Source: Gammaproteobacteria bacterium (GTDB lineage Bacteria; Pseudomonadota; Gammaproteobacteria; JAURND01). Taken from it: a stretch of DNA of 64,000 nucleotides. A program made the translations under genes and the position numbers. The DNA lies in contig DASZWJ010000034.1 in the NCBI GenBank assembly GCA_035546635.1, positions 70,243 to 134,242 on the forward strand, written 5' to 3'. Of the stretch, positions 1-64,000 are shown piece after piece (within the stretch, counting starts at the first letter, position 1; every line of letters starts with the position of its first letter). The notes beneath the pieces were generated by a model that was not told where the DNA came from, searched no databases, and worked only from the letters and a program-made list of their open reading frames with translations.

Positions 1-56
1 GTTTCATCCATGAAACCGACGGTCTGCTGAGCCCCTCCCCTCTGCTTTCACCTCGC
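1..56. repeat. Partial (right-half) copy of a long palindromic intergenic element, same family as 37482-37596
   Basis: The inner palindrome gtttcatccatgaaac and the arm cgacggtctgctgagcccctcccctctgctttc closely match 37541-37596. The copy is truncated by the window edge. Confidence 0.6.
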
Positions 57-120
57 TTTATAGCCATTCTGGATTTTACTGATCTGCTTTTTCCACAAGG
101 CGTTAATTAAGCGCTGCAAT

Positions 121-161
121 CCCCTCTCCTCCTGTGGGAGAGGGTTAGGGAGAGGGGGAGC
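121..161. repeat. REP-like hairpin, GGGAGAGG/CCTCTCCC family
   Basis: cccctctcctcctgtgggagagggttagggagagggggag is a variant of the CCCACAAGGGGA-core palindromes seen elsewhere in the window. Confidence 0.5.
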
Positions 162-193
162 TAAGGCCGTTTCATTTTTTTACGAGACCATTG

Positions 194-730
194 ATGCGCT
201 ACATTATTACGATTTTTACATTACTATTATTTATAGTGCTCATGACGTTTTTATGGCGGGGGCTGAAGCGTGATCCTCATGAGTTGCCGTCAGCACTGAT
301 TGGGAAACCGGTTCCTGAATTTAACTATGCGAGTTTGTTGCGCAAAGAAGGCTCTCTTAGCAATAAAATGTTTTTAGGGCATGTGTCGTTGTTAAATGTG
401 TGGGCGACTTGGTGTATTACTTGCCATGCAGAGCATCCGGTGTTGATGGATATTGCGCACTCTGGTGTAGTGACTGTGTATGGATTGAATTATAAGGATG
501 ATTTTTTCCAAGCAACCGATTGGCTAAAAAAATATGGTAATCCGTATGCGGATGTTATTTTTGATGGCAAGGGGACGTTGGCTATTGATTTTGGGGTTTA
601 TGGGACGCCTGAGACGTTTGTGATTGATAGTAAGGGAATTATTCGAGATAAATATATAGGTGCTATTAGTCCTGATGTTTGGAAAAATAAAATTGAACCT
701 GAAGTGTTGAGACTGCAAGGTAAAAGTTAA
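194..730 (+). CDS. ccmG: Thiol:disulfide oxidoreductase CcmG/DsbE (cytochrome c maturation)
   Basis: N-terminal membrane anchor and a thioredoxin WCxxC motif (WATWCITCHAEHP). It is followed by ccmH and ccmI. The ORF opens at TTG 191, with an ATG at 194. Confidence 0.85.
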   Translation: MRYIITIFTLLLFIVLMTFLWRGLKRDPHELPSALIGKPVPEFNYASLLRKEGSLSNKMFLGHVSLLNVWATWCITCHAEHPVLMDIAHSGVVTVYGLNYKDDFFQATDWLKKYGNPYADVIFDGKGTLAIDFGVYGTPETFVIDSKGIIRDKYIGAISPDVWKNKIEPEVLRLQGKS

Positions 731-752
731 TGGGTGACAGGCTCTAGTCAAT

Positions 753-1211
753 ATGAAAAAAATACTAGTGTTTATTATGATTATTTTTTTTGGCTACGTT
801 ACATTTACTTGCGCAGAGCCTCAGGGAATCTATACCTTTACTTCAAAAGCACAACAAACGCAGTTTGAACAACTTACCCAACAACTGCGATGTCTGGTTT
901 GTCAGAATGAGAGTTTGGCAGACTCTAATGCACCATTGGCACAGGATTTGCGTAAAGAAATTTATGACCAAGTGCAAAAAGGTAGTGATACCGGCGCTAT
1001 AAAAAAATATCTTTTGGCAAGATATGGCCAGTTTATTTTGTTTAAACCGGCATGGAACCGCTTAACTTATGTGCTGTGGATACTGCCATTTGCTTTGTTA
1101 TTGATGGCATTTTGCATTTTAGCTTTGGTGGTATATAGCAGGAAAAAAGTTGCCGTGACCACGGCTTTGCTGACGCATGAAAAACAGCGTTTAAAAGAGT
1201 TGGGATTATAA
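753..1211 (+). CDS. ccmH: Cytochrome c-type biogenesis protein CcmH
   Basis: Signal peptide, the hallmark LRCLVCQNESLADSNAPLA (CxxC) motif and a C-terminal TM. It sits between ccmG and ccmI. Confidence 0.85.
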   Translation: MKKILVFIMIIFFGYVTFTCAEPQGIYTFTSKAQQTQFEQLTQQLRCLVCQNESLADSNAPLAQDLRKEIYDQVQKGSDTGAIKKYLLARYGQFILFKPAWNRLTYVLWILPFALLLMAFCILALVVYSRKKVAVTTALLTHEKQRLKELGL

Positions 1212-1213
1212 AT

Positions 1214-2428
1214 ATGCTGATGTTTTGGGTAGGTATTGCAGTGATGGTGGTGGTCGCATTGACCTTTGTTGTGCTGCCACTTCTTTGGCCGCGAAAAATC
1301 GCAGGCCCAGATGCTGTGTCTTTATCAATTGCACTACATAAAGATCGTTTGTTGCATCTAAATCAGCAAAGACAAAGAGAAGAATTGGCGCCAGAAGCAT
1401 ATAATCAAATGCATTTGGAGCTCGAAAAATCTTTGTTAGATGAAATTCCAGAAGTAAAGACGCATGCGACACATCCAAAACGCAGTACTGGTTTAGCTAT
1501 AGCATTGTTGATTATTTTGCCTGTAGTCGCGGTGTGTTTTTACTTATATGGAGACTCCTTTCGAAAGTATGCAGACTATAGAATGGCTTATGAAAAAACA
1601 CGTAAGCTGAACGCTGAGATTGCCGAATTAGGTAGTGTAGATAATATTATTACTCAGCTTAAACAGCGGGTTGATGCGCATCCTGATGGGCGTGGCTGGT
1701 TTTTGCTGGGACGGCTTTATATGAAACAGGAGCGTTTTTCAGAAGCTGTGGCAGCATTTGTTAAAGCAGAGCAATTGACTCAGGCGACACCTGAAATGTT
1801 GATAGCGCATGCAGAAGCACTATATTTTATTAACGGACATACTTTGAATTTGCAGGCGCGGGCATTGTTAACTTCTGCTTTAAAGTTACAGCCCAATGCG
1901 AAAGAAGCGGTAAGCCTGTTGGCAATTGATGCTTATCAGCGCGGAAATTTTGCGCAAGCAGCAAGTTATTGGCAGCAATTGCTATCGCAATATCCCCCAG
2001 ATTCTGATGAAGGCAAAATACTATTGCGCATGATTGCCGAAGCGCAACAACACCTTGAAAAATCTTCCAACAATACAGCCAAAATTGTACTGCCGGTTTC
2101 AGTACAACTGGCGGAGTCTTTGAAGAATAAAGTAAGAGGTGATGAGACCCTGTTTATTTATGCACAGGCAGAAACAGGATCGCCTATGCCATTGGCGGTA
2201 GTGAAGCGTTTGGCACATGATCTGCCGTTACAAATTACTTTAAATGAAGGAATGGGAATGCTGCCGGGTGTGTCATTGGCGGATGTTGATAAAGTTAGAG
2301 TCATCGCACGGATTTCTAAGTCCGGCCAACCGCTAGCTGCCAACGGCGATTTAGAAGGGAGTAGTGATGTTATAGAGGTGCATAAGCATCCTGAGAAAAT
2401 TGTGGTGATGATTGATAAGGTGCATTGA
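1214..2428 (+). CDS. ccmI: Cytochrome c-type biogenesis protein CcmI/CycH (TPR-containing)
   Basis: Two N-terminal TM segments followed by a TPR-like region (GWFLLGRLYMKQERFSEAVAAF). It lies immediately after ccmH. Confidence 0.75.
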   Translation: MLMFWVGIAVMVVVALTFVVLPLLWPRKIAGPDAVSLSIALHKDRLLHLNQQRQREELAPEAYNQMHLELEKSLLDEIPEVKTHATHPKRSTGLAIALLIILPVVAVCFYLYGDSFRKYADYRMAYEKTRKLNAEIAELGSVDNIITQLKQRVDAHPDGRGWFLLGRLYMKQERFSEAVAAFVKAEQLTQATPEMLIAHAEALYFINGHTLNLQARALLTSALKLQPNAKEAVSLLAIDAYQRGNFAQAASYWQQLLSQYPPDSDEGKILLRMIAEAQQHLEKSSNNTAKIVLPVSVQLAESLKNKVRGDETLFIYAQAETGSPMPLAVVKRLAHDLPLQITLNEGMGMLPGVSLADVDKVRVIARISKSGQPLAANGDLEGSSDVIEVHKHPEKIVVMIDKVH

Positions 2429-2436
2429 AGCTAAGT

Positions 2437-2602
2437 AAAAACATTAACCTCTCCCCTTGTGGGAGAGGTCGACGCGGGTAGCGCGGAGGGAGAGGGGTAA
2501 GCATCGGCTGGTTTCAATGTTATTATGCCTACTGAAAAATACCCCTTTCCCTCCAGGCTTCGCCTGTCGACCTCTCCCACAAGGGGAGAGGTTAATGTTT
2601 TT
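2437..2602. repeat. Nested palindromic element: perfect 37-bp terminal inverted repeats, each arm containing its own hairpin
   Basis: aaaaacattaacctctccccttgtgggagaggtcgac (2437-2473) is the exact reverse complement of 2566-2602. It is intergenic between the ccmI stop and tRNA-Arg. Confidence 0.85.
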
Positions 2603-2709
2603 ATTTAGTTTGGTACCACAAGGTAAGAGGGAGTCACAGTGCACGATTTTACGAAATACATAGATTAAGTCTTTTTACTACTAGTTTTTTTAAGTATACT
2701 AAAATCCTT

Positions 2710-2786
2710 GCGCCCATAGCTCAGCTGGATAGAGTACCTGGCTTCGAACCAGGTGGTCGGAGGTTCGAATCCTTCTGGGCGCGCCA
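2710..2786 (+). tRNA. tRNA-Arg (anticodon TCG)
   Basis: A 77-nt cloverleaf reads gcgccca / gctcagctggatagagt / cctgg-cttcgaa-ccagg / ggagg-ttcgaat-ccttc / tgggcgc-g-cca. It is very similar to E. coli tRNA-Arg, and the CCA is encoded. Confidence 0.9.
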
Positions 2787-2834
2787 AAAAATTCACAGTT
2801 TCTTCCCGCCTGTGCTCATTGATGAGGTGATGAT

Positions 2835-3749
2835 ATGTTTCATGGCAGTATGGTAGCTATAGTAACGCCTATGGAGCCAGATGGCGTTATTGATGTTGAT
2901 AGCCTTCGCAATTTAATTGAATGGCATATCGAGCAAGGCACTCATGGTATTGTAATATTGGGTTCCACAGGTGAGTCACCGACGATTAACCCACAAGAGC
3001 GTCAACTGATTATCCAGCAGGCGCGCGAGCAGATTAAAGAACGTGTACCGCTGATTGTTGGAACGGGTACCAATTCCACAGATTTGAGCATACATTATAC
3101 GCGTGAAGCTATGGAGTTGGGCGCAGATGCTTGTTTATTGATAACTCCGTACTATAATAAACCCACGCAAGAAGGCCTTTATCTACATTTCAAGGCAGTG
3201 GCGGATGCCGTTCCCATTCCGCAGATTTTATATAATTGTCCTTCCAGAACGGCTTGTGATTTAAAGCCTGAAACTATCGCACGTTTAGTGCATTTACCCA
3301 ATATTATTGGGTTAAAAGAAGCGGTGGGAGATTTACAACGACTAAAGGAAATCCTGGCCTTCTCCAGTCATGTCTTGGATGTTTATAGCGGAGATGATGC
3401 AACAGGGCTAGATTTTTTATTAGCGGGAGCCAGAGGCGTGATTTCCGTCACTGCCAATGTCGCACCACAGTTAATGCGCAAAATGTGTGATGCAGCATTA
3501 GCAGGTGATACCGAGACAGCACATCAAATAAATGAAAAATTAGCTGGATTTCATAAATTACAGGGTGTGGAAACCAATCCCATTCCAGTAAAGTGGGCCT
3601 TGCATATCATGGGTATGATCCCAAAGGGTATACGTTTGCCTTTAACCCCTTTGTCTGAAACCTACCATGATGCGGTAAGGGAAGCATTAATGCCTTTTTG
3701 GCAGGAGCACATTAGCTATTCCAGAAATACCGGAACGGCTTCTTTATAA
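2835..3749 (+). CDS. dapA: 4-hydroxy-tetrahydrodipicolinate synthase
   Basis: The DapA N-terminus (GSMVAIVTPM), GSTGES and NKPTQEG motifs are present. It is followed by a bamC-like lipoprotein, as in enterobacterial dapA-bamC synteny. Confidence 0.9.
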   Translation: MFHGSMVAIVTPMEPDGVIDVDSLRNLIEWHIEQGTHGIVILGSTGESPTINPQERQLIIQQAREQIKERVPLIVGTGTNSTDLSIHYTREAMELGADACLLITPYYNKPTQEGLYLHFKAVADAVPIPQILYNCPSRTACDLKPETIARLVHLPNIIGLKEAVGDLQRLKEILAFSSHVLDVYSGDDATGLDFLLAGARGVISVTANVAPQLMRKMCDAALAGDTETAHQINEKLAGFHKLQGVETNPIPVKWALHIMGMIPKGIRLPLTPLSETYHDAVREALMPFWQEHISYSRNTGTASL

Positions 3750-3760
3750 GGAGATGACTT

Positions 3761-3988
3761 GTGCGATATGGAAAAATCATTACTATAGCTGCCTTGGTTA
3801 GCAGTCTTGCAGCCTGCTCATGGATTCCACCAACCAATGAGCAACCACCTAAACTACCGTCGCCTGATTTGCGACCGTTGGATTCAAATGCACCGGATGC
3901 ACAAGGTGTTGTAGATACCGAAAAGCAGGTATGGCCTGATGATGCTGCGCCTGTGGTTGTTCCTCCTGGGCTGCAAAAATCATCATAA
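3761..3988 (+). CDS. Small Pro-rich lipoprotein whose leader is paralogous to that of the next gene
   Basis: A GTG start lies 8 nt after AAGGAG, and there is a lipobox LAAC. The leader MRYGKIITIAALVSSLAAC resembles MQYGKMIIVSALAASLAAC of 4080-4760. Confidence 0.45.
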   Translation: MRYGKIITIAALVSSLAACSWIPPTNEQPPKLPSPDLRPLDSNAPDAQGVVDTEKQVWPDDAAPVVVPPGLQKSS

Positions 3989-4079
3989 TTAAAGTATATC
4001 TCTTCCCCTTTAAAAGGAAGATTCTTAAGACTAAGCTCTCACCACTTGTGTGAGTTAATTGATAATTTAGGAGATTAAA

Positions 4080-4760
4080 ATGCAATATGGAAAAATGATT
4101 ATTGTATCCGCATTAGCTGCCAGTTTGGCTGCATGTACTACGACCACCCCTTCTAACACCAAGATTGTAAATGAAACACAGCCGCCGCGTTTGTCTAAGG
4201 AAGTTTCTGTTAGCAGTGTTAATCCTGTACGTGTTCCCAGTAATTTAAGTTCCTCCAATATTCAAAACAGCTATCAAGTGCCGGAAACACCTACCCCAGG
4301 TTCTACCGGCGAGCAGCAAAATACCACCTTAGCACCTCCGGGCAGTAATCTAGCACAAGCTACCTCTGCTACAACTCAGCCTCAAAGTACCCAGCCTGCA
4401 GCTGCGCCTGCCCCAGCGCCAGCACCAGCAGTGTCTGTACCGGCAAAACCTGCGGGAGTGACCGGCAATTCCCTTACTTTAAATGTGGGTTACGATCAGG
4501 CTTGGTCTAAAGTCGGTAAAGGTTTACCTTCGGCGGGTTATCCTGTCATGGAGCAAGATAATTCTTCAGGAACTTATTATGTTTTAGATAAAGTAAGCAG
4601 TGGTGGTGTCATTAAACGCGATACGCCAATTTACCAGGTACATCTTGAAAAACAAGGCGCTAAAGCAACGACTGTCACTGTTGTCAATCCGCAGAACCAA
4701 CAAGCGGCGCCAAGTGGAGTCACCAGTCGCATTTTAAGTGCTTTGAAAAATTCTATGTAA
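4080..4760 (+). CDS. bamC: BamC/NlpB-like outer-membrane lipoprotein (single helix-grip domain)
   Basis: Lipobox LAAC, a low-complexity P/A/Q/T linker, and a C-terminal domain resembling a BamC helix-grip domain (LTLNVGYDQAWSKVGKGLPSAGYPV). Its position downstream of dapA fits. Confidence 0.5.
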   Translation: MQYGKMIIVSALAASLAACTTTTPSNTKIVNETQPPRLSKEVSVSSVNPVRVPSNLSSSNIQNSYQVPETPTPGSTGEQQNTTLAPPGSNLAQATSATTQPQSTQPAAAPAPAPAPAVSVPAKPAGVTGNSLTLNVGYDQAWSKVGKGLPSAGYPVMEQDNSSGTYYVLDKVSSGGVIKRDTPIYQVHLEKQGAKATTVTVVNPQNQQAAPSGVTSRILSALKNSM

Positions 4761-4800
4761 TATTGGGTTTACTATTCCTCAATCAATCTCCTCTTACAGC

Positions 4801-4875
4801 CTTAGCTTTTTTCCTTCTCCCATCCCACAAGGGGATTCCCTTCGGTCACAGACGGGAGATAGAAAAAAGCTAAGG
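4801..4875 (+). repeat. Family-A REP/MITE-like element (copy 1 of 5)
   Basis: The core is ttccttctcccatcccacaaggggattcccttcggtcacagacgggaga, with flanking inverted cttagctttt/aaaagctaag. It is intergenic between bamC and purC. Confidence 0.85.
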
Positions 4876-4907
4876 CTTAAGAGAAGGTTTTCTTTTGCGA
4901 GCTGTGA

Positions 4908-5648
4908 ATGACCTTAGAAAAAAAATCATTACGTTATACAGGTAAAGCTAAGACACTTTATGATACTGAAGATGCGCATTGTTTAATTATGGAGTTCCGT
5001 GATGATACTAGCGCTTTTGATGGAATAAAAACCGCTAAGCTAGCTCATAAAGGCATGGTGAATAATTATTTCAATGCCTTCATTATGCAAAAACTGGAAG
5101 CTTCAGGGATTGCGACGCAGTTCATTCGTCTATTGTCACCCCATGAAACACTGGTGAAACATCTCCATATGATTCCGGTCGAGTGTGTGGTGCGTAATAT
5201 TGCTGCTGGTCATTTATGCTCACGCTTGGGAGTTGAAGAGGGTATTACTTTAACGCCGCCTACCTTTGAATTTTTCCTCAAAAATGACGCACTTCACGAT
5301 CCGATGATTAATGAATCATTAATTCGTACTTTTAATTGGGCAAGTGAGGAAGAGGTGGCTTTGATGAAAAGCGTAACTATGCAAGTGAATAATATACTGA
5401 AGCCCTTGTTCTTACAGGCAGGTTTGTTATTGGTAGATTTTAAGCTGGAATTTGGGCGTTATGAAGGCAAGTTGTTATTAGGAGATGAGTTTACGCCAGA
5501 TGGTTGCCGTATTTGGGATGTTAAAACCCGCAATAAATTAGACAAGGATCGTTTTCGAAAAGATCTCGGTGGTGTCATTGAGGCTTATGAAGAAGTAGCT
5601 AGACGTTTGGCAGTGCCTTTGCCAACATCACTGCACGCAGAAGAATAA
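4908..5648 (+). CDS. purC: Phosphoribosylaminoimidazole-succinocarboxamide (SAICAR) synthase
   Basis: Typical PurC sequence ([40 protein letters not shown]). Confidence 0.9.
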
Positions 5649-5662
5649 ACCTGTTTCTAACA

Positions 5663-5751
5663 GGAGAGGTACCGAAGCGGTCACAACGGCGCCGACTCGA
5701 AATCGGATGGGGCGCAAGCCCACGAGGGTTCGAATCCCTCCCTCTCCGCCA
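5663..5751 (+). tRNA. tRNA-Ser (anticodon CGA)
   Basis: An 89-nt class II tRNA with acceptor ggagagg...cctctcc-g-cca, anticodon loop ctCGAaa, a long variable arm and T-arm gaggg-ttcgaat-ccctc. It resembles E. coli tRNA-Ser(CGA). Confidence 0.9.
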
Positions 5752-5881
5752 GTTTGGACGCCGCAGGCGCCCGAAGGGTGAGGGTCAGGAGACCCGAATC
5801 AATCCCTCCATCGAAGCCAGCTTGAAGTGTTTTGTTGAGCTAAATAAAAATATATAATAATTAATTTTAAAGAGGGGGGCG

Positions 5882-6103
5882 ATGACACAAGCTATCCGAC
5901 AAGATATCACTGTACAAAAAGATCATCGAATTTACTCACCTGAGCTGAAATTAGGCGATCGTGTAGAAGTAATACTTTTGTTCAATCAGGATGAAAATAA
6001 AAAGTCTAACCTCCGTACTTTGCTTGGTACTGGCAAGGGCAGTTTTTCTTCTCAAGAGGAGGCTGATGCATTTATCCGTCGAGAAAGAAACACATGGGAA
6101 TAA
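5882..6103 (+). CDS. Putative VapB-like antitoxin
   Basis: A 73-aa ORF whose stop overlaps the ATG of a PIN-domain reading frame. The C-terminal GKGSFSSQEEADAFIRRERNTWE tail is typical of small antitoxins. Confidence 0.5.
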   Translation: MTQAIRQDITVQKDHRIYSPELKLGDRVEVILLFNQDENKKSNLRTLLGTGKGSFSSQEEADAFIRRERNTWE

Positions 6104-6410
6104 TCTCCGTTTCAGGAAACATTTACTTAGATGTAAATGTGTTTATTTACCTTACCTGCCGGAAGGCTATCCTGAGTTTGCTGAGATTCTTTCTCACCTC
6201 GCAGGTTATATTGATGAAGGTAGCCTGCAAGCTTTTACTAGTGAGCTTTCATTAGCAGAAGTGTTAGTCAAGCCGATTAAGGATAAACAGCTCGCTTTAC
6301 AGAATCTTTATGAAAGTACTATTCAAACCACAAGTAATTTGACAGGAAACAGGCTCTCTGGTTTTAGCATAATTTTTCTAAAACCTATCTTCAAATACCT
6401 TCTTTGGTAA
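6094..6410 (+). pseudogene. Frameshifted PIN-domain (VapC-like) toxin
   Basis: The frame from ATG 6094 gives MGIISVSGNIYLDVNVFIYL (the PIN N-terminal acidic motif) and then stops. PIN-like sequence continues in another frame (PEFAEILSHL...TSELSLAEVLVKPIK), with the shift near 6150-6165. Confidence 0.6.
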
Positions 6411-6464
6411 GAGGTATAGACATCAAAAAGAGAAGGGGTCAGGTTGTAACTATTGAGCACAAAC

Positions 6465-7496
6465 ATGAAATCCCTAAGCAAATTAAAACCCGAAAAGGGT
6501 ATCTGGATGACCGATATCCCTATCCCGGATATTGGGCATAACGATGTATTAATTAAGATAAAAAAAACCGCAATCTGCGGTACAGATATTCATATATATA
6601 ATTGGGATCACTGGGCTAGTCAGACCATACCGGTGCCTATGACCATTGGGCACGAATTTGTCGGTGAAATCGTAGAATTGGGCAGTGAGGTGACGGGTTA
6701 CAAGGTGGGTGATCGGGTTTCTGGTGAGGGGCATATCACCTGCGGGCATTGTCGTCAATGCCGTGCGGGAAAACGTCATTTATGCCGTAATACAATAGGC
6801 ATTGGTGTGAATTGTCCGGGTTGTTTTGCAGAATATTTAAGTCTTCCTGCAAGCAATGTATTTTTAGTCCCGCCAACTATATCTGATGATGTTGCTGCTT
6901 TTTTAGATCCATTAGGCAATGCCACGCATACCGCCTTATCATTTGATTTAGTCGGCGAAGATGTTTTGATTACGGGTGCGGGACCTATTGGTATTATGGC
7001 AGCAGCCATTGCAAGACATGCGGGTGCACGTTTTGTCGTTATAACCGATATTAATCCCTATCGATTAGAGTTAGCTAAAAATATGGGAGTGACTCGGGCG
7101 GTGGATGCCAGAAGTGAATCTTTGCAGGATATTATGACAGAGTTGGGTATGCAGGCAGGATTTGATGTGGGTTTTGAAATGTCAGGCAATGCCCGTGCGT
7201 TTAACGATATGCTTTTGACTATGAATCATGGCGGGCGAATAGGGATGTTAGGTATTCCACCGGATAAGATCGCCATTGATTGGAATTTATTGATTTTCAA
7301 AGGATTAACTATCAAAGGAATTTACGGCAGAGAAATGTTTGAAACCTGGTATAAAATGGCTAGCATGTTACAAAGCGGCCTTGATGTCACTGGGATTATT
7401 ACTCACCATTTTCCTGTAGAAGAATTTGAAAAAGCTTTTGAAGTTATGCGTGGAGAAAAATCAGGGAAGGTGATTTTAGATTGGCAGTCAGTTTGA
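6465..7496 (+). CDS. tdh: L-threonine 3-dehydrogenase
   Basis: [17 protein letters not shown] aligns with the E. coli Tdh N-terminus. The zinc-ADH motifs GHEFVGE and [10 protein letters not shown] are present. The ORF opens at TTG 6453, but ATG 6465 matches Tdh length. Confidence 0.9.
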
Positions 7497-7670
7497 ACCA
7501 GAGCGTGTAACTACGTCAAATATGTTTCATTTTCTCTTTAATTGTGTTAGAAATATCTTCCGAAGAGGTAGGGTCAGTCTTTTATTCGCGTGTGTCGATG
7601 CTGGTTTTTGTTGTTGTCGTTATCACTTTTTCCGTTTTTAATCGAATAATTTTTTTAAGGAGATTTAAAT

Positions 7671-8426
7671 ATGCGTGTTTTATTGTCTTTAATAGCTGCA
7701 TTTGCACTGGTTTTGGCTGGTTGCCAAAAACAAGATCAGTCGTCTGATACCACAGATGGAAGTACGACGACTACAGAAACCAGCACCAGCACAACTGAGA
7801 CAACCCCAGCCAGTAGTGATGAATCTACTACCACCACCACTAGCAGCTCTGAAGAGTCTACAACAACATCAACTGCTCCTAGCTCTGAGCAATCCATATC
7901 CACAAGCGCAGCACCGGGTTCTGAGCAGTCTACTACAACTACTACCGTTCCTGGCAGCTCTGATCAATCGACTACTACTACAACTGTTCCTGGTTCAACC
8001 GATCAGTCCACAAACAGCGTAACTGTACCTGGTTCAACCGATCAGTCTGGAACCAGTGCAACCGTCCCTGGCTCAACCGATCAGTCTACAAGCAACGTAA
8101 CTGTACCTGGTTCAACCGATCAATCAACTGTGCCTGGCTCAACGGATCAGCCCACTACAACTACACCTGATTCATCTACCCAATCTCAGTCTACAACAAC
8201 AACAACAACTACTACACCGGGTTCAACCGATCAGTCTACAACAACACCGGATACTACTCAGTCTACCACCACTACCACTACATCAGGTGCTGACCAATCC
8301 GGCAGTGCAACCTCAAGCACTACAACTGAATCTACGAGTTCAACTTCTGGAACCGATCAAACTCAGGGTAGCACGGATACCTCAAGCAGCGATCCATTAG
8401 AAGGTAGTTCAACCTCAACCAGCTAA
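7671..8426 (+). CDS. Thr/Ser-rich repetitive (mucin-like) lipoprotein
   Basis: An AAGGAG RBS, a lipobox LAGC and more than 60% S/T by eye. It contains tandem TVPGSTDQST units. Confidence 0.7.
   Translation: MRVLLSLIAAFALVLAGCQKQDQSSDTTDGSTTTTETSTSTTETTPASSDESTTTTTSSSEESTTTSTAPSSEQSISTSAAPGSEQSTTTTTVPGSSDQSTTTTTVPGSTDQSTNSVTVPGSTDQSGTSATVPGSTDQSTSNVTVPGSTDQSTVPGSTDQPTTTTPDSSTQSQSTTTTTTTTPGSTDQSTTTPDTTQSTTTTTTSGADQSGSATSSTTTESTSSTSGTDQTQGSTDTSSSDPLEGSSTSTS
7944..8165 (+). repeat. In-frame 39-bp tandem repeat array (about 5.7 units) inside the S/T-rich lipoprotein gene
   Basis: Units start at 7944, 7983, 8022, 8061, 8100 (27 bp, truncated) and 8127. The consensus is act gtn cct ggy tca acc gat cag tcn aca nnn nnn gta. 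Confidence 0.85.
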
Positions 8427-8471
8427 GACAAAACAATGCACTAGCATTTGTTAAAATAGTTTGGTTTAAAG

Positions 8472-8510
8472 GAGCCGTTATTTAGAAGTTTAAATAGCGG
8501 CTCTTTTATT
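8472..8510 (+). terminator. Rho-independent terminator
   Basis: The stem gagccgttattta/taaatagcggctc has one mismatch and is followed by ttttattt. It lies downstream of the S/T-rich lipoprotein gene. Confidence 0.75.
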
Positions 8511-8561
8511 TGTGTTCATAAATTTTCAATGTTTATAAATTAAAAGTCCAATGGGGTAGTC

Positions 8562-9095
8562 ATGCGTAAATTTTACTATCTGATATTCCTATCACTGTTT
8601 TTAACAGGTTGCGCCACAGTTTCTCCCAATAAACTAGGCATTTCCCAAAGTGAATGGGATCAATACAGTGATAGCCAGCGTGAACAATTGATCGAGAATT
8701 ATCACCAAGCCCAGAGATCGAAAATATCTCATGCTAAGGGTGGTAGCTCCTTGTTATCAGTAAACATTCAAGATGGAAAGGCGCTGATGCCTCCTTTTAC
8801 GCAACTGACAGCTTTTCAGCCCATTTCCTTTAATATCAGAGAAGGGAAGTGTAACGAGAAATTGACAATAGTCAGCGCCGAAAATCCAGAGCAGCATACC
8901 AAGCTGGGCATCTGTTACCAGGGAGGTACATTATATATGGATCCAAGCCCTATTGATCCCAGTAAAGCGGATGGTTCACTGCAATTCCCATATATGCCTA
9001 TTTGGAGTCGGGGTTTTACCTACCCTAATGTGACTAGTACCGGAATGGCGAAATTAACCAATGTGAATATTACTGTGCAGGAAATATCTCACTAG
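8562..9095 (+). CDS. Hypothetical lipoprotein
   Basis: Signal peptide with lipobox LTGC. No recognisable domain. Confidence 0.6.
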   Translation: MRKFYYLIFLSLFLTGCATVSPNKLGISQSEWDQYSDSQREQLIENYHQAQRSKISHAKGGSSLLSVNIQDGKALMPPFTQLTAFQPISFNIREGKCNEKLTIVSAENPEQHTKLGICYQGGTLYMDPSPIDPSKADGSLQFPYMPIWSRGFTYPNVTSTGMAKLTNVNITVQEISH

Positions 9096-9104
9096 GAATA
9101 TTCT

Positions 9105-9794
9105 TTGAAATTACTAGCCTTTGATACCTCCACAGAAGCTTGTTCAGCTGCTCTGTTTTTGGATGGCAGTGTGACTGAGTTATTTGAAATCACGCCGCGG
9201 CAGCAGTCGCGGCGTATTTTAACCATGATTGAACAATTATTGTCGGTAGCGGATGTTCACTTATCCCAATTAGATGCGGTGGCTTTTACCAATGGTCCAG
9301 GTAGTTTTACCGGCATCCGGCTTGCTGCCAGTGTGGCTCAAGGGTTGGCTTTAGGTGCAGACTTACCTGTCATACCGGTTTCAACCTTAACGGCTATGGC
9401 ACAAGGCGCTTATCGTGATTTTCAAGCAAAAAATGTCCTAGTCGCAATGGATGGCCATTCGGGGGAAATTTATTGGGGTGTTTATAAGTGGCATGAACAA
9501 TCTATGCACTCAGTCATTTCGGAGCAACGCTGCAATCCAGCAGAGGTTCCTATACCTGAAAAATGCGATTATTTAGGAGTTGGGAATGGCTGGGAAATTT
9601 ATGCAGAAGTATTAAATCAGCGGATACCAGGCATAAAATCCATAAAGACATTGCATCCTCAGGCTATAGACGTTGCAAAATTGGCAGAAATTGCTTTCTC
9701 CAGGGGGTGTTTTGTGCTCCCTGAAGCGGTAGTTCCTTATTATTTGCACCAGGCAGATACTTGGAAAAAGCTATCCAACCCTAAAGATATTTAG
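9105..9794 (+). CDS. tsaB: tRNA t6A37 threonylcarbamoyl-adenosine modification protein TsaB (YeaZ)
   Basis: MKLLAFDTSTEACSAAL, GPGSFTGIRL and VIPVSTL motifs are present. The start is TTG. Confidence 0.85.
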   Translation: MKLLAFDTSTEACSAALFLDGSVTELFEITPRQQSRRILTMIEQLLSVADVHLSQLDAVAFTNGPGSFTGIRLAASVAQGLALGADLPVIPVSTLTAMAQGAYRDFQAKNVLVAMDGHSGEIYWGVYKWHEQSMHSVISEQRCNPAEVPIPEKCDYLGVGNGWEIYAEVLNQRIPGIKSIKTLHPQAIDVAKLAEIAFSRGCFVLPEAVVPYYLHQADTWKKLSNPKDI

Positions 9795-9929
9795 AATTTT
9801 AATGCAAAAATTTAAACATTTTCGTGTTTTTTTGTGATATTTATCTTCTGCTTGTTTTCTGGAAATGCAGACGACTCCCCAGCAATTAACAGCAGGTAAG
9901 CTGCTCGCGCTCTTAGCTCTCCACCCTTT

Positions 9930-9961
9930 TTAATATTCCCTTAATAGTTTTCTTATAAAAT
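9930..9961 (+). promoter_or_regulatory. PmrA-type direct-repeat box plus -10 (promoter of icmV-dotA copy 1)
   Basis: TTAATATT-CC-CTTAATAGT, then 7 nt, then TAAAAT, about 38 nt upstream of the icmV start. Confidence 0.65.
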
Positions 9962-9998
9962 ACCCTTCAAGCCTGTTATATTTATTGAGGGTAGTTTC

Positions 9999-10460
9999 TT
10001 GAAAAAGTTGTTAAGCGGCGTAGGTCGCGCATTTTTCCCTTTTCGCAATCCAAAGCGTATGGTTGGTTGGGATCAATTGCAAGAAAGCTTTAACAGCTTT
10101 GTGCGTGATCCAGCTAAAGAAGTATTGGGTCGCCGGAATAAAAAAACCAAAACCACTGAAACTTTTGAACAGGCGGTGACCCGCTTAAATATATCAGAAG
10201 AAGACCTCTCAGCCCGAAAAAAAACTTTTTTCCGAACGGCATTATTTTTTGTAGTAATGGCAGTTGCCTTGTTTATCTACACAGTGGATTTACTATTTTC
10301 TGGCCTATTATTAGCCACTTTTATTGCACTGGTATTAGTGGTTATTGCTTTAGCTTTAGCTTTTCGCGAGCATTTTTGGTATACGCAAATGCAACAGCGC
10401 CGCCTAGGAATCACTTTTAACGAATGGACTGGCTATACTTTTAGGGGAAATAAAAGATGA
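9999..10460 (+). CDS. icmV: Dot/Icm T4BSS inner-membrane protein IcmV (copy 1)
   Basis: 153 aa. The C-terminal half (VVIALALAFREHFWYTQMQQRRLGITFNEW) matches my memory of L. pneumophila IcmV (IALALAFRYHFWYFQIKERKLGCSFHEW). The start is TTG with a GAGGG RBS, and the stop overlaps the dotA ATG. Confidence 0.85.
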   Translation: MKKLLSGVGRAFFPFRNPKRMVGWDQLQESFNSFVRDPAKEVLGRRNKKTKTTETFEQAVTRLNISEEDLSARKKTFFRTALFFVVMAVALFIYTVDLLFSGLLLATFIALVLVVIALALAFREHFWYTQMQQRRLGITFNEWTGYTFRGNKR

Positions 10461-13210
10461 GTAGAACAGTAAAAAATTGTCTGATTTTCCTTGTGATGTT
10501 GTTGCCAGTTGCGGCATTTGCCGATAATTCTACCGGTTTACATCTCTTTACTGTTCCCACCAGTGATTTTTCAGTGAGTCTGCTAGAGCGCACTTTTGGC
10601 GCCGTGGGTAGTGTGTTACACGGTAAAGGCAATCAGATCGTTGGTTTGTTGCTCGGCATATTTAATGCCATGTGGGTGATTGTGATTGGTCTTGGTATTT
10701 TATTTCTGGTTTGGGATTCCGTTATGACTGCAGCGCATAGCGGTGAAATGATGCAAAGAAATGGCAAAAAAGCAGCGTTTACCATCATACGTATTGTGGT
10801 GGGTTTTTGTTTGGTAGTGCCAAGCAGCTCCACGGGTTATTCCATGGCGCAGACCGGTGTGGTGTGGGCGGTGGTGCAGGGCGTTGGATTGGCGGACGAA
10901 ATTACTGAAAAAGTGCATGATTATGCACAAGCAGGTGGACAAACTTTTACGCCAAAACCGTCAAGCGCTACCGAAATTGAACCGTTGATGAGCGTGGCTG
11001 CCGATATTCTTAAAGCTGAAGTCTGTATGTTTAAGGTACAGGATTTCCTAGATCAAAAGAAAAAAGAAGAAGACGAAGCATTAAAAGGAACTGGCGTTGA
11101 GCCAAACCCCCCTAGTGAATTTGATAAGATGGGTTATAGCATTAATGTTGGCACGACTTCAGGTAGTGTAACTTTTGGCAGCAAAAATCCAAATTATTCC
11201 CCTGATGATCCTACTACCGGCACTGAATATCTCAGTGACTGTGGTGAAGCCCATTGGAACTTAGTCCTGCCATTACCCGATGCCACTGAAAGCCAAGCAG
11301 CGAGTATGAAAAAAACGCTAGCTGGTTATATGCAAGCTGGCGTGACTGATTTAGTGGTGACTTTACAGCCCCTAGCCCGAGAATTGGCTTCTGCTGATTT
11401 AAGTGATACCGATGAAAATACTGAAAACTTTAAAAAGATAGCCGATAGAGCAGCTACCGCCATTGCGGGTGCGGGTGTTAGTTATACGACATTGATCGAT
11501 CCCATCAGAGGCGCCATAGCAATCACTGGAGAACAGGGTTTAAAAACTAGATTGACGCATTTGAATGAAAGGGGCTGGGTTTTCATGCCGATGATGGTTG
11601 TTGTGCCTGGACTATATTCAGTGGATTCGCTCAACATGGAAAGTTATATGCCGGCAGTCACACCGCCTAATCTGGTTCTCAATGAGCCGGCCAATAAAAT
11701 CAAAGTCTTAAGTTCAGAACAACGTCAAGAGATCATGGATGCCATAGTGCATGTGGAGACCGATAACTATGTCACCTTGGCTACTAATCAATTGAAATTA
11801 ATGGATACCAATAATGAATGGCCTAAGATCGATTTTAAAGCCATGTTCACTGTTGGAACACCTGATGGTAATTATATTAATAATTTAAGTGTTATTTTTG
11901 ATGGCACCCGGGAAATTATGAATGCTGGGCGCTTGGCGGCCAATGGTATGTTGGAGGTGCCTAAAGGCTTAATGCAGGGTATTAAGAGTATTGCAGATTT
12001 CTTTGTGGATGGATTTGACATTGGTGTCCCTGAGGTGTGTATTGGTGACCTGTGTGCCCCAGACATTAGTGTACACATTCCAGGTGTGGGTGGTGATACC
12101 AGCGGTTTGCAGAATGCTATCGATAAAATTAGTAACTTACAGAGCTCTCTGAATGATTCAGTCAATGGTGCCATCGGCAATTTAAATACGTTAGTGAGTG
12201 ATATTCAGAATAGTGCTACTTTAGCCGAGAAAGGCGGAATGACTTCTGAACTCATAGCATTGACAGGTCAGCTGGGGCCTTTAGGTCCGATGTATGCCAC
12301 CGTGATGACAGCCATGATTGGCAAGAGTATCACTAGCTTTGAGAATTATGTGTTTAGTTCAAATACTAACGCACTAGTCAGCTCCATTCAGTTGGGGGGC
12401 GACATGATGGTGGGCGCCATGAAGTCGGTTTTCCTGGGTGGTAAGATTATGTTTATCTCCACGCTGGTACAAGCGGGTATGAATGGTTTAAGCCAGATTG
12501 TTGGCATGATCCCAGGTGGAAAAGTAGTAGGCGGTGTGATGGATGTAGGCACCAACCTGGTGCATAAGGGTATTGAAAGCTTTACTGGTTTTCATATTGC
12601 CTTATCCCTTTTGATGTTTGCAGGTGGGGTGATGCTGTATTTCATGGTGCCACTGACTTTTATAGTCGCGTTTGCGTCGATTTGCTTGCGTTGGATTGGT
12701 ATGGTGTTAATTAACATATTAGCTGCGCCGATTTTTTGCTTTAACCTGATTCGGGCGGATAGTGAAGGTTTAGCTGGACGTGGGGAGCGTTTTCTCGGGG
12801 ATTTGGCGAAAACTGTGCTGACACCAGCTCTTTTAGCCATTGGTGCGATCGCGTTTGTCATATTGTTTAATATTGGATTTATGATTGTGACGACCGTGTT
12901 TAGTGCCTTTTTACCTATGCTGGCTAAAGCCTATAATTCCGCGATATTGATACCAGTAACATTAACACTGATATTACTGACATTTTCGGCGATGATGCTG
13001 TATTTAGCGACAACATTGTCTACTTTATGTACTACCGACTTTGTGAATCAGGTGACTAGTACTATTGGTGACACAATACAGCAGTTGCAAGATCAGCAGC
13101 CGACCCAGGAGATTCGCACCAGAATTCAAGAGGGCAGTCAGTATCCGACTGACAAAGTTAAAGGCATGGCCAGCGGTGGTAGCGGTATTATGGCGAAGGA
13201 TAAGCAATAG
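10457..13210 (+). CDS. dotA: Dot/Icm T4BSS polytopic membrane protein DotA (copy 1)
   Basis: 917 aa with a signal/TM segment, a large central periplasmic region and a C-terminal cluster of TM helices. It is translationally coupled (ATGA) to icmV, as in known icmV-dotA operons. Confidence 0.85.
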   Translation: MSRTVKNCLIFLVMLLPVAAFADNSTGLHLFTVPTSDFSVSLLERTFGAVGSVLHGKGNQIVGLLLGIFNAMWVIVIGLGILFLVWDSVMTAAHSGEMMQRNGKKAAFTIIRIVVGFCLVVPSSSTGYSMAQTGVVWAVVQGVGLADEITEKVHDYAQAGGQTFTPKPSSATEIEPLMSVAADILKAEVCMFKVQDFLDQKKKEEDEALKGTGVEPNPPSEFDKMGYSINVGTTSGSVTFGSKNPNYSPDDPTTGTEYLSDCGEAHWNLVLPLPDATESQAASMKKTLAGYMQAGVTDLVVTLQPLARELASADLSDTDENTENFKKIADRAATAIAGAGVSYTTLIDPIRGAIAITGEQGLKTRLTHLNERGWVFMPMMVVVPGLYSVDSLNMESYMPAVTPPNLVLNEPANKIKVLSSEQRQEIMDAIVHVETDNYVTLATNQLKLMDTNNEWPKIDFKAMFTVGTPDGNYINNLSVIFDGTREIMNAGRLAANGMLEVPKGLMQGIKSIADFFVDGFDIGVPEVCIGDLCAPDISVHIPGVGGDTSGLQNAIDKISNLQSSLNDSVNGAIGNLNTLVSDIQNSATLAEKGGMTSELIALTGQLGPLGPMYATVMTAMIGKSITSFENYVFSSNTNALVSSIQLGGDMMVGAMKSVFLGGKIMFISTLVQAGMNGLSQIVGMIPGGKVVGGVMDVGTNLVHKGIESFTGFHIALSLLMFAGGVMLYFMVPLTFIVAFASICLRWIGMVLINILAAPIFCFNLIRADSEGLAGRGERFLGDLAKTVLTPALLAIGAIAFVILFNIGFMIVTTVFSAFLPMLAKAYNSAILIPVTLTLILLTFSAMMLYLATTLSTLCTTDFVNQVTSTIGDTIQQLQDQQPTQEIRTRIQEGSQYPTDKVKGMASGGSGIMAKDKQ

Positions 13211-13216
13211 CATGCT

Positions 13217-13248
13217 TTAATGTTCTGTTAATGCTACCTAAGTAGAAT
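13217..13248 (+). promoter_or_regulatory. PmrA-type direct-repeat box plus -10 (promoter of icmV-dotA copy 2)
   Basis: TTAATGTT-CT-GTTAATGCT, then 7 nt, then TAGAAT, about 35 nt upstream of ATG 13283. Confidence 0.6.
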
Positions 13249-13282
13249 AACGGAAAGAAAATTGATTATTGAGGGTAGTTCC

Positions 13283-13744
13283 ATGAAAAAACTGTTTACT
13301 GGCCTAGGTCGAGCGTTTTTCCCATTTCGCAATCCTAAGCGTATGGTGGGCTGGGATCAGTTAAAAGACAGCTTTAACAGTTTTGTGCGTGATCCTGCGA
13401 AAGAAGTTTGGGATCGTAAACAAAAAAGAGTTGTGATCAAAGAGACTTTTGAAGAAGCATTAGTGCGTTTAAATCTCTCGGAAGAAATGGTGGTTGAGCG
13501 TAGAAAAACGTTTTTGCGCACAGCTCTGTTTTTCGTGGGGGTAGCACTAGTATTGTTTGTGTACACAATGTATTTGCTGTTTTCAGGGTTGTTTTTGGCT
13601 ACCTTTATCGGATGTGTTTTAGTAGTGATTGCGTTGGCTTTAGCATTTAGAGATCATTTTTGGTATACACAAATGAAACATCGTCGTTTGGGTCTGAGCT
13701 TTAGCGATTGGGCGAACTATACGCTGGGGAGAATAAAAAAATGA
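13283..13744 (+). CDS. icmV: IcmV paralog (copy 2)
   Basis: Same 462-nt length as copy 1 and the same upstream ttattgagggtagtt RBS region. The sequence (MKKLFTGLGRAFFPFRNPKRMVGWDQL...) is highly similar to copy 1. Confidence 0.85.
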   Translation: MKKLFTGLGRAFFPFRNPKRMVGWDQLKDSFNSFVRDPAKEVWDRKQKRVVIKETFEEALVRLNLSEEMVVERRKTFLRTALFFVGVALVLFVYTMYLLFSGLFLATFIGCVLVVIALALAFRDHFWYTQMKHRRLGLSFSDWANYTLGRIKK

Positions 13745-16389
13745 CCAGAATAGTAAAAAATTGTTTCATTGTTCTCTTGATGCTGTTGCCGGTCGCGGCA
13801 TTTGCTGATATTTCCAGTCTGAATTTGCATTTCTTCACGCCACCACAAGGTGATTATTCAGTTAGCCTTTTAGAGCGAACTTTTGGTGCTGTCGGCAATG
13901 TTTTGCATGGCCGGGGTAACCAAATCATCGGTATTGTTCTTGGTGTTTTCAATGCGGTGTGGGTCATTGTGATTGGCCTTGGTATTTTATTTGTGGTATG
14001 GGATACCGTGATTACTGCGGCACAAAGCGGAGAAATGATGCAGAGTCGCGGTAAGAAAACGGTATTTACGATTTTGCGTATTGTGATGGGTTTCGCTTTG
14101 GTAGTACCGAGTAAAGCCACTGGATACTCCATGGCGCAGAACGGCGTAGTATGGGTCGTAGTCCAAGGCGTGGGTTTAGCAGATCAGATTACGCAAAAGT
14201 TACATGATTATTTGCAGGCAGGAGGTCAGACTTTTACTTCTAAACCTTCTACCTCTGCGGATACAAACTTTTTAATGCCGATTGCAGCTAATGTGCTTAA
14301 GGCTGAGGTCTGCATGTATAAGTTGCAGGATATCGCAGATGAAAGAAAAAAATTACGCGATGAAGCGTTAAAAGAATCAGGAAGTTCCACTGATGCCGGT
14401 AGCGAACTGGCTAAGATTGGTTATAGCATTAATGTAGGTGAAAATTCGGGGAATATTACTTTTGGCAGCAAAAACCCGGCGTATAGTCCTAATAAAGCGG
14501 GTGAACCTGAATATCTCAATGATTGCGGGCAAGTTGACTGGGATGCTAGTGCGGTTGGCCTGCCAATGGCGAGTGATGCTGAAAGAGTGAGTGCCCGGAA
14601 AACGCTAGCGGGTTATATGCAAGCGGCTGTCACTGAAATGGCGTTGAATTTGCAACCTGTAGCCAGAGAGCTGGCTTCTCTTAATTCGAGCGATACCACT
14701 AGCGCAGATTCTATAGCGCAAAGAGCCGCAACTGCGATGGCAGGTGCTGGCACTAGTTTTGCCACATTACTTGACCCACTGAAAAAAGCGGTTGCAGTGA
14801 GTGCAGAGACCGAACTGAAAAATTCGTTGACTACGCTGAACAACAGAGGGTGGATTTTTACCCCGATGATGGTTATAGCGCCTGGGTTATATAATTTGAC
14901 CTCAATAAAACTCTCCGATTATGCGCCTGCTGCTAAATTGACGGATATTGGCAGTTCTACCATCGGTGTGCTTAAAGAGATAGATGGAACCGAAAAACAG
15001 CAGATAATCACGGCAATGGCGAAAGTGGATGCCAACTACGTTAGCAAAGCGAATGAGTATTTAAAGCTGATGGATGACAATAGTCAGTGGTCGGGTATTG
15101 ATTTTGCCGCACTGTATACAGGTACCCGCGATGCGAGTTATCTCGAGCATCTTAATGGTATATTTGATGCGACTAAATGGTCTTTGGACGCGGGTGCAAC
15201 TGCGGCCGCAGGTTTATTAGAAGTACCTAAGGGTGTAACAGAGTTTTTTAAAGACGTAGGTGATTTTTTTGATGCCGATACTTCAAAGTTACAAAATGGC
15301 ATAGATAAAATCACATCAGCACAGCAAAGTGTCCGTGATATGGTGGGTAATGCCAGTGGTAACTTGGATGCCTTGGTTGATGACATTCTAAGTGCTAAGG
15401 ACTTGGCGGTAAAAGGTGGTATGACTACGCAACTGCAGGATTTAACAGGTCAATTGGGTCCTTTAGGTCCGCTTTATGCGACGATTATGACTGCTATGAT
15501 TGGCCGGAGTATGGAAAGTCTGGAAGGTCATTTGTTTAACCCGAAATTTAATGCCATGGCCAGTTCTATTTATGTAGGTGGCGAGATGATGGTGTCGGCT
15601 ATGGAGTCGACTTTCCAAGCGGGTAAGATTCTGTTTGTTGGGACATTAGTTAAAGCTGCTGTGGATGGTTTGAACCAGGTGGTGAGCGCTATTCCTTATG
15701 TCGGCGGTGCTGTTGGCGGAATTGTGAGTATAGGCTCCAATCTGGTCCATAAAGGTATTGAGACTTTTTCGACCTTCCATATTGCGCTTTCAGTGATGTT
15801 ATTTGCCGGTGGTGTGTTGTTATATATTGTAGTGCCGCTGACCTTTGTGGTGGCGTTTGCTGCAATTTGTTTGCGCTGGATTGGTATGGTGATGATTAAT
15901 GTCCTGGGTGCGCCTATTTTTTGCTTTAACCTAATCCGTTCAGATGGTGAGGGGATGATAGGACGCGGGGAAAGGTTCTTGGCTGATCTGGCTAAGACGG
16001 CATTAACTCCGGCGATTCTAGCAATTGGTGCTGTGGCCTATTTGACGCTGTTTAATATTGGTTATTTGTTGATTACCTCCATTCTATCAGAATTCTTGCC
16101 GATGTTGGCTAAAGCGTATAATGACCCGATTTTAGTACCGGTGTCGCTAGCTGTGATATTAATGGTATTTTCGACCTTAATGGTGTACATCTCGCAGACT
16201 TTGGCTAATTTGTGTACTGCGGAGTTGGTAAACCATGTGACCGGTACCATTGGGGATACCATACAGCATCTGCATGATCAGGGTGTGGTTGAGCAGATGA
16301 AGGGTAGCGTGACCAAAGGCAGCGATAAGATGTCGGGCGGCATAAAGAGCATGACCAGCAGTGGTTCAGGTATGGGGCCTAAGCTATAG
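13741..16389 (+). CDS. dotA: DotA paralog (copy 2)
   Basis: 882 aa from ATG 13741, with the same ATGA overlap with icmV as copy 1. It is collinear with copy 1 (MTRIVKNCFIVLLMLLPVAAFA vs MSRTVKNCLIFLVMLLPVAAFA; C-terminal FCFNLIR..GRGERFL.DLAKT conserved). The reading frame is intact. Confidence 0.85.
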   Translation: MTRIVKNCFIVLLMLLPVAAFADISSLNLHFFTPPQGDYSVSLLERTFGAVGNVLHGRGNQIIGIVLGVFNAVWVIVIGLGILFVVWDTVITAAQSGEMMQSRGKKTVFTILRIVMGFALVVPSKATGYSMAQNGVVWVVVQGVGLADQITQKLHDYLQAGGQTFTSKPSTSADTNFLMPIAANVLKAEVCMYKLQDIADERKKLRDEALKESGSSTDAGSELAKIGYSINVGENSGNITFGSKNPAYSPNKAGEPEYLNDCGQVDWDASAVGLPMASDAERVSARKTLAGYMQAAVTEMALNLQPVARELASLNSSDTTSADSIAQRAATAMAGAGTSFATLLDPLKKAVAVSAETELKNSLTTLNNRGWIFTPMMVIAPGLYNLTSIKLSDYAPAAKLTDIGSSTIGVLKEIDGTEKQQIITAMAKVDANYVSKANEYLKLMDDNSQWSGIDFAALYTGTRDASYLEHLNGIFDATKWSLDAGATAAAGLLEVPKGVTEFFKDVGDFFDADTSKLQNGIDKITSAQQSVRDMVGNASGNLDALVDDILSAKDLAVKGGMTTQLQDLTGQLGPLGPLYATIMTAMIGRSMESLEGHLFNPKFNAMASSIYVGGEMMVSAMESTFQAGKILFVGTLVKAAVDGLNQVVSAIPYVGGAVGGIVSIGSNLVHKGIETFSTFHIALSVMLFAGGVLLYIVVPLTFVVAFAAICLRWIGMVMINVLGAPIFCFNLIRSDGEGMIGRGERFLADLAKTALTPAILAIGAVAYLTLFNIGYLLITSILSEFLPMLAKAYNDPILVPVSLAVILMVFSTLMVYISQTLANLCTAELVNHVTGTIGDTIQHLHDQGVVEQMKGSVTKGSDKMSGGIKSMTSSGSGMGPKL

Positions 16390-16407
16390 AGCGTATTTTG
16401 CTCTTGG

Positions 16408-16588
16408 ATAGGTATCTACATAAATAGTTAGCCCCCCCTTCTCCCCTTGTGGGAGAAGGTGCCCGTTAGGGCGGATGAGGGGTAAGTCTGCAGTATCTAC
16501 TTAACTTCTCAACTTAAAAGCCAACTCAAACTTATCCCACAAGGGGAGAAGGGGAAGGGATTTTCTAATTACTTGTGTAGATACTTAT
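16408..16588. repeat. Long imperfect palindromic element (same family as 48485-48630)
   Basis: The arms are ataggtatctaca...ccttctccccttgtgggagaagg and cccacaaggggagaagg...tgtagatacttat, and the centre (aagccaactcaaact) is shared with 48485-48630. It lies between the convergent dotA copy 2 and dotB. Confidence 0.75.
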
Positions 16589-16609
16589 TCTTGAAAGGGG
16601 GGAATATAA

Positions 16610-17740
16610 TTATCCTGACTCACTAGAACGTGAGCTGCGCACAAGTAGATTATATTCACGTTCCGAAATAATCCCTTCATTAAATTTCTGTTCAGCGTCT
16701 TTTATCATAGGCTGCCCCCTTTCATTGACCAGGCGGCGGGTGATGGCTGTGACTTTTTCTGGATCGACGGATAACAGTTGATCGCGGGTATCCTCATCAA
16801 AAACTAGATATTCACGTAAGGCGACGCGTTTGCCATCGACGGTGGGTACGAGTTTTTGCCAGATGACCAGACGGATGGTTTCAATGATGTCTATGGTGCG
16901 GGCTTGTAGTTCTTCGGGGGGGAAAGCGCCTACTAAGCGGCGTAGGGTTTCGGCGACGCCGTTACTGTGTACGGTCGTGTAAACCGGATGGCCGGTTAAG
17001 GCGGCTTCTAGTACGGCGCTAATGGTTTCGGTGTCGCGGGATTCACCTACCAGGATTAGACGTGGTTTGCGCCTTAGAGCATTTCTGACGCCAGCCGCGA
17101 AAGAAGGGAGGTGCATGGGGATTTCTGATTGGCTGACGATGGCGGTGGGCTTATCAATGGCGTCAAATACGAATTCTATAGGCGCTTCATAAGTTAAAAT
17201 TTTTCTATGGCTATTGGGATCTTTTGCGATCTCCTTGATGATAGCGGCGAGTAGGGTGCTTTTTCCAGAGCCGGTTGCTCCGCATACGTAAACCACGCCA
17301 TCTTCCGGTGCAATGGCGTCTAAGACGGGTTTGGGCAGGTTGAGTGTCGAGAGATCGGGTGGGTAGGTAGGAATGGTACGCAGTGTCAATTGAATCCCGG
17401 CATGACCTTCGACTTGACACCCAGTGCCATTGACACGAAAGCGGAAGCGGCTGCTGCGAGTGGGTCTGAATTCATAATGCGTATCTACGTCCTGACCGCT
17501 TAAAACTTGAGTGGTACCATTTGGACCATAAATGCCATTTAAAATATCGCTGACTTCACCATTTGAGAGTTTGCGTCGGGTAATTTTATAGAGTTTTCCG
17601 TGTATTTCAGCAATGATGGGTTCGGCAGTTTGTAAGGTGATATCGGAAGCACCTTTTTCTGTGCAGAACGCCAATAGCTGCTCGATATGATGCGAGGTAA
17701 AGCGATGGGGTTCATTGGGGTATTGATATTCTGAGCTCAT
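16610..17740 (-). CDS. dotB: Dot/Icm T4BSS ATPase DotB (PilT/VirB11-like)
   Basis: 376 aa with Walker A GATGSGKST, PRLILVGESRD and HPVYTTVHS motifs. It sits downstream of dotD-dotC. Confidence 0.92.
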   Translation of the reverse strand: MSSEYQYPNEPHRFTSHHIEQLLAFCTEKGASDITLQTAEPIIAEIHGKLYKITRRKLSNGEVSDILNGIYGPNGTTQVLSGQDVDTHYEFRPTRSSRFRFRVNGTGCQVEGHAGIQLTLRTIPTYPPDLSTLNLPKPVLDAIAPEDGVVYVCGATGSGKSTLLAAIIKEIAKDPNSHRKILTYEAPIEFVFDAIDKPTAIVSQSEIPMHLPSFAAGVRNALRRKPRLILVGESRDTETISAVLEAALTGHPVYTTVHSNGVAETLRRLVGAFPPEELQARTIDIIETIRLVIWQKLVPTVDGKRVALREYLVFDEDTRDQLLSVDPEKVTAITRRLVNERGQPMIKDAEQKFNEGIISEREYNLLVRSSRSSESG

Positions 17741-17765
17741 AGGTAAAGTTTATAGTGGTGGATGA

Positions 17766-17900
17766 TTTTTTTCCTTCTTTCTCCCGTAAGCACTGTGGCT
17801 TGCTCCCACAGGGGCATAGGTGTTAAGCGCTGTATCCCCTCTCCCACAAGGGGAGAGGGGGTTACAGTGCTTGTGGGAGAAGGAGCTTTAGAAGGGGAAA
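17766..17900. repeat. Composite REP-like element inside the dotC-dotB intergenic space
   Basis: The outer inverted repeats are ccttctttctcccgtaagcactgt / acagtgcttgtgggagaaggag. The inner hairpin is cccctctcccacaaggggagagggg. Confidence 0.7.
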
Positions 17901-17907
17901 TAGCGTT

Positions 17908-18846
17908 TTACTCCAGCATTTCCGTACCTTCAGTTCCCTGTTTGCGGATGGCGCCGTCAGTGCCTGGCAGGACAATGGCCTTCCATTTTTTGCTATTAGG
18001 TATTAGCTTGGAAGTTGCTGTAATGCGCAATACCTGGTCGTTAATGCGCATTTGGTTGTCATCTCCTGTTACGCCTAAATCAGTTTTGGCGACAAACGGT
18101 GCTGTGACCATGTTTTGTGCTAGCAAGACGCGATAGGTAATCATGCCATTATAATCGCGTTTTAAACGTCCCATATTTTCAGAAAAGATGGAATTCGCTT
18201 GTTGAATACCATCCTGCCAACCTTCTGCCACGGCATCATTCCATATTTTACGCTCTTCGTCGGTACGGGGTAATAAGGAACCCGGGGGTTTTTCCGGCTG
18301 CTCATAGTTCATATATAAGTATTCTCGCCACGAAGGTGGGGCGGTGACAAAACGTGGAGGGCTTTCAATTTTAAAAACTCTATCGGCTAAACGCAGCGTT
18401 TCAGGATTGTCTAGGTTTAAGGCTTTTTCGCCTTGGGTTAAGACCGGGGGTAACACGTTTTGGTTAAGAAGTAGGGCGTGGAAGTTAAAAGTCTGATCGA
18501 GATTACGTTCGTTCATGTCTAGTATTTTATTAATGCGCTGTGATGCCCAAGCTAACCCGCTTTGTGCGCCCATGCTGGTAGCCGTTTCGGTTAAAATGCT
18601 TTGGCGTATTTGATTGACTTGTGAACCGTCGGTTGCTGTGGCAGGGTAGCCATTGATAATGCTGGGCGGAGGTGGTTTTTTGTTGCTGGAGCAAGCAGTT
18701 ATCAGTGTGGCAGCAATAAAAATAAAGACCAATTTGCTAAGTATTCTCCATAATTTGCCATCGTTACTGATGTTTTGGGCAAAATCTGAGAAATGCGTGA
18801 TAACTAGTCTTCTGGTTGCTTCGATGTTCAAATTAATTTTGCTCAT
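17908..18846 (-). CDS. dotC: Dot/Icm outer-membrane lipoprotein DotC
   Basis: 312 aa with lipobox LITACSS. Size and position between dotD and dotB match known dotDCB operons. Confidence 0.85.
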   Translation of the reverse strand: MSKINLNIEATRRLVITHFSDFAQNISNDGKLWRILSKLVFIFIAATLITACSSNKKPPPPSIINGYPATATDGSQVNQIRQSILTETATSMGAQSGLAWASQRINKILDMNERNLDQTFNFHALLLNQNVLPPVLTQGEKALNLDNPETLRLADRVFKIESPPRFVTAPPSWREYLYMNYEQPEKPPGSLLPRTDEERKIWNDAVAEGWQDGIQQANSIFSENMGRLKRDYNGMITYRVLLAQNMVTAPFVAKTDLGVTGDDNQMRINDQVLRITATSKLIPNSKKWKAIVLPGTDGAIRKQGTEGTEMLE

Positions 18847-18880
18847 GAGTATGGGTAGCCATTAAAGAATTGTACGTATT

Positions 18881-19369
18881 TCAGGAATAACGGTAACGCA
18901 ATTCAATAGTTCTGCGGCTGGGATATATGACAATATCGGCTTTTTTGCCAGCTTGGTAATTGGCGTCTCTTAAGATATCCGCAATAGGCATGTTGACTGC
19001 ATAAACTGCAACTAAAACTGGAATATTGGGATTTTTGCCTACGACACGGAACTTATAATTGCCAGCAGCAGCTAATTTTGCGACAAGTGGTTCCACGGGG
19101 CCGGTCCAGTCTACAGAAGTGGGGGCTCCTAATCCGATGCTATCAGGATTTAACGGGGGGGCTAGTTTTGCTTTGGGGTGGGTGGCTTTTTCTATAGCTG
19201 CCAATTCATTGAGAGAAGCGCTGACTGAGGTGGCAGCTTCTGTCAATTTTGTTCGGGCATTTTGTGTGCCGGCATCTGGGGGATAATAAGCGACAACTTT
19301 CGTTGATCTTGTACATCCTTGGAGCAACAAAATTGTCATAAGACTCACGACCAGCAATTTAATTTTCAT
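18881..19369 (-). CDS. dotD: Dot/Icm outer-membrane lipoprotein DotD
   Basis: The start is chosen at MKIKLLVVSLMTILLLQGC, which has an AAGGA RBS and a lipobox, giving 162 aa. The ORF track extends to 19468 without signal-peptide logic. Confidence 0.85.
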   Translation of the reverse strand: MKIKLLVVSLMTILLLQGCTRSTKVVAYYPPDAGTQNARTKLTEAATSVSASLNELAAIEKATHPKAKLAPPLNPDSIGLGAPTSVDWTGPVEPLVAKLAAAGNYKFRVVGKNPNIPVLVAVYAVNMPIADILRDANYQAGKKADIVIYPSRRTIELRYRYS

Positions 19370-19570
19370 CGTCCTTTTGACCATCGCAAGTGAGAGGTTA
19401 GTGGAAGTGCCATGACTGCATTTTAGAGTGCAATCAAGGCCTTGGCTATGATTGCGGTATTGAAGCAAGTTGGGAAGTGGCTGTCAATGAAATTATAGGG
19501 CTTTGATAGTTTTAGAGGCAATAAAGTGTTATAATTTAAATGTATTAGAGTAGAATTTTTAGGTGATTAT

Positions 19571-19831
19571 ATGCTTAAGACCCCTTCCCCCAACAGCCAT
19601 TGGCGTGATTCAGCGCGTTATCCGCGGTTCTTTTTTGTGGATGCCAGAGCGGTTTTTCCAGTCTTCTTTTGTTTATTGCATATCAAGTTGTGGACAATTT
19701 TATTAGCTGTGTCGGTAACAGCGTTTTTCACGGTTTTGAATTATTATGGGTTTAGTGTAGCGGTTTTTGGTCGCTGGCTCAGGTGTACCCTTGCTGGACG
19801 AAGAAAAGTGGCCATACCTTGGTGGGTTTGA
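19571..19831 (+). CDS. icmT: Dot/Icm inner-membrane protein IcmT
   Basis: 86 aa. The motif HWRDSARYPRFFFVDARAVFP is characteristic of IcmT/TraK-like proteins. Confidence 0.9.
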   Translation: MLKTPSPNSHWRDSARYPRFFFVDARAVFPVFFCLLHIKLWTILLAVSVTAFFTVLNYYGFSVAVFGRWLRCTLAGRRKVAIPWWV

Positions 19832-19888
19832 CTAATTTTTAATAATTCCAAAAAATATAGTAACTTTCGTTATCCATGAGGCAAATAA

Positions 19889-20227
19889 ATGGAATTGAGT
19901 AAACAGCTAGCTGCGCTGGCAAAGTCGTTGAATGTGAGATTTACTTTTAATGAAAAGCCTATAAGCTATGATGAGGTTTTCTCCTCGACTGGACTTTTGC
20001 CAGGTATAGCGCGTCGTGCTGACCAATTGTCTTCATTGTGTCTCGGGTATGGGATTGGCGCTATGTTTGATGATGCTGAAAAAACTTTGCTTGGTGTTGA
20101 AGTTAAGTTTGATGAAGTTACGCCTAATGTATTACGTTTATTATGCTTGACGGATGTGATGCTGGAGCTAATCAAATCCGCTGCCTCTAAGGATGCTGTG
20201 TCCTTAGATGAATTAATGTATGATTGA
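19889..20227 (+). CDS. icmS: Dot/Icm type IV adaptor/chaperone IcmS
   Basis: 112 aa. FDEVTPNVLRLLCLTDVM and the C-terminal LDELMYD match L. pneumophila IcmS as I remember it. Confidence 0.9.
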   Translation: MELSKQLAALAKSLNVRFTFNEKPISYDEVFSSTGLLPGIARRADQLSSLCLGYGIGAMFDDAEKTLLGVEVKFDEVTPNVLRLLCLTDVMLELIKSAASKDAVSLDELMYD

Positions 20228-20433
20228 GTTGAGTCTTGCTGCAACATATTGATTTATTTAAGCTTTTTATTTGTCTCACTGTTTGTTTTCTCTGCCTTTT
20301 CCCCCAATGAACACCCTCCAAATGACTACATTTTGCACAGCCTGCTGACTACTTTTTATACAGGTATTCTGTGTTTAAATTAACTCCATAAAAACTTGAC
20401 TAAAGTATGAAGCCAAAGGGGAGATTAAACACA

Positions 20434-20679
20434 ATGCTATTAAACTATTTTAAATCCATGAAAGCCCTTGCCGTTGATTCTGGCAGTACCCGCCGCTATA
20501 TACTATCAGGTATTAATTTACTGTTTGTAGGCTGTTTAGTGGTAGTTTTATTGAAGTCAGCAGCATTGTTGCCTATCACTATCGCATGTGAAATCCTGGC
20601 TAAATTTCTTTTGGGTCATTTAATAGAAAAGTGGATGCTGCGAGCAAAAGAAAAGCTTTTAAATAATTCAATTGGTTAA
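20434..20679 (+). CDS. Small membrane protein (about 81 aa), unknown function, inside the Dot/Icm locus
   Basis: An AAGGGGA RBS precedes ATG 20434. There are two hydrophobic segments, and the C-terminal KFLLGHLIEKW resembles KFVLGKFLEIL of the next ORF. Confidence 0.45.
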   Translation: MLLNYFKSMKALAVDSGSTRRYILSGINLLFVGCLVVVLLKSAALLPITIACEILAKFLLGHLIEKWMLRAKEKLLNNSIG

Positions 20680-20689
20680 GGTGATAGCG

Positions 20690-20929
20690 ATGCAGACTAT
20701 GATAAAACATGAAAAAGCGCATAATTATGTATTTTTAGTATTTGCAGTGTTGGTAATGGCTATTTGTATTGTTTTAGCTATTGCCATTCTGTGTGATCTA
20801 TCCTCAATGGTAACAATTAGTTTTCCAATTAAACAAGCAGGCAAGTTTGTATTAGGTAAGTTTCTAGAAATACTGATTCAACGCGGTATGAATGGCGTCA
20901 ATTTGTTTATGAATTCCTCCAGCATTTAG
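20690..20929 (+). CDS. Small membrane protein (about 79 aa), apparent paralog of the previous ORF
   Basis: An AAGGTGA RBS precedes ATG 20690. It has two hydrophobic segments and abuts or overlaps the previous ORF. Confidence 0.45.
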   Translation: MQTMIKHEKAHNYVFLVFAVLVMAICIVLAIAILCDLSSMVTISFPIKQAGKFVLGKFLEILIQRGMNGVNLFMNSSSI

Positions 20930-21289
20930 TGGAGGAATTCAATCTTGCGGGAAGATTGGCAATATTAATTCCGTATTCATGCATTTTTACCTGTATTTTT
21001 CGCTTAATTTGTTATTTTCTAATATATCTTGCAGCCCCCTCCCTGTGTAAAATAAACACCAATCTGGCAGATTTTTTTACGATCTGTACCTCATAAATTA
21101 TTACAGAATGCCTACCGCATTACGGCTATGTGGTGGCTATTGTAAGCAGAAATACAATCAACAATTCTCTTTGCTTTTTAATCTTAGTTTTATCAAGGTA
21201 AGCTGAATTTCCCATTTCTAAAAGGAGCCGATCAGAACCTGCATTATGAGTGGATTACTCAAGCAAAGGATAGCTAATAGTATGAATTT

Positions 21290-21321
21290 ATTAATATTCT
21301 CTTAAGGTGGAGTAGGTAGAA
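21290..21321 (+). promoter_or_regulatory. PmrA-type direct-repeat box plus -10 (promoter of the icmR-position ORF and icmQ)
   Basis: TTAATATT-CT-CTTAAGGTG, then 7 nt, then TAGAAT, about 70 nt upstream of GTG 21393. Confidence 0.6.
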
Positions 21322-21392
21322 TGGACTCATGAACTAAAGAGCCAGAGCATAAAAAATGACTCTGGGATTTTAATGTTTGTGGAGGAGTTAAC

Positions 21393-21695
21393 GTGAAAGA
21401 AAACAATAATAATACGTTGGTCGATGCTGAAGAACACAAACATGACCATGATAAAGAAGTAGTAGACCAAGTAGAAACAGTGGCTAGAAAAGTAAGAGAG
21501 GATGTAAGCCAGCTCAGGGGTCAGGTAACTACCCTTCAAAACCGCAATAATACCCAATTTTTTAAGCCAGCGACAGGTGAAGCAGCTAAAGTTATTGGGG
21601 GTTTGCTTGATAATGCTGTAGATGTGGCACGCAAAGAAGAAGAAAAAGCTCAAGAGTTATTGCAAGGTTCAAAATTGGGTTTAAGCGGGAGCTAA
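21393..21695 (+). CDS. Candidate functional IcmR analogue (FIR-position ORF; possible IcmQ chaperone)
   Basis: A 100-aa, highly charged, helix-prone protein lying directly upstream of icmQ. The start is GTG with a GGAGGAG RBS. The call is based on position only. Confidence 0.45.
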   Translation: MKENNNNTLVDAEEHKHDHDKEVVDQVETVARKVREDVSQLRGQVTTLQNRNNTQFFKPATGEAAKVIGGLLDNAVDVARKEEEKAQELLQGSKLGLSGS

Positions 21696-21741
21696 GAATA
21701 AATAAAACTTTCCAGCCTATTCTATTTATTCGGAGTGAATT

Positions 21742-22299
21742 GTGTATCAACAAGAAGCAAGAGACAGACTGGTCAATGCATTAGATAAGGCTATTAATGA
21801 AGGCCAATGGGAAGGCAGTTTGTTTTTTAGAAATATATTGAAACGGCTGCATGAAATTCGGGAATATGTCGTAGTAGAATTAGACGATCCTGAGCAAGAC
21901 ACGGAAGTCAATGCAGAGCTAGTAAATGCCATCAACAAACAAGAACAAGGTTACCAAAAAGTATATATTGCCATCTATCAGGCACAAGGTGACCGCTTAG
22001 CAGGGTGGACAAATGCGGTCAGTAAACTGTGTGATTATTATATTAGCCGCCCGGTTTATCAAAAAGAAGATCACGTGCGTGAAATGATTTTCGCCAAACG
22101 CAGCAGGAATGATGCTTATGTTGCAATTTGGGTTCGTCAAGAAGATATTTTGGGGACGAATAAAACGCAGGATCGCTGGGGGCATGAACTGCTGATCTTA
22201 AAAGAAGGCAGTGTCAAAGTTGAGAATATTATTGAATTTGTGCATGACAATTATAGATATTCCCTGATGGGAAATAAATTAGTGTTAAATAATGCATAA
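21742..22299 (+). CDS. icmQ: Dot/Icm protein IcmQ
   Basis: 185 aa. The N-terminal helical region (LVNALDKAINEGQWEGSLFFRNILKRL), the size and the position upstream of icmP fit IcmQ. Confidence 0.8.
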   Translation: MYQQEARDRLVNALDKAINEGQWEGSLFFRNILKRLHEIREYVVVELDDPEQDTEVNAELVNAINKQEQGYQKVYIAIYQAQGDRLAGWTNAVSKLCDYYISRPVYQKEDHVREMIFAKRSRNDAYVAIWVRQEDILGTNKTQDRWGHELLILKEGSVKVENIIEFVHDNYRYSLMGNKLVLNNA

Positions 22300-22369
22300 A
22301 GTTTTTTTGCCTAATTCTCTTGAGTAAAATTAGGCCAATTTTCAAACTATAAAGTAAAACAGGTGTCAA

Positions 22370-23509
22370 ATGCAAGGTCGTCAACAAGGTGGTAATGGTG
22401 ATAATTCCATGGATATGCTGTGGATAGGAGGCGTGCTTATCGCTTTTGTCCTAGGTATCTGGTATTTCGGCCGTTTTTATATTATTCAAACCGCCTTTTT
22501 CGTTAAATATTACGAGATCAACGTGATTAACTATGTGTTAGGCGCGTGGAATTTGCTAGCGCATAAAGCTAGCTTGCCTGAATTTAATTTAACACTGCTC
22601 AAAGAGTTGCAAGCGCAAATTCAGACCAGAAGTATTGGTACAAATTATTCAGCGCTACAAATTGCTATGACCATGGTGGGACAGTATCTGTGCTATCCAT
22701 TAGGGTTGGTGATGGTGATTTTAGCGTTTATTATTCACGGTAAAAACATCACGCTAAAATTAAGAAACGTTTTCAGCATGAAAACCATGAAGCAAATGGA
22801 GCAGAAAGAAAATCCCCAGATTGCGCCGGTGATTAAATTGAGTTTGGCTAAAGAAAATGTCAACCAAGGTAACTGGGCAATGGCTATGACGCCCATGCAA
22901 TATTGCAAGCATATGAAGTTATTAAAAGAGAAAAAATCTGAAACCGGTGCAGTGACAGTAGAATTATTGCGTAGTGAGGCGCAGCAGGCATTTGTACTGC
23001 AACTTGGACCTTTATGGAGTGGGGTTGAAACATTGCCCTTGCATGCGAAAGCTTTATTTGCAGCATTTGCTGCCTTTGGTAACCAAGATCGTGCCGGTGG
23101 TATGAGACTGCTGCAGCATATTTCAGGTTCTGCAGCCGAAGGTCAGTTGAATTTTGATGGCACGCATGCCTTGTTAGCTAAACATAAAGACAGCAAATTG
23201 GTAGCCAAAGTCATCAGCAGACATGCTTATATATTAACCGTATTTGCAACGATGTTGGAATTAGCTAGAACCGATGGCGTATTTGCCACCAGTGAGTTTT
23301 TATGGTTAAAGCCGCTCAATAGACGCTTGTGGTATGTGTTAAATACCGTAGGCCGGCAAACGGCTGTGCCTGAAGTTGGCGGAGTTTATGCGCATTGGAT
23401 CGCGGAGAAAAAATGGGGTGGTGCATTGCGTACCCCTATGGTTGAGGAAGCGGTAAAAGGATTAGAGATCGCTCTTTCAGAAGTTATTTATGAAGCTGAA
23501 GAAGAATAG
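22370..23509 (+). CDS. icmP: Dot/Icm coupling-complex membrane protein IcmP/DotM
   Basis: 379 aa with N-terminal TM segments. It lies immediately upstream of icmO/dotL. Confidence 0.85.
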   Translation: MQGRQQGGNGDNSMDMLWIGGVLIAFVLGIWYFGRFYIIQTAFFVKYYEINVINYVLGAWNLLAHKASLPEFNLTLLKELQAQIQTRSIGTNYSALQIAMTMVGQYLCYPLGLVMVILAFIIHGKNITLKLRNVFSMKTMKQMEQKENPQIAPVIKLSLAKENVNQGNWAMAMTPMQYCKHMKLLKEKKSETGAVTVELLRSEAQQAFVLQLGPLWSGVETLPLHAKALFAAFAAFGNQDRAGGMRLLQHISGSAAEGQLNFDGTHALLAKHKDSKLVAKVISRHAYILTVFATMLELARTDGVFATSEFLWLKPLNRRLWYVLNTVGRQTAVPEVGGVYAHWIAEKKWGGALRTPMVEEAVKGLEIALSEVIYEAEEE

Positions 23510-23517
23510 GTGGCGGT

Positions 23518-25881
23518 ATGGCTCGTGCATTACGTGGTTTAGAGCAAAATCAAGAACAAAATTATTCACAACTATTGCGTGATACCCGCACTGTAGGGCA
23601 GCGCATTCGCGATTTCTTCAGGAATTCTTTCGCGGTTGCGATGTCGCTGGTGTTTGGCGCTGTGGCAGGTGTGTTTTTTCCAGCGCTGACAGAATTTATT
23701 TTCATGTTTGGGGTGCTGTTTTTTCTGATTGGACTCGCAGTGACACGTAAACTGACCTTACCGTTTCGTATGCCGCAACGCTGTGGAGAACCAGACTATA
23801 ATGATCCGGCGCCAGGATCAAATAAGCCGCGTAAAGCCCGCGGCATTTATTTTCTCGGTAATGAAATAAAAACCAAAGAAGAATTGTGGTTTGCCAACGA
23901 TGATATGCGTACGCACATGTTGGTATTCGGCTCAACCGGTAGCGGTAAAACCGAAGCCTTAGTTTCTATTGCTTATAATGCGCTTATCCAGGGCAGTGGC
24001 TTTATTTATGTGGACGGTAAAGGTGATAACTCCTTATTCGCCAAAGTATTCTCCATGGTGCGTTCCATGGGGCGTGAAGACGATATGCTGTTGATTAACT
24101 TCATGACCGGTGCGAGAGATATTATTGGTCCGCAGAAAAGCCGCTTGTCCAATACCATGAATCCGTTTGCCAATGGTTCATCCAGCATGCTTTCACAATT
24201 AGTTGTCAGTCTCATGGACTCAGGTTCCAGCGGCGGTGATGGCGATATGTGGAAAGGCCGTGCGGTGAACTTCGTCGAATCATTGATGAAAGTGCTAGTC
24301 GCAATGCGTGATGCCGGTCATATTTTGCTGGATGCCAATACCATTCGTAACTATTTCCATCTAGAACGTATCGAAGCGATGGTGATCGATAAGGTATTTA
24401 TCCGTGACGATCAAGATCCAATCAATATCGAATATCTGCCGCCATTGGTCATAGAACCAATCAAGAACTATCTGCTCAACTTGCCTGGCTACAATAAAGA
24501 GAAAAAAGGCAAACAGGTGTCACAGGTATTAGAACAGCATGGTTTTATCACCATGCAGCTGACTAAAGTGTTCGGTTCGTTGTCAGATACCTATAGCCAT
24601 ATCATGCGTACTAACCTGGCTGAAGTGGATTTAAAAGACGTGGTGCTTAATCGTCGCATTTTAGTTGTATTATTGCCGGCATTGGAAAAATCTCCTGATG
24701 AATTGTCCAACTTGGGTAAGGTCATTATCGCTTCGTTGAAAGCAATGATGGCGGCAGGTTTAGGTGATGCGGTCGAAGGTGATTACCGTGATGTGATTCA
24801 GCGTAAGCCGACCAATTCGCTGACTCCCTACTTATGTATTCTTGACGAGTATGGATATTACGCGGTGAAGGGTTTTGCGGTGGTGCCAGCGCAGGCACGT
24901 TCTTTAGGATTCTCGGTAGTTTTCGCCGGACAGGATTTACCTGCCTTCCAGAAAGCTTCTAAAGAAGAAGCCTTATCTATCGGTGCGAATACCAACATCA
25001 AGATTTGTATGAAATTGGAAGATCCATTGGATACCTGGGATTTCTTTATGAAAACCGCAGGTGAATCTTATGTGACCTCAGTTAAAGAGTTCCAAAACGA
25101 TGCGACCAAGGCGATAGCCGGTTACATGGATAGCAAGAGCGCCCAAGTGGAAAAACGCGCGCGTGTTGACTTATTGGACTTGAAAGAGCAGCGCGAAGGG
25201 GAAGCGCATATCTTCTTTAAATCGAAGATTGTGCGCGCGAAGATGTTTTATGCCAACCCTGAAATTGTGCCGCACATGCGTTTAAATCAGTTCCTCAAGA
25301 TTGAAACACCACCGGATTCTGTACTAGCGGAATTGAGTAAAGTTGGCAGGAGTTTTGAAAATATAATGAATAGTGGCGATATTTTTGCTAGTATCGATGC
25401 TATCGAAGACGATTTAGGGATAATTACTAACGCAATCATTAATGGAGATGGAACTCAATCAGCCATTGAACGCGGAGTTGCGGCGCTGTTAGCGTTTCAT
25501 TCCCGGGTTCTGCCAGAACAACCTGCTGAAGAAGAGTTATTACCAGAAATACCCCAGACTGAACTTAATTTATTTACGCCATTACGTGTATCGGATCATA
25601 TCCAGCACTATATCCTGGTTAAAGATATTAATACATTTGGCGCTCCATTCCTTGAGCCTATCACAATCAGGGAGAATATGATTAATGTCGAGCGTTTATT
25701 AGGAAGGGGAGAGGTTCAGGCTATTAGCATCGGGACAGAAATTCTAAAAGATATGCAGCAGGCAACCCATTATCCTCCAGACATTGAAGATAATCCAATG
25801 CCTGAGGAACTGTCTGATTTGATTTCCAATTTGCTGCAGCATATTGTGTTGAGGAAGACTGAGTCTAAAGCTGAGGCCTAA
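23518..25881 (+). CDS. icmO: Dot/Icm type IV coupling protein IcmO/DotL
   Basis: 787 aa with two N-terminal TMs, Walker A GSTGSGKTE and Walker B-like LCILDEYGYY. Confidence 0.92.
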   Translation: MARALRGLEQNQEQNYSQLLRDTRTVGQRIRDFFRNSFAVAMSLVFGAVAGVFFPALTEFIFMFGVLFFLIGLAVTRKLTLPFRMPQRCGEPDYNDPAPGSNKPRKARGIYFLGNEIKTKEELWFANDDMRTHMLVFGSTGSGKTEALVSIAYNALIQGSGFIYVDGKGDNSLFAKVFSMVRSMGREDDMLLINFMTGARDIIGPQKSRLSNTMNPFANGSSSMLSQLVVSLMDSGSSGGDGDMWKGRAVNFVESLMKVLVAMRDAGHILLDANTIRNYFHLERIEAMVIDKVFIRDDQDPINIEYLPPLVIEPIKNYLLNLPGYNKEKKGKQVSQVLEQHGFITMQLTKVFGSLSDTYSHIMRTNLAEVDLKDVVLNRRILVVLLPALEKSPDELSNLGKVIIASLKAMMAAGLGDAVEGDYRDVIQRKPTNSLTPYLCILDEYGYYAVKGFAVVPAQARSLGFSVVFAGQDLPAFQKASKEEALSIGANTNIKICMKLEDPLDTWDFFMKTAGESYVTSVKEFQNDATKAIAGYMDSKSAQVEKRARVDLLDLKEQREGEAHIFFKSKIVRAKMFYANPEIVPHMRLNQFLKIETPPDSVLAELSKVGRSFENIMNSGDIFASIDAIEDDLGIITNAIINGDGTQSAIERGVAALLAFHSRVLPEQPAEEELLPEIPQTELNLFTPLRVSDHIQHYILVKDINTFGAPFLEPITIRENMINVERLLGRGEVQAISIGTEILKDMQQATHYPPDIEDNPMPEELSDLISNLLQHIVLRKTESKAEA

Positions 25882-25895
25882 ATCAGTCGTGACCC

Positions 25896-25954
25896 TTTTC
25901 CTTCTCCCATCCCACAAGGGGATTCCCTTCGGTCACAGACGGGAGAAGGAAAAA
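25896..25954 (+). repeat. Family-A REP/MITE-like element (copy 2 of 5)
   Basis: ttttccttctcccatcccacaaggggattcccttcggtcacagacgggagaaggaaaaa, located between icmO and icmN. Confidence 0.85.
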
Positions 25955-25982
25955 TGTAAAATTGTTATTCTAGGGAAAAAAC

Positions 25983-26528
25983 ATGGCCAGGATAAGTCGT
26001 TTTTTCATTATTTTATTAATGGGTTTAATATTGCTGACTGCTTGCAGCCAGCAAAAATCCTATGTTTTTGTAGTCAATCCATCCAGGGATCCTGAGGCTA
26101 CTAAACAGTTAAAAGCACCTGCTCTGATTAAAAGTCTAAATCGGCAGGGTGTACAGGTAGTACAAATAGGTGACACATTAAGGATAATACTGCCTAGTGA
26201 TATGATATTTAACCCACGCTCTGCTAATTTTAGCTCTGGAAGTAGGGTGCTTGACAATGTTGCTTACCTCATGTTAATGCTAAGGACAACGCAAGCAGAG
26301 GTTGCGGGGTTTACCAATGCCATGCCGGCTCAGGCCGCGCGGGCGTTATCCTTGCGACAAGCGCAGGTGGTTGCAAATTATTTATGGGAAAGAGGTATTG
26401 ATTCGCGCATTCTTTATGCAGTGGGATATGGCACCTCAGAACCTATGAGCAGTGTGCCGGTAGATCCGGCAAATCGCCGTGTGGAGATCCGTTTTCAGTT
26501 TCTGCATTATGGTGTGGGAAGATACTAG
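25983..26528 (+). CDS. icmN: Dot/Icm OmpA-like lipoprotein IcmN/DotK
   Basis: 181 aa with lipobox LLTACS and a C-terminal OmpA-like peptidoglycan-binding domain (NRRVEIRF). Confidence 0.85.
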   Translation: MARISRFFIILLMGLILLTACSQQKSYVFVVNPSRDPEATKQLKAPALIKSLNRQGVQVVQIGDTLRIILPSDMIFNPRSANFSSGSRVLDNVAYLMLMLRTTQAEVAGFTNAMPAQAARALSLRQAQVVANYLWERGIDSRILYAVGYGTSEPMSSVPVDPANRRVEIRFQFLHYGVGRY

Positions 26529-26538
26529 GGTTAAAAAT

Positions 26539-26576
26539 CCTTCTCCCTTTGTGGGAGAAGGGAATATGATTTTTTT
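26539..26576 (+). terminator. REP-core hairpin followed by a T-run (possible attenuator/terminator after icmN)
   Basis: The hairpin ccttctccctttgtgggagaagg is followed by gaatatgattttttt. Confidence 0.45.
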
Positions 26577-26596
26577 ATGTTTTTAGGTTTGTGTAT

Positions 26597-27232
26597 ATGT
26601 TAGATGATGATGCAATAGAGGTTGTAAGATTAAGAAATAATTTTTATCGTGATGGTTATCGCCGTGTGTTATCGGCATTGCTTCTTTTGGTGCTGATTAA
26701 TATTATAATGGCGGGCATTTTAGCTTATTTGGTAACCCATCCGGCAAAACCGCAATACTTTGCGACGACCCGAGATGGTAAAATTATCCGAATGTATCCA
26801 TTGAGTGAGCCGGCAATATCGACATCAGAATTGCTACAATGGGCAGCTACAGCTGCAACGGCCGCCAATACCTATAACTTTGTGAATTATCGCAAAGAAC
26901 TACAGGCCGCTTCGGAATACTTTACGCCGACAGGTTGGAAAGAATATCAGGATGCTTTAAAAGCTTCTAGAAACTTAGAAACAGTGACTTCCAAGAAGTT
27001 AACCGTAAACGCTGTTGCGACGGGAGCACCGATTATAGTTGACCAAGGTGTGGTGAACGGCCGCTACAAATGGAAGATTCAAATGCCGATCTTGGTAACC
27101 TATGAGAGCTCAAGTACAAATATATCTCAGCCTTCATTGGTGACCATGCTGGTATCCCGCGTATCGACATTGGATACCCCCAAAGGCATAGCGATTGATG
27201 CATTTTATATGACGGAGCAGCCGGTGCGTTAA
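26597..27232 (+). CDS. icmL: Dot/Icm inner-membrane protein IcmL/DotI
   Basis: The VVRLRNNFYRDGYRR motif, one TM and a periplasmic domain are present. The ORF opens at GTG 26591, with an ATG at 26597. Confidence 0.88.
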   Translation: MLDDDAIEVVRLRNNFYRDGYRRVLSALLLLVLINIIMAGILAYLVTHPAKPQYFATTRDGKIIRMYPLSEPAISTSELLQWAATAATAANTYNFVNYRKELQAASEYFTPTGWKEYQDALKASRNLETVTSKKLTVNAVATGAPIIVDQGVVNGRYKWKIQMPILVTYESSSTNISQPSLVTMLVSRVSTLDTPKGIAIDAFYMTEQPVR

Positions 27233-27244
27233 ATAGCCGTAACC

Positions 27245-27304
27245 TTTTCCCTTCTCCCATCCCACAAGGGGATTCCCTTCGGTCACAGACGGGAGAAGGA
27301 AAAA
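27245..27304 (+). repeat. Family-A REP/MITE-like element (copy 3 of 5)
   Basis: Near-identical to copy 2 and in the same orientation, located between icmL and icmK. Confidence 0.85.
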
Positions 27305-27359
27305 TGCCAAGGCGGTTAGAGGCTTTTAAATAACTCTTCAAAAAGGGGCCAAAAAAACA

Positions 27360-28493
27360 ATGAAAAAGAATTCATTGGTAGCCGCAGTGATAATAGGATT
27401 TTATGCCCCTTGCATACTTGCCGCAGATGCGGAGAACAGTACTTTGCAGCAGCAGCTGCAATCCATACAGCAAACTATGGATCAGCCAAGTCCATCACCT
27501 GCAGCCCAGCAAACAACGGCTCCAGTTCTGGCCCCCGCTGCGACTGGCCAGGCTCAAGGGACTTCATCCAACGATCAAGGTAATATTCCGGCTAACGCCA
27601 ACCCTAATGCCTCGCCATTTGAACAATTACCGCCGCCTCCAGTGCCAACTGCTACTAGTGGTAGTGCTTCAGGACCGGCAGGTGGCAGTACCAACCAGAA
27701 TGCACCTGCAGTAGCCGTATCCTCTGAAAGTTTACGCGATGAAGCATTCGCCAGGGTGACTAATTCTGCTTTACCGCTCACACCAACCCAGATTCAATTG
27801 CTACGCAGCCTCTATGATGCCACTCAACGGGCAGCCGCTGTATTCCCGGGCGTGCCTCCCCGGCCAACCTCAAATTCCATCGCTGTTAATCTCTCACCTG
27901 GTGCGACTCCTCCGGTGATACGTTTAGGCGCCGGTTTTGTCACTTCCCTAGTATTTGTGGATTCAACGGGTTCGCCTTGGCCGATTGAATCCTACAGCCT
28001 TGGCAACCCAGCCGCTTTCAATATTCAATGGGATAAAAAAAGTAATATTCTCTTGGTTCAGGCCATTGCCGCACATCGAATAGGTAATCTAGCTGTCATA
28101 TTAAGAGGCCTGAATACCCCAGTGATGATCGATCTTTCACCAGGGCAAGCGGCCATGGACGTCAGAGTGGATTTGCGTATACCCAGTTTAGGACCAGAAG
28201 CTAAACCTTCCTTCACACAGTTACCCGCGGTTGAAAATCCGTTTTTACTGAATTTATTGGACGGTATTCCACCGCCTGGCGCTAAACAGCTGAAAGCTTC
28301 TGACTGTGAGGATTGCGCCTGGTTATTGGATGGTAAATTATATTTACGCACCCAATACACAGTTCTTTCTCCTGGCTGGATCTCATCTCTATCGAGTGCA
28401 GACGGAACGCATGTTTATGAAATGCAGCCCACGCCAATGATATTAGTCACTTATAATGGCAAAACGATAAAGCTCAAAATTGAGGGGTTTTAG
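27360..28493 (+). CDS. icmK: Dot/Icm outer-membrane core protein IcmK/DotH
   Basis: 377 aa with a signal peptide, a Q/P/A-rich N-terminal region and a conserved C-terminal beta-rich domain. It sits between icmL and icmE. Confidence 0.85.
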   Translation: MKKNSLVAAVIIGFYAPCILAADAENSTLQQQLQSIQQTMDQPSPSPAAQQTTAPVLAPAATGQAQGTSSNDQGNIPANANPNASPFEQLPPPPVPTATSGSASGPAGGSTNQNAPAVAVSSESLRDEAFARVTNSALPLTPTQIQLLRSLYDATQRAAAVFPGVPPRPTSNSIAVNLSPGATPPVIRLGAGFVTSLVFVDSTGSPWPIESYSLGNPAAFNIQWDKKSNILLVQAIAAHRIGNLAVILRGLNTPVMIDLSPGQAAMDVRVDLRIPSLGPEAKPSFTQLPAVENPFLLNLLDGIPPPGAKQLKASDCEDCAWLLDGKLYLRTQYTVLSPGWISSLSSADGTHVYEMQPTPMILVTYNGKTIKLKIEGF

Positions 28494-28494
28494 C

Positions 28495-31044
28495 ATGGCA
28501 AAAAAGGAAAGGGGTGCAAACCAAGCGATGAAATGGGGAAAATCACGCGCATTGCTGGTGATATTTTCCGTGACTATCCTGGTTATTGGCCTTGGGTTTG
28601 CTTTATGGGCATGGAATAAGCGTGTACAGCAACAGTCATTAAGTGCGGTTACTTTAAAAACTGCTCCAACCACGATGCGATCTGTACCAGGTGAAGTCAG
28701 CACCACCCCAGGCTATGAAAAACTGGTACGCCAAGCAAATGTCCAGGAAGCACAAATCGCCATACAAAGACACACCGCAGCGGTGCCAACCCTCACCCGT
28801 GCCGGCGCTACTCCAGGAAATATCAAAATCGCAGAAATGGCTCCTGGCGAGGCGACAAATCCGGGTTGTGATCCCAAAGAACTTGAGCGTGCCCGCAATG
28901 CTGGCGTCAAAGTGGATGAATTACGCTGCAAAGGCTGTAATGCGGATCAATTACATGCCGCAGGGTATTCGGCCGGAGAATTGGTATTGGCTGGTTTTAC
29001 GGCTAAAGATTTAACGGGTGCAGGTTATACCGCCGCAGAACTAAAGGATGCAGGTTTAAGTGCTAAAGAATTGATGACTGAGGCAGGTTTTGGAATAAAT
29101 GATCTGAAAAATGCCGGGTTTACCCCCAGCGATCTGAAAAATATCGGTGGCGTTGATGTGAAAGACCTAAAAGCTGCAGGATATACTGTGGCGCAATTAA
29201 AAGCAGCTGGCTACAGTGCACAAGATTTAAAAGCCGCAGGTGCAACCCTAGATGAATTAAAAAGCGGTGGCTATGGAGCTTCTGATCTCAAAAAAGCAGC
29301 TTATACAGCTTTAGATTTGGCACAAGCAGGTTATGCGCCTGAAGATTTGGTGGCGGGAGGCTTTAGTGACAGTCAAATCGCTGATGCTGGGATTCCTCCA
29401 GATCAAATCAATACCGCAAAATCGCGTGTGTCTGCCTTGCAAAAACTGCTGAAAGAGTGCAATCCTACGGCATTAACTCAGGCCAAAAATGCCGGTGTAA
29501 CCGCCACAGAAGTTAAGCAGCGCTACGCGTGTCCTCCGACTGCTCTAAAATCGGCAGGGTATAGTGTAACCGATTTAAGAGCGGCAGGTTACCCGCCCAA
29601 AGACATCTTGGAGGCGCCTTTTACACCCGTTGAAATGAAAGCCGGTGGATTTGATGCTAAACAACTGAAAGACTTAGGTTATAGCGCCAGTGCGCTTAAA
29701 GCGGCGGGTTTTAGCGTGGGTGATTTAAAACGCGCCAATTTTACCCCAAGTGAGCTGGCTAAAGCGCCTTTTGGAGCGAACGAACTACGTACGGCCGGTT
29801 TAGGTATTGAAGATATGAAAGAGGCTGGGTTTACGCCTGAGGAACTGAAGTTAGCAGGCTATACGGATGGTGATTTATTAAGAGGTGGATTTACCCCCAA
29901 GGAAATAGGTGCGGCCTCGAAAGAAATGACAGCTATGTTAACTGCTGCTAAAGCACCTGTGACCACCAAGCCGCCGGCCATAGTACCGCCAGTGACAACC
30001 GAGCTTCCACCACCAGCTCGATCCCATGTCGCTGTGACTACACCGCCCAGCGCTTTTCCTACAGCAGCTCCGGCGCCGGTTTCCGCTATTCCTACCACCC
30101 CTGCAGTTGAAACAAATCCTGAAGCGGCTTTTGCAGCCTCAGCTGCCGTTTCTTTAACACCACAGGAATCACGGGCGGAAAGGGTATTGGCACAGATTCA
30201 AAAACGTAATGAAAGAGTGTTAAACGCTCAGCAACATGAGGAAGCGCTACGATCCATACAAGCCGGTATGGCAGCACAGGCTAATGATTTATTCAGTACC
30301 TGGAATCCTCCGCCAACCCAACAGGTTGTGCACGGGGTTCAACAAAGACCCACAGCTGTGCCGCAAAATGTCGAAGGTGCAGCCGTCCTGCCGGGGCCAA
30401 CTACATTAGGTGCTTCACCCGCTGCAGTAGCCGCAGCTGAGCAGGGGAATACTTTGAAGGCGGGCACTATCCTGTTTGCAGTATTAGATACAGGAGTTAA
30501 CAGTGATGAACAAAGCCCCATTCTAGCAACTATCATTGGGTCTCAATCGGCTGAAGCTCAAAGGCAGCTTAAAAGCTCTAATATTCAGCTTAAAAATTCT
30601 AAATTATTGGGTCAATTTACCCGGGTTGATAAAAAACTGGTGCTAAATTTTACCACTTTAAGTGTGCCTAACTTGAGTAAAAGCATAGCAGTGAATGCAG
30701 TGGCAATTGATCCTGATACAGCGAGGACGGCTTTGGCCAGCGATGTCAATAATCACTACTTGCTGCGTTATGGCACCTTATTTGCTTCATCATTTCTACA
30801 AGGCTTGGGGACTGCAGTTTCTCAATCGGGCTCAACAGTGGTATTTCAGCCAACAGGTAATACTTTTATTACAAATCCTTCGACTTCAGCTGTACAAAAG
30901 GGCTTGGTTGCTTTAGGGAATGTCGGTACTCAATATGCGGCAACACTGGGGCAGAATTTCCAAAAACCTCCTACAGTGACTCTCAATGCAGGGACAGCCT
31001 TAGGCATTTTGTTGATGGCTGATTTGACTATTCCTCAGTCATAG
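28495..31044 (+). CDS. icmE: Dot/Icm core-complex protein IcmE/DotG (VirB10/TrbI-like C-terminus)
   Basis: ATG 28495 lies after a GAGGGG RBS. It has an N-terminal TM, a long AGY/F-xx-x-LK decapeptide repeat array, a Pro-rich linker and a TrbI-like C-terminal domain (GTILFAVLDTGVNSDE). Confidence 0.9.
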   Translation: MAKKERGANQAMKWGKSRALLVIFSVTILVIGLGFALWAWNKRVQQQSLSAVTLKTAPTTMRSVPGEVSTTPGYEKLVRQANVQEAQIAIQRHTAAVPTLTRAGATPGNIKIAEMAPGEATNPGCDPKELERARNAGVKVDELRCKGCNADQLHAAGYSAGELVLAGFTAKDLTGAGYTAAELKDAGLSAKELMTEAGFGINDLKNAGFTPSDLKNIGGVDVKDLKAAGYTVAQLKAAGYSAQDLKAAGATLDELKSGGYGASDLKKAAYTALDLAQAGYAPEDLVAGGFSDSQIADAGIPPDQINTAKSRVSALQKLLKECNPTALTQAKNAGVTATEVKQRYACPPTALKSAGYSVTDLRAAGYPPKDILEAPFTPVEMKAGGFDAKQLKDLGYSASALKAAGFSVGDLKRANFTPSELAKAPFGANELRTAGLGIEDMKEAGFTPEELKLAGYTDGDLLRGGFTPKEIGAASKEMTAMLTAAKAPVTTKPPAIVPPVTTELPPPARSHVAVTTPPSAFPTAAPAPVSAIPTTPAVETNPEAAFAASAAVSLTPQESRAERVLAQIQKRNERVLNAQQHEEALRSIQAGMAAQANDLFSTWNPPPTQQVVHGVQQRPTAVPQNVEGAAVLPGPTTLGASPAAVAAAEQGNTLKAGTILFAVLDTGVNSDEQSPILATIIGSQSAEAQRQLKSSNIQLKNSKLLGQFTRVDKKLVLNFTTLSVPNLSKSIAVNAVAIDPDTARTALASDVNNHYLLRYGTLFASSFLQGLGTAVSQSGSTVVFQPTGNTFITNPSTSAVQKGLVALGNVGTQYAATLGQNFQKPPTVTLNAGTALGILLMADLTIPQS
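28870..29910 (+). repeat. Coding repeat array (about 10-aa period, paired pentapeptide-like units) within icmE/dotG
   Basis: Reiterated (A/G)G(Y/F)(T/S)xx(E/D)LKx units are split into two blocks. Each block opens with a Cys-containing C(D/N)P..L..A(R/K)NAGV module. Confidence 0.8.
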
Positions 31045-31253
31045 TGCCATTGTTCTTAAAAAGGCTGCTAACTTGCTTAAACTTAAAATGGCAGTTGGAG
31101 CAGCGCGCCCTGTTTTCATAAAATATTCGCAATAAATTTTATTTTTTCAATATAAAATGTTTATCTGAAGATGTGGCAATTTGCCCACAAAATAAAATGC
31201 AGGTTAACTGCCTGTTCTTCACTCCCGGGAGAAAATCCCCCAATACAGTGCTG

Positions 31254-31285
31254 TTAATATTGTCTTAATGTTATACAGGTATCAT
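31254..31285 (+). promoter_or_regulatory. PmrA-type direct-repeat box plus -10 (distal, upstream of icmG)
   Basis: TTAATATT-GT-CTTAATGTT, then 7 nt, then TATCAT. Confidence 0.5.
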
Positions 31286-31434
31286 AACAACATATAAAAA
31301 TGTTGTAACAAATCAATTGGTTATTTTTAAAAAAGTATAAATTAACCACAAAAAATCAGCTAAAAGGACACAAATAATTAGGGTATTGTTACAAGATTTT
31401 TGCTGCTGATTTTAATGAATTTAATAGAATGTTA

Positions 31435-31466
31435 TTAATATTTTCTTAATTTTGAATAGGTAATAT
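31435..31466 (+). promoter_or_regulatory. PmrA-type direct-repeat box plus -10 (proximal, abutting the icmG start)
   Basis: TTAATATT-TT-CTTAATTTT, then 7 nt, then TAATAT. The -10 ends 6 nt before ATG 31473. Confidence 0.55.
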
Positions 31467-31472
31467 ACACCC

Positions 31473-32306
31473 ATGAATGCAAACACATCCGCAGAACATC
31501 CTGATCTGGAGTATGAATATACCGAAGATCAATTAACGGAGAAGCCGGGGACAGAGCCGATCATAGAAAAAGAGTTAGAGGCTCCTAAAGCTAAATCCAG
31601 GTTTTCAAGGAAAAAGATCATTACTGTCGTTGTTGTTTGTGCAATGGTAGGAGCAATTTTTCAGTTTCTTAATAATCGTGATAAAGCAGCTGAAAATGGT
31701 AGCCAGCCAGAAATTGAACAAACGGCTAAGGTAGTTAAAAAAGCAAAACCAGTTGCTGAAAAACCGATCGCTCGACAAAATATCGCAGAGGTGGTGCAAT
31801 CGAAGCCTGCAATAAAGCCACAACTGACTGTGACAAAAGTAGCAGAGCCTGAAATAACTAAGCAGGAGCCAACTGCAATAGAGCAGTTGGAAAAACTACC
31901 TGCACCGGCGACTTCCGTCGCTACTACGCAGTATCAGCCAGAAATTAAGGAGTTACAAACGGGATTGAATACAGTGAATCAATCAGTGAGTGGTTTACAG
32001 CAAACCTTATTGACATTGACAAATTCAGTACAAGCTTTGTCAAATCAGGTAGCACAATTGAGCAAGGAGCAAAAAGCCAAGTCGGTTGCAATGGCACAGG
32101 CAAAACCAGAAGTGAAAGTTCAATACTATTTGAAAGCGATTATCACTGGAAGAGCTTGGATAGAATCAGAAACAGGTGATTTAACGACAGTTAAAGTAGG
32201 AGATGAACTCCCAAGCTATGGCACAATCACGGCAATTGACCCTGAAAATGCGACAGTGACCACTTCAGCGGGCGGCACAATAAAACATGCTCCCAATGAT
32301 AGTTAA
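31473..32306 (+). CDS. icmG: Dot/Icm inner-membrane/periplasmic protein IcmG/DotF
   Basis: 277 aa with an acidic N-terminus, a single TM (IITVVVVCAMVGAIF), a coiled-coil-like middle and a conserved C-terminal domain. Its position after icmE fits. Confidence 0.8.
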   Translation: MNANTSAEHPDLEYEYTEDQLTEKPGTEPIIEKELEAPKAKSRFSRKKIITVVVVCAMVGAIFQFLNNRDKAAENGSQPEIEQTAKVVKKAKPVAEKPIARQNIAEVVQSKPAIKPQLTVTKVAEPEITKQEPTAIEQLEKLPAPATSVATTQYQPEIKELQTGLNTVNQSVSGLQQTLLTLTNSVQALSNQVAQLSKEQKAKSVAMAQAKPEVKVQYYLKAIITGRAWIESETGDLTTVKVGDELPSYGTITAIDPENATVTTSAGGTIKHAPNDS

Positions 32307-32481
32307 TTGGCGCTGTATTTAGCAATGTTGTTTGGTTGCTATTAAGGACGGGTCTGTATATATTTTGATTTTAAGGAATATAGGAGTGAGGACTGAGGGG
32401 ATTCAGTCGGTAATGAAGGATTATAGGTATCTTAAAGATAGCTTTCTGAAAGATAATAGTTTAGTTAGGATTTTACTGAAT

Positions 32482-32520
32482 AGTTATTGATTTTTGCAGA
32501 TGGGGTAAAAATCAATAACT
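32482..32520. promoter_or_regulatory. Perfect 14-bp inverted repeat (agttattgattttt / aaaaatcaataact, 11-nt loop) 50 bp upstream of icmD-like gene 1
   Basis: Exact reverse-complement arms are seen directly. It may be an operator or a weak AT-rich hairpin, and the function is unknown. Confidence 0.4.
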
Positions 32521-32569
32521 CGACAGTAGCGAAACAGGATGTAATTTAAAACATCAAAAGAGGTTAGAA

Positions 32570-32977
32570 ATGAAGTTAATATCATCAAAAACTAAAAAAA
32601 TTCTAGGAACAGCCTTAGCTGCCCTGGGCATTTTTGTAGTCAGTCAGGCAGCTTTAGCTGATGCTCAGAGTCTTGGGACTCTTGCAACTACAGCCACTAG
32701 CAGTTTTAGCGGTCTAGGTAAATTGTTATTTGCTATCTCCTATGTCTGTGGTTTCGGTTTGGCAGTGATTGCGATATTCTTATTTAAGAAACATAGGGAT
32801 AATCCGCAACAGACCGCATTGGGTGTACCTGTTGGTATGCTGGTAATTGGCGTTGGTTTAATATTCTTACCGACCCTATTAGGTTCTGCGGGTATGACAT
32901 TGTTTGGAGCAGACAGACAAGCGTCTGACTTTAGCGGCTCTGGTTATGAGATCAATCTCAGCGACTCGGGTAGTTAA
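32570..32977 (+). CDS. IcmD/DotP-like small inner-membrane protein, paralog 1 (occupies the icmC/dotE position)
   Basis: 135 aa with a signal/TM segment and two TM helices. Its 78-aa core is identical to that of the next gene. It sits between icmG and icmJ. Confidence 0.7.
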   Translation: MKLISSKTKKILGTALAALGIFVVSQAALADAQSLGTLATTATSSFSGLGKLLFAISYVCGFGLAVIAIFLFKKHRDNPQQTALGVPVGMLVIGVGLIFLPTLLGSAGMTLFGADRQASDFSGSGYEINLSDSGS

Positions 32978-33108
32978 TAAAGTATTACTAGGATAAATAT
33001 TTCCAGGGATGGAACCTCCATCTGATATCTACCAATGCGGATGGAAAATAAAAACACAAGGAGTCATTAGCGTTAGGGATTTGGTAAATCAGTCCTATAG
33101 AGGTTAAC

Positions 33109-33513
33109 ATGAAATTAAATATATCGAAAATTAAGAAAGTACTTCTGGGTTTAGGTGTGCTCGGATTTTTTGCAGTCAGTCAGGCAGCACTTGCTGATGC
33201 TAAAGCGCTTGGCGACCTTGCATTGACGGCAACTAGCAGTTTTAGTGGCTTAGGTAAATTGTTATTTGCTATTTCCTATGTTTGTGGTTTCGGATTAGCA
33301 GTTATCGCAATTTTCTTGTTTAAGAAACATAGAGATAATCCGCAGCAGACCGCATTGGGTGTACCTGTTGGTATGCTGGTGATTGGTGTTGGTTTGATAT
33401 TCTTACCGACCCTGTTAGGTTCTGCGGGTATGACGTTGTTTGGAGCAGACAGACAAGCTTCTGACTTTACTGGTTCTGGTTATGAGATCAATCTCAGCGA
33501 TACTTCCAGTTAA
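33109..33513 (+). CDS. icmD: IcmD/DotP-like small inner-membrane protein, paralog 2
   Basis: 134 aa. Size and position directly upstream of icmJ match icmD/dotP. Confidence 0.75.
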   Translation: MKLNISKIKKVLLGLGVLGFFAVSQAALADAKALGDLALTATSSFSGLGKLLFAISYVCGFGLAVIAIFLFKKHRDNPQQTALGVPVGMLVIGVGLIFLPTLLGSAGMTLFGADRQASDFTGSGYEINLSDTSS

Positions 33514-33561
33514 ACGATAGTTAGTCAGAAACTGGTGGAGTATGCGCCAGTTAGTTAATAT

Positions 33562-33611
33562 ATGCCGCTTGTGCTTGAAGATTGATACTAATCTTCAAGC
33601 ACGAGCGGCAT
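33562..33611 (+). terminator. Strong stem-loop downstream of icmD-like gene 2
   Basis: atgccgcttgtgcttgaagatt / aatcttcaagcacgagcggcat form a 22-bp stem with one mismatch. No clear T-run follows. Confidence 0.5.
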
Positions 33612-33678
33612 TATTACGTTCATGGGTCACTTAATATGCACTTTGCAGTTTAGGTGAAAATGGGTATAGCAGAGGAAA

Positions 33679-34302
33679 ATGACTTTGAATCCGCTGACAT
33701 TACATGTTATTCCTGGCGCTTTTCGACTGTTTATTGCCAGAAAGGCCGACAAAGCTTTTGAAGCATTTAGCACAAAAGTGTGGGAAAGAGATGACTACAC
33801 CTGTCAATTTTGTGGGTTTCAGGCGCGGCAATTCCAAGAAGTCATTAACCTTGATACCCAATATCAAAACAATCGGCTGTCTAATTTATCGACGGCTTGT
33901 TGCTTTTGTACACAATGTTTCTTTTTAGAGGCAGTCGGTAAAGGTGACTACGGTGGTGGTACTTTGATTTACTTGCCTGAAATCAGCCAGTCTGATTTAA
34001 ACGGCCTGTGCCATGTCTTATTTTGCGCTATTGCTAATGCGACCGATTACCGCACTGATGCGCAGAATATTTACCGTAACCTGAAGTTACGCTCCAAATA
34101 TGTGGAAGATAAACTGGGTGAGGGGATGAGTAATCCTTCCCTGGTAGGTCAGGCATTGGTGAATGTCCTTGATCCACAAAAACAAGAAGCCATGCCAGAA
34201 TGGCTAAATTCCCTAAGATTATTACCGGCGCGCGCTAAATTCAGCTTACAGATTGAAACCTGGGCTGCCGCTGCGCTGGAAGAATTATCAGCAGAAAGCT
34301 AA
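33679..34302 (+). CDS. icmJ: Dot/Icm coupling-complex protein IcmJ/DotN (Cys-rich zinc-binding)
   Basis: 207 aa with cysteine clusters CQFCGF and CCFCTQC. It lies upstream of icmB. Confidence 0.88.
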   Translation: MTLNPLTLHVIPGAFRLFIARKADKAFEAFSTKVWERDDYTCQFCGFQARQFQEVINLDTQYQNNRLSNLSTACCFCTQCFFLEAVGKGDYGGGTLIYLPEISQSDLNGLCHVLFCAIANATDYRTDAQNIYRNLKLRSKYVEDKLGEGMSNPSLVGQALVNVLDPQKQEAMPEWLNSLRLLPARAKFSLQIETWAAAALEELSAES

Positions 34303-34438
34303 GGCTGTAAGAGAAGTATTGTCATCCTGTGCCTACATCCAGGAGAGCTAGTTATCAGCTAGAATACGAAGTTTAGAATCAGCAATTGTTGCTGAAAACA
34401 GCAAAACCCGCTGTGAATAGATATACGAGATAAAGTAA

Positions 34439-37400
34439 ATGGCAAATATTTTAAGTTCACTTTTAGACACAGTGGATGTGTTTATCGCCTGGGCTTCCTC
34501 ATCGTTAAAACAAACGGTGGAATCCTATTGCGAACTGCAGACCGCGGATAGCAAAAATACGCTAGTCGCACATGATGGCTCGTTGGTCTCGGTACTCAGA
34601 ATCCGCGGCGTGCGCGCCCTGGTTGGAAAAGAAGAGTTTGATCGCATTCAACTAGGTTTACAGCAAGCACTGGCCACCACCATGTCTCGCACCGGACATA
34701 CTCTACAAGTACATTTCACCCATAACAAAGATGACGTAGACCAAAAAATCCGCGAAATCCTGCGTCCAGCCCAAGAAACCAGCAAGCGTTTGGAATTAGA
34801 GCTGGATGATTTATTCAATGAGCGCGTTAAATATTTACAAAAATACTGCGCCCATGAATCTATTTATATGGTGCTCTGGACACGCCCTAATAGCTTAACG
34901 GGTGAGCAGTTGGGACGCGCTAGAAAAGAAAAAATGAAGGCCTTCAAACAAAAAAAAGTGCCAGTATTCCGTTATACCCAAAATTTAATGGCAGCGATTC
35001 CAGATCTGCGTGAAGGGCATGAATCTTTTGTCCGCGCTGTGATGAGTGACTTAAATATGCTGGAAATTGTGACTGACCTTCTAGAAGTGCATCAAGCAGT
35101 CAAAGCCATGCGCATGACCGTCGACCCAGACTTTACCGACCGCGAATGGCTGCCATCATTACCTGGCGATAAAATCAAAGTCAAAGAATCTCAGCAAATG
35201 CGAGGCGATGTCTCTGATGTATTATGGCCATCATTGGCAAGGCAAATACTACCCCGCGATGCAGAAATTCTCGACCTACGCACAGCGCGCATCGGCGATC
35301 GTATCTATTCCTCGGTATTTATCGATTTATTTCCTAAAGATATCCAACAGTTTGCCTCATTATTTGTCAGGGTAGCACAAACCAATACCCCCTGGCGTAT
35401 TTCCTTCTTGATTGAAAGCGGCGGTTTAAGTTCAATGAAGCTCAAAACTGCATTGTCATCGCTGTTGTCATTTAGCTCTGCGCAGAATCGGCTATTAAAT
35501 GATTCTATGGATTTATTACGCTATGTGGACATCAATACCGATGATTCAGTGGTTAAACTGCGAGTCACCGCAACCACTTGGGCGCCTGCCGATGATATGC
35601 GTTTGCTGCGCAATCGAGCGGCGCAGTTAGCTAAAGCCATAGAAAGCTGGGGATCGTGTAATGTCTCCGAAGTATGTGGTGATGCTTTTGCCGGCGTGAC
35701 TTCCAGTATGTTGGGTGTGAGCAGCCATAGTGTCGCTGTGGCCTCTGTGGCGCCACTCTCTGATGTATTGTATATGTTGCCCCTATTTCGACCGTCCTCG
35801 CCTTGGTCAAATGGCGCTATTCTGTTTCGTTCGCCGGATGGTAAACCCTGGCCTTATCAACCAGGTTCCAGTGAGCAGACTACCTGGATTGATATCATGT
35901 ACGCACGGCCGGGTTCTGGTAAATCCGTATTATCTAATGCGATTAATTTGGCATTAGCTTTAGGTCCCGGCATGCAGCGTTTACCACGCATTGCAGTGAT
36001 TGATATTGGTCCTTCCAGTAGCGGGTTAATTTCTCTCTTGAAAGAAGCTTTACCCATAGAGAAAAAGCATTTGGCGGCCTACCATCGACTGCGTATGACG
36101 CCTGAGTATACGATTAATCCATTTGATACCCAGCTGGGTGCGCGTTACCCGACACCACAGGAAAGAAGTTTCTTGGTGAATTTCCTCACCCTGTTGGCAA
36201 CCCCAGTAGGTGCTACCAAAACCTATGATGGTATCTCGGATATGTCGGGATTGATTGTTGATGAGCTTTATAAAAGCTTGGCTGATGATGGTAATCCCCA
36301 TGTTTATACTCCGGGTGCGGAGATGTTTATTGACGGGATTTTGGAAGAAATTGGCTTTGTCAGCGATCCGCATACCACTTGGTGGGAAGTGACGGATGCA
36401 CTGTTCATCGCCGGTTTTACCCATGAAGCATTATTGGCGCAACGCCACGCCGTGCCGGTGATGGCTGATGTGACTTCAATTTGCCGTTCTTCCGCGGTGG
36501 AGGATTTGTTTGGGAAAATTGTTGCTCCAACGGGTGAAACTTTAATCAGCGCCTTTGGTCGTATGATTTCCAGTGCTATCCGTGAATATCCTATCATTGC
36601 ACAAGCAACAAAATTTGATATTGGTGAAGCCAGAATTGTTTCCTTAGATTTAGATGAGGTGGCCAAAAGCGGCGGTGATGCCGCTAACCGTCAGACTGCG
36701 GTGATGTATATGTTGGCGCGTTATGTCTTGGCGCGACATTATTTTTTAACCGAAGAAGACGTTGCCGATATGCCGGAGACTTTTCGTAGTTATCATGAGG
36801 CGCGTGTTTCTGAAATCCGCGAAGATCCTAAGCGTATTGTCTTTGACGAATTCCACCGTACTGCAGGTGTAGAGGCCGTGCGTAATCAGGTGATCCAGGA
36901 TATGCGTGAGGGACGTAAGTGGAAGGTGCAGGTGGCGCTGATTTCTCAGTCTTTAGATGATTTTGATGCAGTGATGGTGGAGTTTGCTACCTCCATCTTT
37001 ATTATGGATGCAGGTCCCGAGCAAGCGATTTTGAAAACCACCAAAGTGTTTGGTCTATCCGACACTGCGCAGCATGCCTTGCGTACGCGCGTACATGGCC
37101 CAAGAGAAGGCGGTTCGACGTTTTTGGCTTTATTCGCCACCAAGCATGGTTTAAACACGCAGTTATTAACCTTAACTTTAGGTCCTGTGGAACTGTGGGC
37201 ATTTAGCACGACCCTGGAAGATGCACAGATTCGTAATAAGCTTTATCGTCGCCTTAACCCGATTGTGGCACGGCGTTTATTGGCTACGCTATTTCCTTCA
37301 GGTTCGGCGATGAAGATGATTGAAAATCGCCTGCTAGCAGTTAAAGAAAGGCACGGTGCGGTGACTGAAGAGCTGAAGATGGGTGTGGTTGATCGGGTGG

Positions 37401-37456
37401 TAGAGGATGTGCTGGAGGCTTATGGTAAAAACCCGGATGTGAAGTTTATTAGCTAG
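34439..37456 (+). CDS. icmB: Dot/Icm ATPase IcmB/DotO (VirB4-like)
   Basis: 1005 aa with Walker A ARPGSGKS and Walker B-like RIVFDEFHR. Confidence 0.92.
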   Translation: MANILSSLLDTVDVFIAWASSSLKQTVESYCELQTADSKNTLVAHDGSLVSVLRIRGVRALVGKEEFDRIQLGLQQALATTMSRTGHTLQVHFTHNKDDVDQKIREILRPAQETSKRLELELDDLFNERVKYLQKYCAHESIYMVLWTRPNSLTGEQLGRARKEKMKAFKQKKVPVFRYTQNLMAAIPDLREGHESFVRAVMSDLNMLEIVTDLLEVHQAVKAMRMTVDPDFTDREWLPSLPGDKIKVKESQQMRGDVSDVLWPSLARQILPRDAEILDLRTARIGDRIYSSVFIDLFPKDIQQFASLFVRVAQTNTPWRISFLIESGGLSSMKLKTALSSLLSFSSAQNRLLNDSMDLLRYVDINTDDSVVKLRVTATTWAPADDMRLLRNRAAQLAKAIESWGSCNVSEVCGDAFAGVTSSMLGVSSHSVAVASVAPLSDVLYMLPLFRPSSPWSNGAILFRSPDGKPWPYQPGSSEQTTWIDIMYARPGSGKSVLSNAINLALALGPGMQRLPRIAVIDIGPSSSGLISLLKEALPIEKKHLAAYHRLRMTPEYTINPFDTQLGARYPTPQERSFLVNFLTLLATPVGATKTYDGISDMSGLIVDELYKSLADDGNPHVYTPGAEMFIDGILEEIGFVSDPHTTWWEVTDALFIAGFTHEALLAQRHAVPVMADVTSICRSSAVEDLFGKIVAPTGETLISAFGRMISSAIREYPIIAQATKFDIGEARIVSLDLDEVAKSGGDAANRQTAVMYMLARYVLARHYFLTEEDVADMPETFRSYHEARVSEIREDPKRIVFDEFHRTAGVEAVRNQVIQDMREGRKWKVQVALISQSLDDFDAVMVEFATSIFIMDAGPEQAILKTTKVFGLSDTAQHALRTRVHGPREGGSTFLALFATKHGLNTQLLTLTLGPVELWAFSTTLEDAQIRNKLYRRLNPIVARRLLATLFPSGSAMKMIENRLLAVKERHGAVTEELKMGVVDRVVEDVLEAYGKNPDVKFIS

Positions 37457-37481
37457 GTATCAAGCGATTGTGCTGCGCCAC

Positions 37482-37596
37482 GGCGAAAGTAGAGGGGAGG
37501 GGCTCAGCAGACACGCTGTGAATACGTCCGTGTACGCTCGACGGATTCATCCATGAATCCGACGGGTCTGCTGAGCCCCTCACCTCTACTTTCGCC
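37482..37596. repeat. 115-bp nested palindromic element between the convergent icmB and xseA
   Basis: The 31-bp arms are ggcgaaagtagaggggaggggctcagcagac / gtctgctgagcccctcacctctactttcgcc. The inner palindrome is ggattcatccatgaatcc. A second, partial copy lies at 1-56. Confidence 0.85.
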
Positions 37597-46305: not shown

Positions 46306-47019
46306 ATGGGTCAAAAATACGATATGCGTCGAAAATACACTAAAAAAGTGCTGGTCACAGATGAGAATTCAACGCCGGAGGCTAGGGCAGAACGGCTGAA
46401 ACGTGTGCGGAATATGGCTAATTTAACGCGAGAGCAAATGTGTCATGATGGTGCTATTAACATCAATACTTATAAAGGATGGGAAGTGGCGCGTTATGGG
46501 GGGTTACCGGTTGATGGTGCTGAAAGGGTTGTGGTGCGAGTGCGGCAGGAAGGGGTGGTTTGTACAGCAGATTGGTTGCTATATGAGATAGGGGTAGGTC
46601 CTTATGTGATACCCGATTACAAAAGCGCTGCTGAGAAAGGTGGTAAACAGGCTTATGTGGTACCGGATAATGAAGAACAATTAATCACCAATGAATTATT
46701 GTTATTCAGAAAACAGTTTCCCGATGTGATTATTTACACTATCGAAGATGATGGTTTAAGTCCAATATTTGAGCCAGGTGATTTTGTCGCAGGTATTAAG
46801 TTGTTTGCAGATAATATCCATAAGGCGCTTAATAAAAATTGCATCATTCAAACGCAAGAGGGCAAGGTGTTGGCCAGAAAACTGCAGGAGGGCTCTAAAG
46901 CCGGTGTGTATATGTTGACGTGTTCTAATATTTATACTACTACCAAAATGCCAGTGCTTTATGATGTAGCCATTGTGAGTGCGGCACCAATTATTCGTTG
47001 CTATAAAAAAGCGTTATGA
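46306..47019 (+). CDS. CI/LexA-like repressor (XRE HTH plus S24 peptidase-like C-terminal domain)
   Basis: The HTH is ERLKRVRNMANLTREQMC. The C-terminal DDGLSPIFEPGDFVAG and EGKVLARKL resemble S24 Ser and Lys motifs. The start site is uncertain; the ORF opens at TTG 46279. Confidence 0.55.
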   Translation: MGQKYDMRRKYTKKVLVTDENSTPEARAERLKRVRNMANLTREQMCHDGAININTYKGWEVARYGGLPVDGAERVVVRVRQEGVVCTADWLLYEIGVGPYVIPDYKSAAEKGGKQAYVVPDNEEQLITNELLLFRKQFPDVIIYTIEDDGLSPIFEPGDFVAGIKLFADNIHKALNKNCIIQTQEGKVLARKLQEGSKAGVYMLTCSNIYTTTKMPVLYDVAIVSAAPIIRCYKKAL

Positions 47020-47120
47020 GAGGTAATTACTAATGAAGTTCAAGGATGGGTTCCCGCCTTCGCGGGAATGACAGTGCTTTTTTGAAAATGACGTTTTTTG
47101 TACGCATATTCTGCCAAAGT

Positions 47121-47152
47121 TTAATATTCTCTTAAGATTTGTAAAATACAAT
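47121..47152 (+). promoter_or_regulatory. PmrA-type direct-repeat box plus -10 upstream of orphan ORF 47226
   Basis: TTAATATT-CT-CTTAAGATT, then 7 nt, then TACAAT. Confidence 0.55.
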
Positions 47153-47225
47153 GAGCTGATAAGGGAAATAGTATTAGGATGTTAAGCATTAAATACCCCA
47201 TTTAACAACATAAAGAGCCAAATTT

Positions 47226-48380
47226 ATGCAAGATGATGCAAAAGAAATTGAATTAGAAAAGATAGCAGACCTAGATGCTAGAGGTTTAGAGCGTCTAATA
47301 GACAATATGGATTGTCATCAATTTGCACATTTTAATAAAGCAAAAGCTCAGGAACAAATTGAGCGTTATCGTCAAGACTTGTTTGCCGCAATTAATATAA
47401 GACTAGAACATAATCCTAGCGCCCAGTTTCATTTAAAAGCTAAGTTTCTGAGCAAAATTAGTGATTTTTTTCATGATCGTGGTTACGATGGCCTCTTGGA
47501 GAAAGATCAATATTTTCAACTAGGCATGCGAAAACTTGTAGAAGCTTATGGAAAGGATACCCTCCGCATGCCCAGTTCGCTTACAATTCGTGGAACTGGA
47601 GAGCAAGCTGAAAACTTTAGAATATTGGGCAAGTCTATAGATTCTTGGCTTAAACCAGATACATTTCTAAAATCAGATACAAATAATAGTTCTAAAAGTT
47701 TTGAAGAAGATTACCCGCGCGTAATTAATACTATTAAACACTCAGGGTTAACGGATAGCCAACAATATTATTTATCACTGAAGGCACTCTTAGCCCGCAA
47801 TGAGGTTCAAAAAACATCAGGTGTTTCTGAGAAAGAAGCAACTGAACAGTTAAGTAAAGGCTGCGATCAGTTAATAAGACGATTCAGAGATGTGCCAAAG
47901 ACTAGTTTTTCCGTTTGTAACTCATTTTTAAAAGACCAACCTAAGCGTGATGTTAGCGATACACCATTATCGTCCCGATCGAGTACAACGGGCACTTATG
48001 CTCGCATACAGAGCGCAACGTCCTCAAGCAAAGAACAGCTTTTGTCTAGTATGGCTGCAGCTCGAACACGTGGTAAGGCCAAATTAAAAGAAGAAGAGGC
48101 GGCAGAATTGGTTGCGTACTCAGCTGAGCGTTCTTCTCCTGACTCTTATAAGGACATGTTTAAGGCCGCAATCGAAAGCTCTCTACTCAGTTATGAACGG
48201 GAATTTAAAGATAGAATAACTAAAGAGATTGCTTCATCATCATCACCGAATGAGAGCGAAACTAAGCAAATAACAGCAAAGGTCAAATCAGAAATGGAAG
48301 AAAAAAGACGATCAGCGACTTGGATGGCGCCTGATACCGAAGAGTTAGTTAATAGCCCGTCTTCTCTTTCAAGAAATTGA
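47226..48380 (+). CDS. Hypothetical protein; candidate Dot/Icm effector
   Basis: A 384-aa orphan with no recognisable domain. The C-terminal half is Ser-rich and charged, the tail (EEKRRSATWMAPDTEELVNSPSSLSRN) has Glu residues and small polar residues, and a PmrA-type box lies upstream. Confidence 0.4.
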   Translation: MQDDAKEIELEKIADLDARGLERLIDNMDCHQFAHFNKAKAQEQIERYRQDLFAAINIRLEHNPSAQFHLKAKFLSKISDFFHDRGYDGLLEKDQYFQLGMRKLVEAYGKDTLRMPSSLTIRGTGEQAENFRILGKSIDSWLKPDTFLKSDTNNSSKSFEEDYPRVINTIKHSGLTDSQQYYLSLKALLARNEVQKTSGVSEKEATEQLSKGCDQLIRRFRDVPKTSFSVCNSFLKDQPKRDVSDTPLSSRSSTTGTYARIQSATSSSKEQLLSSMAAARTRGKAKLKEEEAAELVAYSAERSSPDSYKDMFKAAIESSLLSYEREFKDRITKEIASSSSPNESETKQITAKVKSEMEEKRRSATWMAPDTEELVNSPSSLSRN

Positions 48381-48484
48381 TCTATTATCTCAGAATAGTG
48401 TGGTGGATTTAGATACAAAGTGCAATTCCTTTTTTCCACAAGGGGGAAAGGTAGTGCTTAACCATATCATTACCCATAAATAGG

Positions 48485-48630
48485 CACTACTCCTTCTCCC
48501 CTTGTGGGAGAAGGTGCCGAAGGCGGATGAGGGGTGAGCCTGTTATGGCAATTCAACTCAAAGCCAACTCAAACTCACCCCTCATCCGCTCTAACGGGCA
48601 CCTTCTCTCACAAGGGGAGAAGGAGTAGTG
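48485..48630. repeat. Long nested palindromic element (about 57-bp imperfect arms)
   Basis: The arms are cactactccttctccccttgtgggagaaggtgccgaaggcggatgaggggtgag and its near reverse complement. The centre (aagccaactcaaact) is shared with 16408-16588. Confidence 0.85.
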
Positions 48631-48644
48631 GCTAGTACACACAT

Positions 48645-49628
48645 TTATCTATCGCTCAAGTAAGCCTGAAGCGTACCAATATCTTTGCGCCGTAAACTAA
48701 AGTCTTCTTTCTTAATAATCGCACTGAAATATTGACAGTTATTAAAACTGAAAGAGTTTGCAATGGGAAAAATATAATTACCCCATAGTGAAACGGGTAG
48801 TTTTTTTTCTATTTCAGAGAAGAGAAATAAAAGATGGGTTTTCGTTTCTAATTTTTTAAGCACTTCAATGTTTTCTTTATGGTATTTGGCCACGTCTATA
48901 TCTTGTTGTAGCTTATCCATGCTCTTTATAACTAGCCAATAATTATGACCGGCTTTATCTAACGCCAAGTAACTGCCGGAGACATCCAATTGGTAGTATT
49001 CCACTATATTATTTTGTTTGACAAATTGCCTGAATAATTTCAAATAATCTTGAGAAGTTTTCAGTGTATTTTGCGGATCACCCTGCAAGGAGTTAGAGAT
49101 ATCTGAGAAATAGGCTAAGCGCATTTTTTTAATGTATTGATTGACTTCATCAAAAACATGGGTGGCATCTTTGGGTACAAACGCATCAATAATATCGTGA
49201 TTAAGAGATTTCACAGCAATCTCATAACTGGCGTCGCCAGTGAGCATAATTTTTTTTATACGAGAGTTGGAGATTTTTTTACAGAATTCAACACCATTCA
49301 TTTTTGGCATGGTGTAGTCGACTATGGCAATAGAGATATTGTTAAATCTCTGTTTTTGATAAATAAAATTGGATAGTTTACTGTAGTCGATTTTTTTTAG
49401 TGGATTTTCATCATCGTATTCATTGGAATTCACAAAAGTTGCTAAAGAAGATAAATCTTCAAAGACATTATTATTTTTGCTTAAAGCTTCTAAAGCGGCA
49501 TGTGGGTTATCAAATATTATCACAGAAGCACTTTCATCTAAGGCTGAGCTGAAGTTTTCTAAAAAGCTTTGGTTGTCATCGACTATTAAAATATCAGTTG
49601 GCCAGTAAAATAGGGGTGCTGTTTCCAT
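48645..49628 (-). CDS. Atypical response regulator: receiver domain with a large insertion plus an uncharacterised C-terminal domain
   Basis: ILIVDDNQSF is the acidic pocket. The putative phospho-acceptor Asp lies in IAIVDYTMPKMNG near residue 104, after a roughly 50-aa insertion. FVPKDA holds the conserved Lys. No DNA-binding motif is recognised in the last 170 aa or so. Confidence 0.6.
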   Translation of the reverse strand: METAPLFYWPTDILIVDDNQSFLENFSSALDESASVIIFDNPHAALEALSKNNNVFEDLSSLATFVNSNEYDDENPLKKIDYSKLSNFIYQKQRFNNISIAIVDYTMPKMNGVEFCKKISNSRIKKIMLTGDASYEIAVKSLNHDIIDAFVPKDATHVFDEVNQYIKKMRLAYFSDISNSLQGDPQNTLKTSQDYLKLFRQFVKQNNIVEYYQLDVSGSYLALDKAGHNYWLVIKSMDKLQQDIDVAKYHKENIEVLKKLETKTHLLFLFSEIEKKLPVSLWGNYIFPIANSFSFNNCQYFSAIIKKEDFSLRRKDIGTLQAYLSDR

Positions 49629-49642
49629 TTTAGTACCTTGGA

Positions 49643-49936
49643 TTATGAATTTGAGATGGGTTTGTTTTTTAAATGAGCAACCGTAACATCTGCCAAGAGA
49701 TTTAAATTGTTTATTTCTTTTTCGCTATTTTCCAGCAGCTTAGTTAGGATAGCTAGGTGTCTTTCAGGTATTTCTTGAGAGATGCGGAGGTTTGGTTTGG
49801 AAGCTTTATAGGCTTCGATCAATGTGGGTAAATATTTTTTGACACTGTTTATCCCTGCGCTAGTGGTTACTAGTGAAGTTTTAAGGTCATGAATAAATTT
49901 TAGCCAGGTGTTTTCTGGATTTTCAATTATCGGCAT
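49643..49936 (-). CDS. Stand-alone DHp/HisKA-like protein (97 aa), possible histidine phosphotransferase
   Basis: Its H-box-like KFIHDLKTSLVTTSAGI parallels LAHDIRSPLAAL of the neighbouring kinase. There is no ATPase domain. It is encoded between the binding protein and the response regulator. Confidence 0.45.
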   Translation of the reverse strand: MPIIENPENTWLKFIHDLKTSLVTTSAGINSVKKYLPTLIEAYKASKPNLRISQEIPERHLAILTKLLENSEKEINNLNLLADVTVAHLKNKPISNS

Positions 49937-49961
49937 CAGGACCTTGTGAATGTGAATATAT

Positions 49962-49985
49962 TCACCCCCTTTGCAAAGGGGGTGA
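49962..49985. repeat. Perfect 24-bp palindrome tcaccccctttgcaaagggggtga
   Basis: It is exactly self-complementary and lies in the intergenic space between the SBP gene and the 97-aa gene. Confidence 0.8.
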
Positions 49986-50006
49986 CGGTTTACTTAGGTA
50001 TGATTT

Positions 50007-51056
50007 TTAATGTGTATACTGCCTATTATTAAATTTCAATTTAAAAAACTTCCATGCCTGATCCATAGAATCAAAGTCCGTCTCATTGACGCGGCTATTT
50101 TGCCACCTTAGTTTGGGCAAAGCAATGAAAAAACTTTCCACAAAGTTTTTCATGGTGGGACTGGATATGCTGGTTAAGTCTTTATAAGGTGATATATACA
50201 AGGCATCATTTTGCATTTTGCTGAGAAATTCTTTGCCAGCCATCACATTGGCTACACAAACAGTTGCAGGGTTATTGTTCATTGTGGCTAAAAGATCGGC
50301 AGAAATTAGAGATAATTCTGGGTGAATCAAGTAACGGTAATTTTTATATTTATTGTCTATGGCATAAATAGCAATGCCTGGCCAGGTATAGGCAAAGGCA
50401 AAATCTGATCGTCCGTAAATATCATTCAGTTCATTAGTTAAAAATAATTTTGAATTTTTACTGAGATTTTCAAATTTTTTCAACTCGGCCATTTTATCGA
50501 TATTTTCTACATTTGTATTGAGCAGATAATAAACAAACATGGGGTCATCAATCATCACAACCGTGTTAGAGCCAGCTTTTTTAAATAGAGTAGAAATTGA
50601 GTCAGTATCAGAGAGATTTATGACTTTAGGATTCCATAAAAATCCTTCAATATTGAGCTGGAAGTATACGACATTGTGGGCATAATTTTGTTTTTCATAA
50701 TTGGCTCTGACATTTTTTTCATAAGCTTTGGTGTTTTCGAATAGTTTGCTAGTATTTTTGGTGAGCTGTTTGGCAAACATTTGATAGTCAATATTGGGAA
50801 ATATCACAATATCGTATTGGGTATTATGTTCTCGAAATCTACGGATAAATTCATCATTGGTATAATATTCGTCGTAGGAAATATTGACGTGACATTGGTT
50901 CATAATCATTTCATGTACCCAGGGGCTGGTTAAATAACCCCACCAGGTCAGTATATTGACTGGGGGGGTGCTGGGGGTTGATAGGGCGAGTAGTGGTGAA
51001 ACTAGAAAAAGACAGAAGATGAAAAGTTTCGCTAATATAATGAGAGGTTTAATCAT
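50007..51056 (-). CDS. Periplasmic PotD/PotF-like solute-binding protein without cognate ABC permease or ATPase
   Basis: A signal peptide is present. NILTWWGYL, YDIVIFPN, VVMIDDP and AYTWPG line up with PotD motifs as I remember them. Confidence 0.6.
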   Translation of the reverse strand: MIKPLIILAKLFIFCLFLVSPLLALSTPSTPPVNILTWWGYLTSPWVHEMIMNQCHVNISYDEYYTNDEFIRRFREHNTQYDIVIFPNIDYQMFAKQLTKNTSKLFENTKAYEKNVRANYEKQNYAHNVVYFQLNIEGFLWNPKVINLSDTDSISTLFKKAGSNTVVMIDDPMFVYYLLNTNVENIDKMAELKKFENLSKNSKLFLTNELNDIYGRSDFAFAYTWPGIAIYAIDNKYKNYRYLIHPELSLISADLLATMNNNPATVCVANVMAGKEFLSKMQNDALYISPYKDLTSISSPTMKNFVESFFIALPKLRWQNSRVNETDFDSMDQAWKFFKLKFNNRQYTH

Positions 51057-51089
51057 GAAAACTCCAGTTTTTATTGTTGATGTGACAGC

Positions 51090-52988
51090 TTAGAACGGCG
51101 GTTCTTTGCCGACTATTTCTTTAATCCAATACATGTCTTTAAATTGACTTTTCTCAAAACCTGTCGTCAAATACAGGTTTTGATAACCTTGTTCAAATAA
51201 TTGTTTAGCTAATATTTCTCCGCGCATATCTTCAGAAAGGTAAGAGTCTATATAAATAGGTGTGTTTTTTGCATAATGTTTAATTGCTTGCAAAAATTCC
51301 TCTACGCGATTAAAAGTCATTACCTGTTTCCCACGCAGCTCGCCTTGTAATTTCCAGGTTTCAGTTAAAACTTTATTGTCATCTAAAATGATGATGGGTT
51401 CTTCAGTTGCGGGTTGAGCTGGTTGAAATTTTATGGCAATGGGCAGTGTGATGCTAATGGTGGTGCCTCGAGTTTCTTCAGATTCAATGGCTAATTGTCC
51501 TGACCATTGATTGATACATTTTGTGGCATGTGATAATCCCATGCCATGACCTTCAGGTTTAGTGCTAATGCCATCGTTTAGTACTTTATTTAGCAAATCG
51601 TGTGACATCCCACAACCATTATCTGCGATGATAATTTTAATGGTATCTGTATCTGAGATTAAACTGATATGAATCTGGCCTTTTTCTTTTAGTGATTCAA
51701 CAGCATTATCCAATAAGTTAGAAATGACGCGCTTGAATTCTGAGGGATTGACATTAACTGCAATTTTAAGAGCATGGGGTTGAAAATTGAGATCAAAGTG
51801 AACGGTTTTATAATTGAATTGTATTTTCTTTTCAAGAACTAAACTTTCAATAATGGGTGCAATTACTTCAGGTTGCGTTGTGGTTAGAGCGGTGGTGTTT
51901 GTGGAAATGCTCTTTGGAGAACGCAATAAATTATTGGCTATGTCATTAATACGTAGCACGACATGCTGGATTATTTTTTTTTGTGTTTGGGTAAACCCAG
52001 ATAGATCTTGGACTATGGTTTGTAATGCGGCCAGCGGTGAGCGGATATCATGCGCCAACTGTGATGCAATGCGTCCAATTTTCGCTTGTTGCTCACTGGT
52101 TAAAGCCGATTTATATTTTTCTTGCCAGCTAATTAATTCATTAGCGAGATAAGCTACTTCTTCAATAGGATACTCCACTTTGCGCAAGCCATCGCCGGAT
52201 TTTAATGCAGTATTTAAAGTCATTAGTGGGGAAACGATATATTGTTGCGTAAGATAGTTGACGCGGCGCCGGTTCCAAAAGGCGAATATAATGAGGGCTA
52301 AAAATAATAATCCTATATCATAAAATATTAACCACTCTAATTGTTTGGTAATTTCAAGGTTAAGTTTCAAGCCGGTAGAAGACAGGATAGGAAAAGTGCC
52401 AAACGCTAAGTGTTTATCGATAAAGTCAATAGGTGTACATTTTGGACAATGATTGAGATTTAATTGAGATTTCAGCAAGGATTTTTCTAACAGGGCTTTA
52501 TTAAAATATAAGGTTAATTGATACTTGCATTGACCGAACTGGGTATTGAGTAAGTTGCCGAGATAACATAATTTTAAAGTGACATTATCAGGACTTACTG
52601 TTCCATCTTGGAAGGAAATACTTTGAAACAAGTTATTACTATCTATATCCTGAATTTTTATCCCTTCAATGCCGCCGCTGAAATCTTTTAAAGTTTCCAG
52701 TAAAGATAGAAAATCAGGTAGAGTAGCGGTTTTGGTGCGTTCTCCAGAGTGCAGATAATCTAAAAAAATCGGTGATGAAGCGATGATGCTAATTTTCTCG
52801 GAGAGTTGTGATTGATAAGTGGCAAATAGGCCTAGCAAAATATGATGATTTAGATATTGTTTATTGAGTTGAGATTTGTAATTGAATACACTCAAAACTA
52901 AGGTGGCTAGACAAAATATAATGACTAAAGGTAAAAGCGCTATCTGATTAATAGATTTTTTTATATCACTTATGTTATGAATACCCAT
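51090..52988 (-). CDS. Hybrid sensor histidine kinase (periplasmic sensor, HisKA, HATPase_c, degenerate C-terminal receiver)
   Basis: Two TMs flank a periplasmic region of about 190 aa. The H-box is QLAHDIRSPL, the N-box NLLDNAVESL, and G-boxes are DNGCGM and GHGMGL. The C-terminal IIILDDN...IYIDSYLSEDMRGE is receiver-like. Confidence 0.8.
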   Translation of the reverse strand: MGIHNISDIKKSINQIALLPLVIIFCLATLVLSVFNYKSQLNKQYLNHHILLGLFATYQSQLSEKISIIASSPIFLDYLHSGERTKTATLPDFLSLLETLKDFSGGIEGIKIQDIDSNNLFQSISFQDGTVSPDNVTLKLCYLGNLLNTQFGQCKYQLTLYFNKALLEKSLLKSQLNLNHCPKCTPIDFIDKHLAFGTFPILSSTGLKLNLEITKQLEWLIFYDIGLLFLALIIFAFWNRRRVNYLTQQYIVSPLMTLNTALKSGDGLRKVEYPIEEVAYLANELISWQEKYKSALTSEQQAKIGRIASQLAHDIRSPLAALQTIVQDLSGFTQTQKKIIQHVVLRINDIANNLLRSPKSISTNTTALTTTQPEVIAPIIESLVLEKKIQFNYKTVHFDLNFQPHALKIAVNVNPSEFKRVISNLLDNAVESLKEKGQIHISLISDTDTIKIIIADNGCGMSHDLLNKVLNDGISTKPEGHGMGLSHATKCINQWSGQLAIESEETRGTTISITLPIAIKFQPAQPATEEPIIILDDNKVLTETWKLQGELRGKQVMTFNRVEEFLQAIKHYAKNTPIYIDSYLSEDMRGEILAKQLFEQGYQNLYLTTGFEKSQFKDMYWIKEIVGKEPPF

Positions 52989-53070
52989 ATTTTCTCCGTT
53001 GGGCGGCTATCATAAATGATACTAACATCGATTATTTGGATTTGTATATACCGTTATTTTTTTGTTTTCA

Positions 53071-55143
53071 TCACGAGGTTTTCTTTTTTAATAAGGCCAG
53101 TGCCTGCTTGTAAACATTTTTTGTAGTAAAACCATAGTGTTCCATTAATGTTGCTGCGGGTGCGGATGCACCAAATTTCTCTACGCTAATCATCGCACCT
53201 TGTTCTCCAATATACCGCTCCCAACCTTGTGAAACTCCCGCTTCAACTGCCAGTCGCAATGGTACGGTAGGAGGCAGCACTGAATCACGATATTTTTGTG
53301 ATTGCGCTGTAAATAATTCCCAGCTCGGCATGGAAACCGTGCGCACGGCAATGTTCTTTTTCTGTAATTCTTTTTGTGCTTGAACAATTAAGCTAACTTC
53401 TGAACCGCTAGCAATTAAAATAATGTCGGGTTTGCTTTTTGGCGCATCTGCCAAAATATAAGCACCGCGTCGCAAACCTTCGGCTGAGGCAAATTCCTTG
53501 CGATCTAGTGTAGGCACTGCTTGCCTGGTCAGCACTAATGCCACCGGCGTATGACGAGTTTCTATAGCGACTTGCCAGGCGATGGCAGTTTCATTGGCAT
53601 CTGCTGGCCGGATCACAACGACTTTGGGAATGGCACGCAGGCTCGCCAGTTGTTCTATGGGCTGATGCGTTGGACCATCTTCGCCTAAGGCTAAACTGTC
53701 GTGAGTAAAAACATAAATCACTTGCAGTCCCATTAATGCCGCCAATCGCATCGGCGGGCGCATATAATCAGCGAAAGTTAAAAAGGTCGCTGTGAATGGA
53801 ATAATGCCATTAAAAGTCGCCAAGCCATTACTAATTGCGCCCATCGCATGTTCGCGAACGCCATAATAAATATTGCGTCCGGCATAAGTCCAACCACCAT
53901 CTACAGACCCTTGGGTGTCGCCTACGGCCATGTCAGGATTTTGAAAATTACCCAGGTTAATTAATTGCGTTTTCGTCGAAGGATTTAAATCAGCCGAGCC
54001 GCCAATAAATCCCGGCAGATTAGGGCTAAAGGCTTGCATGACTTTTGCCGAGGCATCGCGGGTGGCCATGCCTTTCTCATGGGCAGGAAATACGGGAATA
54101 TTTTCGTTCCAGCCTAAGGGGAGTTCTTTATTCATTAAGTGTAAAAATTCACGTGCCAAATCTGGATATTTTTTTGCATAAGCGGTCAATCGTTCATTCC
54201 AGGATTTTTCTAATTTTCGCCCTTGTAGGAGGGCGTTATGAAAATGTTTGGTGGCTTCTTTGGGTATGTAAAAATTAGGTTCGATAGGCCAGCCCAAATT
54301 TTGTTTAGTCAGCTTAACTTCTTCTACACCTAGGGGAGAGCCGTGGGCTTCAAAGGTATCATGCTTATGTGGAGAGCCGTAGCCTAGATGGGTTCTGATA
54401 ATAATGATTGAGGGACGTAAAGTTTCCTGTTGTGCATTTTTAATGGCTTGGTCAATGGCTTCTAGATCATTGCCATCTTCAATCATGTGCGTATGCCAGC
54501 CATAAGCATTAAAACGTTGTTGGCAGTCTTCAGTGAACGCTAGCTGGGTTGAAGCCGATAGCGTCATGTGATTGTCGTCATATAAATAAATTAATTTGCC
54601 TAGTTTTAAATGACCGGCGAGTGATGCTGCTTCTGCTGCGACGCCTTCCATTAAATCGCCATCGCTGACCAAAGCATAAGTAAAATGATCGATGAGATTG
54701 AAACCGGGTCGGTTATAACGTGCGGCGAGATAACTTTCAGCGATGGCCATACCGACGCCATTGGCAAAGCCTTGTCCCAGTGGTCCTGTAGTGACTTCAA
54801 CGCCTGGGGTTAATTCACTTTCGGGATGGCCGGGTGTGATGCTGCCCCATTGCCTAAATTGTTTTATTTGTTCCAGGGAAACGGCATATCCGGTCAGATG
54901 TAGCAAACTATACAACAGCATAGAACCGTGTCCGGCGGAAAGCACAAAGCGGTCGCGGTTATGCCAATTAGGATTCTTGGGGTTGTGACGTAGATGCCGT
55001 GTCCATAGCACATAGGCCATTGGCGCCGCATCTAGGGGTAGGCCAGGGTGCCCGCTATCTGCTTTTTGCACCGCGTCGATGGAAAGTGTGCGTAGGGTAT
55101 TAACGCAGAGTTGGTCTAAAGAGGAGGTTTTGCTGCGTTTCAT
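53071..55143 (-). CDS. tkt: Transketolase
   Basis: The start is set at [18 protein letters not shown] after an AAGGAAG RBS. SGHPG and the TPP-binding GDG..MEG motifs are present. The ORF-track N-terminal extension overlaps gnd and a REP element. Confidence 0.9.
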
Positions 55144-55173
55144 GGTGTGGCTTCCTTGTTTGTGAATTTGTGT

Positions 55174-55248
55174 CCCTGTAAAAAGTCTTTCTTCCTTTCT
55201 CACCCCCTTTTTCAAGGGGGGTGAGGCAAAAGGGAGAGGATTACAGGG
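55174..55248. repeat. Imperfect long hairpin (REP-like) between gnd and tkt
   Basis: The outer arms are ccctgtaa/ttacaggg and the inner hairpin is ctcaccccctttttcaaggggggtgag. Confidence 0.65.
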
Positions 55249-55249
55249 T

Positions 55250-64000: not shown

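Follow-up and report, generated by a model that had tools for sequence, protein, structure and literature searches.

An old tandem duplication of an icmV-dotA operon within an otherwise single-copy Dot/Icm locus, with both dotA copies kept intact

The locus described here raises the question of why a Dot/Icm type IVB secretion locus that is otherwise single-copy carries two complete icmV-dotA units, and what has become of the two copies since they arose. The DNA analysed is a 64,000-nt stretch (the window) of contig DASZWJ010000034.1, from an uncultured Legionellales-like gammaproteobacterium. The two units lie head to tail within one complete chromosomal Dot/Icm locus, and each follows the same order: a PmrA-type box, a -10 element, an RBS, a 462-nt icmV, an ATGA overlap and dotA. 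The features are as follows.

9930..9945, + strand: PmrA-type box of unit 1, TTAATATTCCCTTAAT (TTAAT-N6-TTAAT)
9954..9961, + strand: -10-like element of unit 1, TATAAAAT; its hexamer TAAAAT begins 26 nt past the box start
9982..9996, + strand: RBS region of unit 1, TTATTGAGGGTAGTT, identical to the 15-mer at 13266-13280
9999..10460, + strand: icmV1, TTG start, 153 aa; NCBIfam IcmV_IVB, 130.9 bits (cutoff 100)
10457..13210, + strand: dotA1, 917 aa, ATGA stop/start overlap with icmV1; TIGR04346 DotA/TraY, 160.9 bits (cutoff 100)
12005..12094, + strand: copy-1 loop of DotA1, aa 517-546, with Cys528 and Cys533, seen as a gap in the BLASTP alignment
13217..13232, + strand: PmrA-type box of unit 2, TTAATGTTCTGTTAAT (TTAAT-N6-TTAAT), beginning 7 nt past the dotA1 stop codon
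13243..13248, + strand: -10-like hexamer of unit 2, TAGAAT, 26 nt past the box start, read from the sequence
13266..13280, + strand: RBS region of unit 2, TTATTGAGGGTAGTT, the 15-mer common to both units
13283..13744, + strand: icmV2, ATG start, 153 aa; IcmV_IVB, 118.3 bits
13741..16389, + strand: dotA2, 882 aa, ATGA stop/start overlap with icmV2; TIGR04346, 152.5 bits
16610..19468, - strand: dotB, dotC and dotD, single-copy and convergent with dotA2 (context)
19571..37456, + strand: single-copy remainder of the Dot/Icm genes, icmT to icmB (context)

A preliminary description had placed two units of identical micro-architecture at these positions, with neither copy disrupted. The open reading frames, boxes, -10 elements, RBS regions and ATGA overlaps were all recovered, and no internal stops were found in the plus-strand frames of icmV1, dotA1, icmV2 and dotA2. 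The units are spaced 3284-3287 nt apart and contain direct-repeat families of 72-84% identity, while blastn detects the DNA repeat in two alignments, one of 1654 nt at 69% identity and one of 870 nt at 68%.

Both IcmV copies pass the IcmV equivalog NF038219 (at least 100 bits), scoring 130.9 and 118.3 bits. IcmV1 also matches plasmid TraX, but weakly and below threshold (E = 1e-4, 22 bits, cutoff 100), a sign of family relatedness only. The DotA copies fall short of the T4SS_DotA equivalog NF033886 (cutoff 500 bits), with 189.5 bits for DotA1 and 180 bits for DotA2; judged by these profiles, they are divergent DotA-family proteins and not close equivalogs. The PDB sequence match of dotA1 is L. 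pneumophila DotA (9ngy), with which the window proteins appear to share a signal peptide, a pair of N-terminal membrane helices, a large domain in the periplasm and hydrophobic helices at the C-terminus. DotB (TIGR02524, 612 bits) and DotD (NF033882, 180 bits) were identified by their own models, and DotC by a match to Pfam T4SS_TraI (265 bits). The genes in 19571..37456 are icmT, icmS, icmQ, icmP/dotM, icmO/dotL, an icmN-like gene, icmL, icmE/dotG, icmG, icmJ and icmB; the Dot/Icm core set is thus present as dotB, dotC, dotD and all of these except the icmN-like gene. The icmN-like gene, icmG and icmE score below their own equivalog cutoffs, yet these are their best matches.

We then considered whether the doubling is real. 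Logan assemblies of two independent read sets span the 13.2-kb junction between the units. The one from SRR12170514 matches the window at 100% identity over 10.7 kb, and the one from SRR12170517 at 99.98% over 9.5 kb. The tandem arrangement is not an assembly artefact, and the preliminary description was right to read it as a genuine tandem duplication and not as an assembly collapse: the units are head to tail on the same strand, the paralogues are each other's closest relatives together with their counterparts in a relative of the same layout, and the junction is independently confirmed. An assembly chimera, or horizontal acquisition of the second unit (from a plasmid traX-traY pair, for instance), is therefore extremely improbable. 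We found nothing in support of either; the independent assemblies are identical across the junction, the same layout occurs in the relative MFD09286, the four DotAs of the two genomes are mutually closest with 100% bootstrap, and GC content is even over both units at 0.42-0.47. The junction in independent assemblies and the four-DotA clade refute this possibility.

In several respects, the units resemble known Dot/Icm systems. The same pair occurs in the same order, with a small IcmV directly upstream of DotA; dotB, dotC and dotD are convergent and downstream; and a PmrA-type TTAA-N7-TTAA box lies upstream. PmrA-type boxes are reportedly carried by the Coxiella icm/dot operons as well. Unlike in known systems, the module is doubled in tandem here, with an own promoter for each copy, and the upstream neighbor of icmV is tsaB instead of divergent icmW-icmX. 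The Legionella-like loci sampled have icmW and icmX upstream; neither gene was found among the open reading frames scanned in the window.

A putative PmrA promoter was recognised in both units from tandem TTAAT half-sites forming TTAA-N7-TTAA at a fixed distance from the -10 element. The box pattern is enriched in the window, with 7 occurrences where 0.56 would be expected, and the open reading frames scanned there included no recognisable pmrA gene. The unit-1 variant, TTAATATTC[C/T]CTTAATAGT, also lies upstream of unit 1 in the relative L005, and the unit-2 variant, TTAATGTTCTGTTAA, is common to unit 2 of L005, so that box variants follow position and not genome. Boxes upstream of icmV are also present in L006, L015 and L007, and in all the motif is kept in five related genomes. 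Each unit has its own box and -10 element, and since a search of 13100 to 13300 revealed no terminator-like site separating them, read-through from unit 1 probably reaches unit 2 too.

The duplication was placed in time by comparison with the distant relative MAG MFD09286. Its layout is tsaB, icmV, dotA, icmV, dotA and then dotBCD, and its TsaB and DotB are 62% and 91% identical to those of the window, while DotA2 is 62% identical to its copy 2. The four DotAs (W1 and W2 of the window, R1 and R2 of MFD09286) form one clade (100% bootstrap) nested among single-copy loci ordered lipoprotein-tsaB-icmV-dotA-dotBCD. Within it, copies pair by position, (W1,R1) with 93% and (W2,R2) with 86% bootstrap, and there are five shared indels specific to copy 1 and one specific to copy 2, versus one specific to each genome. 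Quartet sites give a mixed signal, with 37 for positional orthology, 27 grouping the copies by genome and 14 for the crossed pairing; by-genome sites outnumber crossed ones at p = 0.06, and for the extended domain alone positional grouping has bootstraps of just 64% and 23%, so some past gene conversion or within-genome co-evolution of the dotA copies may have occurred. These comparisons show that the duplication postdates the split from single-copy relatives of the same gene order (L006, L015) and predates the split from MFD09286.

Synonymous sites are saturated between the dotA genes (dN 0.29-0.33, dS about 1.8-3.3), and no gene-conversion tracts were found in dotA, where third-codon-position identity is 0.33-0.60; the icmV-dotA duplication is therefore old, as the preliminary description had proposed. 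The dN/dS values, rough only because of this saturation, are 0.17 for W1-W2, 0.18 for W1-R1 and 0.09 for W2-R2, and no dotA region exceeds 0.20. Both dotA copies have thus remained intact under purifying selection since the duplication, which upholds the earlier view that both were retained. Any asymmetry in rate between the copies is weak, with p = 0.04 using one outgroup (83 vs 58 changes) and no significance using three others.

Divergence is uneven along the protein. IcmV1 and IcmV2 are 71% identical, whereas the BLASTP alignment of DotA1 with DotA2 spans 917 columns at 56% identity and contains one 28-aa gap. By region, DotA identity is 76% in the N-terminal membrane part (aa 1-150), 50.5% in the extended domain (151-590), 64% in the C-terminal hydrophobic helices (591-860) and 42% in the C-terminal tail; the gradient of conservation noted earlier by eye is real. 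Conserved cysteines are retained in both copies. The gap falls where DotA1 carries VDGFDIGVPEVCIGDLCAPDISVHIPGVGG (aa 517-546). This segment of about 30 aa had been described as a Cys-containing extra of copy 1. It is indeed missing from copy 2, but the relative's copy 1 has the loop without cysteines, in the outgroup L015 this position is occupied by a loop with cysteines, and both copy 2 genes lack it; it is therefore better regarded as a variable loop absent from copy 2 than as a plain addition to copy 1. AF2 predicts a beta-hairpin here (strands 520-524 and 537-541) at low confidence, with pLDDT of about 40. Consistent copy-specific differences cluster at aa 201-223, with 7 of the 37 such sites, a stretch that aligns weakly with loop 205-220 of L. 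pneumophila DotA, which contacts IcmX (10.1101/2025.06.23.660953).

Sequence alignment with 9ngy DotA covers the N-terminal 200 aa and a hydrophobic C-terminal stretch (E = 3e-26; 2e-33 with a profile), while no sequence alignment of the extended domain with L. pneumophila DotA was possible. The sole significant Foldseek match is also 9ngy (E = 1.2e-5), at a TM-score of 0.17 that is low because the AF2 model is poor (pLDDT 46). As the models of both copies are poor (pLDDT 46 and 43), structural statements on the extended domain and the hairpin are weak.

Two dotA genes are not peculiar to this genome. Tandem dotA pairs occur in four other uncultured lineages, MFD09286, L052, L014 and L011, making five of about 26 informative lineages in a sample biased toward relatives of the query. 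The second dotA copies of L005, L052, L014 and L011 pass the TIGR04346 cutoff, and both L014 copies (L014a, 550 bits; L014b, 542 bits) also pass NF033886. On the tree, the two L052 copies form a clade of their own with 100% bootstrap, as do the two L014 copies, and the L011 copies resemble one another more than they resemble any other DotA in the comparison. From these groupings, dotA seems to have been doubled independently in several uncultured relatives, which suggests a general advantage of diversifying a fast-evolving channel protein. Doubling of dotA of this kind was not described in the literature searched.

The fate of icmV differs from that of dotA. The upstream icmV of MFD09286 has an in-frame deletion leaving 84 aa that score 45 bits and fail NF038219; that of L052 is a pseudogene remnant with a stop codon, adjoining an intact 920-aa dotA; and in L014 and L011, where the order is dotA-dotA, a second icmV is absent and icmV was never duplicated. 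With the upstream icmV shortened, dead or absent elsewhere, dotA and not the icmV-dotA pair appears to be the retained unit. The earlier proposal that both units are retained thus appears to hold for dotA rather than for the pair, and the overall interpretation of the preliminary description is partly supported.

L. pneumophila DotA is a C5 homopentamer that forms a VirB6-like assembly with IcmX, DotG contacts its TM1/TM2 helices, and DotA is released from the cell according to the literature. Considering these data together, we favor as probable an ancient tandem duplication of a PmrA-type promoter-icmV-dotA operon that supplied one machine with two alternative VirB6-like channel subunits. 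Each DotA would be a VirB6-like subunit of a pentameric inner-membrane and periplasmic protochannel, which would dock onto IcmX and be contacted by DotG. The membrane-embedded helices kept in both DotAs would be those that have to match the machine's other, single-copy components, and the divergence would lie in the periplasmic extended domain, presumably the partner-facing side. Conserved helices combined with a diverged extended domain would make two channel or gate variants buildable on one secretion apparatus, and the cell may build both; the preliminary description had suggested that such variants could be specific to host or stage. On grounds of symmetry, the simplest form would be a homopentamer of each DotA, since a fixed 1:1 mixture does not fit a ring of five. 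Selection would keep the second dotA, with the co-duplicated icmV1 as a passenger, intact here and decaying or absent in other two-dotA lineages.

Other readings of the two copies are possible. DotA1 and DotA2 might instead be obligate partners in one mixed channel, both needed in every machine. The units adjoin, are probably co-transcribed given that no terminator-like site separates them, and have the same kind of box; the excess of by-genome over crossed sites (27 to 14) fits within-genome co-evolution; and DotI/DotJ provides a precedent for a heterocomplex of paralogues (PMC8896642, PMC11338181). Yet the homopentameric ring of L. pneumophila DotA is unsuited to a fixed 1:1 pair, one DotA suffices in single-copy relatives, and the separate promoters have differing box variants conserved by position, so we consider such an obligate pairing unlikely. 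That one unit, probably unit 1, is a superfluous spare still to be inactivated seems doubtful to a greater degree. The decay of icmV1 in MFD09286 and L052, the slightly higher dN/dS of DotA1 than DotA2 (0.18 vs 0.09), the weak rate excess with one outgroup (83 vs 58, p = 0.04) and the TTG start codon of icmV1 would all fit a spare. However, the 2.75-kb dotA1 frame is intact in two lineages despite saturated synonymous sites, its overall dN/dS of 0.18 rises above 0.20 in no region, the upstream dotA of L052 is intact though its icmV is dead, and the copy-1 orthologues have specific indels and a conserved promoter in common.

Tandem repeats readily undergo conversion and are readily lost through unequal crossover. 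The pairs of the window clade and L052 could descend from a single, much older event, with conversion mimicking sister copies and the single-copy relatives having lost one. The window, MFD09286 and L052 all have the same architecture at the same position (tsaB, unit, unit, dotBCD), which, like the excess of sites grouping copies by genome, is consistent with this. On the other hand, positional support (93% and 86%) and position-specific indels and promoters speak against conversion since the old split of the window from MFD09286, and no tract of high third-position identity was seen. A single event would also require a gain followed by two or more losses (L006; L015 with P0006) and two or more episodes of conversion, versus two gains for separate duplications, and dotA-only duplications arise in the more distant L014 and L011 as well. 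We therefore regard a shared older event as rather unlikely and prefer separate duplications.

The duplication described here can be compared with three known cases. The Rickettsiales rvh type IVA system contains a tandem array of VirB6 paralogues (Gillespie et al. 2009, PMC2653234). As here, the gene for a VirB6-type inner-membrane channel of a host-directed T4SS in an intracellular bacterium is duplicated in tandem, and the copies are conserved chiefly in the hydrophobic core and divergent elsewhere, DotA being the structural counterpart of VirB6. Unlike the class IVB locus here, rvh is class IVA, and no sequence relationship was detected; Rickettsia has five copies and also duplicated virB4, virB8 and virB9, whereas the window has two copies, with only dotA (with or without icmV) doubled and the rest single-copy. 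Piscirickettsia salmonis (PMC5671498) likewise has dotA and icmV in more than one copy, but there the entire 16-gene cassette occurs two or three times at separate sites, while here only a 3.3-kb sub-module is doubled in place within a single system. DotI/DotJ (IcmL/IcmM) and the tandem icmL of Coxiella are also within-system duplications of an inner-membrane component with both copies kept. They involve another component, and DotJ, having lost its periplasmic domain, assembles with DotI into a heterocomplex, whereas both DotAs are full length.

The icmV-dotA module is present twice in the window, each unit consisting of a promoter box, icmV and dotA, and the coding features of the two units are as follows:

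9999-10460 (+), icmV1: TTG start, 153 aa, without internal stop
10457-13210 (+), dotA1: 917 aa, without internal stop
13283-13744 (+), icmV2: ATG start, 153 aa, without internal stop
13741-16389 (+), dotA2: 882 aa, without internal stop

In both units the icmV stop and dotA start overlap as ATGA, and the module itself is the same as the canonical icmV-dotA operon. NCBIfam profiles identified IcmV1 and IcmV2 as IcmV (130.9 and 118.3 bits; cutoff 100) and DotA1 and DotA2 as members of the DotA/TraY family (160.9 and 152.5 bits; cutoff 100), with both DotA proteins well under the 500-bit cutoff of the Legionella-type DotA equivalog (189.5 and 180 bits). The sole solved structure matched by their sequences was L. 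pneumophila DotA (PDB 9ngy/9nh0). The IcmV copies are 71% identical and the DotA copies 56%, with a 28-aa gap opposite aa 517-546 of copy 1. At the DNA level, the units are register-preserving direct repeats spaced 3284-3287 nt apart (72-84% identity), which blastn aligned at 69% over 1.65 kb and 68% over 0.87 kb, leaving the centre unalignable. The tandem, diverged duplication with all reading frames intact that the preliminary description had reported is thus confirmed at the ORF, family and DNA-repeat level.

The two units form one end of a Dot/Icm locus that is complete and contiguous and whose other recognised genes are all single copy, with tsaB upstream, dotB, dotC and dotD convergent downstream, and icmT, icmS, icmQ, icmP, icmO, an icmN-like gene, icmL, icmE, icmG, icmJ and icmB beyond dotBCD. 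Neither icmW nor icmX is present in the 64-kb window, and a search with an IcmW profile built from distant loci gave 3049 matches, the best 120 of which were all Legionella-like. In the window clade the place upstream of icmV is taken by tsaB; the Legionella-like loci sampled (comparison loci L020-L051) have divergent icmW and icmX there.

The preliminary description had read the arrangement as an old duplication with both copies retained rather than an assembly collapse, and each part of this reading holds. Assemblies of two other read sets cross the 13.2-kb junction between the units, that of SRR12170514 matching the window at 100% identity along 10.7 kb and that of SRR12170517 at 99.98% along 9.5 kb, and an assembly chimera was rejected on this evidence. 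The closest genome found, the metagenome-assembled genome MFD09286.bin.1.170 (TsaB 62% and DotB 91% identical to those of the window), has the same layout of tsaB, icmV, dotA, icmV, dotA and then dotBCD. In a neighbour-joining DotA tree (15 sequences, 705 ungapped columns, 500 bootstraps), the window copies (W1 and W2) and the MFD09286 copies at the same positions (R1 and R2) form one clade with 100% bootstrap inside the single-copy loci of the same gene order (L006 and L015), and within this clade W1 groups with R1 (93%) and W2 with R2 (86%). Bootstrap support for this positional orthology was just 31% and 68% in an earlier alignment that included very distant DotAs, and was weak for the extended domain, the large periplasmic part of DotA, alone. 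Shared indels comprise five specific to copy 1 and one specific to copy 2, versus one specific to the window and one to its relative. The promoter boxes are likewise specific to position, reading TTAATATTC[C/T]CTTAATAGT ahead of unit 1 and TTAATGTTCTGTTAA ahead of unit 2 in both genomes. Together, the tree, indels and boxes indicate that the duplication is older than the split between the window and MFD09286. Horizontal transfer was rejected based on the DotA tree and the even GC content over both units.

Synonymous sites are saturated (dS 1.8-3.3, dN 0.29-0.33), so YN00 failed on the dotA pairs and the NG86 estimates of dN/dS are only rough, at 0.17 for W1-W2, 0.18 for W1-R1, 0.09 for W2-R2 and 0.09 for IcmV1-IcmV2. 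With values of 0.09-0.18 overall and no more than 0.20 in every DotA region, both dotA copies are under purifying selection and have been retained. Third-position identity of 0.33-0.60 throughout shows that there is no recent conversion tract. Among informative quartet sites, 37 favour the positional pairing, 27 join the copies of one genome and 14 favour the crossed arrangement, and the excess of by-genome over crossed sites (27 versus 14, p = 0.06) may reflect some early gene conversion or within-genome co-evolution of the DotA copies. The quartet, indel and relative-rate analyses use P0007 as one of four outgroups; the P0007 contig carries a second dotA, and the tree was redone accordingly. 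Of the locus genes compared, dotA evolves fastest, single-copy genomes included (L006 versus L015: DotA 35%, DotB 72% identity), and within these comparisons no other part of the apparatus changes as quickly as the periplasmic domain of DotA. Since DotA also evolves rapidly in single-copy genomes, and relative-rate tests were marginal at most, no special acceleration after duplication is needed.

Each unit is preceded by a TTAAT-N6-TTAAT box of the PmrA consensus type, followed by a -10-like hexamer that begins 26 nt past the box start, and the string TTATTGAGGGTAGTT is identical ahead of both. The promoters of both units are conserved, and no terminator-like site was found between the units. 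With a PmrA-type promoter and position-specific box of its own for each unit, and a TTG versus an ATG start for icmV, it is possible that the two units are differentially expressed. The box pattern occurs seven times in the window versus 0.56 expected, with further forward-strand matches ahead of icmG and of an unannotated ORF:

31254-31269 (+), box between icmE/dotG and icmG
31435-31450 (+), box between icmE/dotG and icmG, 23 nt before the icmG start at 31473
39008-39023 (+), box TTAATGTAAGGTTAAT, about 75 nt upstream of the following ORF
39099-40457 (+), 452-aa ORF just beyond the Dot/Icm locus

The 452-aa ORF gave no NCBIfam match and no meaningful PDB match, searches that also ruled it out as IcmX; it is a candidate for a PmrA-regulated effector or an unrecognised system component.

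Divergence between the DotA copies is unevenly distributed.

Identity between DotA1 and DotA2 by region
aa 1-150, signal peptide and two membrane helices: 76%
aa 151-590, periplasmic extended domain: 50.5%
aa 591-860, C-terminal hydrophobic helices: 64%
aa 861-917, tail: 42%

These values agree with the conserved terminal thirds and diverged centre first judged by eye. Between the copy-2 orthologues (W2 versus R2), identity in the C-terminal hydrophobic helices is 75%, and the clade-conserved cysteines C190, C262, C743, C761 and C858 (DotA1 numbering) are present in both copies. Thirty-seven sites are fixed differently between copy 1 and copy 2 in both genomes, most of them conservative and in membrane parts, and seven of these cluster at aa 201-223, where copy 1 has a PxPP-type loop common to the outgroups and copy 2 has T-x-A-G. 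In a profile alignment, this segment falls opposite approximately residues 205-223 of L. pneumophila DotA with low posterior confidence; an in-situ structure places loop 205-220 of that protein in contact with the base of IcmX (10.1101/2025.06.23.660953). The Cys-containing segment of about 30 aa that had been described as an extra of copy 1 (aa 517-546) is indeed absent from both copy 2 genes, in the window and in MFD09286, but it is not unique to window copy 1: MFD09286 copy 1 shares the loop without the two cysteines, and the outgroup L015 has a Cys-containing counterpart. AlphaFold2 models of DotA1 and DotA2, built from a seven-sequence alignment and used for secondary structure alone (pLDDT 46 and 43), place two short strands between two long helices at aa 517-546 (pLDDT ~40). 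In L. pneumophila DotA, a hairpin inserts into IcmX. The extended domain did not align with that of L. pneumophila DotA by sequence, a profile search with the seven-protein DotA alignment returned the same seven proteins, and Foldseek found only L. pneumophila DotA, at a TM-score of 0.17 for the low-pLDDT model.

ORFs were labelled in 37 loci from metagenomes and in 10 from genomes representing species, and every locus collected was scanned for DotA N-terminal modules. About 21 lineages whose flanking sequence was long enough have a single icmV-dotA, and several of these have an IcmW 80-90% identical to those of Legionella species. The single dotA is broken into two overlapping frames in MFD00731 (L007, 9998-12896) and into three in Coxiellaceae SSA3 (L009, 9812-12391), either through long-read assembly frameshift errors or real pseudogenisation. 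Beyond the window and MFD09286, tandem dotA pairs were found in three lineages:

L052 (JGI Ga0117941_1000115): tsaB, PmrA-type box, icmV remnant, 920-aa dotA, icmV, 914-aa dotA, dotBCD; DotA pair 46% identical
L014 (CAYGKN010000047.1): icmV, dotA, dotA; copies 55% identical, both above the DotA equivalog cutoff
L011 (Coxiellaceae single-cell genome AG-453-P19): icmV, dotA, dotA; copies 33% identical, the second cut off by the contig end

The L052 and L014 pairs each form a clade of their own with 100% bootstrap, and single-copy L015 and P0006 are the sister group of the L052 pair, also with 100% bootstrap. The most economical reading of these separate pair clades is that dotA was duplicated on at least four separate occasions. 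A single very old duplication followed by concerted evolution and several losses could also give a clade for each pair, but it requires more steps than separate duplications and conflicts with the lack of conversion since the window-MFD09286 split.

The fate of the upstream icmV differs among these lineages. It is intact in the window (153 aa), reduced to 84 aa in MFD09286 by an in-frame deletion of approximately aa 17-89 (45 bits for IcmV), and in L052 a pseudogene fragment, about 36 aa long and containing a stop codon, beside an intact 920-aa dotA; in L014 and L011 it was never duplicated. The idea that two IcmV-DotA pairs are retained as such therefore appears to hold for dotA rather than for icmV, and across the paired lineages sequence comparison indicates that the consistently kept element is the second dotA. 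One IcmV is apparently enough for two DotAs, so that the dotA pairs also inform, indirectly, on IcmV. The functional suggestion made for the window is still a hypothesis, and it is better centred on DotA than on the pair of IcmV and DotA.

In 2025, DotA and IcmX were shown to be the central gate passed by Dot/Icm effectors. DotA would form a VirB6-like pentameric protochannel anchored in the inner membrane, with DotG contacting its TM1/TM2 and its extended domain interlocking with an IcmX pentamer. The conserved membrane parts could then let both paralogues fit the same single-copy scaffold, while the diverged extended domains may offer different periplasmic or partner-facing surfaces, and, given the five-fold symmetry, two types of homopentamer would be more likely than a ring of fixed mixed composition. 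In a less likely extension of this reading, the copy-1 hairpin loop and a PxPP loop of ancestral type would mark one gate, and a second gate, devoid of the hairpin, would show a remodelled loop where the sequence aligns with the IcmX contact. Doubling of the VirB6-like subunit would have had at least four origins in uncultured Legionellales, in parallel to the VirB6 arrays of Rickettsiales. We tentatively propose, as a possibility on the less likely side, that one machine uses two structurally distinct DotA-IcmX gates according to host, stage or effector set, and that such doubling is a recurrent convergent adaptation of host-directed type IV secretion systems.

The closest functional parallel is the Rickettsiales rvh system, in which the same structural subunit is multiplied as a tandem array of five VirB6 paralogues (PMC2653234), although rvh belongs to a different T4SS class from the Dot/Icm system of the window. 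Dot/Icm duplications in the literature searched comprise the DotI/DotJ paralogues, tandem icmL in Coxiella and whole cassettes in Piscirickettsia salmonis, and no description of a dotA or icmV-dotA duplication was found there; as far as found, the tandem dotA duplication is an undescribed variant of a known system. Its interest lies in the recurrence of dotA pairs in several lineages and the new identification of DotA as the gate. Channel diversity itself may be under selection, to judge from the doubling of the same gene in several uncultured lineages, the repeated decay of icmV and the independent VirB6 expansion of Rickettsiales. Genomes with two DotAs are natural experiments on which parts of a protein are fixed, here the membrane helices fitting DotG and the rest of the system, and which can specialise, here the extended domain and the loop aligned with the IcmX contact.

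Several further features of the window were observed:

7671-8426 (+), 251-aa predicted lipoprotein two genes upstream of tsaB, almost all Ser/Thr-rich repeats (VPGSTDQST-like)
20407-20929 and 21393-21695 (+), two neighbouring ORFs for small membrane proteins (90 and 85 aa) plus an ORF of 100 aa with acidic product, directly upstream of icmQ

In Legionella species, the position directly upstream of icmQ is that of IcmR or its functional analogues. In MFD09286, dotD is followed not by icmT and icmS as in the window but by genes for a DDE transposase and a >1299-aa Sel1-repeat protein (L001, 19372-20079 and 20282-22646), indicating that the Dot/Icm locus is broken there. A dispersed palindromic REP/MITE-like element with the core CTTCTCCCCTTGTGGGAGAAGG has 10 matches (up to three mismatches) versus 0 expected, at 2448-2591, 16408-16588, 17837-17858, 26540-26561, 48493-48622, 57943-57964 and 61008-61029, often as intergenic inverted pairs about 90-120 nt apart. 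Its copy in the dotA2-dotB spacer comprises nested 24-nt inverted repeats, and the two independent Logan contigs both stop at 16463, immediately beyond the element's first inner repeat arm.

Follow-up and report, generated by a model that had tools for sequence, protein, structure and literature searches.

Four co-oriented genes from a Legionella-like soil bacterium (Gammaproteobacteria), at positions 48645-52988 of the 64,000-nucleotide stretch that we analysed (the window), encode a secreted solute-binding protein (SBP), a hybrid histidine kinase (HK), a 97-residue protein (P97) and an LqsR-family response regulator (RR). We give about an even chance to the proposal that they form one pathway, in which SBP would control HK, and phosphoryl groups would pass from His313 to Asp581 of the kinase, then to His16 of P97 and finally to Asp104 of RR. 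What the sequences show is the identity of the domains, their homologies, which residues are conserved, which genes lie side by side, and purifying selection; the interactions, phosphotransfer steps, ligand and output are predictions from these.

On the input side, SBP would bind a small molecule, perhaps an amine or something resembling a polyamine. By docking on the two-TM hybrid kinase, at its family-specific periplasmic domain, it would set autophosphorylation at His313. The phosphoryl group would then move to Asp581 in the kinase's own C-terminal receiver (REC-B). On the output side, His16 of P97 would take it up, probably as part of a homodimeric four-helix bundle like those of Spo0B and ChpT, and hand it to Asp104 of RR. 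The regulator would act via its LqsR-type (degenerate GGDEF-like) domain, and may work together with a neighbouring HTH/S24-like protein (F3).

Organization and conservation of the gene cluster

An earlier note on this DNA had described four minus-strand genes separated by short gaps, and the open reading frames lie exactly at the coordinates that it gave. Their order is HK, SBP, P97 and RR, with intergenic gaps of 33, 70 and 14 nt. The GC contents of the four genes (0.336-0.360) are below the window mean (0.428) and below those of the adjacent transketolase and 6PGDH genes of the flanking core (0.447-0.467), in agreement with the AT-richness noticed earlier by eye. The AT-rich stretch reaches beyond the four-gene cluster, to about 45.7 kb. 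The sequence is present only in soil-metagenome DNA runs.

In the closest related cluster, L085, the HK gene is split, which reflects either a frameshift or an assembly error, and a transposase-like gene fills a variable slot. Such features, along with the AT-rich island and the presence of related modules on conjugative plasmids, would fit a regulatory region of a mobile element that has been left to decay and no longer has a function. We regard this as very improbable for the window, since all four of its ORFs are intact, the catalytic residues are conserved throughout, and comparison with the 82%-identical L085 indicates purifying selection on HK, SBP, P97 and RR (dN/dS 0.04-0.16).

A solute-binding protein paired with a hybrid kinase

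The HK gene (51090..52988, minus strand) encodes a hybrid sensor histidine kinase of 632 residues, as judged from the ORF, matches to Pfam HisKA and HATPase_c and to NCBIfam kinase models, hydropathy and motif positions. The protein consists, in order, of a first transmembrane segment (residues 9-39), a periplasmic domain, a second transmembrane segment (residues 216-239), a linker, the DHp domain, the catalytic and ATP-binding (CA) domain and a C-terminal receiver. His313 (codon 52050..52052, minus strand) is the autophosphorylation site in the H-box AHDIRSP, according to the Pfam HisKA alignment (residues 305-355) and the position of the motif, and the CA domain contains the N box (424-429), G1 (456-461) and G2 (480-485). 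By hydropathy, the loop between the two hydrophobic segments has about 176 residues; a periplasmic loop of about 190 had been claimed.

This periplasmic sensor domain (about residues 40-215; 52344..52871, minus strand) has no Pfam match and belongs to no known family. Its homologues are found in the kinases of L085 (81% identity) and of L088, L089 and L090 (30-35%), all of which adjoin SBP-family genes. It is not found in any other locus examined, i.e. among these loci it occurs strictly together with the SBP family, and this homology beside SBP genes makes it the candidate docking site for SBP.

SBP itself (349 residues; 50007..51056, minus strand) starts with a signal-like hydrophobic segment (residues 1-30) and is our proposed ligand sensor for HK. 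It has no Pfam or NCBIfam match, and by sequence its similarity to PotD in the PDB is weak (E about 0.02). The AlphaFold2 (AF2) model (pLDDT 90.3) finds its best Foldseek matches in PotD, PotF and SpuD (E about 1e-14, TM about 0.68), which confirms the PotD/PotF fold suspected earlier. The family is small (16 clusters), and a member directly adjoins HK in all five contexts examined (37-82% identity), the two genes overlapping or abutting in L089 and L090. There are no ABC genes near SBP: a motif scan of the 64-kb window reveals no ORF with both Walker A and LSGGQ, so that SBP is an orphan within the window, as had been proposed. In L088 and L089, the SBP-HK pair has no RR nearby.

Given its fold, which matches the PotD/PotF transport proteins, SBP might simply serve an ABC importer whose genes lie elsewhere; its place among the four genes would then be incidental, and HK would sense something else through its periplasmic domain. 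The check for ABC genes covers 64 kb of the genome. We consider such a transport role highly improbable. It is at odds with the constant adjacency of SBP and HK, with the restriction of the periplasmic domain to kinases accompanied by this SBP family, with the lack of permease or ATPase genes in any of the SBP-HK contexts, and with the fact that no transport-SBP Pfam model fits the family. Moreover, analogous modules in L. steigerwaltii, L. anisa and on plasmid pLELO place other types of periplasmic binding protein upstream of a related hybrid kinase with a REC-B receiver, a small His-box protein and an LqsR-like RR related to the clade of the window RR. A related plasmid module of L. lytica has no binding-protein gene annotated. 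Adjacency and domain distribution thus favour the binding-protein-dependent sensor put forward in the earlier note, in which SBP would signal through HK.

The kinase receiver and the response regulator

REC-B (residues 532-632; 51093..51395, minus strand) had been called degenerate. It has no Pfam match and is short (about 100 residues), with a reduced alpha4/alpha5 region that resembles the intermediate receivers of hybrid kinases. All of its active-site residues are kept, namely Asp536/Asp537, the acceptor Asp581, Thr608 and Lys628, and they are conserved in nine homologues. An hhalign comparison with CheY-type receivers gives a weak match, but in register. In Foldseek searches of the PDB with a single-sequence AF2 model of moderate confidence (pLDDT 75.5), nearly all of the top 50 matches are receiver domains (TM 0.41-0.61, mostly 0.5-0.6). 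Taken together, the residues, the weak profile matches and the moderate-confidence model indicate that REC-B has diverged while keeping a complete catalytic site, and that it is not a dead receiver.

RR (327 residues; 48645..49628, minus strand) is assigned to the LqsR family from its match to PDB 6sy9 (E=7.7e-40 over residues 4-323, about 30% identity), a family alignment, the split Pfam receiver match and the literature. The Pfam match covers residues 13-53 and 94-154, on either side of an insertion of about 40-50 residues (about 54-93). The active site comprises Asp17/Asp18, the acceptor Asp104, Thr130 and Lys153, and Asp104 and Lys153 are invariant in the family alignment. An interrupted receiver with its Asp near residue 104 had been recognized before, together with a loose resemblance to LqsR; the resemblance now extends to homology along the full length. 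The C-terminal domain, previously unrecognized, is an LqsR-type output domain (about residues 170-327) of solved structure, with a degenerate GGDEF-like motif, SGSYL, at residues 217-221; domains of this type are described as having a degenerate GGDEF-like fold (PMC10653808). Members of the family also occur within canonical lqsS-lqsR-lqsA clusters (L015). By alignment, RR is a full-length LqsR-family member, C-terminal domain included.

A stand-alone DHp protein as a proposed link between kinase and regulator

P97 (49643..49936, minus strand) carries the kinase-like H-box announced in the earlier note, IHDLKT, with His16, and it has no Pfam or Hpt match. In phmmer searches, it matches the DHp domains (about residues 200-285) of LqsS-type kinases encoded beside lqsR/lqsA homologues (E=1e-9 to 1e-12) as well as the N-termini of TM-less proteins of 258-261 residues. 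A profile search yields 242 relatives in three size classes: those of LqsS size, in which 19 of 28 have all three ATP-binding motifs; TM-less proteins of 230-280 residues, in which 5 of 42 keep all of these motifs and 17 of 42 keep none; and stand-alone proteins of 78-125 residues without a CA domain, in which His16 is invariant (31/31). On the basis of the phmmer and profile searches and of conservation, P97 is a DHp domain descended from an LqsS-type (quorum-sensing) kinase, without CA or sensor domain, and a candidate dimeric histidine phosphotransferase. The earlier statement that no LqsA/LqsS-like gene is present therefore stands for LqsA and for a six-TM LqsS/LqsT sensor, neither of which is found in the window, but not for the LqsS-type DHp domain, which P97 represents alone. 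Its dN/dS is 0.16 against L085.

A small DHp gene lies directly upstream of an LqsR-like RR in the window, L085, L086, L087 and L006, i.e. in every such locus examined; the count covers these five loci, and about 30 further stand-alone DHp clusters lie outside it. In L086 and L087 the P97-RR pair has no adjacent hybrid HK, and the link between HK and P97 is accordingly weaker than that between P97 and RR. No Hpt domain is detected in the operon by Pfam, and with a complete receiver in HK, the kinase needs a His carrier. A His-Asp-His-Asp relay, as suggested in the earlier note, is thus plausible, with P97 and its invariant His as the predicted intermediate.

The H-D-x-x-T motif of HisKA kinases also supports phosphatase activity, and isolated DHp domains, such as that of EnvZ, can dephosphorylate their cognate regulators. 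P97, whose H-D-L-K-T fits the consensus H-E/D-x-x-T/N, could therefore be a phosphatase instead of a carrier, or else a phosphate drain or a DHp-mimic modulator, with His313 of HK phosphorylating RR directly and REC-B acting as a sink within the kinase or in its regulation. The P97-RR pairs of L086 and L087 are compatible with such a role, which we nevertheless judge to be rather unlikely. An invariant His is expected of a phospho-acceptor and is not strictly needed by a phosphatase, and the kinases that co-occur in the RR clade nearly all have C-terminal receivers, and kinases built in this way normally require a His carrier. In addition, P97 gives no phmmer match to the DHp domain of the window HK; as the latter is not LqsS-like, there is no a priori reason to expect that it would recognize an LqsR-type receiver directly.

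P97 might also be the substrate half of a split kinase, phosphorylated at His16 in trans by the CA domain of HK or of another kinase and then phosphorylating RR, in which case REC-B would be bypassed. P97 is a complete DHp domain with a kinase-type H-box, and intermediate relatives with partly kept CA motifs do exist. HK, however, has its own intact H-box and conserved receiver, and the loss of ATP-binding motifs from most of the 230-280-residue relatives points to a non-kinase role, which makes this arrangement improbable. We thus favour P97 as a phosphotransferase between REC-B and RR.

Neighbouring genes and intergenic elements

The F3 gene (46279..47019, plus strand; 246 residues) is convergent with RR and encodes an HTH/S24-like protein with a weak Pfam HTH_19 match and homologues that match HTH_3/Peptidase_S24. 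Homologues of F3 are found in 17 of 20 loci of the RR clade (the window counted), including plasmids pLELO and pLlyPCM2298_2, and F3 may be a downstream partner of the LqsR-like regulators of this clade. A gene on the border of the AT-rich island, with a GC content of 0.319 (45728..46135, minus strand), encodes a LuxR/GerE-type regulator of 135 residues (Pfam GerE, E=4e-10); a GerE gene or a homologue of this regulator is also found near the related modules L003/L004 and L085. The RR clade includes modules on Legionella plasmids, e.g. pLELO. From gene content, this is a clade in which LqsA and LqsS are replaced by hybrid kinases, small His-box proteins and the HTH/S24-like neighbour.

The gap between SBP and P97 contains a perfect 24-nt palindrome, TCACCCCCTTTGCAAAGGGGGTGA (49962..49985), which is unique in the window (0 expected by chance) and forms a GC-rich hairpin of 10 bp; on the mRNA strand, no clear U-tract accompanies it. 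A role in attenuation within the operon or in RNA stability is possible, as is one as an operator, and so strong a hairpin could uncouple expression of the genes on either side. Directly 3′ of the RR stop codon, between the convergent genes, lies a GC-rich nested inverted-repeat element (48481..48634) with arms of 38 nt (95% complementary) and 27 nt, and with a related copy near 16471-16486. The element probably either terminates transcription in both directions or is REP-like.

Comparison with known systems

SBP-dependent kinases have been reviewed (PMC8050422), and the PotD-like NspS signals through MbaA (PMC5646818, PMC8079147). In LuxP/LuxQ-LuxU-LuxO, TorT/TorS-TorR and NspS/MbaA, as we propose for HK, a membrane signalling protein is under the control of a binding protein that has no role in transport, and LuxQ and TorS are hybrid kinases that feed phosphorelays. 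LuxP and TorT differ from the PotD-type SBP in structural class. LuxU and the Hpt domain of TorS are monomeric Hpt bundles and not DHp domains, while NspS signals to a GGDEF-EAL protein instead of a kinase. No described family matches the SBP family or the HK periplasmic domain.

ChpT of Caulobacter and Spo0B of Bacillus are dimeric phosphotransferases derived from histidine kinases (PMC3433190, PMC9981736). In both, the His of a DHp-like hairpin collects phosphate from an intermediate receiver and delivers it to the terminal regulator, and, as proposed for P97, they arose from kinases by loss of catalysis. Unlike P97, which is a DHp domain alone, they retain a CA-like alpha/beta domain; P97 has no sequence relationship to either because it comes from the LqsS/CqsS lineage. 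The 258-261-residue relatives with a degenerate CA domain (L003, L011) represent a ChpT-like intermediate.

The LqsA-LqsR-(HdeD)-LqsS/LqsT system of L. pneumophila shares with the window a full-length LqsR homologue with inserted receiver and LqsR-type output domain, in which the acceptor Asp108 (PMC3376566) is the counterpart of Asp104; P97 is homologous to the DHp domain of LqsS around the phospho-His (His200 in LqsS). The window differs in having neither the LqsA autoinducer synthase nor the six-TM sensor, in its input through SBP and a two-TM hybrid kinase with a proposed extra His-Asp step, and in its RR, which has about 30% identity to 6sy9 and belongs to a separate clade with the HTH/S24-like neighbour. 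LqsR homologues outside the cluster are known in Legionella, including those on plasmids pLELO and pLAI01-117, listed as 'cheY-like' outside conserved regions (Herran et al. 2021, PMC8023197), and the window RR belongs with them in one broad clade. On pLELO, the neighbours of the LqsR homologue are an S24-like gene and genes for a 75-residue His-box protein, a binding protein and a hybrid HK with the same REC-B; there the binding protein is Peripla_BP_6-like and not PotD-like, and the His-box protein is of a different family from P97.

Finally, PhcX of Ralstonia solanacearum is a member of the LqsR family that has been rewired to the Phc system (PMC10653808). It adjoins the phc quorum-sensing genes, for which neither an SBP nor a hybrid kinase or a stand-alone DHp protein has been described, but its overall architecture is that of RR, and it provides a precedent for LqsR-family regulators leaving the lqs cluster for other inputs.

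Genomic setting of the operon

The four genes form a compact unit on the minus strand, in which the hybrid kinase (HK, 632 aa, 51090-52988) is followed by the binding-protein-like gene (SBP, 349 aa, 50007-51056), the gene for a 97-aa protein (P97, 49643-49936) and the response regulator gene (RR, 327 aa, 48645-49628). The intergenic gaps are 33, 70 and 14 nt, and the four co-oriented reading frames with short gaps described in the earlier note proved exact in their coordinates. The same note had judged the operon AT-richer than its flanks, which the numbers bear out: the GC content of the genes is 0.336-0.360 vs. a window mean of 0.428, and that of the flanking transketolase and 6-phosphogluconate dehydrogenase genes is 0.447-0.467. 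The AT-rich stretch continues to about 45.7 kb. It takes in a 384-aa orphan (47226-48380, plus strand) with a Ser/Glu-rich C-terminus, a 246-aa HTH/S24-like gene (46279-47019, plus strand) and, at the edge of the island, a 135-aa LuxR/GerE-type regulator (45728-46135, minus strand, GC 0.319). Small GerE genes also adjoin related modules in the fetched homologous loci L003/L004, L085 and L001, often together with a csrA gene.

The operon could alternatively be a decaying mobile remnant, a reading to which we give less weight. All four genes are under purifying selection, with dN/dS values of 0.04-0.16 against the 82%-identical relative L085. The slot between RR and the HTH/S24-like gene varies, being occupied by the 384-aa orphan in the window and by a PDDEXK_2 transposase-like gene in L085. 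The orphan has neither a Pfam match nor a homologue among the fetched loci, and could be a lineage-specific secreted effector of a Dot/Icm-bearing genome.

Two repeat structures were found in or beside the operon. A 24-nt perfect palindrome (TCACCCCCTTTGCAAAGGGGGTGA, 49962-49985) occurs as one copy in the window, in the AT-rich gap between SBP and P97; it may act as an attenuator, as a hairpin affecting RNA stability or as an operator. Between the convergent RR and 384-aa genes lies a GC-rich nested inverted-repeat element (48481-48634), with arms of 38 nt (95% complementary) and 27 nt, which resembles an element of the REP/MITE type or else a bidirectional terminator of complex structure; a 16-mer from it is repeated upstream of a DotB-like gene (related copy near 16471-16486). 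Matches in a promoter and terminator scan were at background level.

The window also encodes a Dot/Icm-like type IVB secretion cluster (16610-37456), including a DotB-like T2SSE ATPase, a DotC-like T4SS_TraI protein, a TraG-type coupling protein, a DotG-like protein with Decapeptide and TrbI matches, and a 1005-aa ORF without a Pfam match. The operon sequence is present in soil-metagenome runs only, and the GTDB representatives searched with the RR alignment do not include the species of the window, the best match among them being 35%. From the secretion cluster and the confinement to soil metagenomes, the host is an uncultured Legionellales-type bacterium. As a separate observation, a gene pair is tandemly duplicated at 9999-13210 and 13262-16389, each copy comprising a membrane-like protein of 153 or 160 aa followed by a protein of 917 or 893 aa; the N-termini are near-identical and the large protein has a weak T4SS_pilin match.

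The response regulator belongs to the LqsR family

LqsR governs the switch from the replicative to the transmissive phase, virulence traits and competence in L. pneumophila. RR had been said to recall this protein only loosely; it is almost certainly a true member of the family. In a phmmer search of the PDB, its single strong full-length match among solved structures is 6sy9 (‘Response regulator’; E = 7.7e-40), with residues 4-323 aligning in one stretch to residues 26-349 of the chain. The match covers the C-terminal output domain, so that this domain, first read as being of no recognised type, is of the LqsR type. A literature text search for the code 6SY9 matched no paper. We take the structure to be LqsR, since it starts near-identically to the regulator encoded between the lqsS- and lqsA-like genes of L. 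maceachernii (L015) and, allowing for a tag of about 20 residues, its acceptor Asp falls at the D108 position.

Published work treats LqsR as prototypic for a separate family of regulators and assigns it D108 and an output domain without a known function (PMC3376566); the latter was subsequently described as a degenerate GGDEF-like five-stranded sheet (PMC10653808). The proposed interruption of the RR receiver by an insertion is borne out by Pfam, which recognises the receiver in two stretches, residues 13-53 and 94-154, and an alignment of 29 RR homologues identifies the insertion as a family trait. In these homologues D104, which had been placed as the acceptor, and K153 are invariant, and D17 and T130 are nearly so. 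The statement that the window has no LqsA- or LqsS-like gene holds in part: there is no LqsA homologue in the window, but LqsS matches both the CA domain of HK and P97, which has the DHp domain only.

An orphan binding protein and a private kinase sensor domain

SBP starts with a hydrophobic, signal-like segment and has no family match at E<=1 in Pfam or NCBIfam. Only 16 relatives were found in a collection of 5.8 billion sequences, none of the 16 carrying a precomputed Pfam domain, and sequence matches in the PDB reach only E of about 0.02-0.03. An AlphaFold (AF2) model built from the alignment of relatives (pLDDT 90.3, pTM 0.85) nevertheless supports the original assignment to the PotD/PotF type, as Foldseek places its predicted type II periplasmic binding fold in the PotD/PotF cluster: at least the top 20 matches are PotD, PotF, SpuD and SpuE proteins (E about 1e-14, TM 0.61-0.69, 13-17% identity). 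The conserved WWGY motif, W225 and D254 recall a polyamine-binding box only loosely. GNAT genes near some of the SBP/HK modules were considered as a pointer to polyamines and discounted, their NCBIfam matches being non-specific.

The SBP gene directly adjoins a histidine kinase gene in all five contexts (the window, L085, L088, L089 and L090); the two genes overlap in L089 and L090, and L090 has two tandem SBP copies. That no ABC permease or ATPase lies near SBP, as noticed earlier, is true of the window and equally of L085 and L088-L090. On the kinase side, hydrophobic segments at residues 9-39 and 216-239 enclose a periplasmic domain (residues 40-215, approximately), which has homologues only in kinases beside SBP-family genes. 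Hybrid kinases related to HK at other loci lack it; their alignment with HK starts at the cytoplasmic portion. SBP might be an incidental transport protein, a lesser alternative. That an orphan binding protein and a sensor domain private to these kinases strictly go together points instead to SBP as a likely partner of the kinase in a binding-protein-dependent sensor.

The hybrid kinase and its divergent receiver

HK is recognised by Pfam HATPase_c (E = 1.8e-20), by HisKA (E = 0.002, below the gathering score) and by NCBIfam kinase models with E-values down to 3e-33. Its motifs include the H-box His at residue 313 and N, G1 and G2 boxes at 424-429, 456-461 and 480-485. In L085, the orthologous kinase (1869-3777) is split into two overlapping frames of 326 and 292 aa by a frameshift or an assembly indel.

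The C-terminal receiver, which contains Asp581, had been called degenerate. Its sequence is indeed divergent, as the C-terminal 108 aa have no Pfam Response_reg match and a profile search of the PDB was not significant, but the active-site residues are complete and the fold is modelled as that of a receiver. Eight further sequences from Legionellales have homologous C-termini, seven belonging to hybrid kinases and one to a 114-aa stand-alone ORF in L016, and the DD pair, the acceptor Asp (IYID), the Thr/Ser and Lys-x-Pro-Pro are conserved throughout the nine. An hhalign comparison with a small alignment of classical receivers put the motifs in register with a weak score. The single-sequence AF2 model (pLDDT 75.5) shows the strand-helix alternation of a receiver with a reduced alpha4/alpha5 region, and almost all of its top 50 Foldseek matches are receivers (TM 0.41-0.61, mostly 0.5-0.6; E about 3e-3). 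Intermediate receivers in hybrid kinases have been reported to combine helices that are reduced with an active site that is complete (PMC9981736). By this resemblance and the complete active site, the modelled domain is divergent but probably competent.

Related hybrid kinases in L003, L010, L011, L018, L080 and L089 carry this receiver (REC-B) in tandem with another receiver-like domain (REC-A). The window kinase has REC-B only and those of L088 and L090 have REC-A only, so either receiver can be lost.

P97 is a lone DHp domain of LqsS type

P97 has no match in Pfam or NCBIfam, and a sequence search of the PDB returned noise alone. An Hpt domain of the LuxU/Ypd1 type was rejected, as the Hpt profile (PF01627) has no match at E<=1 in P97 or in any other protein of the operon. 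Instead, tblastn and phmmer searches of the fetched loci found P97 to be homologous (E down to 2e-9) to residues 200-285, approximately, of 430-450-aa kinases encoded directly upstream of lqsR homologues. These are HisKA and HATPase_c proteins accompanied by LqsA-like aminotransferases, and we therefore regard them as LqsS-type. Residues 200-268 of L. maceachernii LqsS match P97 and not HK, and P97 does not match the DHp domain of the neighbouring HK. P97 also matches the N-termini of TM-less proteins of 258-261 aa in L003, L004 and L011 (E about 1e-11 to 1e-12), whose genes have a hybrid kinase on one side and an LqsR-like regulator on the other, on ‘Coxiella sp. DG_40’-type and other Legionellales contigs.

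An exhaustive profile search of 1.84 billion representatives (E<=1e-3) recovered 242 relatives of P97, compared with 3 in a word-indexed search. By length these relatives form three groups. The shortest, at 78-125 aa, are stand-alone proteins and make up 31 of the top 150; a second group, of about 230-280 aa, carries its DHp domain at the N-terminus, and the third is of LqsS size. The N, G1 and G2 ATP-binding motifs are all kept in 19 of 28 LqsS-size members; in the 230-280-aa class all three are present in 5/42 and none in 17/42. The kinase-like H-box first noticed in the 97-aa protein is a family feature, His16 being invariant in all 31 stand-alone members within the box H-x-[LI]-[RK]-T-[PS], which is followed by a conserved YLPxLIxAY segment. 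In the window, L085, L086, L087 and L006 (5/5 loci) the small gene lies immediately upstream of an LqsR-like regulator; the linkage is shown for these five loci, two metagenome scans having recovered no neighbourhood of any other stand-alone DHp gene. A literature search for stand-alone or DHp-only proteins returned nothing relevant.

Judged by sequence homology, P97 is very probably an LqsS-type DHp. The possibility that it is a pseudogene fragment of lqsS was rejected in view of its dN/dS of 0.16, the invariant His and the broad family of the same size. Taken together, its homology to LqsS, the size classes, the invariant His16 and the position upstream of the regulator in five loci establish P97 as a real, conserved, LqsS-derived lone DHp domain that is genetically tied to the regulator. 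As to its function, the main rival to a phosphotransferase is a phosphatase or modulator, which the H-D-x-x-T motif of P97 favours. A split-kinase role is a lesser rival.

Related modules in Legionellales and on Legionella plasmids

In a neighbour-joining tree of 90 LqsR-like sequences, built without support values, the clade of the window RR never has lqsA. It is associated with REC-B hybrid kinases, with an HTH/S24-like protein (the 246-aa gene in the window) and with a small His-box protein, which is of the P97 type, its 260-aa form or an unrelated type of 72-75 aa. Members of the clade reside on Legionella plasmids: L. pneumophila, L. longbeachae, L. sainthelensi and L. anisa carry a conjugative plasmid of the pLELO type, about 150 kb in size, and L. 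lytica has a further module on a plasmid of 136.5 kb that is typed as non-mobilizable. The order on pLELO is regulator, 75-aa hypothetical protein, ‘HAMP domain-containing sensor histidine kinase’, ‘ABC transporter substrate-binding protein’ (Peripla_BP_6-like), hydrolase and S24-like protein; the binding protein and the small His protein both differ from those of the window operon. Given these associations and plasmid modules, the window operon is one instance of a recurring architecture. Plasmid-borne ‘cheY-like’ LqsR homologues were noted by Herran et al., who left their neighbours unanalysed (PMC8023197).

The pLELO module (L091, NC_018141.1 140863-150432) has csrA and hypothetical genes from the regulatory region of the plasmid nearby, which suggests that it might control plasmid functions such as transfer. 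In another locus, L010 (6309-7184, minus strand), a single reading frame joins the 75-aa His-box protein of the pLELO type to a Pfam ‘Putative cyclase’ domain (PF04199), which a second, weaker His-box-like match overlaps; this is an unusual combination beside an LqsR-like regulator.

Proposed relay and comparison with known systems

We propose that SBP, either ligand-bound or ligand-free, would dock on the sensor domain of the kinase, and that HK would autophosphorylate on His313. The phosphoryl group would pass to Asp581, from there to His16 of P97, which is probably a homodimeric four-helix bundle like Spo0B and ChpT (PMC3433190), and finally to Asp104 of the LqsR-type regulator. P97 presumably recognises the RR receiver through its descent from that regulator's cognate kinase. 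Protein identities, conserved residues, gene neighbourhoods and selection form the basis of this relay, from which we infer the interactions and transfers; the relay as a whole seems to us about evenly balanced between right and wrong. For the output partner that has long been sought in the LqsR family, the HTH/S24-like gene, conserved and convergent, provides a concrete candidate.

The scheme would define a Legionellales clade of the LqsR family that is fed by hybrid kinases, most of them with a binding-protein gene directly upstream, rather than by the LAI-1 sensor LqsS; the clade includes the plasmid copies shared by the four Legionella species named above. The family of lone DHp proteins of LqsS type, the private pair of SBP and sensor domain, and the recurrent module of binding protein, hybrid kinase, small His protein, LqsR-like regulator and HTH/S24 protein, Legionella plasmids included, all appear to be new in that the literature searched holds no description of them. 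The DHp family would rank as the smallest known phosphotransferase of kinase origin and would illustrate the evolution of a kinase into a carrier, while the SBP pair would offer a new, compact and experimentally tractable case of binding-protein-dependent sensing. More tentatively, and short of thinking it probable, we suggest that the P97-type proteins of about 90 aa may be an undescribed class of minimal DHp-only histidine phosphotransferases. They may have arisen from LqsS by stepwise loss of the membrane sensor and the ATPase domain, with all three stages extant, and may connect LqsR-family regulators to hybrid kinases gated by binding proteins in place of autoinducer sensing, with analogous modules on conjugative plasmids circulating among Legionella, including L. 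pneumophila.

The components themselves are of known kinds: an LqsR-family regulator, a hybrid kinase, a PotD-fold binding protein and the logic of a kinase-derived phosphotransferase. SBP shares its predicted fold with PotD and PotF without matching a sequence-family model, and whereas those proteins are encoded with the potABC/potGHI transporters, SBP has no such genes in the contexts examined. With Spo0B and ChpT, P97 shares a DHp-like helical hairpin, predicted from sequence homology, with a conserved His; unlike them, it stops after the DHp domain at 97 aa and lacks their C-terminal CA-like domain, a degenerate form of which is present in its 258-261-aa relatives. The clustering of lqsR with lqsA and lqsS has been stated to be conserved (PMC3376566). 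The window RR departs from that canonical arrangement, a trait of its context and not of the protein, as does PhcX of Ralstonia, an LqsR-family member rewired to another quorum-sensing system (PMC10653808), which is a precedent for rewiring within the family.
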